Assembly (NCBI GenBank): GCA_904063045.1 | Contig: CAJFCJ010000019.1 | Span: forward strand, 2,185,700 to 2,249,699 | Direction: 5' to 3' | DNA length: 64,000 nucleotides | Source: Dimorphilus gyrociliatus | Lineage: Eukaryota > Animalia > Annelida | Shown: piece after piece, positions 1 to 64,000 of the stretch | How the letters are laid out: every line of letters begins with the position of its first letter | Numbering within the stretch: position 1 is the stretch's first letter | Program-made: the position numbers and the translations under genes | Notes under the pieces: model-generated | Database searches by the model: none | Told to the model about the DNA's origin: nothing | What the model saw: only the letters and a program-made list of their open reading frames with translations

Positions 1-25
1 AAATAAGTAATTAATGTATACTTAC

Positions 26-415
26 TTGACCGTACGCAATCTGTACGACATACTTGTATCTATCATATCCTAAATCTTTCATTCGATTCTTGGTCATATT
101 CGTCAAAGAGCAAATTAGGCGAGGAGCCTCGCTGGGATCGTATCTTTTTCCGCAAAGAATAGGTTCAAAAAGAGTGTAGATAGCTTCGCGAGCTCTTGTA
201 ACAGGGAATCTCTGGTCAGGTTCAGTTTTATAGGTATTCTCCAATTTAATTAAAGGCTTTTCGCTGACTCTATGTAAAGACATTCCTCTAGACATTCGTT
301 TCAAACCAAACATCGCTGTAACACTTTGAGCAATATGCTTTAGACTGGACCTCTTCCTCTGAAGAGTCGTCGAAGCTATGCTAACTTTTCTTGAAGAGAT
401 CTTACTTTCACTCAT
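26..415 (-). CDS. Tctex1-domain dynein light chain (TCTEX1D1/DYNLT5-like), first coding exon; gene continues off the left edge
   Basis: ORF contains the Tctex1 signature ENTYKTEPDQRFP...YDPSEA...KNRMKDLGYDRYKYVVQIAYGQ. A GTAAGT donor at 25-20 follows CAA, so the ORF tail VSIH is intronic. Confidence 0.85.
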
Positions 416-1784
416 TTTTCTTTTCCTTCCGTCTCGAAAGCGGCTTTATGACTTCGTCTGAACTAGATACAACAATAAATGAATAAAAGTCCACTGAACA
501 AATATTAAGCACTGTTCAATAATTCTAATACGCTTGCCTTGATAAACATTCGTAAATTCCAATTGCTTAGCTATAATTTAAATATTATAAGTTACAAGAT
601 ATGTATATATTATTGTTTTTAACAATAATATCAGCAAACTTAGACACTACTTATAAATAATTAATTGTAATTGCTCTTCGTTTACAAACAAACACACTCT
701 TCTTCTCTCTTCTCTAGAAGTTTTTTTTTTACTTGAACAGTATAATGAAATACTGTAAATATAATCTATTCTTCCTATTCTTATTTTCTAGCTAGATATT
801 GCTATCTCAATGATATTAGAATTTCTTTTACGCACTTCCACCTTTGCACAGTCGAAGACTTAAGGGTTAAATATTATAAAAAAGAAATAAAGATTTATTA
901 AGTCAATTTATAGACTTATAAAAACATTACTTACACGTTAACGACAACGAGCAAGAGAGGGGCGGTAGAGGGGTGGTAAATAGGTGTTGGGAAATAGAAC
1001 AGAAAGTGAAAAATATAGGATTGGGAGGGAAGGGCAACTAATATACAATTTTAATAAGCGTTTATTATTTTCCAATTAATAACTGACAGTTCGGCAGACT
1101 TTAATGCGTCTTATTCCAATTCAAATAGACATATAATATAGAATTTTAAGATTTAACATGATCTTATTTCCCAATAGCTGTTATCTAAATACACATTTAT
1201 TTAATATGCAAAAATAAAAGACAGACACCCCTAATTCTCCCTATCAACACAGTTTTCAGACAAAATAACAACATTAAATCTACTATTTATTAATAAGGTC
1301 AAACGTAGGGAAAAATCATTATATACTTTTCTATGTATTGCTTTAGTTTCACAATAAGAAATGCAAGGGATAAGGATAATAAGGGAGTAGGTGAAAAATA
1401 AAAAAAAACTCTACTCACTTTGCAGTAACAACGTTCAATAAAGTTTCCAGTGAACGGTAGAAAATCTACATAAAGGTTTGAAAATGTAAAGTATACAAAA
1501 GTCAATCAATTGATCAACATTTTTCATTTACATTCTACCAACTTCGTTCAATTATTATCCTCTTTCATGATATTCAAGTTTATTAGACTATAATATATAA
1601 TTTTTTGAATTAAGTCAAAGTGTAATTTATAATCTAATAAATCATTATAGAAATCTATATTAGTCTTTTAAAGTTTTTTGTATAAATACTTTATTTATCC
1701 TAATTTTGAAATAAATATACTAACAATTATTTTATTTAGTGCGGTGTAATAGAGCAAATTCCGCTTCCTACTCTTCTCATTCTC

Positions 1785-1788
<4 letters not shown>

Positions 1789-1817
<29 letters not shown>
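1789..1817. repeat. (TC)n microsatellite
   Basis: Perfect dinucleotide run. Confidence 0.95.
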
Positions 1818-1818
<1 letters not shown>

Positions 1819-2271
1819 GTCATAATGTAGTATTAATATGATAATATATCTTTTCAACGGGCAAGTTAACAAAAGGAATGTAATAATGAAAATCAAGTTA
1901 ATCTGATTAATCCATAAATTTATTAAAGATTTTGCGACTTTGTGAATTACTCAATAAATTACGATTGTTAGTAAATAAATAGTTATACTACTTTTAGGAT
2001 TATTATACTTTTAAAATAACCAAAATATATAAATTAATTTATATATTTATATATCTATTTATAAATATGTCTCGTCGACATTTTTATAGATATCATAATT
2101 TACACTTCTTAAAAAATCAGTAATAGGCTATTTAACAATTATTGTGATTTGTTAATTGCTATAACCGGAAGTTTTCTTAGCCAATCAAAATTGATTTTAT
2201 GTATCATTTTAGAAGAATATTCTCTTGCGCTTATTAGTCTTTGTATTCTTGAACAAGAAAGTTGTCCTAAG

Positions 2272-3846
2272 ATGAAAGGAGTGAATAAATCTGAGAATGG
2301 TAAACCTTTCGAAAGAGAAGTTAATATCAACTTAAGTTTTGATAAAAGTCAATTACTTTGCGAAATGTGCGGCGGCACGTGGGTGAACAGAAACCCACGT
2401 TGTCTACCTTGCAATGCTTTGCACGCCTTCTGTTCTGAGTGCCTCGACAGCTTTGCAACTTCTCATTGTCTGCAGCCAGGGTCAAAGTTTTCATGTCTCA
2501 TTTGCAAAACGAAACACTTTTGGCCCGAAAATGGAGTTCAGTCGTTTGTTCAATTAGAACCTCTAATTAACCCTTCCAATAGCAACTTTATGAATATGCA
2601 AATTCCAAGCGAACTAGACAAGATAGCGGCTAGCGAAGGACAAGAAATTATCTCCCACGATGAGAGTAAGGAATTTCGAAGAATTATCCTAGATGCTATT
2701 GAAAGAATTAAGGAAGACAAAAAGAGAGAAATGGATAATCTGGAAAATGAAAACCGAAAATTTTGCCTATTGGTTGAAAATTATGGGTGTTTTTTAAAGC
2801 AACAGCTGAATAAGTTTTTCTCAAATAAAGAAACCCAACTAAGAAATCTGGATGGCGATATAAAAACCTTTGAAATTGTTAAGTTGAAAACTAGCTCTTT
2901 TTTAGATCGTAGTATAAAAGAGATAAAGGAGGCGATACTTGATGAAATGGACAGGATTCTAACAGAAAAAGTACAATTTGAAAGTGCAATAAAAGAAAAT
3001 TCTTTTAAATTTGGCGTCAATATCTTCTCAAGCAGTGAATTAGCGGGACTTGAGAAGGTGGTTAAACAGGGAGAAGAAGTTGTTAGCATAACTTCGACCA
3101 AGTTGAACTTCTTTCTCCTCACAAAATTTTTGGCTAAACCGAATGAACCGTGTACGTTTAGCCTACTAAGAGAGTGCGTTGAAAGTAAAAAAGTTGAACG
3201 ACTTCTAAGTTGGCGAGTTAATGAGATTGAGGCAAAAACGTTCTACTTAACAGCGAATAATCATGAAGTATTTTTACTATCAATTGGACCGAAAACGCAT
3301 CTTTTAAAGTTGAAAGCTCTACCTATTGGGTATCAATTGGAAGACGTCAATTCGCTGGAATCTTGGACAGATTTTGTTTGTTACGAAAGTGGTGTATTTC
3401 TCTATCGCCATGGTTTGATTGGAAAGTACAACAACAACTTAACGAACCAATGGTTTAAGAGAACACCACTTAATCTACAAGTTGCAGAGATGAAGTACGT
3501 AAACGGGTTGCTGTTTATAGTTGATAAGGCAAATAGTTGCGTTTTTTGCGTAAACTCTGCAGATGGTCGTTATGAAATTTATAACTTGCAGTTGATGCCC
3601 ACATGCTTTAATTTAACGAGTCAGGCTTCAAATTTCGTTTACGAGCCCTATCTGTTCATGGACAATCAGGGAGCTTACATTGTAAACAAACAAGAAAAAG
3701 TGATTTACGTATACGCTATATCACAAGAATTCGATAAACCGGATGTTGTTCATTATCACAAGAAACCTGATGAACGTGAAATACTATTCTACATCGTTAA
3801 ACATAACAAAGCACTAACAATTAAACATTTCTTATTTGAAGAATAA
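2272..3846 (+). CDS. Intronless RING-HC / coiled-coil / degenerate NHL-like beta-propeller protein (TRIM-like E3 ligase, no visible B-box)
   Basis: First ATG at 2272. RING CEMC...CNALHAFCSEC...CLIC followed by WPENGV, as in TRIM2/3-type RINGs. Charged helical middle. C-terminal beta-rich repeats (GLLFIVDKANSCVF, PYLFMDNQGAYIV). Confidence 0.7.
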   Translation: MKGVNKSENGKPFEREVNINLSFDKSQLLCEMCGGTWVNRNPRCLPCNALHAFCSECLDSFATSHCLQPGSKFSCLICKTKHFWPENGVQSFVQLEPLINPSNSNFMNMQIPSELDKIAASEGQEIISHDESKEFRRIILDAIERIKEDKKREMDNLENENRKFCLLVENYGCFLKQQLNKFFSNKETQLRNLDGDIKTFEIVKLKTSSFLDRSIKEIKEAILDEMDRILTEKVQFESAIKENSFKFGVNIFSSSELAGLEKVVKQGEEVVSITSTKLNFFLLTKFLAKPNEPCTFSLLRECVESKKVERLLSWRVNEIEAKTFYLTANNHEVFLLSIGPKTHLLKLKALPIGYQLEDVNSLESWTDFVCYESGVFLYRHGLIGKYNNNLTNQWFKRTPLNLQVAEMKYVNGLLFIVDKANSCVFCVNSADGRYEIYNLQLMPTCFNLTSQASNFVYEPYLFMDNQGAYIVNKQEKVIYVYAISQEFDKPDVVHYHKKPDEREILFYIVKHNKALTIKHFLFEE

Positions 3847-4342
3847 TAGTTCAGTTGTATATTATATGAATAGTCAAAACTCAAAAATATGTGTTTGAGA
3901 TTCTTAGTTGAACTGTTTAAATAAAGTTTCTTGCTTTGTAATCTTTGACTTCGTTCATTAGTTTAAGTTTACTAATAGTGCAATTCACCTTTATCATTCA
4001 CTAACTCATTCAGCTTACGTAAAAGATTGCTGAATATATTGAAGAGAGACGCTAGAAAATAGTACTCATAGCAAATATAACATACGCTCTGAACTTATGT
4101 TAGAGCTAGTACGAAATTTTCTCTTCTCGCTTCGATTTTCGGAATATCTGGACATTAAACATCTTATTTGAAATTGTAAATTAATCAATTCATAAAAAAT
4201 TATTAAAATTCATAAAATTTAAATAAATTGTTCTGCTTAATTTTTTATATTGGTTTTTTGAAAGCGTAACGTTGAACTTAAAGATGGCGGAAAGTGACTG
4301 CTAATTTTTTGGAATCATTTGTTATAGGAAGGAGAATACACC

Positions 4343-5737
4343 ATGCTTTCGAAAGGAAATTGTGGTGGGGACGTGGGTCATCTTAGACCTCAAGATAATT
4401 TATCAACAATGAAAACTCCTTTAGTTAAAAGATTAAGATTAGAACCTTTTTTCGACTGGAATAATCTACCACCTGAGATCTTAGTAAAAATTTTTCGTCA
4501 TTGCGTAATGACAGAAGGCCATTTATCTCTGGCAAGATTGGGAGCGGTCTCTGAAAATTGGAGAAAAATTATTCCAACACCGTCTCTTTGGAATTCTGTT
4601 GATTTCGTAAAAGGTTCCGAAAATTTTACTTCAAAGGATTTAGAGTCAGTTACCAGGAGATTATGTCGTTACATACACAATTGTAAAAAGATATCCTTTA
4701 ATTCTACCTTGTCCAATATCAGATTTGATAGTTTGTTGCCTTTTTTAAAAAATGTAACAGAGATATCTTTTAAAGGTTGTCCTAAGTTAAAACCAAAAGT
4801 TTTAGTCACTTTGGCCCAGTCAGACAACGCAAACACCTTGGATTCAATAAACATTGACGGAACATTCTCGTATCGTGTTTACAACAGACATATTACTACA
4901 TTTGTTTCAAACGTTCTACCTAGATTAAGAAAACTGAATTTTGCGAATAATAGATTCGACGGTCCAGCTTTACATATGCTTATTGAAGGACTTACTGATT
5001 TTTGTCCAATATTAGAAGAATTGAGTTTGGAGAATTGCTTTTGCACGAGCGACTTTGATCTGATTCCGAGATTAGAGTATTTAAGAATGAAGAGAAAATG
5101 TCTTGCGTTAAAGAGTTTAAACTTGAACCATACAAACGTAATGTTTTACCATTATACTTCCAGCGAGAGAAATGCAGAACTTGAGCAGACGACTAACATG
5201 TTTGATTTGAAAGAATTTCGAATGGCAAATTCCAATATGCTGCAATATTTCGAAACGGCAGATGCACTCACCGAATTTATTGGAGATATGCCGAACTTGG
5301 AAATATTAGAATTAAGCCGTTTGAAGGGAAATAACAGCTTCAAAGTACTTTATTATTACAAAAGTAATAAAATGAAATATTTATATTTAAGAGAATCTTT
5401 ATCTGGTCATCTAATAAATGAAAGAGAGTTGAGTGAACAGGCTGCAAAAATATTTCGTAGGTGGTCATCGACTCTTATCGAATTAGATCTCTCTGGAAAT
5501 AACTTGTATGATTTTAGTTGGGCAGTAATTTTCAAGAGTTTCGGAAAATATTCTCCGCTAACTAAGCTTAATTTAGCTAAGACAAATGTCGTGTCAGCTG
5601 GAGTCGAATTTATATTGAGAAGATTTAAAAATCTTAGATATCTCAATTTGAAACTGTGTAATCATCTTAAGGAACATATGAAACGAGAATATCACAGTAT
5701 AGACCTAAGAGAGGCTAGGAAGAACTTAAGACGGTAG
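4343..5737 (+). CDS. FBXL6: F-box/LRR protein, FBXL6-like (intronless)
   Basis: F-box WNNLPPEILVKIFRHCV...LARLGAVSENWRKII..PSLWNSVDF, followed by LRR-like LxxLxL repeats (LRKLNFANN, LEELSLENC, LKSLNLNHT, LIELDLSGN, LTKLNLAKT). Orthologue assignment is from recalled similarity. Confidence 0.75.
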   Translation: MLSKGNCGGDVGHLRPQDNLSTMKTPLVKRLRLEPFFDWNNLPPEILVKIFRHCVMTEGHLSLARLGAVSENWRKIIPTPSLWNSVDFVKGSENFTSKDLESVTRRLCRYIHNCKKISFNSTLSNIRFDSLLPFLKNVTEISFKGCPKLKPKVLVTLAQSDNANTLDSINIDGTFSYRVYNRHITTFVSNVLPRLRKLNFANNRFDGPALHMLIEGLTDFCPILEELSLENCFCTSDFDLIPRLEYLRMKRKCLALKSLNLNHTNVMFYHYTSSERNAELEQTTNMFDLKEFRMANSNMLQYFETADALTEFIGDMPNLEILELSRLKGNNSFKVLYYYKSNKMKYLYLRESLSGHLINERELSEQAAKIFRRWSSTLIELDLSGNNLYDFSWAVIFKSFGKYSPLTKLNLAKTNVVSAGVEFILRRFKNLRYLNLKLCNHLKEHMKREYHSIDLREARKNLRR

Positions 5738-6917
5738 AAATATTAATTAATTATAGATTAATGACATCTTTTCACTATTTTAGTGATTTAATACTCTTTT
5801 ATTTTACCCTTTTAGATTTAATTCAACTTCTGTATCGAAAAACAAACTACACTTTCTGCTGAGATGAGGGTTTTCTTGTTCTATATGATATTAGAGGATA
5901 AGTAATCTGTTATTTAAGTAGCTTTTCATTAATTTTTTTTTGGAAAAAAAATATATACTGTTTACTTTGGTATAAATACATTAATTGAATAAAGAAAATG
6001 AACTCATTCATCTATAATAACAGTATATTTTTCAAAGAAAAAAAAAGTAGATAAAAGAAAACATCGCTGATAAATGCAAGATTTTGGTCTCTTTTTTTTC
6101 TGGGATATAGCAGCACCGCAAATATTCTAAGTATATGATATAGTAGACAGATTCAAAATCTTCACGAAAAAAATACTATTGATCCAGAAAGATAAAAATA
6201 GTAAACAATCTTGTTTGTTATTTTTATGCTATGATCTATTTTAAATATCAATAAAAAATATTAAAGTTATTTGGTTTTTAGCCAACTCTAAACATTTTAA
6301 CAATTTTTTAATTTCATTAGCCAATACGTTTTTTATTGGATAGTTTTTAGATCAGAGAGCAGAGTAGAAAAAGGAGGAGTTGACAGAGATAGCAAATTGA
6401 AATTTCGTCGTACTTAAATAGACAAAAATTCTATAATTAATGTGAATTATCTCAATTTTGTAGCTCTTAAAGAAAATACTGTCGGGACGATCATAGAAAT
6501 TAGTTAAAGGACGGATTGTAGTAGAATCGAAAGCAGTACTTTATACAGTTCTACTTAACTCACACATCTGAGTAATACCTGTGTTTTTATATATTTTTCG
6601 ATTTCGTATACTAGCGTCGGAAATATTAGATTAAGTTATGTGTTTGACCTAAATAACAGCTGTTATATTTAGTTTATAGCAGTTGTTAATAGATAAGAAA
6701 ATGTAAATATATTGTTGTTCTTACGTAAGAGATATTACCTTGTCCTATATGAAACTAACTAGAAGGTTAAATCGTTATCGGCTGATGACCTCGAACGTTT
6801 GACACTAGATGTACATTTGGATTAAATTGAGTCTAATATGTTGATCAAGAGCATTGAAAAATTAGTAGGAGATATTAAAGAATAGGATATTCATTCAGAT
6901 CTGTTTTCCTTAAATTT

Positions 6918-9120
<2,203 letters not shown>

Positions 9121-10046
9121 TTATTAAAGTTACTGTAGCTTAATACGCAAAAGCATTTCCAGCTTATTGACATTATCTAAATATGACACTCCCAAAAAAA
9201 GTAAAGCAAGATTAGCCAACTTTAATAGGTAAGTACAAGTTGAACTAATTGCTATTCAATTAAAGTCGATACTGTAATATTTCGAGCAGAAACTCTTTCA
9301 TTCATATTATGTAGATTTTTGTCATTCGTGTCATTTTTCATTGTACAATGTATATATTTAAAAATAGATAAAGAAAGTTCCTGTTCATTGTTTTTCATAT
9401 ATCTCTACAACTATTGTCATTTATCATATTTTTTTTGCATATGCTGGGTGACTGATTGTAAAATTACTCAATAAAACCAGTTTAATTACATACTTGAAGA
9501 TAATAGATTAAAGTTACATAGAGTTAGAAAGGTGATCAAAGTATCCAAAATTTGGGAAAAACTACTTACCAGGTTATATCTATATGATTACTTTATTAAT
9601 TTGTATTTTCACATCATGTTTCTGTACAAGTAAATTACAATCGACACTTTTCAAGTGATAAAAAATATTTGTAAATAAAATTATGGATTCGTTAGCAACC
9701 ACACGGTGGCGCTGAAACAAATGTTTATTAAAACGAACTAAATTCCAATTGATAACGGTGTCTTTCAATCATATACTAGTTTTTTTTATATATATTATTT
9801 TATTGATCTAATCGTCTTTAAAAAAAATCAAAAACATTTCAAAGTTTTAAAATTAAATAGAGATTAGATTACAAATTTCTATAAACTATATTTATAAAAT
9901 TCTAACCAATCACAGATTTTCAAAGCAGAGTTCACAAGCATTATGTTTCTAATTAAGTGCAGTGTCCGAAAACTTTGATACCGCGTGCACAAACGCATGA
10001 CTCTGTGAGCGATAATTTAAGTGTTTCGATACCCAGTGTTACAATT

Positions 10047-10830
10047 ATGAGTTTTCGTGGACGAGGAGGTCGCGGTGGAGGTGGAAGAGGAGGTAAGTTA
10101 TAATATTAAAAGATATAGCATAAGAATTGCATGAATTTTTTTATTCTAGGTGGCTTTAGGGGACGAGGTGGCGGAGGCTTCCGAGGCAGAGGAGGTGGTG
10201 GCGGAGGTGGTTACAACGAAGGACCTCCTTCAGAAGTTGTTGAAATCGGAAAGTTTTCCCATGTATGTGAGGACGATTTAGTCTGCAAGTGTTCGGTTGA
10301 AGAAAAAGTACCTTTCTTTAACGCAGGAATTTTCTTGGAAAACAAGCAGCAGGTTGGAAAGGTTGATGAAATCTTTGGACAAATAAAGAATTATGTATCC
10401 TTTCAAAGTCTTTAACTAGTTTTAGAAATCTAATTGTTTTGACAATTGACCCTTAACAAAACTTTATTAGTATTTCTCAGTAAAGCTTACTGGTGATGTC
10501 AAAGCTTCTTCCTTCTCAGAGAATTCAAAGGTTGGTTCTTTAAACAAATACATTCTGTGTCATATGTTTATTTTCATATGTTAATGTCAGTTCTTCATCG
10601 ATCCTTATAAACTACTGCCACTTGGTCGATTTCTCCCAGGAGCACAATCAGGTAGAGGTGGAGGCGGAGGCAGAGGCGGCGGTAGAGGAGGTCGTGGTGG
10701 CCGAGGCGGAGGTCGAGGAGGAGGCCGGGGCGGAGGCGGTGGTTTTAGAGGTCGTGGCGGAGGCAGAGGCGGACGTGGTGGAGGAGGAGGTTTCAGAGGT
10801 CGTGGAGGAGGAGGTTTCCGAGGACGATAA
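10047..10830 (+). CDS. GAR1: H/ACA RNP subunit GAR1, 196 aa, 4 exons
   Basis: Exons 10047-10092, 10150-10394, 10471-10530, 10591-10830. RGG-rich termini flank the core [10 protein letters not shown]...[24 protein letters not shown]...[10 protein letters not shown]. Confidence 0.97.
10395..10470 (+). other. U12-type (minor spliceosome) GT-AG intron in GAR1
   Basis: 5' splice site GTATCCTTT, branch-like CCCTTAAC at 10450-10457, AG at 10469-10470. Removal restores the GAR1 sequence NY|YFSVKL. Confidence 0.85.
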
Positions 10831-12052
10831 CAAGCTTGTTTATAGCGATAATATTCATCATCCACAGATTAAACATTATTTCGACCAAAAAACTTTCTCG
10901 AATGTAAATGCATTACGAATCTATTTTGTTGTCTATATACAAATAAATATAGTTCATTTAAGGTAAAGCTTGTTCGTTTTTTTTTATTTTTTTTTTTTTG
11001 TACATTAATCCACTTCAAGCCTTATCGAATTAAAAAGGAGATTGTTGACTTGGGAGTATTATCATAAGAGATAAAGAAAATCTAAGGATATTCTGAAAAT
11101 AAGTGTGTTGATAAAATGTCCATTCCCAAGTCTAATGCGAATCAAATTAATTTGTCAAGTTGACTCACAGAAAATAGAAAGTAAAAACTGATTATATTTT
11201 TAAGTTCTAAAAAAAAAGGTCAAGTAGAATGTCTACGTCATACTTTAAATAGTTTTTTTAATTCGGTAATCATTCTAAATGTGACCTACTTCTTCGCTTT
11301 TTGTTGTTTGTTTCACGATCTGGAATCCTTAAATCAATCAAGTTTACGTAAAGAAAATTGCCAAGGAAAGACATGCTATGAAATCTTATAATATTTCATA
11401 TAATTCTAGTATTTTCAAAGTATTTAAATGAATTAGAAAACGAAAGCTTCTAAACGGCTATCTGATTGCATCTGCATAAAAAATAATCTCTAGATATGCA
11501 TTGAACTGGAGCAAGTTCTGTAAAATAAAACTTAAGTAGTTGATGATCAGTGAAAAAACATGATTAATTTCAAAAACAGGAAAATTATTGCTATTCCTTT
11601 CAATTTCTAAGAAACCTATAGATCATTGAAAATATTCACTATCGCTTTAGTTAGATAAAAACACTCAAATTAAGGTTATAAGTAATCATAAAGGGTATAA
11701 AATCTTTAAAAAATGGGTTGTAAAGGCATATTAACTTGTTGAAGGGATATTGTCAAAGGTAACAGTTTTACTCAAAGCATCTTTTCATTGATTTTCATTT
11801 TTTTTTTCATTTTTGTGTTTTAGATATTCAGCAGCTGTTGTTATCGGTTTAATTATACCATATGTTGTTCATAGTTCTTTTTCTCTCTTTCACGTGGTGA
11901 ATGATACCTTACGAAAATTATTTATGAAACAATTCAAATGATTCCATAAATCCTTGTTGCTACTAATGAACAAACGAAAGGAGGTGTACGAGATACTACA
12001 TGGAGAGAAGTATAATATTAATATATCGTATAGTGAAAGAGAAGGAATAACT

Positions 12053-13321
12053 ATGAGATTTAAGAGAAAATTACATCAGCTTGCCTCGTCCAGAAGACTA
12101 TGGAGAACTGCCACTGTTCTATTTGCTATTGCTTACGGCCTAATTATTTTTATCATGTGGACTAGTTTAGGAGATAATGATGTGAAAATTTCAAAAGTTC
12201 AACACTATAAACATGGTAGGATCCCCATTCCAGTAACAAAACCTCCATGTTCGTATAATTTGGAAGAAAACCGGAAGCCGCAATTTATTTCCTTAGGCAG
12301 AGAGATTTGGCTTTTGCAAGCCGTTTTTAACCGTTTAAATAACGAAACTTTTATAAGAATACTTGCATCTATGCCTACATGGAAGGAAATGAGTCCAATT
12401 TATTGTTTGGTAAAGACAGATTTTGGTATTACAGAGGCCTTTCGTGCAGATGTAAAATATTTAAAGTCATCTAGGCATAAGATAAATTCAGCCTATCAAT
12501 TAGTTTGCAACGTAACTGGCAAAGTAACAGATAATCCTTGTTCATTAAGAGTTTCGTTTGAAACTTCAATAAACTCTAACTGGACTACATTAAATGTATT
12601 AGATTCAGTTCAGAAAGGAAAAGGTAATATTGGAGTTTGTTTATCTCCTATCTACTTTGGTGATATACCCGAACATCATCTTGTCGAGATGTTAGAGCTA
12701 CAAATCATGATATACGATCACGTCTATATATATGATACTTCGCACTCAACCATAATAAACCACTACAGATCCCGCCCAAATGTTACAGTATGGGATTGGA
12801 GTATGCCAAAGATATTACAAAATACAACTTATCGCTTTGGTCTTCCATTGGCCTATGCTCACTGTTTACGAGCCGCTTCAACGAGTTTATTATTTTTTGC
12901 CGATCTGGATGAGGTATTAGTACCAGAAAAGGAACCACTTTGGCCTACTTTACCACATTCCAGTTCTGCCTACTGTTTGTCAACAATATATATAGAACCC
13001 GTTTACGGTGCCGTCCCATTAACTGGTAGTTCAACCGAGTCAAGAAAATGCTCCAGTCGTATGAAATGCTTTGTTAAGCCCTCAACAATTGAAAATATAG
13101 ATACTTGGGGCACTCCAGAACTATATGAAGGGAATATTTTTGTAATAACAATGGATGTGGCAACAGTAAAACACTACGCTCCTTGCCGAAATCAGCATTG
13201 TCTGAATAAATGTAACGATATACCTATTCAGGACAGAATTGTTGCCGATAGATATGAGTCAAGGTTAAAAAAAGCTATTCAAAGAGTGATGCATTCACTA
13301 CACTATAAACCAGCTGAATAG
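12053..13321 (+). CDS. Type II membrane glycosyltransferase, GT92/DUF23 family (intronless)
   Basis: N-terminal TM (LWRTATVLFAIAYGLIIFIMW). GT92-like motifs IGVCLSPIY, HVYIYD, YAHCL and a DxD motif in FFADLDEVLVP. First ATG at 11969 or 12053; 12053 is preferred because it sits just before the TM. Confidence 0.75.
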   Translation: MRFKRKLHQLASSRRLWRTATVLFAIAYGLIIFIMWTSLGDNDVKISKVQHYKHGRIPIPVTKPPCSYNLEENRKPQFISLGREIWLLQAVFNRLNNETFIRILASMPTWKEMSPIYCLVKTDFGITEAFRADVKYLKSSRHKINSAYQLVCNVTGKVTDNPCSLRVSFETSINSNWTTLNVLDSVQKGKGNIGVCLSPIYFGDIPEHHLVEMLELQIMIYDHVYIYDTSHSTIINHYRSRPNVTVWDWSMPKILQNTTYRFGLPLAYAHCLRAASTSLLFFADLDEVLVPEKEPLWPTLPHSSSAYCLSTIYIEPVYGAVPLTGSSTESRKCSSRMKCFVKPSTIENIDTWGTPELYEGNIFVITMDVATVKHYAPCRNQHCLNKCNDIPIQDRIVADRYESRLKKAIQRVMHSLHYKPAE

Positions 13322-14587
13322 GAGGAGCCTATGATAGTAATGAAATGAAGAGATAAAAATTATTTAACTGAACACTTTCTAATTAGAAAGTCCTGTGATA
13401 TAAGTAGTTTTTTAATAACAGAAATCGAACTAAAAATATGTATAAACAACTTTTTTAGTTGTTTGCAAAGAAAATACTTAGGAGTTCTATTTATAAAATT
13501 TGAATATTTTTTTTAACACCTGCTTCATCAAATTGTTTTTATCTTGACGATTCGTCATTCATTATGCAATCATTATATTTTATATAAGGTTGTGAGTGGT
13601 TTATCTTCCCTTTTTTATTATTGTTACAGTAGTCATCTAATGTTTATTTACTAAACTTGCTAATCAGTTTAGAGAGATATTTTGCTTTATATATGGATCA
13701 AAATTCAAGACAGAGTCCACGATACTAGCTATTGTACATATCTTTTGTTATCTTTCATGGACACGATGATGGATTTACCTTATCTATTAATGAAATTATA
13801 AAGGATTTAGTTGAAAGTAATTCTAAATTGTTTAAAAAAATATATATTAATTCTAAATATAGAGCTTATTTACTATTAACTCAATACACTCAAAATGACG
13901 GTAATCCTTGAAAAAGAAAATACACATTCATCGAGTTCAACATCAAATATGTCAAAAAAAAGGCCAATGATTCTTAGTCGTCGTATAAGTGGTGAAATAA
14001 AACGTCAGCTGATTGAATAGTCGATCTGGCCGATATAATATGTTAGACGAACAGTTGTGATGCGTATTTATATAGGTTTAAACACCCCCGTAAGGCGAAA
14101 CCGCTCAGCTCTGATCGGATATGATGAAATCTTTTAGACTGGTTAGTGCTCAAAACCGAATTTTGTTGTTACGTTTTTGAGTGCGCCTACAAATCTAGAT
14201 CATAACATTATAAATGGCAACTCTGGATCGACCTGATGAATAATAATGATGTAATACAATTTTAAATCAATTTTTCTAAAAAGGAACTATACTAGTTTAA
14301 TGAATATTCATTTAATCAAAGTAAAATGGCCACTTTTATTTTACAAACGTCATTTACCAATGTGCACTGAAGAAGTAAAGAATTAAACAACCTAGGAAGC
14401 TGAGCACAAATATAATGAGCCAAGGATTCGTTTGCCGTGTTAACGAATATTATTATTCAGACTTCAGCGATACACTTGAAAAGTGGCTGTGCTGGGGTTA
14501 AGCAGCACCGCGGGTCCGGGCCAGTGCGCATTTTAAAAGTTTAGAAGGGCGAAAATTTGTTTGTCAAAGGAAAAATATTTGAAAATT

Positions 14588-15859
14588 ATGGAAGCTTATA
14601 TGACGGTAAGTTTAAAGCAAAAAACATATATTGCCAGTCCTTAGTATTGCATAGTACAATGACTGTTCGCAAACCAGCTGAAACCGGATTTTATTTTCTA
14701 AGCAAATTTCTTGTAGATATATTAATAGTATAAATGGAAAAGCAATCTGAGACAAATAATAATTTATTTGAGATATATTCTAATTGAGATGATTGTCTAT
14801 TAAACATATTTTATATTTTTACCCAAACAGTCGCCCGTTGTTAAGTCATTTCTCGCCGGTTCCCTCTCCGGAACGTGTTCGACTATCCTCTTCCAGCCTT
14901 TGGATTTAGTCAAGACCCGCATACAATCGTATTCGATTGGTGGAAACAAAAGTGGCATGATAACTGTTATAGTAAACATTCTCAAGAACGAAAGAGTTTC
15001 CGGCCTATGGAAAGGAATGACGCCGTCATTAACTAGAACTGTCCCTGGTATCGGCGTCTATTTTAGTTCAATGCACTGGTTGCGGACCACTTTCGGCAGT
15101 AAGGACCCAAGTCCGATGGAGTCGGTTATGATCGGAGCTTTCGCTAGATCAATATCCGGCGTATCCATGCTACCATTTACAGTGGTAAAAACTCGATTCG
15201 AAAGTGGACAGTTCAATTACCAGAGCGTTACACACGCTATTTTTGCCATCTATAGAGCAGAAGGTTCCAGAGGTAAAGTTTTAATCTTATCATTTGACTT
15301 TCATCACTTATTAATATGCATCTTTTTTCTTACACAGGCTTATATAGTGGCCTAGCAGCAACCCTACTAAGGGATGCACCTTTTTCTGGAATATATTTAA
15401 TGTTCTACACACAAGCCAAAAAGACCGTAAAAGAAAGTAAGTGATAAAACTTTCTATTTTGCCTATAATTTGATATAAGTGGTCTGATTATCAGAGATTA
15501 AAAAAAAAAAATAATGTGCACGTGAAACCTTCGTGTAACTATAACAGATATTGTTTTCGTTTCAAGGTACACTTCTGCAAGGCTATTCGTCCTTACCGAC
15601 TTTGCACTTTGCTTGCGGCCTGGTCGCCGGATGTTCAGCATCAGTGGTTACTCAACCTGCCGATGTTATAAAAACTCATATGCAGATCAACCCTGGAAAA
15701 TTTTCGAAAATCCCACACGTTGTTCTATATGTTTATTCAAAAGAAGGTCTTGCAGGATTTTTAAGAGGAATAGTTCCTCGTACAGTCAGACGTACCCTAA
15801 TGGCTGCCCTCGCTTGGACTGTTTATGAAAGCGCAATGCAACAGTTTGGCTTAAAATAA
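14588..15859 (+). CDS. SLC25A38: Mitochondrial glycine carrier SLC25A38, 283 aa, 4 exons
   Basis: Exons 14588-14605, 14831-15272, 15338-15436, 15567-15859. Three carrier repeats: [36 protein letters not shown]; also [15 protein letters not shown]. Confidence 0.93.
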
Positions 15860-16333
15860 AATGAAATAACATTGTGAAGTTCTTGACACAAGCTGTATGA
15901 GGTGATATTCTCAGCTGAAAAATGTTTAACATAGACGCTACAAGAATGTAGTGATGTTGATTTACTTGTTTTCCTAAAGTCAAGTCCTAATATTTTAAAG
16001 GAGATAACTGATTATTATTACGGGTTCGTAAAGAACGTTTTAATGTTTGTTTTAATTTGGCCTATGTATGTATGACAAAAAAATTGAGTAATTTATCTCT
16101 TTTCATTTCTATGTAATATTATGACGTTCTGATTATGCTACGTTTCGTTAAGTAGCAGAAAGGTAAAGTTTTATTTGAAAATAAGGGATGGACACAACAC
16201 GATAGATATAAAGAAAACAAAACCGCATTCATTCTCAATATTTTATTTATAGCTCGCTTTATTATGTTTTACATTATGATGGCAGTTCGTCGTTATATTT
16301 CGCGTGGCAAACTGATTTGTTGATTACTGCTAC

Positions 16334-18037
16334 CTACTTTCCAGGGCCTTTCATAACTTTCTTGATGAATTCTATTGGTGGTAAAGTTTATGATGAGGTA
16401 ATATCATAATATTTGAACAAATTTAATGATTATAATACTACCTTCATATTTAAAATTTCCTTCTAAATCCTCTTCAGTATCGGTATACTTTAATATGGCG
16501 TCCACTTCGCTATCAGTCAATCGTTCCCCCAAAAAAGTAAGAACGTGCCTCATCTCAGCGGCCGAAATAAAGCCTTGACCTTCCCTATCGAAAGTCTTGA
16601 ACGCTTCCATAAAGTCGGCGAAAGTTCCCGTATCCGGCTCCTTAGTGACAGCCTGGTAGATGGGGAGGATCTCTTCGAATTTGTATTGCTTCTCTCCAAA
16701 CTTTGCGCATCCTCCGTGCGAATTGACGAGGGCCTGAGCTGGATTTAGACCAGTACAACGTAGAAGATCACCGACCTTTGCGCCATCTACCATTCCATCG
16801 CGACCGTCCCAAAAGTCGAATAAGTCGAAGACCTCCTTCACGTCTGTCGGTAAACACAAAGCATGTTTTTAGAGCAAGGGGCCGGCTGCATTGCAGTATG
16901 TGGTATATTTTTAGAACGAGCCCATCGCGAGTACACTTTAGGTTCGAAAAGCGCCCTCTTGCAAGCGAATTCCTTACTATATGCAATATTATGCATAGAA
17001 TATCTCTAGTTTTCTATTTATAATAACTAGAGTTTGATCTAATTATGTTTAACATATTTTAAACTTTTGTAGCATATAGAAACTCATAAAGCAAGCAAAA
17101 TTTTCGAGTTTTCTCTTCTACCTATTAAGGCTGCTAGACCTCTTTTAAATACTACCAACGTATATATATATATATATATACACGAATGTGTGTGGGTGCT
17201 CAAGTTGGCCTCCATACAAAATAGAGATCTGGCACATACTTTTTTCCTATTTTTCATGCATATAGCCTCATTCTACATTTATAATTATATTAGTATATAT
17301 AAATATAACAGAAAGTACTTAAACGTTTCTGGTAAGAACTTTTACAAAAAATTCAAGATAGCTTTTGAAAAAATCTTGATATTCTTTTTTTAAATTTTTT
17401 CTCTTTTTTTTTAGATTAAAAATGAGAAAATCTCAGGCAGAGAAATTAGAGAAATAAAAAAATACCTTCAAGCTCTGATGCTGAAATATCTGTTGTCATA
17501 CTGCCCTCTTTCCTTTCGCACCGCAAAGAGAATGACTTCTACTGCAAAAACCTACACCGCCGCCTACTTTTAACGAATAACTAGGAACCCAGTTCGCAAG
17601 CAACTTTACTAAAAGCGCTTTACAAATCAAGAGACGGAGCCTCTCCATTTTGCTAAATATATTTGTATAAATACTTAGGGAAAAAGAATGAGAACCAACC
17701 TTCGATGTCGGCCGAACTTAGATCACTCTGCGAATAAAAAGAAGAGAATATTAAAAATAGGAACAATCTGAGCATGCAAGAAAACTTAATTTATACGTTA
17801 ACTGTATATGACTATGACTATGATAATGATGATGATGATGATATATACATCTATATATATAAATATATATACGTTCAAAGACACAAAAATGATAATTATA
17901 TAATGTATAAGATGTTCATCTTTTCTACCATGCAACTTTGATTTGCTCTTTTAAGAGAACAAAATCAAAGATAAAAGATAACTCTGAATAAAAAAGTAAA
18001 AGAAAATCTCTGAATATCTGTTCAGTTATCTTACCAT
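16334..18037 (-). CDS. Myosin essential light chain (mollusc/annelid type), 156 aa
   Basis: Exons 18037-18035 (ATG only), 17727-17700, 16843-16442, 16371-16334. Sequence [16 protein letters not shown]...[22 protein letters not shown]...[17 protein letters not shown] matches the scallop ELC pattern. Confidence 0.93.
17466..17499 (-). CDS. Alternative N-terminal coding exon of the myosin ELC ([11 protein letters not shown])
   Basis: Has its own ATG and a phase-1 G|GTATTT donor that joins the common exon at 16843 in frame. Resembles the 17727-17700 exon (SDLSSADIE). Confidence 0.65.
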
Positions 18038-19302
18038 GTTCACGGGAAAGATTGCCGAAGTGGTGTGAAAGAGAGAAAGAACCGCACCTTAATAGATAGA
18101 CCCAATTTTCGGGGAGTCACCTTAGAATATTCCAAAGTGTTATTTGCAATGATAAAATGGTCATTTTTACATTTGCATATTTTAGAATAATTTAAGTTGG
18201 AGCTTTTTTCTTTTTTTCATTGAATTCTTCTTTTGTACAGGGTTGACTTTTCAAGTTTTAAAGTTTAAAACTACTGATTCACCCCCGCATTGTTCCTATA
18301 ATAAACCGGTCCGTAGCAGGTGTATAACTTATAATCATAGAATGTAAGCGTATATAGTTTTGTGCTTTTATTAGACACGTGCTTTGCAGATCGAACATGG
18401 CGTTGGCGTTCTTAACATTATTGCGCAATCTTCATCGAAAAAAGCAACAAAATCTTTTCCCTCTTCGTAGAAAAATAAAGCGTAAGGTAATAGAATAGAT
18501 TGAGATGAGATGAAATCGAGGGGAAAAGGGGAAAGAAGAAAAACCCGGCTAAATGCTATATCGCATCAAAAGTTTAGTGTCTGATTACAAACTATGCGCG
18601 AGTATGTGAAATTAACTCTTAGTTATACTGCAATAAGCCAAATGACCTAGGGCTATTTGCCGTCTATATGGAGGAATGACTTGAAAGTTTTTATTCTTAA
18701 TATATACAGTATATTTTTGATAAGTACAAAAGATAACTTACTTGTGAATATACCTAAATATATTTTATATACATTTATATTTATATATAGAAAGAATAAA
18801 CAATCTCGTCCTAACCTTGAAATGGTATTAATATTAATTAATTTCTAAATTTCTTATATATAAAATTAATACTGATTAGTTTGCTCATCCGCAATTAATT
18901 AAAATTAAGATTTTCAAAACATCGATTAATCTCGATTTCTTTATTAGAAAACAAATATGAAATAACACATCTACTGCGCAATAAAAAGAAATGAATAATT
19001 TTTTTTTATCTTCCTTTTTCTCTGTTTTCTTTTGTTCTGCATTGGATAAATGATTGGAACAAGGACTACAACGATTATTATAGATATCTCAAAATCATTT
19101 GTTATTTTTCATTCATTCTGCTCTCTCTATCTCTCTCTTTCTCTCTCAATCTCTTATTCTTTTATGTGTATACAAAAATATCTTATGAAAAAAAAAGTAG
19201 GAGCAGACAACAAATAATTCAAACGATCCCTTCACCCTTCCCCCTTCCGCCGTCCTTCTCCCCGCCTCTTCTTTTTTTTTATTTCTTACGATTTCCAGAT
19301 TT

Positions 19303-21080
19303 CTATCTGTCGTCATTCTGTAAAAGTTGGGCCCCAGTTGTAGGTGTATTTTGTTCATTATTGTTTTTTAGTCTTGGACCAAATTTATCAATTTCTTTAC
19401 GTCCATTATGGTATCCAGTTCTAGCACAAGATGATTTGCGAGGAAAGGTAAATGCCCGTAGATTGTATAAAGAGTTTCGTTCGCTAGCGTTCAAATATGA
19501 CTTTGTCAGCAAATCTTTCATGTCACACTAAAATAACAGAAAGCAACAGAAAGTTGAAATTGAAAAGTTCTTTTACATTGATGTCTTTAAAAATATAAAA
19601 GACCTATAAATAGACTACTACAATAAATACGCATGAAATTTATGTAGTTTAAATACTATCTTGAAGGATTGTTTTACAAATTTATGAAGTCTATAAATCT
19701 TTTCTTCGTCTTTTATTGTTTACATCTCAGAGAATGAAAAAAGAAAAGAAGAAAAATAGAATAACGAAATAAAACTTACCCTAAATCTTTTGTTCATAAA
19801 ACTATACACAACCGAATTCATCCAAGAGTTACTCACTGACAACCAATGAAAAGCTAAAAAGCAATAAACAGCAGCATTTTGATGTTGCTTTAAAAGGAAA
19901 AAAACGTAAAAGTACTATTATTAACTTGTTAAATATGTAAACAATGAAAGGAGATGTCTATTCGGGATATATATACACAGTATATATCTAAATATATATA
20001 TATATATAGTATAGAGTAAAGGGAGTATGTAGTAGTAGTAGAGAGAGTGTTTTAAAAATGTTGTATCTTTATGCAGTATATGTTACAGAAACATTTCTGA
20101 GGATTTAGGCCTAAGCTCTAACAGTGAATAAAATAGAGTCTAGTTAACTTACTTCGATCTTGTTTGGGATGAGCTCCACCACAAGGTTGAATATTTGCAA
20201 GGGAAGCCAGGACAATGCGAACATCATGACAACTATAATTAGAATTCTGATTGTCTAAAAATTAGAACATTTTTTAAAGAGATTTCAAATAAATTCTGCA
20301 TTAAAATACAAACTAACGTTTCTTTTGGCCTTCAATTGCAATTCGTCTCTAACTTGATGGGCGTTACCAGGCGTTTCAAGTCTCCATAGATAAATACTGA
20401 TTCTAGAGCAGGTAGATCCCAAGATTATCAATGGTAAAATATATGTCAGTATAAGGAGAAGGATGGAGTAGCATTTCCTCATCCATTTTTTTTTCCAATT
20501 TTCTGTGCAAAGTTGATACTTATCAACTCTATTAACAATGGCCATCGGTAGAGATAAACAAATAGCTAGCGTCAGGATTATTAGCATTGTTATCCTAAAT
20601 CGCATGGCTGATGGTCGACGAATTAGCGGCTTTAGAGTCACCATATATCTGTATTGAAGTTAATCATTTTTATATAATAAATCGGTTCAGTATAAAGGAA
20701 ACGTTGTTAAAAATTATCAACCTATCAATTCCCAGAGCGACTTTGGTGAAGATGCTGACGCTGACACTTAACACTTGCATGCTTAGTGAAAGCGGGCAGA
20801 GAGCGCTATAAAATATCCATCTACCCATCATTGTTTCAGTAAAAGTAAACGGAATACAAAAGATTGCTATAGCTATATCGGCTATGGCAATGACTATCAG
20901 ATACAGTTTGACGTCCATTTTGGAACGACTTCCAAAATTAAGTACAGCAATTACCAATGAATTTCCGGTTAAGGCCAAAACACTTGACAAAGTATAGATT
21001 ATGATGAGGAAGACACGAATTTCGTATCTGAGAGCCAGGTCCTCGGGAAAAGTTGTGCTATTTGCTGTGTTATTTTTCAT
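19303..21080 (-). CDS. Class A neuropeptide-type GPCR (GPR83/RYamide-luqin/PRLHR-like orphan), about 374 aa, 5 exons
   Basis: Exons 21080-20722, 20648-20318, 20254-20153, 19887-19780, 19527-19303. Seven TMs with GN (TM1), IAIAD (TM2), CIPFTF, DRY, SWLP and HWLS...NSVVY. Confidence 0.85.
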
Positions 21081-22011
21081 TACAGGTGCGGAAGAGGCAG
21101 AGATTAATGAAAAGCACAAACGAACACAGGAAAAGGAGAAGCTTTAGGAACGAAGTTGAAAAGAATTTCTTACTTCCTCCAGAATATTCCCAAAGTAAGT
21201 TTGAAGAAAAACAGTAGAAAAATAGCAAGCTGGCTATCAATCTGGAATAGAGAAGACTAAGATCTTCGTATTAAATCAAGTTTTGCAGTTGATGACGTCC
21301 AGCCGCAACTAAAACTGGTGAAATACTAACCTTCTCTTACATAAAAGCAACAAGGGGAGCGCTGATGCATGCGGTAAAAGGGTAGCCGTCGAATAAACGC
21401 TTACAAAACACAGGCCTATCTACGCTTTATATGACTTATGCTGATGCATAATCCTTTTTCAAGGTAGGCTAACCGACAATTGGTTTTTTCCCACTTCTAA
21501 GAAGATCTTTTGAATAATTTATGATTATTATAGATTTGTAATTAAACATCCCTAATAACCTTCTGAGTTGCATATTAAGTAACGAAACATAATTAATTCT
21601 TAAGTTTTTCATAACCACCCACTAATAAAGTAAATTACTAGTTGAGTATTAAAAAGTGTTAACTTTCTCTTTTTCTTTATCATAGCTTTTCCTTAATCTT
21701 ATGAAAATGTTACAAAAAAAACAATCATATGCAGTGCGCATCCAATATTCTAATACAAGTATATTATATATATACTGTATTATACTGTATATTATATAAA
21801 ATACTTGGGTCTGTATAATTGGTCGATTGTCCTGGGAATGGGTCAGTACCATGTTGTTCCTATCTCTTAACCCTCAATTTTCTCTCTAATCACAATCGCA
21901 TATTTGGTCTATATATTAATATATATATATATATATATATCCCTCCAACTATTATCAATATTCATGTTACATAAGTCTACCCCATTATATTTTACTTTTT
22001 TCCCTAACCCT

Positions 22012-22043
<32 letters not shown>

Positions 22044-25000
22044 ATCCATCTAACATTTTGTATCATCTTATTTTCTAGATTAACAACGTCAGCAGCTGTA
22101 ATTTTTACGCTCGATAGGAAACGTTTTGCTCCGCCATTATTCACCATCCTGAATTGAAATTTCCTATGCCGTAAAAGCTGTCATCAACTAATGACTCTAG
22201 TTGAAATTTGTTTCTCCTATCTGATACGACTCCTAGATTAAATCATGCGATCCATATAAACTACAATTTTACAGATCGTTGAAGTCTGCAACTTTTGACC
22301 TATTAAAAAAAATACAAAAGAAAGAAGGGAAAAAATAAGAGATATATGCAACACTTTATATAAATTTTTCACTCCCTTTCTCTAGAACAAGTCATGTGAT
22401 CATTCTTTGAGAATGACTCTAATAAAAAAGGAAAGTATAGGTTATAGTTTACGAATAAGAAGATGAATTTGTTTGTTTGTATATTTTTAAGTACGGAAGG
22501 ATATTGAAAAAGGACGACATAAAGAGTGAAAGAGAGAGAGAGAGAGAGTATCATTTAAATTATTCTATTGCAAGCTATGACAAACTTTTGTTTATAATGT
22601 TTCTTATTTCTTTCTCTTTCATCGAAAATAAGATTACTATTCATGTTCTTTAACATAATTACCCCAAGAACAAGATATACGCATCCCGTGTGAAGATATA
22701 GGAGGAAGATAAGTACAAAATGGATAATAATGGCAGTAGAAAACCATAAATATTGTTTTCTCTTATAAATTGGCTATCGTCATCATTATATAACGATTAC
22801 GAAGAACAGATGCCAACTTGTAAAAAAAAAAAAGAAAAAGTATGTTCATAGAAAAAAAAACAAACTCTATTTGATAGTAGGAGAAAACAATGGCGTTTTG
22901 GGAATTATATAGAATAAAACTGTTACTTAGTAATACATTTTGTCTTTTAATGAATTATTTATAATCCCTTTAGTAAATTTTCCTGTTTAGTTGCACTTGA
23001 TAGATTCCTCAAACTACTTAATAGTTTTATTTAGATTCTAATTCTACAAAGCATTTAATTAACTATGTCAAAAGAGAATTGCTTTACCAATATACACACG
23101 AAAAATAGTAAGATGTATGCTATACAAGTCCGGAAACTATTAAATAACTTGCATTTTTCTTTTAACTTCTTATTCAATATATTTAAAATGATATAAATGT
23201 TGTTTACACAATTTGTTTTCTTTTTAAAAGTCATATATAGAATCAATTTAAAGATATATTTAAAGAAGTTAAAAAGTTCGATAACCCCACTTTTTGAGTA
23301 AATTTAGAGTGCTATCATATCTAGGAAAGGGTGAATGAGTGAGAGAGAGAGAGAGAGAGAGTAAGTTAAAGCAGTATTTATCATACTAATTAACATATTG
23401 CGTAACTAAATAAAAATAAATAAAGAGTGGCATGACAATACTATAAAAAAAAGGTGGAGAAGGACTATTTCAAGTATCCTTCATTGGTCGGTGTCAATTT
23501 TTAGTTTAATGTTGTATTTTTACCAGTAACAATGATACTCGATTGTTAGAGACAATAATAGGTAAATTTACAATGGTATAGAGGAAATTTAAATAGCCTG
23601 CCTTATTTTTCATACTACGGATCGGGAGGGGTCACCGTCTTTGAATACTTTATTTTTTTATTTTCATTAGAAATGAACAAAGATGGAGACGAAGAAGATA
23701 AAGAAAAGCATATTTCTCTCTCAATTGATATGAACAATAAAATAGTCATTTTCTTACTATTTATATATATATCCTATAATATCTATTTGTTTAAAAAATC
23801 TTGTAATATAAAGACAAATATTTCGCATATTCCTTAAATATTTAAACTATTATATATAACTACACTTGTTTACCGAACAGTACGTTTAAAAATGTCTAAA
23901 AGTATTAATAATTAAAGGAATAAAATGGAGGAAAAAGATACAAGTTTAGTGGTTTGGCATAATTCTTTAAAATACAATAATATACACTATATGCACAAGC
24001 TTTATCGTTTTACTTTATTAACTCTAAAAGACTGAAGCGCCATCTGTGTGCTAATTTAAGTATTTTTTGCTTAGAAAAGAAAACAAAAGAATTACAATAC
24101 TAAAAAAACGAAGCGAAAGATATATATACAGATAGATAGATTGAAGGAATGAACGAATAAAATGGAAAGATTTGACTTCTTAATGTAACTTGAGATATTC
24201 ATAACATATGATTAGAAAAGGCTAACTCGATAGGGGGTTAACAAAGAAAGAGTCAATACTGAAATTGATAGTCTTAATAATCCCTTCTTTTTTTTTCATA
24301 AAACTGAAAAGAATAAAGTAAAAAAAAAAAGTAATTTTCTTATTGATTACTTTTTTGCATAGACCTAATTAGGAAAAAAAAATTACATGTTATGTATAGA
24401 TTTTTATATTAATATAGTATCTATATATATACATATATATATATATATACTGTATATACTGTAATATAGTGTATTCTGTGCTGTATATATACAGTTTATA
24501 CAGCGGAAGAGATTGTTGCTGATCTTTTATTTTTTTTCCCATTTCCAACTCCAAACAATGGACGATAATATGTTAATTAAAAGTTATAATTTGTTCTCTT
24601 TTGAATAATAACAATCATTCTATCGGTAGTGTTTTAAGCATCCATATTCATGCTTGAGCGATGAGTCATCGTAATATAGCTCGTCGTTCAATACTGAATA
24701 GAGTGAGCGAGTGAGTGAGCTGGGAGAGAGAGAGAGAGAGAGCGAAAGAGAAAAATAGAGGAGAGTGTTAGACTTGACTAGCTGCAGCTGTTATAAGTGA
24801 TTTTCGTGGAACGTTCAGGTATACGTTTACCTTTTTAATTAGATAGCGCGCTGAATCGTCGGCTTATCTTATCTGTGTATTATTATTATTAATATTTACA
24901 CACATATATATATATTTATTATATGTATGTAGAGCGAATGTTCTATCGTCTTATCGCTCGTCTTGCGCATGGCTTCAACGGATTGTTCGTTATTCTATCG

Positions 25001-25052
25001 ATGTAGAAATAAATTTATTTTTTGGGTGGAATAACGACGACGACTCTTCGCT

Positions 25053-28000
25053 ATGTTGGACGTTGGCATATATCTTGGAATGTTTGGGCTTCTAGTAGCC
25101 TACCTAAAGATAGCATACGAGGCAGAAGTGTTGCGTAAAAGGTGCCACCTCCTTGAAGAAGATATCGAAGATGAACGATCCAAAGATAAACCGTTGCCAA
25201 ACAATGAAACCCAACAAGTCTCTTCGAATGAGAAAGAAGATGAAAAGATAATTGATTCTGCAGAGAAAATAGATAATAATAATGGACAGGTTGACGCCAA
25301 AAGTGAAGACAATCCGCAAGATGTATTAAAAAAAGATGATGAAGGGATATTTGACGAGGAACAACGCGAAGAATACTCATATGATGAAGAAGATAGTAGT
25401 ACTAACAGTGTTTACGAAGATTTAAACTCTGATGAAGAAGTACCTTCTACCAATTCTTCAAGATCAAAACAAATTATAAGAAATATAGGAAGAACTATTG
25501 CAGAAGAAAAGGAAGAAGAAATGCACAATAATAGCTCATCTTCAGATGAATTCGAATACGAACCTATGCTCTCCGATATTACCGAAGTTAGCGAACCGGA
25601 GAGCGAGGTTGAAATTATCAATTCAATGCTAAAGGACGAGAAAAGTTTAGCATATCTTGTAAAAACAAGATCCTTATCTGAACCTGTAGACGTCTATCGC
25701 TGGTCCGACTCTGATTTGAGTGATGAAGATAGCTCAACACCAGAACGGCAGTGTTTACAATTACCTCACGTTTTAACTTCTCCAACAGATGAAATAGAAG
25801 AGTTTGAATTTAATGATTCAGTGCATCAAAAGATATCAAACGACTCTTTAAATGATACGATTACACCGTCAAAACCAATAAACAATCAGTCATCAGAATC
25901 AAAATTAGAGGATAAAACTATTATTTCGTCTATTAAGTACGAAACCATTAACGACAATATTCCATCTCTATCTTCTGTAAAAGAATCTGCAAAGTCCTCT
26001 AACGTTGATCAATTGCAAATAAAAGAAGAAGTTGACGAAGAAAAAATTGTTCCCTCTATGAAAGAGGTTCGTAATGTGCTGCGTTCAATTCTTTTAAAAC
26101 AAACAAAGCCAACTTCATATTTGACTGAAACTCCTGTAAAAAATAAAATAGTAAGATTTGAACATGCGGATCCGAACGAATTTGAAAACGACGATTGTAC
26201 AATTAGCGAAGACGATTGGTCTAATTCATCTGTTTCTTCATTTGATAGGCTAAAATTAAAGGTTTTAGATTCTCATGATGCCCCAATAGCAACTATTGAT
26301 TCGGATTTAGATTTTGATGACGATAACGATGAAAATGAATCGCCTCTTATTAATTCTCCAAGGTCGGTCGACGAGGAGATTTTCTCTCAGAAAGTTACCA
26401 CAAAAGGCCAACTCATAGATGAAGATTTTACGCTCAAACCAAATTTAGATTCGGACACAAAAATAAATGAAGTTGTTTATAACAATGTATCTCAGCTTGA
26501 ATTGGCTAACCATAATTTGGAAGAAAGGCCTGTTTCTTCATGCGATATAGCTTTAGAGAAAAGTTCTGTTGATGATAGGAAAGTTGAAATAACAGAAACT
26601 AAGGTTATAGATAGCGATGATAAAATTGTATCGCGTTCCTCCTCAGAGGAATTTGTGCACGAATTCGAAGAGGAGGTTCGTTTCGAGTACACTATTATTT
26701 CCACCAGAAACGGGGAGAATATAGATAGTAAAGAACCAGAGAAGTTATCTGAAAGAGAAGAAACTTCTAATATTTTATCATCAGATTTCGCAATAGAAAC
26801 TTTCAATTGGGAAGACGACGAACCATTTAAGAGGAGAGATTTACGTTCAAAATTGACAACGAGTACTCCTTCAGACGACACTATTCAAGAGGAACAACAA
26901 AACATTGATAAAGTCCATGAGAGAAAGGAGGAACATGTGATCGATTCTCCCAGAGATGTGAAGGAGATTAAAATAAAAGAAACTGCCATATGCGAAAAAG
27001 AGGACAATAGAAATGAAATTGACATAGACCAGCGGTTAGAGATGTCTGATAATATGAATGAGGTAAAAACAAACAAGATGGAAAAGATAGCTCTTCCGAT
27101 AATTAAATCCAAACCTCTTTATGGACCTATTCAAACAATTGTACCCTCATCGTTCTATAATGAAAACATACTAAGTGCAAAAGTTGAGCCTGCAGAAGAG
27201 AATCTACCGAATCACCTCGAGAATAACCTGAAAGGTGAACTTAGAACGAAGCCCCAGGAAGAATCAATATTGTTGCATACCAGTACTTTATCTGGCACGA
27301 ATATTGATGGAGAGAGCGAGAATGAGAATAATAGCTCTATTAATACATCGACTTCGTCGACTGGACTGGAGAGTAGTAAATCGAAGGAGAAATTTTTAGA
27401 AACAAATATAGATGAGATTTTAATGGATCCAATAGAAACTAATATAGATTCTGACTTGGATGAAAAATTTACTAGAAACAATTTATCAAATTATCTCAAA
27501 CCCGATTTAACAAATGCTGGCAATTATAGCAGATCTTGTACAAATAGTCTCTCAAGGAGTTCTTTGGGTAAAGAAGAAATGACAAATAATTTTAGTTTTG
27601 ATTCAAAAACTAATTCTTCTTTCACCGAACCACTAGAGACGGATATAGATGCTGTTTTAGAGATGGATAATGTCGTAAGTGTATCCCGAACGCCTAACTT
27701 ATCATTCAGAAATAGTTTAATAACTAAATCCGAAAGTGAAGAGGACGAAAGTTTTATTCGTCGAACAAAACTTATAGCGCTGGGGCCCAGTAGCGTGGGT
27801 AAAACACGTTTATTGAATGCTCTACGATCTACTACAATAGATTTTGATACGCCTACAATTGGTATAGAAGTTAGGCGTCAGTATTTGGATGAAATAAATG
27901 AGTTATGGACTTATGATTTTGGAGGCAATGAAGCGTTTCAATTTGTTCAACAAATGTTTCTCACCGAATATTCTGTTTGCTTGCTAGTGGTCGACATATC

Positions 28001-29972
28001 GAAGTCACCAGCTAGCTTACCTTTTAGAGTACCAGAATTTTGGTTTGAAACAATTTGCCATCGATTAAGAAATACCGTTGTCATAGTCGCAGCAACTCAT
28101 ACTGATCTATGTAGCTCAGATACTGTTCAAACTAGGGTTAATCTAATAAAAGATAGATTAACAACAATAGAACGAACGTTTACCGAACACTTAGAATTCA
28201 TAAAGAGAACCCTATTGGCTGATAGTGCTCATGACAAAGTTAATAGGCTTCATTTAGAGAGAATTAACAATATCTTAACTAGGGGCCCCGTTTTGAGCGA
28301 AATTATACCCCTGAGTTTAAAAACGTTCGACGGTATCGACACTTTGAAAAGACACTTGGTAAACACTCTAAAAAAGATTCGACCCCTTGCTAAACCGTCT
28401 CATTTTGAAGATTGGCTATTAAACAGTCCGATTCCTTGGATAAATAGAGAAGATTTATATAGGCAGGCAGCCAGATTTCATATAAAAAAATTGGATTTGG
28501 ACAAAATTCTCGAAAATATGCGCCAAGCTGGTGCCATCTTGAATTATGTTGATGAATCTTCAAATTTCATATTTACTAATCCGAATCTTTTATTAACTGT
28601 CTTCTCTTTGAGTAGTTTATCCTCTACTATTCTAACTGAGAAACAATTAAGGGATATATGGAGGGAGTATCACGGTATACGTGATGACAATGTATGGTCT
28701 GAAATTTTGCATTTACTTCAAAAATTCGACCTCTGTTATGAACTGATCTCAAAGACTGAAAGAGAATTTTGCTTCCCTTCTTTACACTCAGATTTCCCTC
28801 CTAATTCTTCTTTAGTTATTTGGCCAATTGTACTAGGAGATCCCGACTGGGTAGAATATTCTATGCTGTTGGAATTTCCGTCTACACAGGCACCGCCTAG
28901 TGGACTAATAGAAAGAATTAACGTTCGTTTACAATATTTTCTTGATCATAGAATTGATTGGAGAAACGGCTTTGTTGCTTTTGCGAATTCAGGAAAGGAT
29001 ATCAGTAAAGTTTGTTCGTATACTCGAAGGCATCAATGTAGATCTGCTATAAGATTCGCGGTAAGGTTGCGCAAGGATCGTCGACAGATGGCACATCACT
29101 TATTCCAAGTGTACGCAGCTACAGCTGATAAACTAATCGAATCATTCTATCCAGGAGTCATCTACATATGGCTAATGGAGTGCTCCCACTGTCTGAACAA
29201 AACACGAGATAGACCAGTCATTCCAACGGCATTTAAAACCGATAGACATTTAACAGCTAAAAGTGACATAGTGGAATGTTCGGGTATGCTAATTCCCAGT
29301 TCAGCCGCCTTTCCTCCTGAATTTAATGGTCCCAAATACGGTTTTTTAAATGAGAACGCTCGAAGCGCTTTAATATCATATCATTCAAATTTAATACGTT
29401 CAATTTCATCTTTGAACTTGATGAATTATCTACTTAAGAATGCTGCAATTACTGTAAAAGAAGCCGATGATATTTTAAAACAGAACGAGGAATCAGACCG
29501 TAACGAGTTACTCTTATCACATATATTTCAAAGGGGGGAGCCGCTATTTAGCTACCTCGTAGATCAGCTACGTCAGAACAAGAGAACCGAAAATTTAGCA
29601 AAATCTATAGAGTGTCATATCAATGATTTGGAATCACGAAGTAAACAATTATTACAACTTAAACAATTGGATCAAGGTAGAAATTATTCACTGCCAAGAT
29701 GCAAAAGTAACAACTACGAACAAGCTTTTTCGAATAGATCCCTTGGTCTTTCTCACTATATTCATATCATTCCAGATTCTGTACCTAACGGAGATAATTA
29801 TATCATAATGGCTGGGGAAAAATACAGGGAAAACTACAGGGATAGTTTCATATGTGCACCTCATAATGAGAAGAGAAGGAGGCGAACCCAAAGTGCTCCT
29901 TCTAATGGTTCAGCTAGAAATCGTTTGTTGTTGAATTTTCATAAAACTGACAGTGAAACATTTGATTGTTGA
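25053..29972 (+). CDS. Intronless Roco-family GTPase: N-terminal TM anchor, about 870-aa acidic low-complexity region, MFHAS1-like Roc-COR, C-terminal CARD-like death fold
   Basis: P-loop GPSSVGKT (27783-27806), TIGIEV, YDFGG and ATHTDLC, plus a CSHC and ...AFPP tail recalling MFHAS1. Six-helix CARD-like segment LISYHSNLIRSI...LLSHIFQRGEPLFSYLVDQL at about 29352-29610. Confidence 0.8.
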   Translation: MLDVGIYLGMFGLLVAYLKIAYEAEVLRKRCHLLEEDIEDERSKDKPLPNNETQQVSSNEKEDEKIIDSAEKIDNNNGQVDAKSEDNPQDVLKKDDEGIFDEEQREEYSYDEEDSSTNSVYEDLNSDEEVPSTNSSRSKQIIRNIGRTIAEEKEEEMHNNSSSSDEFEYEPMLSDITEVSEPESEVEIINSMLKDEKSLAYLVKTRSLSEPVDVYRWSDSDLSDEDSSTPERQCLQLPHVLTSPTDEIEEFEFNDSVHQKISNDSLNDTITPSKPINNQSSESKLEDKTIISSIKYETINDNIPSLSSVKESAKSSNVDQLQIKEEVDEEKIVPSMKEVRNVLRSILLKQTKPTSYLTETPVKNKIVRFEHADPNEFENDDCTISEDDWSNSSVSSFDRLKLKVLDSHDAPIATIDSDLDFDDDNDENESPLINSPRSVDEEIFSQKVTTKGQLIDEDFTLKPNLDSDTKINEVVYNNVSQLELANHNLEERPVSSCDIALEKSSVDDRKVEITETKVIDSDDKIVSRSSSEEFVHEFEEEVRFEYTIISTRNGENIDSKEPEKLSEREETSNILSSDFAIETFNWEDDEPFKRRDLRSKLTTSTPSDDTIQEEQQNIDKVHERKEEHVIDSPRDVKEIKIKETAICEKEDNRNEIDIDQRLEMSDNMNEVKTNKMEKIALPIIKSKPLYGPIQTIVPSSFYNENILSAKVEPAEENLPNHLENNLKGELRTKPQEESILLHTSTLSGTNIDGESENENNSSINTSTSSTGLESSKSKEKFLETNIDEILMDPIETNIDSDLDEKFTRNNLSNYLKPDLTNAGNYSRSCTNSLSRSSLGKEEMTNNFSFDSKTNSSFTEPLETDIDAVLEMDNVVSVSRTPNLSFRNSLITKSESEEDESFIRRTKLIALGPSSVGKTRLLNALRSTTIDFDTPTIGIEVRRQYLDEINELWTYDFGGNEAFQFVQQMFLTEYSVCLLVVDISKSPASLPFRVPEFWFETICHRLRNTVVIVAATHTDLCSSDTVQTRVNLIKDRLTTIERTFTEHLEFIKRTLLADSAHDKVNRLHLERINNILTRGPVLSEIIPLSLKTFDGIDTLKRHLVNTLKKIRPLAKPSHFEDWLLNSPIPWINREDLYRQAARFHIKKLDLDKILENMRQAGAILNYVDESSNFIFTNPNLLLTVFSLSSLSSTILTEKQLRDIWREYHGIRDDNVWSEILHLLQKFDLCYELISKTEREFCFPSLHSDFPPNSSLVIWPIVLGDPDWVEYSMLLEFPSTQAPPSGLIERINVRLQYFLDHRIDWRNGFVAFANSGKDISKVCSYTRRHQCRSAIRFAVRLRKDRRQMAHHLFQVYAATADKLIESFYPGVIYIWLMECSHCLNKTRDRPVIPTAFKTDRHLTAKSDIVECSGMLIPSSAAFPPEFNGPKYGFLNENARSALISYHSNLIRSISSLNLMNYLLKNAAITVKEADDILKQNEESDRNELLLSHIFQRGEPLFSYLVDQLRQNKRTENLAKSIECHINDLESRSKQLLQLKQLDQGRNYSLPRCKSNNYEQAFSNRSLGLSHYIHIIPDSVPNGDNYIIMAGEKYRENYRDSFICAPHNEKRRRRTQSAPSNGSARNRLLLNFHKTDSETFDC

Positions 29973-30364
29973 TTTATAATTGTTAAGGTTTTTGCCTTAA
30001 AATTTTACTTTTATTTTTAACAAATGAATAATGGTAATAAAATTTTATTTTACTTAATAAAAATTCTATATTCACATCAATTAACACCCAAAAAAAACTC
30101 TTTATTGTTTTTCTTATAGTGTTTATGTTTTTTTTCTACATCTTCAAAGAGAAAATAACTTTTTAGAAAGGCACGGAAAACGATGTTTATACTAAATTGA
30201 ACAGTGACATCTAGTAGCGATCTATAAACCAGTTTTCCAATTATCGGTTTGTCGTTTATGAGCGATAATAAATGTTAGCGTGAAATTTGATATAACAAGA
30301 ACATAAATCTTGCAAAAAAAGGAGTATTATAGCATATATATTTTTTTATTATTAGCAATATACC

Positions 30365-32041
30365 ATGAATAATGTAGATGGTACTGATTTACCTATAGAG
30401 GATGCTATTTGGAATGTTCAATTAGTGGATTATGTTGGTAATTAGAATTTGATACATATTTCTAATTGAATGATTTTACTTTAATGACTTTATTTTCCCA
30501 TAGACGAAAACGATTTAACATTAAAAAGTGCCGAAGTAATTGATATACGATCTAACAGTCTCTTAGGAGGTTCAACCTTGCCTTATGAAAAACGATTGGA
30601 TGAAGAGATCAAAGACATCATAAAAGAAACCGCCCTTAAGCCTATCGTAGGACCTCCGAGGTTACCAACCAGTATCCTGTGCAACGATTGCGACCTGTAA
30701 TAAGATTTATTAGTAGAATATTTTGGTAGCTGAACGTTTATTTTAATAAAAAGAGACTATAGTAAGAATTATATTCCCAAACCAAAAGGTCGGATATATG
30801 GAAGAACAACGCATCTAAAATTCGTTACTCTAAGAAAGTTTGTTCGTTGTGTCCGAGGTCAGCTTCAAAAGACTTATTTACGTGCTGGTGAATATATTTA
30901 CATACATATCCTTCTATTTATTCATTACAATAATAAAACTATAGCGAAAATTGTGAATCGACGTTCTATTGCTGGTCTAGAACGTGCAATAGCAATAATG
31001 ATGTTACGCACCAACAGTTTTGTTCCATAATTAAAGAGGCAAAAGCCATGGAAACCGAATTAGCATTTGGCTTGGAATTAAGATACGAAGAAGATATTTT
31101 ACATAACGACAAACAAATTATTAAAGATATTGAACAGTTTGTGCAAAGTAATAAAGAGCATAAATCATTCTATATAGGTTGATATATAGGAATTTTCATT
31201 TTTTCAATTTCCAGTGAAGCATATAATTGATAATCCTATAAATAATTGGAAAGATTACACTACACAAAGGAATTTATCCACGGATAAGATGGAGTATACC
31301 ACGCTGTTAACATATCCTTTAACGCTGTATTCTATTATTAAAAAATCTTTTAGCAAAGGTTATTTAATTAGATTTTAATGAGGTTTTTTAAAAATCATAA
31401 AAAAAGTACTTTTTCTTTCTAAAAGTAGAAGATTTATGCGTTGCCATAGTGGGCGCTGAAATTGAATCAAACTTCTCATTCATCTTCCGAGTACGCGATT
31501 ATTCTTTACAAATAATTATATTATAAAATTTATTTTAATAGAATTTATTTTGTATAGGAACTTTGTAATTTATTACCCAATTGTCGTCTAGTTCTACATA
31601 TGATTGGACCGAATATCAAGCGAAAGCAGGATGAGAACTATGATAATTTAAAGATGAAATTTGAAAAGAAGACCCTATTCCATCAAATTGAAGACATTGA
31701 TATTCAATTTGATTTTATTATATGCTTCAATTCTGGATTTGTAGCTTATCGTAGTTGGATTAAAACAATTGAAAAGTTTATGGTAATATTATATAATTTA
31801 TATCCTTAAAATGTTGTTTTTTTTTTTTACATTTACTTGGAAACAGATGATGAAAATTCCAGTTTTTACTACAGAACGCTGTTATTTAACTCTTTCTATG
31901 TTTGATAAAGCTAAGGAGAATAGGGATGTACGTTTAACTAATTTCTCAATTAACCCATTTAGATCTGTTGTTAAAAAATCATGTCAACAATACGATCTTT
32001 CGTGGTTATCTAACTCGTTTATATGTAAACTTGAATTTTAA
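30365..32041 (+). CDS. MYND zinc finger + MSS51-type C-terminal domain protein (MSS51/ZMYND15-like), about 397 aa, 8 exons
   Basis: Exons 30365-30437, 30504-30671, 30767-30887, 30945-31147, 31215-31358, 31426-31490, 31558-31782, 31847-32041; intron 2 boundaries are uncertain. Motifs CSLC..CENC..FYC..C..H..C, LLTYPLTLY, IVGAEIE, LHMIGP, FNSGF, NPFRS. Confidence 0.75.
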
Positions 32042-32169
32042 TAATGTTTTTATTTGTTTTATTTATTCATTTACATATTCTGAATTACAGTTAATATTTT
32101 AGATAAGAACTATCATCTTTCGCTTGGTTTTTTTTTCTTTCTTTTTGTCTTTTTAAAAAAGGTATCTAA

Positions 32170-35167
32170 TCACTTGATAAGTTTCTTATGGCTGGATTCG
32201 TGTACGGATAGAGTTCTAGCTTGACAAAAGCTTCTATCGCAGAAAGCGCATTTGAAAGGTTTCTCCTTTGAATGGGTGAACCTGGAGGAAATGAGTATCA
32301 TAAATATGCTGAAGGAGAAATTATACCTAGATTGTTCGGCGACTAATAAAATAAAAAGCCCCGTGTTTTAACACTGGTTCAAGTTGACCATGAGCCTTTT
32401 TTTTAATTTAGCTAAATGGTGTAAAATAAAGCTGTGTGGTACCTATGATCCCGTAGGTGGTCCTTTCTTCGAAAAGCTTTACCGCATTGTTCACAGGTAA
32501 ATGGTCTTTCATTTGTATGAGTCCTTTCGTGGATTAGTAGATTATAAGATTTTGTAAAGATTCTCGAGCAGTATCGGCATACGTAAGATTTCTTCTTAGA
32601 CGATTGTAGACTTGGAGCGGGTAGTGTCGTCGTAACATCAACCTCCTCGTCACTGTCAGTTCTCTCATCGTCTGACCTACTTACTGCGGACTTTGCTAAA
32701 TTGGCAAAGTCAAATCGTTTCTTTTTTGGTTTAATACGAGTTTCTTCGATAGCTGAGAGAAGAACTTCGGCAACGCTTGGTTGTAGTTGAGATTGCCTAC
32801 AAACTAATTGTAAATCCAGATGATCAAATGTTCCAGTGGCTTCCGATTCAATTACGGCAGCTTCTTTAACGTTTACTGGTGTAACCTTCAAGTATGGATT
32901 ATGACGAAGTGTAAGGCACTTTTTAGATAGGCATAACAGCTTCCTCTTTCTTCCTGTAAAATTTATATAAATCATTTTGAGAAAAAAGCGTAAGAAGGAT
33001 AAATCTGTCAATAAGCATTGAATATAAAATCCCCGCCTAATGCAGGCATCTCATAAAACATTATATCAGCAACATTCCAAACATCGTTCAACGACGCTTA
33101 AGAGATTGAAAAAATGTAGGTCATTTTATAACACCTCGCTATCATCATCCTATTCGTTAGTTTCAACTATTTTGGAAAATCTATTAAAAACATTACGCCT
33201 TTGGCATTAATGGCAAATAAAAAAGGATATACGTTGGACGCTTTTTAACGGTTCGCTTCCACAGATCCTGCCTTTGTCAGTTCTATAAATTATAATGTAA
33301 CATTTTATAAACAACAAAACTGCATATGGAAAACAGGGCAATAACGATATCTCGGAATAAATCAAGCAAAGCTGTCTTGTTTTTTAATCCTTTTGAGGGT
33401 AATTTATTTGATATGAAAAAAAAAGGGAGAAAGAGTCGAAAGAAGAGAAGAAAGAAGGTATCAAATACTATTTTTATATATTTATGCGTAAATAATTTTA
33501 TACGAAAGAGCTGACGCTCTCATTTTGCCGCCCTTCTAAAATGGGACAACGACGCGCGCGCATGTATTTTGGATCTGTTTATAGCACCTGAGACTACTAC
33601 CTATTTATTACTTATATATTTATATGTAAGAAAGGGTAAGAAAGAGACTAAAACATGTCACTCTTTGTTCGGTTAGGATAAAAACAATACACATTTTAAA
33701 ACCAATAAGTTTTCTACTTTTTTCCAACCAAGATGTAAAAAAACAGGAACAAACACCAAACACTAAAAACTTAACAACATAGTTACCAACAACATTCCTT
33801 AATCAGATTATACCATAGAAAAGAAAGTTAATCTATATATTATATGCAAATTAGCTAACTTTAATTGGATAAAAACATGTCTTCGTATAAAAGTTATGTA
33901 TTCTATATAAATTAATGAAAAATATTGTTACTATAGTATAAAACCTTTTACTATTTTCATTAGTTACATATATAAACTCCTTTTTTTTGTTACGTAGTCT
34001 AAAAGTTATCCTTTTAGGGCTATAAATACTTAAATAAATAAAACTACATACGAGTATATATTGTATATAGTATTTGTATAAACAAACAATATATACGCCT
34101 AAAGTTACGCACTAAATAATACTGTAGTATGACAAACTGGTTTCTTTCTTTTTAACTTTAATTAGAAAAGTTTGTTATTATTTTTGTTTAGAATTCAATA
34201 AAAACACAACTTCTCTGTAGTTTTACTTTTTAAAGTGTGGAATACATGGAAAATGGATTTTTACTATTCTTTTATAGGCCTTTGTACTCGGTTTTTGACG
34301 CCTTCGTCACTTCAAACGATTCTACTAGGTCGTTGAAAATTTTGTCGGTTAAGGGTTAAAAATACTATAAATGTTTCAAAATGGGTTTAAATTTTATTTT
34401 ATAATATACTTTATACATTTTATTGACCCCTTTTCTATTTATATTGAATACTTTGATAAAATAAGCACGGCTAACTGTTCAAAGCGGTTAATTATCAAAG
34501 AAAGCCGCATATTTTGACAAGGATCTTTTATAGCCTTATCCGATATATTTTTATGATTGTTTCGTAATTTTAGTTGTATTACACAACCTTACGTTCCTTT
34601 TAAAATTTCCGAAACAATGTAACGACCAATTTTCTAAGATGACAAATTAAAATATTACTAATTATTCATTTAATAGTTTTGAATGGACGAGAAAAAGCGA
34701 ACAACGCAACTTCCTATCTTAAAATAAAACAGAATGCAACATCCGTAGAAAATTTTTAGGTGTCAGGCGTCGATTGACGAGAAGCGGGGGAGACTTTGGA
34801 AATGGGACGTCAGGGGAAAATTTATAGTTGTTCTAGATTTGCCAAAAGATACAAGGGGAACACAAAATGTTTCTTAATCTAGAATTATTCTACTTTTGGT
34901 CCAATTGACAACAGATGTAGATTTTGATGCTAAACTTGATTTTATATATTTATTGTATGTTGATCAGACACTTTACATCCAATCACACTATAGTGAAAAT
35001 ATCCCTAAAACCTCATTTATTTTTATTAATCTTCAATGTATAAGATTAATAAAAAGATAACAAAATGAGAAGTAAACATAGTGGAGAAATAAACTAAGTA
35101 GTTTTAGTATACAATAAACTATACCTGATGTCTCAGCTGGTAGGTCGATGGCGCACGGCTCGAGCAT
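32170..35167 (-). CDS. osr: Odd-skipped-related C2H2 transcription factor, 221 aa, three fingers, 3 exons
   Basis: Exons 35167-35125, 32953-32443, 32281-32170. RFDFANLA motif and fingers [37 protein letters not shown]...FCQARTL are diagnostic of Odd/Osr. Confidence 0.92.
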
Positions 35168-35438
35168 GGCGTTCGAATGAAAAAAAAGGCGGGCGCTACG
35201 CAGGATCCGAATGGAAATGAGGCTGTGACGTCAGAAGTTGTAACGCGCGCGCGTTTTGCATGCATGCTGGTCCAGGTTGATTATGCTCAATGGCAATTTG
35301 TCAAACTAATAGCTTTTCTCAAACATATAACAAGCAGAAAGTTATTTTTGGTTTCGTAACGTAAACGAAAGCAAAAAATGTGTTTTACATTTATTCTGTC
35401 AAAGCGCTTGGTAGAATATATATATGTGTATAGAATAT

Positions 35439-35446
<8 letters not shown>

Positions 35447-35493
<47 letters not shown>
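35447..35493. repeat. (TA)n microsatellite upstream of osr
   Basis: Perfect dinucleotide run of about 23 units. Confidence 0.95.
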
Positions 35494-35496
<3 letters not shown>

Positions 35497-35719
35497 TATA
35501 GGCTGTTTGAGGAAAAAGAGAACCGTTCTACAAAATAGTAACAACAAGGATAAAGTAATTGTGGCTGCCTCTTTTTTTTTCGCATTTAGCTTTTTATTTT
35601 TTTTACCTTAATTCAATCTGTACGCCCAATCGGCTTTTTAAGCGTGAGCAGTTTGCTTATTATATGCGTATACATAAACGGTATATTTCAAACATTCCCT
35701 GTTGTTTATATCGAATAAC

Positions 35720-35875
35720 AGCCGCTCGGTGACCTTAAAAGGGTCAGTTCGGGCGATCGGCCTCAAAAAATATCATCGAACGCCTTTCCCTCTAGCTCCC
35801 TAAGGCGATTTTAAGTTGCTTTGCGCGGACCATTTTTCGTCGTGTTTCTTATTTGCAGGTCCGCGCGAAAGCTTA
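35720..35875 (-). ncRNA. Candidate structured non-coding RNA (three hairpins plus Sm-like ATTTTTTG); identity unknown
   Basis: GC-rich island in AT-rich intergenic DNA with three visible inverted repeats. It lacks the hallmark motifs I recall for U1, U2, U4, U5, U11 and U12. Confidence 0.3.
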
Positions 35876-36090
35876 GACCACACAAGATGATTATTGTTCA
35901 ACACCTGATAACAAAATCTATTTTGTTTTTATTCTTTTTTTTTTAAGTTATTTTAAAATCAAAAGAATTTCGATCTTGTTTTTTTTTATATATTCATTAT
36001 TTCTTTTTTATAAGTTTATTCTTTTTATTGCTATTTCCTTTAATATTTTACGACTGCGGCGTCTAATGATTTTTGTTCTCTAGATTGTTT

Positions 36091-37146
36091 TTATAGCTTC
36101 AATTCACCGGGCATTTCGGTCCCTTTTAAGCCCGAAAGAAGATTTTCGGCAGCGAGTAACGCCATCTGCGTCCTAGTTTCAATAGTTGCACTCCCAATAT
36201 GCGGTAAAACAATGCAATTATTCAGTTGTAATAATTCGCTATCAGTAGGCAAGGGTTCAGGTGTAGTGACATCTAAACCAGCAGCTCTAATCTTTCCCGA
36301 TCGTAGGGCGTCTATTAAATCGTTCTGCTCGACAACCTCGCCTCGAGAAGTATTTATCAGAATACTGTTTTTTTTCATTTGATTAAAAGCGTTATTGTTG
36401 AAAATTCCAGTCGAATCAGCTGTCAGAGAACAAGTGACCAACAAGAAATCGCTCTTTTCCAAGAGTTCACTGAATTCCACATATCTTGACCCAAGTTCAT
36501 TGTCAATTTCTGGTTTTGAACCGCTTGCTGTGCTATAAATAATCTCTTTAACCCCAAAAGGTTTTAGTCTACGAGCTGTTGCGATACCAATTCTTCCAAA
36601 ACCGTAAATTCCCACAGTTGAGCCTTTTAAAGAAGTTCCGCACATCCACAGCGGACTCCAAGTTCCCCATTTCCCGTCTTTAACAGCGGCAACAGCTTCT
36701 GTTATTCGCCTACAAACGGTTAACAACAAGGTTACCGTTAAATCAGCAGTAGTTTCTGTTAGAACATCGGGTGTATAGCCAACACGAATATTTTGTTCTT
36801 TACATGTTTGCAAATCGATATGATTGAAACCCACTGACATGGTACTAATAACTTTCAAGTTCGGTCCAGCGGCCCCGATTACTTCCTTATCAATCTTATC
36901 TGTTAACAGGCAATACAGACCATGTATTCCCTTGACGTTTTGTAATAATTCGTTTCGGGGTACTGTTGATTCCGCCTCTTTCCATTGAGCGATAATACAT
37001 TCATCTTTTAATTTTTCTAATGCTTCAGACGGAATCTGCCTAGTTATATATATTTTAGATTTACCATCGATTGACATATTTCTTCGTAGTCTAATTGTGT
37101 TTAATATTGAGTTGTGTCGTCGAAGAAAACTTGAAAAACTTGTCAT
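36091..37146 (-). CDS. GRHPR: Glyoxylate/hydroxypyruvate reductase (intronless); second in-frame ATG at 37077
   Basis: KIYITRQIP, GPNLKVISTMSVGFNHIDL, VGYTPDVLTETTADL, GIYGFGRIG, INTSRGEVV, GLDVTTPEPLP, LPHIGSAT. Confidence 0.95.
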   Translation of the reverse strand: MTSFSSFLRRHNSILNTIRLRRNMSIDGKSKIYITRQIPSEALEKLKDECIIAQWKEAESTVPRNELLQNVKGIHGLYCLLTDKIDKEVIGAAGPNLKVISTMSVGFNHIDLQTCKEQNIRVGYTPDVLTETTADLTVTLLLTVCRRITEAVAAVKDGKWGTWSPLWMCGTSLKGSTVGIYGFGRIGIATARRLKPFGVKEIIYSTASGSKPEIDNELGSRYVEFSELLEKSDFLLVTCSLTADSTGIFNNNAFNQMKKNSILINTSRGEVVEQNDLIDALRSGKIRAAGLDVTTPEPLPTDSELLQLNNCIVLPHIGSATIETRTQMALLAAENLLSGLKGTEMPGELKL

Positions 37147-37193
37147 TAATCAGCTAAAAAATTGTTCAACTGGGGAAAAATTCTAATTTATCA

Positions 37194-37207
37194 GCACCAG
37201 ATGGTGC
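37194..37207 (+). promoter_or_regulatory. CTCF-like motif GCACCAGATGGTGC upstream of GRHPR
   Basis: Close to the CCASYAGRKGGCRS consensus; 48 bp from the GRHPR upstream ATG. Confidence 0.45.
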
Positions 37208-38458
37208 CTCTATACTTTTAATTATCGTTCATTTATGAAAAAGAAACTGTTACTTTCTTAATGCTGTTATTTATACAAAAGTACCTAAGTTCCTAATTTC
37301 GTAGAGTATATGACATGCTTGTTCGAGAAGAAAGAATTCGTGGAAATATTGCATAACGCCTTCCTTATTAGACTACCGGCTCTATTCCGAAAAGAATAGT
37401 CATGTAGAATAGAATAATATTGCGTTATTTGCATACAACACTCTCTTCAGCAGGCTTTTTAAATATTTTCGTTCGACGAGTAATTGACCGTGTTCTTTTA
37501 ACGATAAGGAAAAAGACCTTATCGAAAACGATAAAGAAAAAAGTTTGCCTGGCAGTTGTGGTAACTTTTCGTAGATTTCATGAAAGATTAGGGTAAAACT
37601 AAGGGAACAGAAGGTAAAATTTTAATGATAAAGCAAATAGGTTAACGAAGGTGACAAAATAAGGTCATATCTTTCAATTGATTGTTGACGTTTGTTAGTG
37701 AAAGATTCTTTTGATTCGATTTAAGAACATTTCTTTTTAAAAAATGACTTAATTTTTCACATTTCACCGTTGAGAATTGACGTAAAAGACATTAAGAATT
37801 TTTTAGGGGTCATTTAGTTCGCATAAATCTCTCCATAGTGATAAATAAGTGGCCACTATACCCTACCCCTTAATAAGTACTCACTAGTAATGTTCATAAA
37901 AGGAGAATGTTTTCACTTTCGTGTAGTGTTTCCGAACTGGGGAATATATTTTCCTTCATTCTACTTAAGCATTCTCTTTAGCATTAAAGCTTCAATTAAT
38001 TAAAAATAACAACTTTCCTCGTATACGAGGCAATGTCTAACTTTGTTTTTTACGTTATCACTTAAAAAATACGATAAAAACAAATAACGTTACGCTAAAA
38101 AAACGGTTACAAGAATATTTCTTTAAGTAGAGCTGCTCTCTTCTCTCATTTCAAACGCTTTTTTTTTTGTTTAAAAATATCGTGTATAGGATTACTTAAT
38201 AGTTACGTAAGAGTTAAAAGTAACAGATTTCTTGTTTAAAATCGTTAACGAGGCAACTTTAAAAGAATAAATAATTTATTATAAACAAAGATAATAATTT
38301 CGATCTAAAGGGAGGGGAAAAAACTCTAGATTACTATTTTTAACCTACTTAAACGTTTAATTAGACGCAACGCTAAATTTTTTTTAGCTTATTCTTTCTT
38401 TCTTTCGATAATCGAAATGCACTAAGATTTTTTACCTTGCCCTCCTCCCCTCCCCACA

Positions 38459-38486
<28 letters not shown>
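38459..38486. repeat. (CT)n microsatellite
   Basis: Perfect dinucleotide run. Confidence 0.9.
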
Positions 38487-38491
<5 letters not shown>

Positions 38492-39359
38492 TCTCTATCA
38501 TTTTTCTCCTATGTTTCAAGGTAAAACGTTCTTTTTTTTTTTTACAAAATAGAACATAACTCAGTTGTAAAAAAAATTTTTTTCTTCTATAATAACCCGA
38601 TAGGCGTCGCTAGTTAAAAACTCTTCTTGAAAAATTTTTCTCGAGTATAAGATAAATAACCTACTTAGTAAAAGATTTTAACTAATTGTATATAGGTGTA
38701 TAAATTTTAATAGACTTGAAAAGACCAAATATAAACATTTGCAGAGTTTTCTATTACTGACAATTTTAAAAGAAGAATAAATAGCCATTTAATTCCCTCT
38801 AACAATCGTGACGGCTATAATACAGCAGAGATCGTTAAGTGTTCAAATAATATTCTTCCATTCTTTTATGTTTTTTTAAAAAACCTGCTCAAAAAGTATT
38901 AAAGCAAAGATTAATTATAATGTAATAATCTAACGCCTACGGTTCTCCTTATGAAATATTCTTTTATTCAATCTTATTATAGAGAAGAACTTTAATAAAT
39001 AATAATTAAAACTTGATCTTTAATTCATTACTATATAACATTTTTTATAACTTAGTCTACGTGTCTTCATTTTAGATTAATCACTTATTTAATCACTTTA
39101 AATAATTAAAATAATATACAAAACCAACCGGAAATGAAGTTTCTTCCATTTTATTTCATGTTTTTATTACTGTTAATCATTTTCTCTTTTTTATATTCAA
39201 ATAATAGCGTCAACCTCTTTTTGCTTTTGCTCGTCAAAAGTAAAATTGTAATTAGTATTAATTTATTAATTGATTTATGACCTAGTTTATTATTGAAAAC
39301 AATTTAACTTTGTTTTGAATATTTAATGTTGTCCTTGCTCTCTATCTTTTTGTGTTCTT

Positions 39360-42300
39360 TCACGTCTTTGAAAGATTGTTCTTGTTCATGTTTTGCTTTA
39401 CTCTTGTTAACCAGAGCGCCCTCTGTCGTTTTTCCTTATCAAGCTCGGCTTGTTTATCCCTCTCTTCGAATAGTTTTTCAATATCTTTTAACTGCTGGCT
39501 AACTTCGTCGTGCGTTAATAACTCAAATTTAACATTATCTTTTAAAGGGTCATTTTCAAGAGCATCATTACGCTCTTTCTGCTTTTCTATCCGCCTTCTT
39601 CTAACTTCTTCGGCCAGCTTGGACGTTTTTAAAGCTTCAGGGTACATGAGCATTGGAACCTGGGTAATTTCTCTAGCCGATGTCGTTATACGATTCTTCT
39701 TCGTTGTTGGGCCGACCGACTTTGATCGGAGACTACAAATTTTCTTCTCTTCACTTGTCGAACGTCTTTCAATCGATGTTTGAGGTCGAACGTGCTCTGC
39801 TTTAGGAATACTTGTTTTCGTTTTCACTGAGTGAGCACTAGCTATCCTCTTCTTTTCTATGGAGACAGGCGCATATTCTCTTACGATAGTTGAATTCCTC
39901 GGTTCTTCAATTTCTTCTCGGATAGATGATATTGAGCTGACATAAGATGATTCAATTGATACAGCATCCTCATCGTCATGGAATCCGTTCGGCGAGAGTA
40001 GATTTCTCCAGTTCATATCGTCCACGTACATTTTCGTTCTTGGATCAATTCGACTGGGGGACGAAAAGGGTCGATTGTGTCTTTTGTAATCGTCCAACTC
40101 CTCTTTCCGGCGTCCTTCGTTTATTTCGATCTCTTTAAGGGCTCTGTCTGGTTTCATTTTATTTTGTATAGCATTCACGCTCAAGTATATGAAATCTGGA
40201 GGCGGTACTTCGCCTTTAATTCGAATCTGAGATCTTAGGAGTGTTTTCATTTCCGAAAGCGTTAATTTTTTGGAACGCGGTAGGGTACGATTATCAAATG
40301 ACCATGAAACTCGACGGCGCCTCTTGTTCATGCCTGAAGAAAGATCAGCCGGACCTTTAGGGTTTTCCGGCTTCGCTATCGAATCGATGTCGTGAGGTTG
40401 TTGTGGAGTGGCTGTTTTCGATCTTTCTCGACTAACTGTCCTGATTTCACTCCTATCAATTAAGTCCCTAAGTCCAGGCGAACTGCAATAACCCGAATCT
40501 CTGGTAATAGCACTCTGAATACGTTTGGCACTTGCTAAATTGGCTTTAGATAGACTCTTGGCACTATGAGATACTTGTTCTTGCGATTTTTTATATACTT
40601 TTTCGCTTAAATCTTCTTTGGTTTTACCTAGTATTCTTCTGTCAGATGCTCCAGCAACCTTCATCCTATTAGCTCTATAATAGGCATAGTTATGTTTTCG
40701 AACAGGAGCGTCTCCATATTTTTTATATTTAATCAGCGAAGGCAATTTATCATCTTTTAATGTGTAGTCGTATTCAATTTTTTCAAAAGTAAGGGTCAAT
40801 ACATTATTAATTGTATTAATAGTTATTCGGTCATCAATAGCATACATATTGACAATGGGATCGCTTCGACTGTTACTCCTAATTACTCTTTGGCATTGGC
40901 CAGTAAGGCCATTCCATATTCTTAGTTTACCATCCTCACAGGCTGTGATTATTCTAAGAAACATCATTGAAATAGCGGAAACTGGTCTTGGGTGTCTAAG
41001 TGCATTTAGACATTTTGTAAACTTTCCCTGACTACTCCACAAAAGAGCATATTGATCCCTACTAGCCGACGCAATATGCCAATTATCTAACTGTAAACTT
41101 GTGATAGCTTGATGATGGCCGCTTAATTTCTTTATTAAAGAGCCAGAGTATAAATGCCAAACTTTTATCTTGCCCGCCTCACATCCGCTAACGCACTTTT
41201 CGTCAGTCAGACGAACGGCGCTAATTGAATGTCTATGCTTGAATATTTTTTCACATTTACCGCTGGCTATATCCCAAACTCTACATGTTTTATCTTTTGA
41301 ACCTGAGCAAGCTCGGTTCGAAAACGTTACCAAGCAATTTATTGTACCTTGATGACCCCTGTAAATCTTTTGGCACTTTCCCGTATCCAGAGACCAACAG
41401 CTAGAGAATAAAAAGAACAGCAATATTTTATTCTGTAATATATATGATAATTGAAAAGGGACGGATATTCTATGATAATTAAATATATCCTACATTACTG
41501 TACTGTATATATTAGATACAAATATAATTAATCTATAACTGTATATCCTTTTTTAGTGTAAATTGAATTAAATAGGCTTACACTATTCATTCGGATTACG
41601 TATGTACGGGTAAGTAATCAATATCAGTCGAGTACTTAATCGACTTTATAGTCAATTGATCAACTAACCGTATGCTTGTATCATAGCTACCACTAAGCAC
41701 GAAGCGTTCCTTTTCACAAAGGGCAATACATTTAATAGATCCGGCATGTCCATGTATAACGGGACCAGTTTGATGACCATTTGTAGCATCAAGAAACTTA
41801 ACCTTTCGGTCACCGCCACCGTATGCTATCCATTTCTGGCCGTCAGTGTGGATTACTCTTGTTTTATCGTTACTATAAAAGTAAAGAAAAACCAAAACTA
41901 AATAAATACTTTAGGCCTTTAAATTTACACTTTGGCACTTACTCGCTACTTAGAACCATTACATTATAAGCTCCACAGAAGACGTTCCTTTCTTCTACTA
42001 TTACTTTCCGAGTTGAATAGCCTTGGTAGGCTGATTCGAAAGTTACTTCACTCTTAAATTTTAGACGTTTCTCATCTCCCGTTCTTATAACATCCCATGT
42101 ACCTGGCACTAGATTTGGAACAATAACATCGACGTCCTTGGCGTAGACTGGATTACAGGCTTGCGAAGCAGAACCCTGTTATATGAATAAATTTCCTTTT
42201 TATTTGTTATAGAACAATAGGAAATGTTCGATCGTATAACGTTGTCAATTGTGCTGCGTGTAAACATGCAATGAAAGCATGCTAAATATCGTAAAAAAAT

Positions 42301-43530
42301 ATACTTTGTAGATGGTACCGGGTTTTGCTTCGATATCCACTATCATCGGTACTCTGGTTTCAATCTAATCTGACAAAATCGTCTCATTCTTTTGTTTAAA
42401 CGCTTAGGAACGTATGTAATCAATAATTAACAAGTCATTTTTCATACCTGCATAAGCATTACATCCTCTCTTAAATGTTGATTTACGAAGAATTCTTTAT
42501 GAACTTCTTCAGCTAGAGATCTCCAATTTTTACTAACGCATATACAATTATGAAGGGACGACTGATCCAGAAAGCCCAAAATATTTTTAGCCAAGTGAAC
42601 TGGTAGGAATCTTACGAAATCTTTGTATTTACATACTCCTGAATGAGCTTTAGTTGACGCTGGAACAACGACACAAGCTGGATCGATTGATTCTAGTGAC
42701 TCGTCATCAAACCCTTCATCGTCAGTATCGTCGAAATAAGGCGTTGAAATTGGTAAAGTCTTACCGCTAATTGGCGAACGAGTTAAAACGCTATATGAAG
42801 GACTAGCTCTTAATAGTTCGTGCTGTTCACCAGATTCAAAAGTATAAGTTGATGAACGCACGCTATCAACTTCCGGAGTTGCTTTAAACAAAGAATAAAG
42901 AAAATAACAAATCATTTAATGGAATATACAAGTTTTTTGTTTTAAAATTTCTTTCAATATGAACTTACCACTTCCGTTCCTTTCGGAAACGAGAAGAGTT
43001 GTGGCATATGATAAAACAACGAATAGTAGGTGCGCTTCGCATTCGTTAAATATTCTTAGGAGAAAGTTAATTTTGATGAAATATGACGAATGTTCAAAGA
43101 ATTTACATAATTTTGCAAAGTTTATCTCTAAATCTCTCCTATTTAAGGCTCTATTCGAGCTAGTTGTAGCTTTGTCGGAAGATAAACTGGGAGCTGTACG
43201 GGATCTTGAATAAGTAAAGTCTTTGGAACGAAGTGGATCCAGTAGCCGACAGATTTGTCTTAATAGATCAGCTGAATGACAGCATCTTATTAAATTAAGA
43301 ATAAAGTTCTTTCTAGTCTCCGTCCCGGCTCTTCTAAACCACGGCAAAATATTTTTTAGAGCTTCTTTAGTTTTGCAGGCGTCACATTCACCACATGCAG
43401 AGTTTTTTGAACATTCTAATTCCATAGCCAATCCAAGATTGAATTCTGAACTTTCTGGATGCACACACGACGCCTGCCGTTCAAATGCATAAAACGACAG
43501 AGGCGTCGTAGTCAGGGCAGTCGATGTCAT
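39360..43530 (-). CDS. FBXW10: F-box/WD40 protein FBXW10-like, about 1157 aa, 5 exons
   Basis: Exons 43530-42969, 42881-42448, 42175-41943, 41872-41669, 41400-39360. N-terminal CGECDAC, F-box DFVRFLPVHLAKNILGFLD, EERNVFCGAYNV, GH...WD repeats, long basic C-terminal tail. Confidence 0.85.
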
Positions 43531-44238
43531 ATTTTTTCAACAAACAGATATCCTTAGATAAACGCTATCCGTGTGAAATTTTTGTCGGGACAAGTGGCTC
43601 TCGAGCGTTTTGTACATAAACTTTGTCGAAAAACGTCGTTGCTAAGCATGATTAAGTAAACATGAGGGTGAATTATTGATTTGCATGATCATTCAAGCAT
43701 TTCATGTTCAATAAATCTTTTTACCTTCTCAATTCGTTTTCAGTTTTATAATAGTGACATCTATTTTATTAAAATAATAAATGGGGGGATTTCCTAAACT
43801 TTCGTGGTTGTTTTAACGATACTTTTAAAAGTATATTCAAAAAACTTTAACATAATATCAAATAGTTTTTTATTTAACCGCCAAGACCAGAAAGGGATTG
43901 GTTGAAAAAAGAGCAATAACCAAAAAAAAATCACTGCCTTTAATTAAACTTCTTCAAAGTGTAGTGAAAACATCTCTCAGAATACTAAAGCTAATTATAT
44001 ATATTAAGAAATAAGATTATTTTATGACATAATTTACTTTTATAGAGGTTTTAATTGGAATATTTGGAAATTTTAACAATGGGCAACTTTCTATGTATTT
44101 CTTTATTTAATGCAGTTTTTATAACTTTGCTGAAAAGTGATTTCATATTTTTATATGAATGTCTAGCTACATCTTACAGGTAATCTTCTGCTTCTTTGGA
44201 TATTACAATACGAAGTTTAAGATGGTTTAAACAGAATA

Positions 44239-44248
44239 TAGATGGCGC
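44239..44248 (+). promoter_or_regulatory. CTCF-like core TAGATGGCGC upstream of ZZEF1
   Basis: 110 bp before the ZZEF1 ATG, in the FBXW10/ZZEF1 divergent spacer. Confidence 0.4.
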
Positions 44249-44357
44249 ATTTAACATTCTTAGCAACAGTGAACAGATGACAGTACTGTTGCGTATAAGG
44301 TTATAAAGGGTTTGGTAATTTTTCACAATTATAGATATATTTGAATATACTTAAATA

Positions 44358-47300
44358 ATGGGCAATGCTCCGTCGACTAGAGACGAAAAGTTGACTTATG
44401 ATCTTACTTCCAAAGAGGTGAGTGATAACAGTTGAGCTGCGCTAAAAATAAGGGCGATTATTGAACAACTGAGCGACAATAGGCTATTTTTTCGAAAGAG
44501 AAACAGAAAACAGCTTCATTTTGTTAGCAGAGTGCGTATTTTCCAAGATAAATTGTAATTTTTTTTAGGTGAGAGATGCAGAAGAAAAAGAAAAAGATAG
44601 TTATAAGACTTTGGCCTGTATACTCTCGTCATCGGAGCTTCGGGAAGCAGCCGCAAGTTTAGATGAGGATCTGACGATGGACCGGAAAAATGTTTTAATG
44701 GCTCATCAAAATTCGTTGAATCGACGCCTCTCTGAAGTAGCTGCTCACAGTGAAATGACCATTCCAATCAGCAATTTGGTTGATATCGTTCAAAGAGACT
44801 GTTCAAATCAGGCCGAAGCATACGCAGTTTTGTCTTGTTTGGACACCGAAGGAGATGGGATAGCAGATGTCGAAACTGCTAAGGATATTGTTAAAAATCT
44901 TGATTCTACTGCACAAGATACAGCGTTGGCCAACAGTGTACGAACTCTCCAATCCTGCATACATGTACCGGGCTTCGTTGATATTTATACTGGAGAGGAA
45001 GATAGAAGGAATGCCCTCGTTCATAGCCAAAAATTAGTTACTTACTTGTTAAAACATCGAGCTTGTTCATCTAGTTTTCCACTTTTGCCACTAAGAGCTT
45101 TTTCATCAACACATTCCATGAGGAAAGCTGTTATTAAAGCTTATAGTAAAGATTTGACAAAGCCTAAACTTTCATCTTCAGAATTCTCAATGTTTACTGA
45201 TAAACCATTTCAACGTATTATAGTATCGTCAAACGAGAAGGACGCTCATTTTCTGCTGGACAATAATAATGGTACATATTGGCAATCAGAAGGGGTAACA
45301 GGAACTCATTTTATTCGATTGATAATGTTGCCGCAAGTGAATTTGTCCAAGTTATTTTTGAACGTCTCTACTTACGATAGTACTTACATGCCCAATTTGG
45401 TTGTTGTTAGTGCCGGGCCAGGACCTGAATCTTTAAAAGAAATATCACGATCTAATATACCATCAAACTTTAAAGGTGACTTTCTACTCTTAGACTATTC
45501 TGAAGGATATTTTCCAATTGTACAAATCAATATTAGGCGAACTCAGTCTGATGGTAATAACACTAGAGTTCGAGGAATTAGAGTCGAAGGAATTCAGTAC
45601 AAAAAGGACTCTTCAACCCCAACAGCATTCGAGGCTTCTCAAATTCTTCTTGCAGAGTTCCTCTTTACAACTGCTAAACTTATGTCTGATCTTGTACCAA
45701 ATGCTTTAGAAACTTATGTTGGTCATTGTACAGCAGCATTGTCCAACATGCCTCCATTATCTTTATCAGGATCATACTCATCTAGTTCCCATGTTTTCGA
45801 TAAAATTCATCAGCAAGTATCTGAAATAGCAAAGAAAAATCGACAAGTGGCCCTCCTACTCTTTTCATACAATTTAGCAAGAGGTCATTTGGCAGGAATA
45901 TTTCAATCCTTAATTTATCTCTCAAATCTGAGTTCATCTGGAGATAATAATGACAGTCAACTACCTCATCTCGTGAAGTCAATGAGAGCAGTTCTTAGAG
46001 ACGAATTAAGACAACAATCAGATTGGCTTGATGTTCAATTAATAGAGACGGATGGGGTAGAGACATCCAGCTCTGATTATCTCTTCTCGTCTAATTGGAC
46101 TTCTCAAACGATATCTTATACAAGTCAACCCAGTAACAACTGTGTAACATTTGTTTTGAAGGCAACTGCTAAAACTGATGAAAATATTCTGCTGACAAAA
46201 TTTCGTATTCGGTTCGCCAAAGGTGGTAGAGCATCTAAGCGAGTATTGATATACTTAAAAAACGGCGATGATTCAGCCAGTCTTTCAAATCTCGATTCTA
46301 TGAGTATAGAGGAAATTGATCAACTTATTGAAAATCAGCAACTAGCTCCTAAGCCTGATTTGTATTTAAAAGTCTTGAATGAATGGGATGAAGTTGAATA
46401 CGTCTTAACTGATTGCCCCCAAGGCGATTCAGTAGTTATTAAACTTTTTGGATTAAAAGATCCAGAAAAAGAGAGTATTGGTATAATATCTATGCACTTG
46501 TTTGGTTTACTTATGAAGAAACCGAGATTATCACCCATATTAGATAAATATTCAAATAATTGTTCTAATATAGCCCAAATAACAGAATCTCTTCTAATTT
46601 TCGTTTTCTGCCTTGTTCAAAAACGGAAATGTAGAAAACTGTCAGCCAGGGATTTAACAGTGACAAACGTCTATGATTTCTACAGCCTTATCCCAATTGA
46701 TCAACAATTATTGCTTCTTGAGATATTCTATCTTTTCCTATCCGAATTAGAAGGTTCCAAAGACGATGAAGGAGCAAAGAAACTTTGTCAACACTTATTT
46801 TCAATTGTCAATAATGAAGATGAGGACCGATCTAAAAATCCTAAATTCCTTTCTCTTTCCGAAATGATTTTAGTTGAAGGAGCTAACGTCTTTTTCCCAG
46901 ATACGAGCACGCGTACAAAACAATTAGTTGATATGCTTAACGCTGCTATAGAGCAACACGAAACTAGTCAAGTAAAAAATTCTGTTGGTTTGAGCTTTCG
47001 TTCGCTGTGCTCCTATTTTATAAGAAATGAGCCATGGATACTTTTACAGGTTACTTTTTTTAAAGGAAACAAATATGAAGTTCTTACTTTTTTCTTTGTT
47101 ATAGGACGAGGACGAATCGGACAATTCTGTTCTATATACTCTTTTTCAAGTAGCGGGAAGAGATGTTGAAAATGTGCTCAATGGAAAGCAAGCATCGCCT
47201 CATTCCGATGGAGTTATATCACTTTTGTCGACATTATTGGCTTACATTATTTTTAGTAAGCATAAACAATATAAAAAATACGTGCTCCTTATATCCGAAT

Positions 47301-50300
47301 TGGTTGGAAAAACGTTAAAGAGGCTTCAAGAATTCGATTTAGAAACGTTTGAAGACCTTATTCAGCGCCTAGATGGTTTAATAATATCAGTTACCTTTAG
47401 GCAATTTGTAAGTATAAGCTCCTTTTTTATCGTGTAGAAAAATACATACAGATTTTAATGTAACCACCATTAAACTAGATTTATTGCCTCTTGGAAGCTA
47501 CAACTAAGTTTATTAACAATGCCGAACGCAGGTGGCTTTTGGAAACGCTCCAACCAAATTTATTTCTATTATTTAATATATACGAAAAGTTTGGCCCACA
47601 TCTTACTAGTAAAATTAAACGTGAAGAGAAGGAAACTATCTTAAAAACGTGGCGTGTTGAGTCAGAGCACGAATATAGAGCAAACGAACGTATTCGTAAA
47701 ACATTCTTCTGCCCAAATACTATGCTATTTACTGTTGAATTTGATCCGCAATGTGAAACGGAAGCGAGATATGACTTTTTAGAATTTTTCACATACGAAA
47801 ATTCATTACATGGTGGTCATAAAATTAAATGCCATGGTAAAGTTGGTTCAGAAAACTGGCATAATTTCATTACATTTTACAACTCTGAAAGACTCTACTT
47901 TACGTTCAATTCGGATGGATCTCAAGAGCTATGGGGTTACAAATTTAAGGTAACTGCTCGAGGTATACCAGAGCCCGAGCCGTCATGGCCAATTGATAGT
48001 TGTTTAGCTTATGCCAAATTATGTGGAACTTTATGTAGTCAGCTTATATCAGATGTGACTACTTATAATTATATTGGATGTGAAGATGCTATTGTCGGAG
48101 ATATGCTAAAGAGTGATTTATGGAGTGGACTCCTTAGAGCTGGATTTATCAATAAAGATAGCGACGAGACTTTAACTTCCACTTCGCGATCTTCTTATAA
48201 CCATTCCGTATGTGTCGATGACGCTGATATACTACTCTTTAAAAGTTTCATCGAATCAGATCGGCCCAATGAATTAGTTGAAAAGTGTAAAGAATCGAAC
48301 AAAACGCAGAATATTGGAACGGAAGAAATTGAGATGGCTGTTAGATGGACATTTTATGCTATATTATATCATTCGTATGAGTTAAGAGGGGATATAAGAA
48401 AGTTTCTTGAAACTGGTAGGGTAAATGAGCCTTTGTTAAGTATTTATGCTGCTGCCAATGGCCTACGTATACACTTGATTGAAGAAAGACAAAGAAGACG
48501 AAGTAATGTCGAGCCAGAAGAATCAAAGAAAACTTCCAATTCGGACGTTGAAAAAGATGAGGAAGAGTATGCTACCCAATGCTTGGAAAAGGCCAAATTT
48601 TTGTTGGAAATAGCTGCTTTAAAAAAGACTACTCCTTCCACTGGTGGTCAATTAAAACGTCCAAATATACATAGGGTTCATCGATTAAATTCAACAGGTA
48701 GTTTAGCCACTCGCCGTCACATGAGAGTTGACGCCTCGGCTCTTGACAAATATCCAGCATGTAAAGCAGTCTTGGAATTTGTAAGAAATCCAAATTGGAG
48801 TATTCAGATAGTCAAGAAATTAATTAAGGATAGAGAAAGACTTTCACGCGAATTAGCGTTTGTTTACGACTTTGTAAGTGAGTCGATAATGATTATGAAA
48901 TTCTCGGAGCTACCATCTTTAGCGTTTCTTACAACATTCTCCCAAACGCAATCTGATTGGAATGATCACTATGCTAGCGGTTTAGATGGTTGCGGTCTTG
49001 AAAGTGAATCCAACGTTAAACGCGCCTATTATAATTTGATAAAAAGAGCTGTTAAATATGTAGCTTCTAGAGATAGAAGTAGGATGGAAGGAGACGACAT
49101 CGGCTTACAGAAATTAGATCATTTTACTGCAATTACTCTTCATTTATTAGATGTACAATGGAGATCTAACGATATGCAAGTCTTGGTAGAAATGGATCTA
49201 CCTAATTTCTATGCCAACTTGGCGAAGAGAAGTGTCTCTTTAATGAAATTAGAAACTGACTATGATGGTGAAAAATCGAAAATAGTTGACTACGAGAAAC
49301 ATATAAAATGGTATAAAGAAGTTGAATTGACAAATAAATTTCACGAATGGTATGAGGAACACGAATTAAAAAAGACAAGAGAATTGCAAATGTTCGTTGC
49401 TCGTTTTTGCGATATTCTCGAAGTGGATATCTCTTGTGATGGTTGTAATATGACTATACCCGGAAAGCGCTATCGTTGTTTAGATTGTGCAGATATGGAT
49501 TTATGCGCTACATGCTTTTCTGGCGGAGTGCAACCAAGCTCTGATACTAATCATAAACCTGGGGAGCATCGAATGGTACCGCTATCCTATAAATGCGACG
49601 AGTGTCGGGCATTTATTGTTGGCATACGAGTTCATTGTAATGAATGCGACGATTTCGATTTATGTGACGGTTGCTTTGCAAATAACCTATATCCAGCCGG
49701 ACATGACGCAGCACATGATGTAACAAAGCATCCTTTGGTTATACTTCGTCAACCAGATTCTCCTATTTGGTCATTGGCAAGTTATATTCATCAGCATGCT
49801 TGGTTAAGTTTGTCAAGTCTTTCTTTAACTGCCTCCCATTACTCGTCAATGAATAATGAATCTGCTTCAACGATCTATGCACAATGTATAGCTTTAACTC
49901 AAAAAACTTTGTCAGCATTGGAGCCAGGTAGAGATTTAGATGAAGAAGCCGATGTTCCTCTAGAAGTCAGACAAGAATATGCATTAGGAGCACACGCAAA
50001 TGAACGTTTGATGGGCTTGTTATGTGCCATGCTTCAGCCAGCGTCTGCTCAGCCGAACGAATTAATAACAAAGAATGTTCTCACTCTACTTATCAAACTT
50101 GTTCATATTGTTGACGTTCTTGTGGTTGATGGTAGTCCGAATTATCTAGCTCTTGCATTACTTGTTCGTCTTCTTAGGCAAACGCCTCCAATATTAGCTG
50201 ATGAAGCGACAATTGCTGCAACGAATACGAGCGTTCGCGAAAATGTTTATCCAGGAATAGCTACTATTCAAGTTTTTTTTGATTTTGGTGTTGAAAGATT

Positions 50301-52635
50301 AAAATCTGCTGATTTAGAATGGACTCAGGCAGTTGTGATAGCATTACAAAGAATTGCTAAAATGACATTTTGGAGGGATGTTGTTGGTGATGCTGCTCAT
50401 CATTTAATGACTAGTGTAGATTCTGAGGCTAATGTTGATAAAATAGTGTTTGCCCTTTTAGTTCTGGGAGGTTTTCCACTTTTACCGTCAATCGGTGTTG
50501 CAACAAATTTCGGTGATGGGAGAAGGGGTATTGTTCTAAAATATTTTCCAGAGAAAAAGATATCTCTTGTGGTCGATCTGCTAAGTAGACGAAGAGTGAA
50601 AGTTGAAGACGACAAATTAAAAATAGCCGATACTCAGCCGTATGCTGATGTTGGGCATTTAAAATTTTGTTGCGACCTGGTATTGAAAGTAAAGAATTAC
50701 GACAAGCCGAGTCACGACACAATCTTTAAAGCCGCTTTAGCCCTTAGAACTTTAAACAATGCTGCTATAAACTCAGATTTACAGATGAGTAGTGAAAACT
50801 TATTGAAGACACTGGTTTTCCTAGCCTCAACTAGAACTAAATTATGCAGCAATTGGCTTCCGCAGCATCTTGACATTGTTGCCCTTAACGTTTATGCTTT
50901 AAAAAAGAAAGGCTGCCTGCAGGTTGTTGACGAACCTAAATCTTCAAAGACAACAAGTAAAGAGGCTGTTCCTGAAAAACAAGCAGTCACTAGTTTTATA
51001 GAGGGTTTACCCGAAGAGGCAAAGAAATTGATAAAAAAGATTAGACCAACACTTGACGTTGACTGGCTAAGGGAAGTGCGCAGTGCTTTGACTGATCCTC
51101 AGTTGTTTCTCGATATGCTTCGGGAGACGGTTGAAGCTCAAAAAGATCATGCCAGGTCTCCATGTTCGTCTGAATCTTCCTCCAGTTCATCTCGCTATCG
51201 CTCTTATTCATCTGATTCGTCAGATGACAGTTTTTGCGATCTTATGGTCACATCATGTAAAATCGAAAATAACGACGCCGACGATGATGACGACGACGAC
51301 GACGACGATGACGACGACGATGATGATGACGATGACGACGACGATGACGACGACGATAATGATTATGACGATGAAGATGTAGCATATGAAAGAAAAGCTT
51401 TTATCATATCCAGCGATGGAATTTTGGCATCAAATAATACGCCAAAAGGTGAAACTGTTGTAGACGATTCACAATCGGTCATAGCAAAGGATGATACTGC
51501 TGATGATGACAGAGACGAAGTTCTTGTAACTCCTGCCGATAAAAATAGCGAAAGTGATGCTACTAAGTACCGAAAATCTTATAAAGCTATGCAAAAGAAG
51601 CTAAATCAATTGAAAAAGAATCAGACGGATGTTGGCGAAATATGTCGGGCTATGTGTGTACTTCACGCTCGGCGTCTACTTTGTACCTTATTAACAGATT
51701 GGCAAGGGGCGTCGATACCTGCTTCCATTTTGGGTTGTGGAAAGCCTGAGAGGGTACCATCTGTACTCGACGTCTTAAACACAAATGAGAGAACCTTTCA
51801 ACAGGTGGTTGAAAGTGTCCTATCTCACGTTGATTCAAGTGTATTAGGGACATTATCAAGAGCGGCCTGCAATCTGGTCCGATCAAGTATTTTTAAAGTG
51901 AGAGAAAGTCGCCATAACTATAATAGAGTTACTGAAGATGTTCAAGAAGTTAAAATAGTGGGCGTTCATGCTCTAAATATATCATTCGACAAGGAATCCT
52001 GTCTTGAGAGCGGAGATACTCTTATTTTGTCAACTTCCAGAGATCTTACAGAAAATAGAAAAGAAATAACGACCGATTGGAGTTCAAGGATACAATTCAC
52101 AAATGACACATTCTACTATAGGTTAGAATGTACAAGTGTTTCAAGCAACACGATAGCAACAAAATGGGGCTATAAAATGAATATAACAGCGGAGAAACCA
52201 ACTAATTTCGATACAGGTTTCAAATTATTAACCCAATTACTAAATGCTCATGCTCAGTATTTACCCTTGAATGAATTGTGGGTAATTCTTGTGCGGGAAA
52301 CCTGTAAACAAACAGGTAGAGAGAGAAGGAAGATTATTCAACTTTTGTTAGCTTTACTTAATTCTGCCAAAGTTATTGAGAAGAAAGTTGATATACTTAT
52401 TTTAGCGCCTATTTGGCGCGCATACTGCAAGATAAAAACAAAGGATGAAACGAAACCAGCCTCACCTCTGTGCAGAGCTCTAACAGAATTTTTTACAATT
52501 GTCGAAGAAACTGCCATTTTTTGGAAACTCCAGGCTTCCTACAGAGCTTCTCTTGGAGATACCGATCAGATTGTAGCTCTATTCAAGCAGGGTATCCTAC
52601 TAGTAAAAGCTATAAAAAAACAAATTGAGGCCTAA
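44358..52635 (+). CDS. ZZEF1: Zinc finger ZZ-type and EF-hand domain-containing protein 1, about 2666 aa, 4 exons
   Basis: Exons 44358-44417, 44569-47049, 47105-47407, 47479-52635. MGNAPS N-terminus, APC10/DOC domain (TYWQSEG..HFIRL), CUB-like segments, and two ZZ fingers (CDGC...YRCLDCADMDLCATCF; CDEC...HCNECDDFDLCDGCF). Confidence 0.93.
51280..51357 (+). repeat. Coding (GAY)n repeat, 26 consecutive Asp in ZZEF1
   Basis: Mixed GAC/GAT codons, counted directly. Confidence 0.95.
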
Positions 52636-53426
52636 ATAGTCAATTTTAACATTACAGACAAAAAATGCATGATCAAAAAAAATTTGCTTATTGAACTAAT
52701 TTGAAAAAGACTGAAATTTTAGTTGAATTTTTCCTATTACTTTTGAATCATCTCTGCTGTGCTTAGCAAATTGAAATAAAAATTAATTAAATTATGAAAT
52801 ATGCATTCATACATATACATGCTGTATTATAAGTTGAATCTTTCCTATTTAGAGTAGTTAGAAATAACGTCATATTGACACATAAATGTAAATACTGAAT
52901 CATCCTTCGGTAAAACTGCCCTAGGTTGATCTACTATACAGTATATTGTATCTAAAAGACATAATATTTTAATATAAACTCAACTTAAAACTATTCATTT
53001 ATAATTTCTTAGCGTTATTATATTTATTGAATATATTAATAGAATTCGGCTCAATAATTTATATTTTGTCAATTAGTTGAAAGAAAATAACTTTCATTTT
53101 GCATGTAAAGTAGTTATCTATTTATAATTAGGGTGATTGGTAATTTTATAATATATTTGTCTTTAAATACACGCTGTATTGTCACCACAATGCTCAGCAG
53201 TAATAAAGTCAAGCATCTAACCGGTCGAATGAGTGAAAATTGTGCAGGTGATAATTTTTCTTCTTCATAATCCTTATTAATCCGATTAGCAGGAATTATT
53301 AAACTCCTATATATTAATTGGAGAGAGATTTTATAAAATACGTTCTTTACCCTGGATTCTCATAAATAATCTTTATATGTCGAAAAGGTATAACTTTTTC
53401 TTTTCATAGTAATTTCAAGTTTTGAC

Positions 53427-55554
53427 ATGGATGAAAAGAATATAGAGAAAATAAACGAAGAAGATAACTTTCGTAGTCTTCTTCGAAATATGATTGAAAG
53501 GACGGGTATGCACGGTTTACCAAATGTATATAGATCAAGTGGTCTTCTTAAAAAAATGTTTTGGTTGATAACAACTTTATTCGCGTTTGGTAAGACTGTA
53601 ATTTTAGCTATTTTCCATAAGAAATACAAATATTATTAAATCAAACATTAGTATTCCTGATTTGGCAAGTTACAAAGGCAATTATGTTTTATTATTCATA
53701 TCCAACAACAACAAAATTTCAACTTCATAGTAGTCCTTCCTTACCATTTCCAGCAGTTTCATTCTGTAATTTAAATCCAATTCGAAGTGAATTGATTGAA
53801 AATGCTGGACCATCTTTAAAAGGCTTGTTAAAAGTTAATTTCTTTCTATTTCCCTGATAATATCATTTTTCTACTATTAATAATATAATATCCTTTTATA
53901 ATAAGGGAAAAGAATCAAATAGAAATGGAACTATTACTAAAAAACCAACTTCATTCTTTGACTGGAATGATACGGATAGTTCTGAAGAAGATAATGTTTA
54001 TAGTGTAAACTCACAATTTTTAGAATATTACTCAACTTTACCAAAGAAAAGTAGAATAGACCTGGGATATAATATAACTAATACATTGTTAGCTTGTTCA
54101 ATCGAAGGGAAAAAATGCGGTCCAAAGTAAGAAAAGCTAATTATTGTTTATCCTTCTATTTTTTAACACTTTACCATTTCCTTTCAGAGATTTTAAATTA
54201 TTTAATAATTACTTTTATGGTAATTGTTTTACATTTAATTCATATATACCTGACAACGTTTCTGATAGGAAAAGCTCTAATAAACCTGGTCCACTTAACG
54301 GTTTTCTTTTTTTTATTTTAATACTTTTTCATTATTTCATCTTTTCAAACATCTTTAGGTTTAACGTTAACTTTATTTATCGATCAATCCCAATATATAA
54401 AAGAGATTGCAGAATCTGCTGGAATTCAATTAGTTGTTCACGATCCCACTGATATGCCTTTTCCAGAAGATAAAGGAGTGGCTATATCTCCCGGAAAATT
54501 GTCATTTATTGGCTTCCAATTGAAAGTGTCAAATAACCTGTCGCCACCATACGGAATCTGCAATAATTTTTCTAAACTGGAAAATCAAAACGTTAATGCA
54601 TTTTGGAATGAATTATCAAATATTTCCTATACTGAAGAGGTAAAATTTTATTATCCTTTCAATTAGTATCTACATCGAAATTATCTTTTATTCATTTATA
54701 AAAGGCTTGTATGAGAACTTGTTATCAGAAGAGAGTAATTTCAAGATGTGACTGCGCCGATCCAAGATACAATTTTCATAGTTCAACCTTTAAAAGTTCA
54801 GTTGAACCATGTAAAAGGAGTAATACAACACAAAGTTTGTTATTAATTATTTATTATTCTTGTTATTTAAATATCTATTTAAATTTAATAGCTCATTGTA
54901 AGGATAAAGTAGAATTAGAATTTTCAAGAAATTCACAATTATGCCAAACTGAATGTCCAGCCGAATGCGTGTAAGTTAAATAAGAAAATTTTAACAAACA
55001 TTGCTATTTTTTATGAATATTCATTAATATTCAATATTTTCAAATAGTAAAAATATATTTGAAATAAGGGAAAGTCATGCCCAATGGCCATCACTTCCTA
55101 AAACGGTAAGGATATCATTTTTCAATAAAAAAGTACTGTCGTCTTATTTAATTTTTCTTTATTTACATAAAAAAGGGAGATATTATTGATCTTTTGCAAA
55201 TGAAAAATGAGGTGATATATAATAGATTGAAGGATTTTACAAACGAGAAAAGAGAAACCTTTGTCAGTCAAAATGTACTGAAAGTTCATGTCTATTATTC
55301 ATCATTAACATTTTTAAAAATAAGTAGAGAAGCTACTTATCAAGTATATAATTAAATTTTAATAGTGTTGTTAACAACTCTAATAATAAATATTTTCATT
55401 ATAGACAACAAGCCTCCTTTCCGATCTTGGCGGTCAAGTTGGTCTTTGGTTAGGATTTTCCGTTATAACAATATTTGAATTTTTTGAATTAGCCCTAGAT
55501 TCATCAATCCTACTCTTTTTAAAATGTAAAACAGCAAATAAAAAACAATTCTAA
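53427..55554 (+). CDS. DEG/ENaC/ASIC-family channel subunit, about 514 aa, 10 exons
   Basis: Exons 53427-53589, 53652-53833, 53906-54126, 54188-54300, 54359-54639, 54705-54834, 54892-54970, 55048-55105, 55176-55343, 55405-55554. HG motif (TGMHGLP), LPFPAVSFCNLNP, YGNCFTFN, Cys-rich thumb, TM2 SDLGGQVGLWLGFS. Confidence 0.93.
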
Positions 55555-55738
55555 TTGGATAAAGAATTCTAATTTAGAAATAACGAAATAAGAGCAAGAC
55601 TTTTAATATTTCTTAATAGTATACTTTATAAGTATATTTAATATTATTTATGCTTAATAAACGATTAATTATGATCTATTTGTAAATAAGACTTAATAAC
55701 TTTATAAACAATTACATAAATATAAAAATTAACACAAT

Positions 55739-56057
55739 CTATTTAATGTCCATTGTCTTTTTATCAGTCTAAAAGTAATTTATTAATATGTTATTAAAAC
55801 GTGTTTAAAATTAAAAAGTTCTTTTGAATAAATACCTTTATTTGGATACAAAATGTTATAAAGAAAAATATTAGTATAGTTATAAATATTGATAAAAAAC
55901 CACTGGCGAAGAAGAGGATAATTGAATTTGCTGCGTTCATATCTTCGGTGATAAATTGACCAATAATTAAACAGGATATTGTACTTAGTATAGTTAGTAT
56001 TGAAAATGTACCAATTAGGGTAATAACTCCTGATGACGGTATTTCTACTTCTTGCAT
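55739..56057 (-). CDS. Hypothetical small 2-TM protein, about 83 aa (may instead be the 3' part of the neighbouring gene)
   Basis: Exons 56057-55836 and 55768-55739 are joined by an in-phase GT-AG intron. Two hydrophobic helices; no recognised family. Confidence 0.4.
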
Positions 56058-56164
56058 AATTATATTTTGAACAGAAACCTTTAGGACTAGTATTTTCAAA
56101 TTGTTTTATATTTATCAAAAAGTTTACTATGACGTCATTCAAAAAAGCCATTAATTTATATGTT

Positions 56165-56986
56165 CTATTGATGGTTTCCGTTCACTTCACTCTTTCTATC
56201 TCTATGAAAAGAAAACGAATAGAATGGTGTTCGAAAATTTGGACTAGAAAATTCAACAGCAGTCATTGAATGATCTTTAGAGTTGTATTTGTTTTTATTA
56301 GCACGAGAAGCGTCGTACAATGCTCTCTAACAATGTAAAGTAAAATTTTAATATTATTACATTACTTAATATTAATAAAGAATGTAAACCTTTTCAAATA
56401 TGGGATCTGGACGAAAACTGGAAAATTTCTTCTTCCTATTCTTTCTCTATAGGCCAAAAAAAAGAACATGATTTATTCTAAAGTATAGAACATTTTTTTA
56501 ATTTTATTCCGGTTCCGGATAGGTACCTTTGATTTTTTGAAATTTCTTAACCTTTGCTAAAGAATTAAAAGGAGACGCTTACAGCATTTATGTATGTATG
56601 TATGTACAAATGTAAAAGTTGGAAAAACAAACTCTTTTACGCCTTCTATAGTCAACTATTTCTTCAGTCTGTAACTTAATTAATTGATATGTTTTTTAAT
56701 AAATAAAATGGGATTAAATGAAAAATAATATTCTAACTTCGGAATAAAGCTCTAAACGCTTTAGAAAAGAGGTAAAAGTATATATAAAACAGAAAAAGAT
56801 TATTATTCCAAAGGTCAAAATTACTACAGCAGCGTTTCTTTTACCCTGAACTAACAGTAAAACAGCAGGTGATATTGTTGCTAAACAACATATACTTAAA
56901 CCTAATATAGTAAGTCCATGCTTTGTCAGGCTTATTGTAAAATATTGCTCTTTTAATAAGCTTATTTCTCTCATACAATTAAACAT
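56165..56986 (-). CDS. Hypothetical 2-TM protein with basic C-terminal tail, about 165 aa, 4 exons
   Basis: Exons 56986-56738, 56556-56527, 56446-56390, 56326-56165, all phase 0 with GT-AG ends and an open frame. A CTCF-like motif lies 18 bp upstream of the ATG. Confidence 0.5.
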
Positions 56987-57121
56987 TTTTAAATGTATCA
57001 ACTGACGCCATCTATTGTCTAATATATTATAGAATACATTTTTAGATAAAAACAAATATCGTCGTCTACCTGATTCCAACAAGACAAGAAGGAGAGGACA
57101 GAGAGATTTATATCTATCTAT

Positions 57122-57126
<5 letters not shown>

Positions 57127-57174
<48 letters not shown>
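57127..57174. repeat. (AG)n microsatellite in the divergent spacer before the mosaic receptor
   Basis: Perfect dinucleotide run of about 24 units. Confidence 0.95.
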
Positions 57175-57177
<3 letters not shown>

Positions 57178-57764
57178 CAGTATTTTTGGACAAACTAAAC
57201 TGACCTATGAAACATGACAAAGACACAGTACACCTCTCATTTTTCAATTGGAAATTTTTTGTTGGAAGCGATAAAACAGAGGGATATATTTTAGTTTTTT
57301 TGTGATATTCAATAATAAAAGAGGTATTGGGTGTTGGACTATGATAAAATATCAATTGAACGCTTTTTTTTTTACTAGAAAACTTCAAAAGAATATAAGA
57401 GTACATTTGATACAAAGGACTCTTTAATGATGAAAAAAAAGAAAATAGAATCTTAATTGATAATTATTAATTTCATATTTTCGTTTATTATTCAAAAAAT
57501 TATTATTAGTTAACGTAGTAAACTTTTTTTTATACATAATTAAGATTAGATTTAAGTAAACAATATCTTGTGTTCATTTACGTACATATTAAATAATAAA
57601 TAGAATATTAATCGCTATAAATATGATGCATAAGTTTAAGAATCTATAAATGCTAATAAATTATTAACCAATAGAAATCATTCTTAGATAACTGTGTCGT
57701 TATATATTAAAAATATTTTGTAGCATTTGCCGTTTAAGCATCATTTTATTCGACTGTTAAAAAA

Positions 57765-60700
57765 ATGAAATCTTCAAATTATTCATCTATTGTCTTTTTA
57801 ATTATTTGGTTTACATCGAAAATATGTAAAACTCTATCGAATTCAGGTAAGACACTTTCAAATTTCAATAAAACTTATTAAACTTATAAGATTTCATTCA
57901 TAAAATACGTTGAATATTATGAATAGTAATTAAATTAATTAAGGAGAAAGTAAATGTGTTAATTGTAAAAAAACATCTTTATGTAAATAATGTAATGTTC
58001 GGCTGGTTGGACAACAGAAAAAAACGGTAATAAGTATACTTTTCTTGATATTGAAGAACTTTATAGCCGTGTTAAGAGTTTTCCGTTTTTTATTACTTCT
58101 CTTATCAAGTTAATTATTTTGGATTTCATCTTAGAAAAGAATTCTCTAAAATTTACCGATTATATTGCCTTTGCTGTTTACTGGAGCATCCGGTACTTTT
58201 GTCATCTAAAATCATAATTAATTATTATTAAATATGACATATAAATTCAGTCATATTTATGAATATTAATGAAAACCTTATTTGTTGTTTTAGTATCCGA
58301 AAATCAATTTAAACAATATTGTAAGAACGGATGGGAATATTTTGGAGGTTATTGTTATTATTTCGATGAAGAGAAGATGACTTATTGGCAAGCGGAAACG
58401 AAATGCCAATTTAATGGTGCTCACTTGGCTTCTCAAACGAATAAAAATGAACAAGTTATTCTCCTCTCTTCCTCTTATTTGTTCATTGATATAATAGAAA
58501 TATAATATTTATTAATTCTTTTTCAGATGTATTTAAAATTAAAGGCCAACTCTAGCCAACTTTGGTACTATATAGGCTTATCAGATCGAAGACACGAAGG
58601 TGTTTTCGAATGGGAAGATGGAATGCCGTTTGATAGAACTCTAGAGTAAGATATAATAATTATATTCTTTTTGAAGCCTATCCTCCTAGATTTACTTAAT
58701 TAATCAAACCATATTTTAGCTTCTGTAATATATAATACTTGTAACAGAGACTGGAATACGGGTGAACCTAATGATTCCTATGATATTGAAGATTGCGTTA
58801 ATTTATGGAATGAAATGGGAGTTTGGAATGATACTCCATGCGATTATCCAATAGGATATGTTTGTAAAGGTAGTTATTGTTTTTTATCACACGTTGTTTA
58901 TATAAATAAGTTATTTTAATTAGTTTTGGCTTTACCGACTACAAACAATATTGGACTGCACCAAATAACTAGTCAAAGTTCCTCTATTCATGGTTCTTAT
59001 CTTGCAGTCGATGGCGTACCGAGTGAGATATATAATTCTTCATTTACTTAAGAGATTAATTAAATTTTTGGCCAATATTTTATTAGTTGTTTTTCCTTTT
59101 CACTCTTTTAGATACCTGTGCTCTTACAACAAAAGAAAAAAATCCATGGTTTAGAGTAGATTTAACTGAAATTTATAGAATATATGCAGTTGAATTAATC
59201 ACTGGCGAACGTCTTTTGAAAAACACCGACATTCTTGCTTCGTATGATAGTCTTGAAAAGAGAGTTTGTAAGAATAATATTACAATCGACTCTATGGTGA
59301 CATTACAACATTGTCCAGAAGATATGTTCGGTCGATTCGTTATTTTAGAGTCAATTTCCGAACAATTAAAATATCTTCAGCTATGCGAAGTAAGAGTTTA
59401 TGGTAAAGGTACAGGTTGTGGTTTGCCTCTGGGTCTTGCAAGTGGTCAAATAAAAGCTGTTCAAATATCAGCTTCTTCTGAAGAAGATTCAACAACTCTT
59501 CCTTTTTTCGCCAGGTTGTATAGAGGTGGCGGTTGGTGTCCTCATTATACGGACAAACAGCCATATATACAAGTAAAATTACCATACTTTTAATAGAGAA
59601 TTTTGTTTATTTCTCTTTTTACTAACATAAAATAGGTTAATTTAATTAGCAAGTATAATTTACAAGGATTTACTACGAAAGGCTTGGAGTCTTCCGCCTT
59701 TTATGTAAGACATTTGATAACTATTAAATATGGATTTTCTGTCGAGGAATTACTTTCCATCAATAAAGTATGCTAATACATCATTTTCTGAAGGAAACTA
59801 GAGTATATATTCGTACACTTGCAGACTTACCTCGTGAAATCCAGCCATCACCTACAATATTTCATATTCCCATTGGAAATAACAGCAAGCTTTGTCAGGT
59901 TAATGTTAAATTCCACAGCTGATAGACCATGCCTTGAATTTGAGCTATACGGCTGTAGGAAAATAGTAGAATCAAGTATTTTTCCTTAAGCTTTTTTAAT
60001 TTATCTGAATTCTGAATATTACATTTATCTAATAGTAAGGGAAAATAATGTTCATGGATATCCAGCTGTACCGCTTATAGCATCACCTCCAAGCGAACGT
60101 CATTGTTATCATAGACTAGACGCCTTCTCAAATTTATCGCCAATAACAATAAAGGAAATATACTATTATCCATTTATCGACTCATTTTATTTAGAAGTTT
60201 GGAGATGGCAAGAATTCAATATTACAGCACAAAGAATTTCAGTAGTAAAAGTAACTGGTAACCAAGGATACCGAGTTGTTAATATTACCTTAAATGCTAA
60301 CGAATTTCTCGGAATTTCGTCGCCAAATGCAATTTGTCCAATTATATTTTCTCAAAAAAATACTTATATTGATTCAACAGAAATAAAAGAATACCTTCTA
60401 ATAGAAGATAATCCTAGCTTGTCTCTAGATGTTTTCAACTCGTCAAAGACAAACTTTACCATATTAAGCGGTGTTCAAACGTTTAATTATCGTTTTACTA
60501 TTAACCATGATAACAATTCTGGAGAAGTTACGAATGAATGCTCTCAAGTAGAGATTACTAAGCCTATGACATTTACATCACCCGATTATCCTAATTATTA
60601 CGGAGGTCGTAGAAATTGTATTTGGAATATTATAAAACCAAGTGATAAAAGTCTAAAAATTGATTTTGAAGCATTTAATCTTTTCTATAAAGATGAAGAG

Positions 60701-63700
60701 GTGACAGATCACAAGATCATGTTATTTAATACTAATATCATTATCAATTATCAATTTAGGAAAAGTTTAAAATGGGATTTTGCCAAGATTCTGTAACTTT
60801 ATACAGTGTAATAAACAATAGTACGGATGTTGTGCAATCTGCAAATGGAAATGCTTTTCCATTGATTATGACTGACATAGCCTATATAAGAATCATCTTC
60901 TCTTCTTGCGAACCTTTTAAAATCGTTTCTAACTCGGGTTTTAAAGCAACTGTATCATATACAAGTAATATTAATAGCATATTCACATTCCAGATTTTTT
61001 CATTATATTAATATAAATAAATTATTTATCTTAGATTGCACAGGATGTGCCATAGGCCTAATGTCCAAAATAAATTACTGCCAATCGGAATGTGGTTTTT
61101 TAGCTTCAACCTTCTATCCTCATAATTATCCATCGGACACAAACGCTGAATGGAATATTCAAGTGGAACTCTACAAGTATATTCAACTTCAGTTTTATCA
61201 CGTTAATATGGAATCTGAACGACCTGAATGTCTTCAAGATTATGTTGAAGTTTACGATGTTAGTTGGGAAGGAGTGGAAAAAGTTTGTCTCTTGTTTTCT
61301 TTTTTGACAAATTATACCATTTATCAATAACTGTGTTCAGCTCATTGGACGCTACTGCAATGTAAAACAACCTCCAACTTATTTATATTCAAGTTGGAAT
61401 AGAATGATAATTCGAATGAAAAGTGACCAAGCATATTCAGCAAAGAGAGGATTCTTTGCCAAATATATCACCTTCGAAAGCAGTCTTTCGGTTGATAGTC
61501 TTCAAAAGATTGAAAGAAACTGTAACTCAATAGAATTACATTAAATACTAATTATTTTATTGTAAATAGTCAATTTTATTTATAGCAACTCTTTGTCCTG
61601 GAAATTGGATTCATTATGAAAAATCTTGCTATCGTTATCATTCTCAAGAGACGACTATGACCTGGATTGATGCAGAGAGCACTTGTCAAACTAAAAAATC
61701 CCATTTATTAAGTATTATGAACGAAGGAGAAATGAGCATCATACATCATCTACTTACTACTGAATGGAGAAGTAACAATACTAGAACCTTTATAGGTATT
61801 CTATCCAAAATTCAGGAAAAATAATAGGACAATTAACTAGTGTTTGAACTTTTATTTCAGGCTTGAACGATAGGAAGAATGAAGGTCAGTTCTGGTGGTC
61901 TGATGGTCGACCAATGGTATTTACTGCATGGTATGAACATTTTCTCACCAATACATAACATCTCAATTGGTTTCTTTAATAATTTATAGGGCAAATACAT
62001 CAATAACGGACAGATCTCAACCAGATGGTGGATCTTTGGAAAATTGTGCTGTTATAGAATTAAGAAACCTTTATTCGACTAATCAATGGCACGATGTACC
62101 CTGTTCAGTGAGCAACGTTAAACAATTCATCTGCAAATTGGATGATTATTCATTAAGGAGAGAAAAATTGGATTTAAATTTAAACTCCTCTCTAGTCAAT
62201 GATTCTTCGTTGTTTAAATGTAATAATTCAGAGTTTATTCATATTTGGGCCGTCTGTAACGGTAAAAATGATTGTGTTGATGGATCCGACGAAATAGGTT
62301 GTACTTTAGAATGTCCCTCATCATTTTATAGTTGCGGAAATGGTGAATGCATTCCATTCTCTTATCAATGCGACCAGAAAGAGGATTGTTCAAATGGTAA
62401 AGATGAAAGCAATTGCGGTACGTATTATTTGCAAGCGATTCTTTTTCTATTATATAATTTCATTATGAAATCTATCAAATAGTTCTCAAGACGTGTGATC
62501 AGGACGAATTTATGTGTGTTAATGGACAATGTATTAAGAACACGGACAGATGCGATAGAATTGAACATTGTATGGACGGTTCAGATGAAAGTGAATGCGA
62601 TTTTTGTATGCAACCAGACATGTTTCAATGTTTTGATGGCGCTTGTCTTCCTTGGAAAACTCGTTGTGACAAGACACACGATTGTGCCGGATGTTCTTAC
62701 GAAGATGAAATTGGCTGCTATGGAACAGCAATTTCCCTTTGTTCAAGTAAACATCTTTGTTAAGTAAATATATGCTATAAATAAATTCATATTAATGTAT
62801 ACGTAGATTTAGGAAATGCCGTTGGAGAAGGTTATCCGAGTGTTACCTGCTATATAAATCAAACAATAGATGTTGGCCGTATAGATATAGATAAAGCAAT
62901 TAAAATAAGCCAGGATGATAATGATACAAATTCAATTCACGTGGACGTCTACTATCCAGCTTTCCCAAATAACGAACTATTAGTTGCCGCAATGCAAAAA
63001 TCTAAATCCTGTACTCAAACAGTAACAATAAAACCTTGCGGTAGTGTGGTATGGTCTTCGAGTTATTACTATAGCGTAAACAACATAAAAATATATCTAG
63101 AGTCTTTCATCAACAAGCATTTTGACGGGTACAGTATATATAATTTCATTTCAATTTCTACTTAATTACTATAGCAAAAAACAACTAGAAATGGTAATTG
63201 CGAAGAAACATTTCAAGTGTCTAATAGGCTATTTATACCAATTTTATATATATATCTAAAGACAACAAACGTGAGGTATAATTCCCTTGAAATAGGAAAA
63301 TTAATGTGCTTAGTCGGTAAGTAAATTGTAATGAATTATTGCTGTTCATCATAGAAAAATTCTTATAATACCAACCAGATCTGGGACATGAAGAATCTGA
63401 GAAATTCATTTGTAATAATTTACAGAAAGTTGATAAAAGACAACGTTGTTTATTCGAATATGATGAGTATAACATTCAAATTGGCTGTAGAGATATGTCT
63501 CATTTAATTGATTGCGGTAAAGGTGTAATTAAATAGATCTGTAAATTCTATTGTTTTTCTTTTTAAAAAATACTATTTAGACAATGTTAAACCGCAAAAT
63601 ACCGAATGCGGTAAAGATGTTGTTGCTGAAGAATATCGGGGAACGTTAAATAGGACTAATACAGGTAAATACTGTCAGAGATGGGATATTGATTATCCTC

Positions 63701-64000
63701 ACGCTCAAGACGTTAACGAACCATCGATGGTTAGAGAGGCAACTGTCTCGGACGCTCATAACTTTTGTAGAAACGTTTGGAGGTTAAAGTCTCCCTGGTG
63801 CCATTCCCTTAGCCCTGATCATAGAAGAGAATTTTGCGATGTTCCCGTTTGCAGTAAAATTCATATAGCTTTAAATATAGTACATATGTATTAATTCACG
63901 TGTTTAAACATCCTATAGAGGAAGATAAGTCAATTACGCCTATGACTTGTCCAAAAGACTATGTACGATGTCCCAACTTCTATTGTATTCCTCTAAGATA
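57765..64000 (+). CDS. Large multi-exon secreted/membrane mosaic protein, GRL101-like receptor ectodomain candidate; runs off the right edge
   Basis: Domain order: signal-peptide exon 57765-57846; C-type lectin (CKNGWEYFGGYCYYF, WNTGEPND); FTP/fucolectin-like (NPWFRVDL, LQLCEVRVY); F5/8 discoidin (GCGLPLGL..GQI); two CUBs (FTSPDYP, LASTFYPHNY); second C-type lectin; LDLa repeats (CDQKEDCSNGKDE); kringle (YRG...CQRW...NFCRN..PWC); then CPKDYVRCPNFYCIP. Confidence 0.8.

Follow-up and report, generated by a model that had tools for sequence, protein, structure and literature searches.

To our knowledge, the Roco GTPases have been studied almost solely via LRRK2 and DAPK1. Some Roco proteins, e.g. 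LRRK2, act in membrane traffic and not in cell death. For the invertebrate Roco relatives which end in death folds we know of automatic names only and of no bench work. Proteins with the layout LRR-Roc-COR-CARD are found in Lingula anatina (XP_013417012.1, XP_023933626.1 and XP_013382554.1) and in Branchiostoma belcheri (XP_019643705.1), where RefSeq has automatically named them "MFHAS1 homolog". Invertebrates have LRR-Roc-COR-Death proteins as well, and NHR-Roc-COR-Death-TIR proteins have been described from Aplysia (PMC9334734).

The protein analyzed here is encoded in a stretch of 64,000 nucleotides from Dimorphilus gyrociliatus (the window; coordinates are those of the window and all features lie on the + strand). 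By its GRHPR gene, a neighbour of the one described here, the window was placed in a bilaterian animal and no more narrowly. Like the Lingula and Branchiostoma proteins it has a colinear Roc, COR-A, COR-B and C-terminal CARD, with a near-invariant Cys/His motif ending COR-B. Those proteins have N-terminal LRRs and end directly after the CARD, whereas the window protein is without LRRs and adds a hydrophobic N-terminal helix and 870 aa of acidic disordered sequence, as well as a helix behind the CARD which is followed by a tail of ~95 aa; the identity is ~20% and they form a separate clade in the tree. With DAPK1 (kinase-ankyrin-Roc-COR-death domain) and with the LRR-Roc-COR-Death and NHR-Roc-COR-Death-TIR proteins it shares a Roc-COR followed by a death fold and a Ser-rich tail, but the death fold is a Death domain in all of these and a CARD in the window protein. 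The Roc-COR fold and the G motifs are common to human MFHAS1, LRRK1/LRRK2 and the window protein; the latter is without LRR, kinase and WD40, and has a CARD, which MFHAS1 and LRRK1/LRRK2 lack.

The preliminary description of this DNA regarded the architecture as novel. This was overstated, since the Roc-COR-CARD core is already present in Lingula anatina and Branchiostoma belcheri; the protein is a variant of a family which is in the brachiopod and amphioxus databases and not an unrecognised class. What is new in the window protein is that it lacks LRRs, that it has an anchor-like helix at the N-terminus and that its disordered region lies in the N-terminal part. The wording "Roc-COR-CARD" or similar was not found in the literature searched.

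Gene structure and expression

The ORF at 25053-29972 is the sole long ORF at the locus and encodes 1639 aa plus a stop codon. The frequency of stop codons computed from the composition is ~7% per codon at 33% GC, and chance is therefore unable to give 1639 open codons. A chance ORF is ruled out by the length, by an orthologue (P0001, at locus L001) and by dN/dS. The identity to the orthologue is 57% overall and 79% in Roc-COR-CARD, and the overall dN/dS is ~0.15. Taken by parts, dN/dS is 0.057 in Roc-COR, 0.08 in the CARD, 0.12 in the C-terminal tail and ~0.25 in the disordered region. Purifying selection acts along the entire protein.

The exons were defined by a transcript-like contig of 5521 nt (X2), assembled from a run whose library type is unrecorded and which may be the sample from which the window itself was assembled. 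The contig is colinear with 24461-24818 and with 24933-30089, and its positions 364/365 join 24818 to 24933 of the window. Exon 1 (24455..24818) is a non-coding 5' leader, the start of which is a minimum as it is the beginning of the contig. Exon 2 (24933..30089) contains the remaining leader, the entire CDS (25053..29972) and the 3' UTR. The sole intron (24819..24932) lies in the 5' leader; it is 114 nt long with 25% GC and is of the GT-AG type, and its donor CAG/GTATAC and acceptor TATGTAG/AG are both kept at the orthologue locus. A poly(A) signal AATAAA (30056..30061) is located 28 nt upstream of the end of the contig, which is immediately 5' of a genomic A8 run. An RNA library contains fragments which are ~98% identical to the gene. 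Taking gene structure, expression evidence and computed purifying selection together, the gene is real and expressed.

The leader contains a uORF of 21 codons (24969..25034) in the same frame as the main ORF, with its stop codon 18 nt 5' of the ATG. It is conserved: the uORF of the orthologue has equal length and 15/21 identical residues, the final eight being the same. A block of the leader at ~24630-24712 is ~97% identical at the orthologue locus. Compared with Rfam, the conserved leader gave chance-level matches only and no known RNA element.

Could the gene model be an artefact, with an internal start near Roc, a non-coding acidic part, or further coding exons? There are several upstream ATGs in the leader, and the exact 1639-aa product is absent from a collection of 15 billion proteins in which the product of the neighbouring gene is present. 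Against this, the 4.9-kb frame is open in the AT-rich DNA of two species, the acidic part has conserved islands at its dN/dS of ~0.25, constraint is strongest in the first 51 codons of the gene, and one contig spans leader, whole ORF and poly(A) site. An artefact is in our opinion hardly conceivable.

The Roc-COR-CARD core and its relatives

The Roc GTPase (residues ~902-1109; 27756..28379) was identified by Pfam, by the structure model and by its motifs. The Pfam Roc match covers residues 906-1018 (E 4.3e-13), and Roc chains of LRRK2 match at E 4e-8. The G motifs are intact (G1 GPSSVGKT at 911-918 with the P-loop Lys917, G3 DFGG at 955-958 and G4 THTD at 1015-1018), and pLDDT in the Roc model is mostly >85. 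It is followed by COR-A (residues ~1117-1250; 28401..28802), placed by Pfam and fold alignment, where the Pfam match at 1125-1244 gives 34.5 bits, slightly below the cut-off of 35.3. COR-B (residues ~1266-1420; 28848..29312), found by alignments, model and Foldseek, has a near-invariant C..H.C...C motif (C1377, H1379, C1380 and C1409). The structure model of Roc-COR has a pLDDT of 78.5 and a pTM of 0.71, and Foldseek aligned ~570-630 columns of it with LRRK1, LRRK2 and the C. tepidum Roco protein (E 2e-21 to 1e-14). The protein is a Roco protein: a Ras-like Roc with P-loop, DxxG and (N/T)(K/H)xD motifs is directly followed by COR.

The CARD (residues 1434-1508; 29352..29576) was found by Pfam, by a family profile, in the model and with Foldseek. 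The Pfam match at 1440-1511 gives 24.7 bits (cut-off 23.9), and 28.0 bits when the C-terminal piece is used alone; the family profile matches the Apaf-1 CARD at E 5.6e-12. The model (pLDDT 89.5) has six helices, of which helix 1 is broken (10-18 and 20-26). All 50 of the 50 Foldseek matches listed are CARDs or CARD-based designs. The best CARD matches by profile and fold include Apaf-1, CED-4 and NOD1, and in fold the CARD of Apaf-1 comes closest, with a target-normalised TM-score of 0.82-0.90 and an rmsd of 1.5-2.5 A. A Death domain in place of the CARD is ruled out by Pfam, which gave no Death match, and by the profile and fold matches. In the structure models the CARD is followed by a long single helix (residues 1513-1543; 29589..29681), which is absent in the Lingula and Branchiostoma proteins. 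Next comes a conserved disordered tail (29682..29969; pLDDT <40), in which RxxSxP occurs at 1543-1548 and 1611-1616 and the C-terminal Cys is conserved; the identity of the tail with the orthologue is 60-77%.

The Pfam scan of the protein gave no LRR family and no enzymatic effector domain, and the CARD is single; kinase, ankyrin, NHR and TIR domains were not found in it either. In the window and the orthologue loci tblastn gave no LRR match, nor did an LRR profile used on six-frame pieces of the same DNA. It should be noted that this home-made profile is insensitive, as it also missed an F-box/LRR gene at 4343-5737, and it is therefore the transcript evidence which carries the weight in the question of LRR exons. 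Such exons upstream are excluded by the X2 contig and by the in-frame stop 5' of the ATG, because of which no upstream LRR exons can be joined to the frame. Orthology to MFHAS1 was rejected on architecture, there being no N-terminal LRRs before Roc, and so was orthology to DAPK1, as kinase, ankyrin and Death matches are missing and a CARD stands where DAPK1 has its Death domain.

The observations of the preliminary description hold, and its domain calls were all right. A single ORF with a hydrophobic N-terminus and ~870 aa of acidic disordered sequence agrees with ORF, composition and hydropathy; the intact GTPase motifs and the COR were found again by motif search, Pfam and Foldseek; the CARD-like bundle reported at 29352-29610 coincides with the bundle of six helices which was modelled for residues 1434-1508, and this death fold is a CARD. 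Splicing of the N-terminus to upstream LRR exons, named in the description as a refuting result, is ruled out by the contig, the in-frame stop and the lack of an LRR match in the searches described.

The closest non-orthologous relatives (L003 and L005) are eukaryotic contigs of the ENA assembly ERZ25767047 with 29-33% identity (209 bits). No LRR was seen in them, and the CARD comes after COR beyond an intron-like gap of ~1 kb; we infer that the two ORFs, one for Roc-COR and one for the CARD plus a disordered tail, form one gene. As in the window protein, ET(D/N)ID and an RVxF-like site occur within a long disordered region, but in these relatives it is ~1380 aa long, rich in Pro/Ser/Gln and located C-terminal of the CARD, and an N-terminal hydrophobic helix was not seen. 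The closest clade has an SH-aLRT of 99, and in it Roc-COR exons are followed either by a CARD exon plus disordered region (L003/L005) or by Death exons (L008). A weaker case of a Roc-COR / CARD-plus-disordered-tail gene was observed in GCA_022702875.1 (L004).

The N-terminal helix and a possible mode of action

The hydrophobic helix (residues 4-22; 25062..25118), a candidate signal-anchor by Kyte-Doolittle and conservation, is the top 19-residue hydrophobic window of the protein. Its Kyte-Doolittle mean of 1.68 barely exceeds the classical threshold of 1.6, and summed on the Hessa scale it gives +2.75 kcal/mol, which is marginal. The segment is short, having 14 uncharged residues and then K18 within the 19-residue window. 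A GxxxG motif is present in the helix, and the flanks, D3 on the N-side and an RKR cluster on the C-side, agree with the positive-inside rule and are of the signal-anchor type. Residues 1-51 are near-identical in the orthologue and are the most constrained part of the gene, dN/dS being 0.013 with the synonymous sites saturated. The helix may well be a membrane anchor.

The best explanation, to which we assign a probability of roughly 55%, is that the gene encodes a lineage-restricted invertebrate Roco protein (Roc-COR, "AP-GTPase") with a post-COR death fold, in which the helix and the acidic region stand where the Lingula and Branchiostoma proteins have their LRR sensor. The helix with its negative N-flank and its RKR cluster would be a reverse signal-anchor, placing the N-terminus outside and the remainder in the cytosol, and would hold it on an internal membrane. 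The acidic disordered stretch would serve as a flexible spacer with conserved docking and phosphorylation motifs (ET(D/N)ID, three RxxSxP and KIVRF). Roc-COR would take up its dimer or conformational state according to the bound nucleotide, as other Roco proteins do, and this state would decide whether the Apaf-1-like CARD makes homotypic contacts with another CARD protein, for instance a caspase or an adaptor. From the first reading it had been proposed that the protein is anchored in a membrane, presents its CARD under the control of GTP and has an immune or apoptotic role; all three are plausible inferences.

The same protein may also be soluble. The helix would then serve in oligomerisation, lie as an amphipathic helix on a membrane surface or pack intramolecularly, and the acidic region would be regulatory or autoinhibitory and not a tether. 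The marginal hydrophobicity and the Lys within the 19-residue window would fit such a protein, and so would L003/L005, in which a comparable helix was not seen at the N-terminus and the disordered region follows the CARD. On the other hand, the helix is the stretch which is both most hydrophobic and most conserved, and its GxxxG motif and charge flanks are those of a signal-anchor. We regard a soluble protein as possible and somewhat doubtful.

In their mode of working the NTPase platforms Apaf-1, CED-4 and NOD1 and the membrane-anchored CARD adaptor MAVS resemble the anchored Roco protein which we prefer: in each of them homotypic assembly depends on a CARD displayed by a nucleotide switch or by a membrane tether. 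The window protein is not a member of these families: Apaf-1/CED-4/NOD1 have a STAND ATPase, unrelated to its Roc-COR GTPase, and its CARD is near the C-terminus and its putative anchor N-terminal. CARD-only proteins cap CARD assemblies, and the protein might in a similar way be a brake or decoy, holding a CARD partner at the membrane or capping CARD assemblies; or the CARD might be generic and the protein act in LRRK2-like membrane traffic. The CARD is single and without an enzymatic effector domain beside it, and LRRK-type Roco proteins act on membranes, as stated in the PDB titles of the Foldseek matches. However, an NTPase with a terminal CARD mirrors the activating platforms Apaf-1, CED-4 and NOD1, which are also among the best CARD matches, and we consider a brake, a decoy or a role in traffic unlikely.

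Annelids, molluscs and brachiopods have been reported to be without Apaf-1 (PMC11463336). It can be speculated that Roc-COR-CARD proteins are the nucleotide-switched activators of CARD caspases in these animals, the window protein being a membrane-fixed GTPase counterpart of the apoptosome, with a disordered region at which phosphorylation and 14-3-3-type binding tune it; this we hold to be quite improbable. The protein may help to find the platform by which CARD caspases are activated in spiralians without Apaf-1. With its single coding exon the gene is a clonable, compact case in which the control of a CARD by a Roc-COR switch can be studied.

Motifs of the acidic region

The acidic Ser/Thr-rich region (residues 26-895; 25128..27737) has 23% D+E, 20% S+T and a net charge of -104, and it is disordered by charge-hydropathy. 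Conserved islands in it are found at 114-134, 162-178, 204-220, 358-403, 410-425, 677-703 and 859-873. Three conserved RxxSxP sites of the 14-3-3 type, with S209, S1546 and S1614, are present in the protein (P about 0.03 for the count alone), and KIVRF at 365-369 matches the pattern of a PP1-docking-type site; these are candidate assignments by degenerate patterns, partly picked after the data had been seen. The possible 14-3-3-type sites would recall the regulation of LRRK2.

Just N-terminal of Roc there are three ET(D/N)ID motifs (residues 783, 795 and 862; 27399..27671), all kept in the orthologue. Shuffling gave an expected 0.05 copies against the 3 observed, for a pattern which was picked post hoc with the data already seen. 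As caspase site, LIR, TRAF, SIM or dileucine motif it was rejected, since none of these accounts for every copy. Four copies are present in the disordered tail of the L003/L005 relative, and a motif common to the disordered regions of such distant relatives hints at a conserved partner.

The protein and its C-terminal CARD

The gene is a single ORF of 1639 codons at 25053-29972 on the + strand, as the preliminary description stated. That description's observation is confirmed, every feature it saw being present; its interpretation is partly supported. The product contains Roc as a clear Pfam match (residues 906-1018, E 4.3e-13) with the intact GTPase motifs that had been claimed (G1 GPSSVGKT, G3 DFGG and G4 THTD), COR-A slightly below the Pfam cut-off (residues 1125-1244, 34.5 bits against 35.3) and a CARD slightly above it (residues 1440-1511, 24.7 bits against 23.9 for the whole protein; 28.0 bits for the C-terminal piece alone and 25.9 bits for the orthologue). 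The acidic stretch of about 870 aa corresponds to residues 26-895, which have 23% Asp+Glu, 20% Ser+Thr and a net charge of -104, and are classed as disordered by the charge-hydropathy boundary. The hydrophobic helix at the N-terminus is also there. Residues 4-22 are the top 19-residue hydrophobic stretch, with a Kyte-Doolittle mean of 1.68 and a summed Hessa value of +2.75 kcal/mol, and on these values they are only marginal as a membrane helix.

An AlphaFold2 model of residues 880-1639, made from an alignment of 48 sequences, has a pLDDT of 78.5 and a pTM of 0.71, with high confidence for Roc, COR-A, COR-B and CARD and very low confidence over the last 95 residues. With this model Foldseek aligned about 570-630 columns to Roc-COR of LRRK1, LRRK2 and the C. 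tepidum Roco protein (E 2e-21 to 2e-14), which bears out the COR assignment. A separate model of residues 1425-1545 (pLDDT 89.5) consists of six helices, helix 1 being broken, and a long single helix after them. Every one of the 50 listed PDB matches is a CARD or a CARD-based design, the best being the Apaf-1 CARD (target-normalised TM-score 0.82-0.90, rmsd 1.5-2.5 A). A profile of the C-terminal domains of the family has the Apaf-1 CARD as first match (E 5.6e-12), followed by NOD1, RIPK2, CARD8, CED-3, RAIDD and caspase-9. The death fold, previously described as a CARD-like bundle, is therefore a CARD.

The orthologue, P0001, has 1691 aa and was obtained from two Logan runs (loci L001 and L002). 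It is 57% identical to the window protein overall and 79% identical across Roc-COR-CARD. The dN/dS ratios, which are approximate because synonymous sites are saturated (pS about 0.7), are 0.013 for residues 1-51, 0.25 for the disordered region, 0.057 for Roc-COR, 0.08 for CARD and 0.12 for the tail. The strongest constraint in the protein is thus on the N-terminal helix and the next 30 residues. The disordered region has conserved islands at residues 114-134, 162-178, 204-220, 358-403, 410-425, 677-703 and 859-873. At the end of COR-B a C..H.C...C motif (C1377, H1379, C1380, C1409; window 29181-29279) is nearly invariant among 48 Roc-COR proteins of the group and may be a metal site. The C-terminal Cys (29964-29969) is kept in the orthologue (..FDC and ..FHC) and is not part of a CaaX box.

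Transcript and 5' leader

In one public run 91% of the words sampled from this stretch are present. A contig of 5521 nt from this run aligned to 24461-24818 and then straight to 24933-30089. The 114 nt which it skips start with GT, end with AG, have 25% GC and are flanked canonically (CAG/GTATAC and TATGTAG/AG). The contig ends immediately ahead of a genomic A8 run, 28 nt past an AATAAA, and it differs in depth from its neighbours. Most simply it is read as cDNA of a two-exon mRNA with its sole intron in the 5' leader, with the caveats that the run has no recorded library type and may derive from the same sample as the assembly.

Seven codons ahead of the ATG at 25053, still within exon 2, there is an in-frame TAA, and an upstream extension of the ORF is therefore impossible. 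An ORF search in the 3.9 kb upstream gave nothing of note, and no LRR was found in the window or the orthologue loci, either by tblastn with LRR-bearing relatives or with an LRR profile, the latter being insensitive. The N-terminus is thus not spliced to upstream LRR exons, a possibility which the preliminary description had raised against its own proposal.

The 5' leader (window 24455-25052; L001 about 4080-4839) is conserved between the two species far above synonymous coding sites and has no matching family in Rfam. About 97% identity between window and L001 is reached in a block at about 24630-24712, where a TGAGTCA site and a short inverted repeat, AAGCAT..ATGCTT, are found. An upstream ORF of 21 codons (24969-25034), ending 18 nt ahead of the main ATG, has kept its length and its peptide (15 of 21 residues identical, including the last octapeptide), and is a candidate translational control element.

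Five contigs of 163-293 nt from a coral metatranscriptome, about 98% identical and scattered across the acidic region, Roc and COR (25204-28956), probably come from a close strain of this animal in the coral sample or aquarium; they are compatible with expression in that strain but not proof of it.

The window is AT-rich (about 33% GC) and holds compact animal genes: GRHPR (36094-37146, - strand), an F-box/LRR gene, a GT92 gene, a WD40 gene and a ZZ/APC10 gene. APC10/DOC and ZZ domains are found on two long + strand ORFs (44569-52635), which jointly look like a ZZEF1-like gene whose exons are very large. The exact 1639-aa product was not found in a collection of 15 billion proteins, in which the GRHPR product is present from the sources NCBI and UniRef; a public gene model for the locus, if any, must consequently differ from the ORF.

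Relatives and architecture

Residues 880-1639 were searched exhaustively against 1.84 billion representatives; of the 719 matches only four have E below 1e-30 (the orthologue and three short proteins). In several weaker matches the alignment runs through COR-B into the CARD, and by Pfam these have the layout LRR-Roc-COR-A-COR-B-CARD and a length of about 920-1070 aa. They belong to Branchiostoma belcheri and to Lingula anatina, the latter with many paralogues, and carry the RefSeq name 'malignant fibrous histiocytoma-amplified sequence 1 homolog'. They share Roc-COR-CARD with the window protein but have LRRs, of which none were found in the latter. Further matches are LRR-Roc-COR-Death.

In the Roc-COR tree the window protein and its orthologue fall inside a clade of 11 rows (SH-aLRT 99). 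The other nine rows are single-exon Roc-COR ORFs on eukaryotic contigs, and the next branch outside is an LRR-Roc-COR-Death protein. Besides the orthologue, the closest relatives are L003 and L005 (contigs of ENA assembly ERZ25767047), where the Roc-COR ORF is followed by about 1 kb of low-GC sequence and then by a same-strand ORF which opens with a CARD (E 4.8e-9; 29% identity to the window CARD, E 5e-9) and continues as about 1380 residues of Pro/Ser/Gln-rich disorder. The long disorder thus comes after the CARD in these relatives, whereas it precedes Roc in the window protein. L004 (GCA_022702875.1) has a weaker version of this layout, and L008 has Death-domain exons downstream of Roc-COR. 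No LRRs were found at L003, L004, L005 or L008.

Taken with the LRR-bearing proteins, these loci make Roc-COR followed by a death-fold domain a widespread invertebrate theme, within which LRR-less Roc-COR-CARD genes that carry a long disordered region form a sub-clade. Among the members detected, only the window gene has the disordered region, and a hydrophobic helix, at the N-terminus. The claim of an unrecognised Roco architecture therefore has to be narrowed: Roc-COR-CARD as such is already in the databases for Lingula and Branchiostoma, and what stands is the LRR-less form and the N-terminal placement of helix and disorder. A search of the available literature found no paper with 'Roc-COR-CARD' or similar wording. 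Roco-Death-TIR proteins have been described in silico in Aplysia (PMC9334734), and a template of LRR, AP-GTPase-COR and variable C-terminal effector has been discussed for bacteria and DAPK (PMC8195603).

The genes at L003 5800-13534 and L005 8001-14741 are near-identical, on separate large contigs of one assembly. The two may represent haplotypes, or one may be a recent duplicate. On the opposite strand, L005 carries (1-4071) a Ty3/gypsy-type retroelement with protease, RT, RNase H and integrase. In L004 (2645-4882) the ORF after Roc-COR has a long run of GVSQP-like repeats ahead of a partial CARD-like segment (residues 402-462).

A possible mechanism and short motifs

On the favoured reading, the conserved N-terminal helix would tether the protein to a membrane. 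It is preceded by a negative flank and followed by RKR, charges which under the positive-inside rule would place most of the protein in the cytosol. The acidic disordered region could serve as a regulated spacer, while the nucleotide cycle of Roc-COR would set a dimer or conformational state and, through it, whether the CARD is available for homotypic recruitment. Roco proteins go through a dimer/monomer cycle that follows nucleotide state (PMC11052575), and the earlier term 'GTP-switched dimerisation platform' is for that reason to be taken loosely. Apaf-1 is reported to be absent from annelids, molluscs and Lingula, in which CRADD has been proposed as activator of the CARD caspases (PMC11463336), and an NTPase-CARD protein found there therefore merits a test. 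LRR-Roc-COR-CARD is also present in Branchiostoma, however, and this architecture is thus no simple substitute for Apaf-1.

Three kinds of short motif are offered as leads only. Residues 783-866 contain three copies of the pattern [ED][TA][DN][IL]D (0.05 expected), all three ET(D/N)ID copies (27399-27671) being conserved in the orthologue. The L003/L005 relative has four in its disordered tail (0.01 expected; L003 about 10070-10760). The P values are optimistic because the pattern was picked after the data were seen. It stands before Roc in the window protein and after the CARD in the relative; such recurrence in two distant lineages, in differently placed disorder, suggests a shared partner. 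A comparison with known motif classes gave no match. RxxSxP sites of the 14-3-3 mode-1 type are found at residues 206-211, 1543-1548 and 1611-1616, with a P of about 0.03 for the count alone, and each is kept in position in the orthologue. The third pattern, RVxF-like and degenerate, is seen as KIVRF in the best-conserved island and as RSVTF in the L003 tail.
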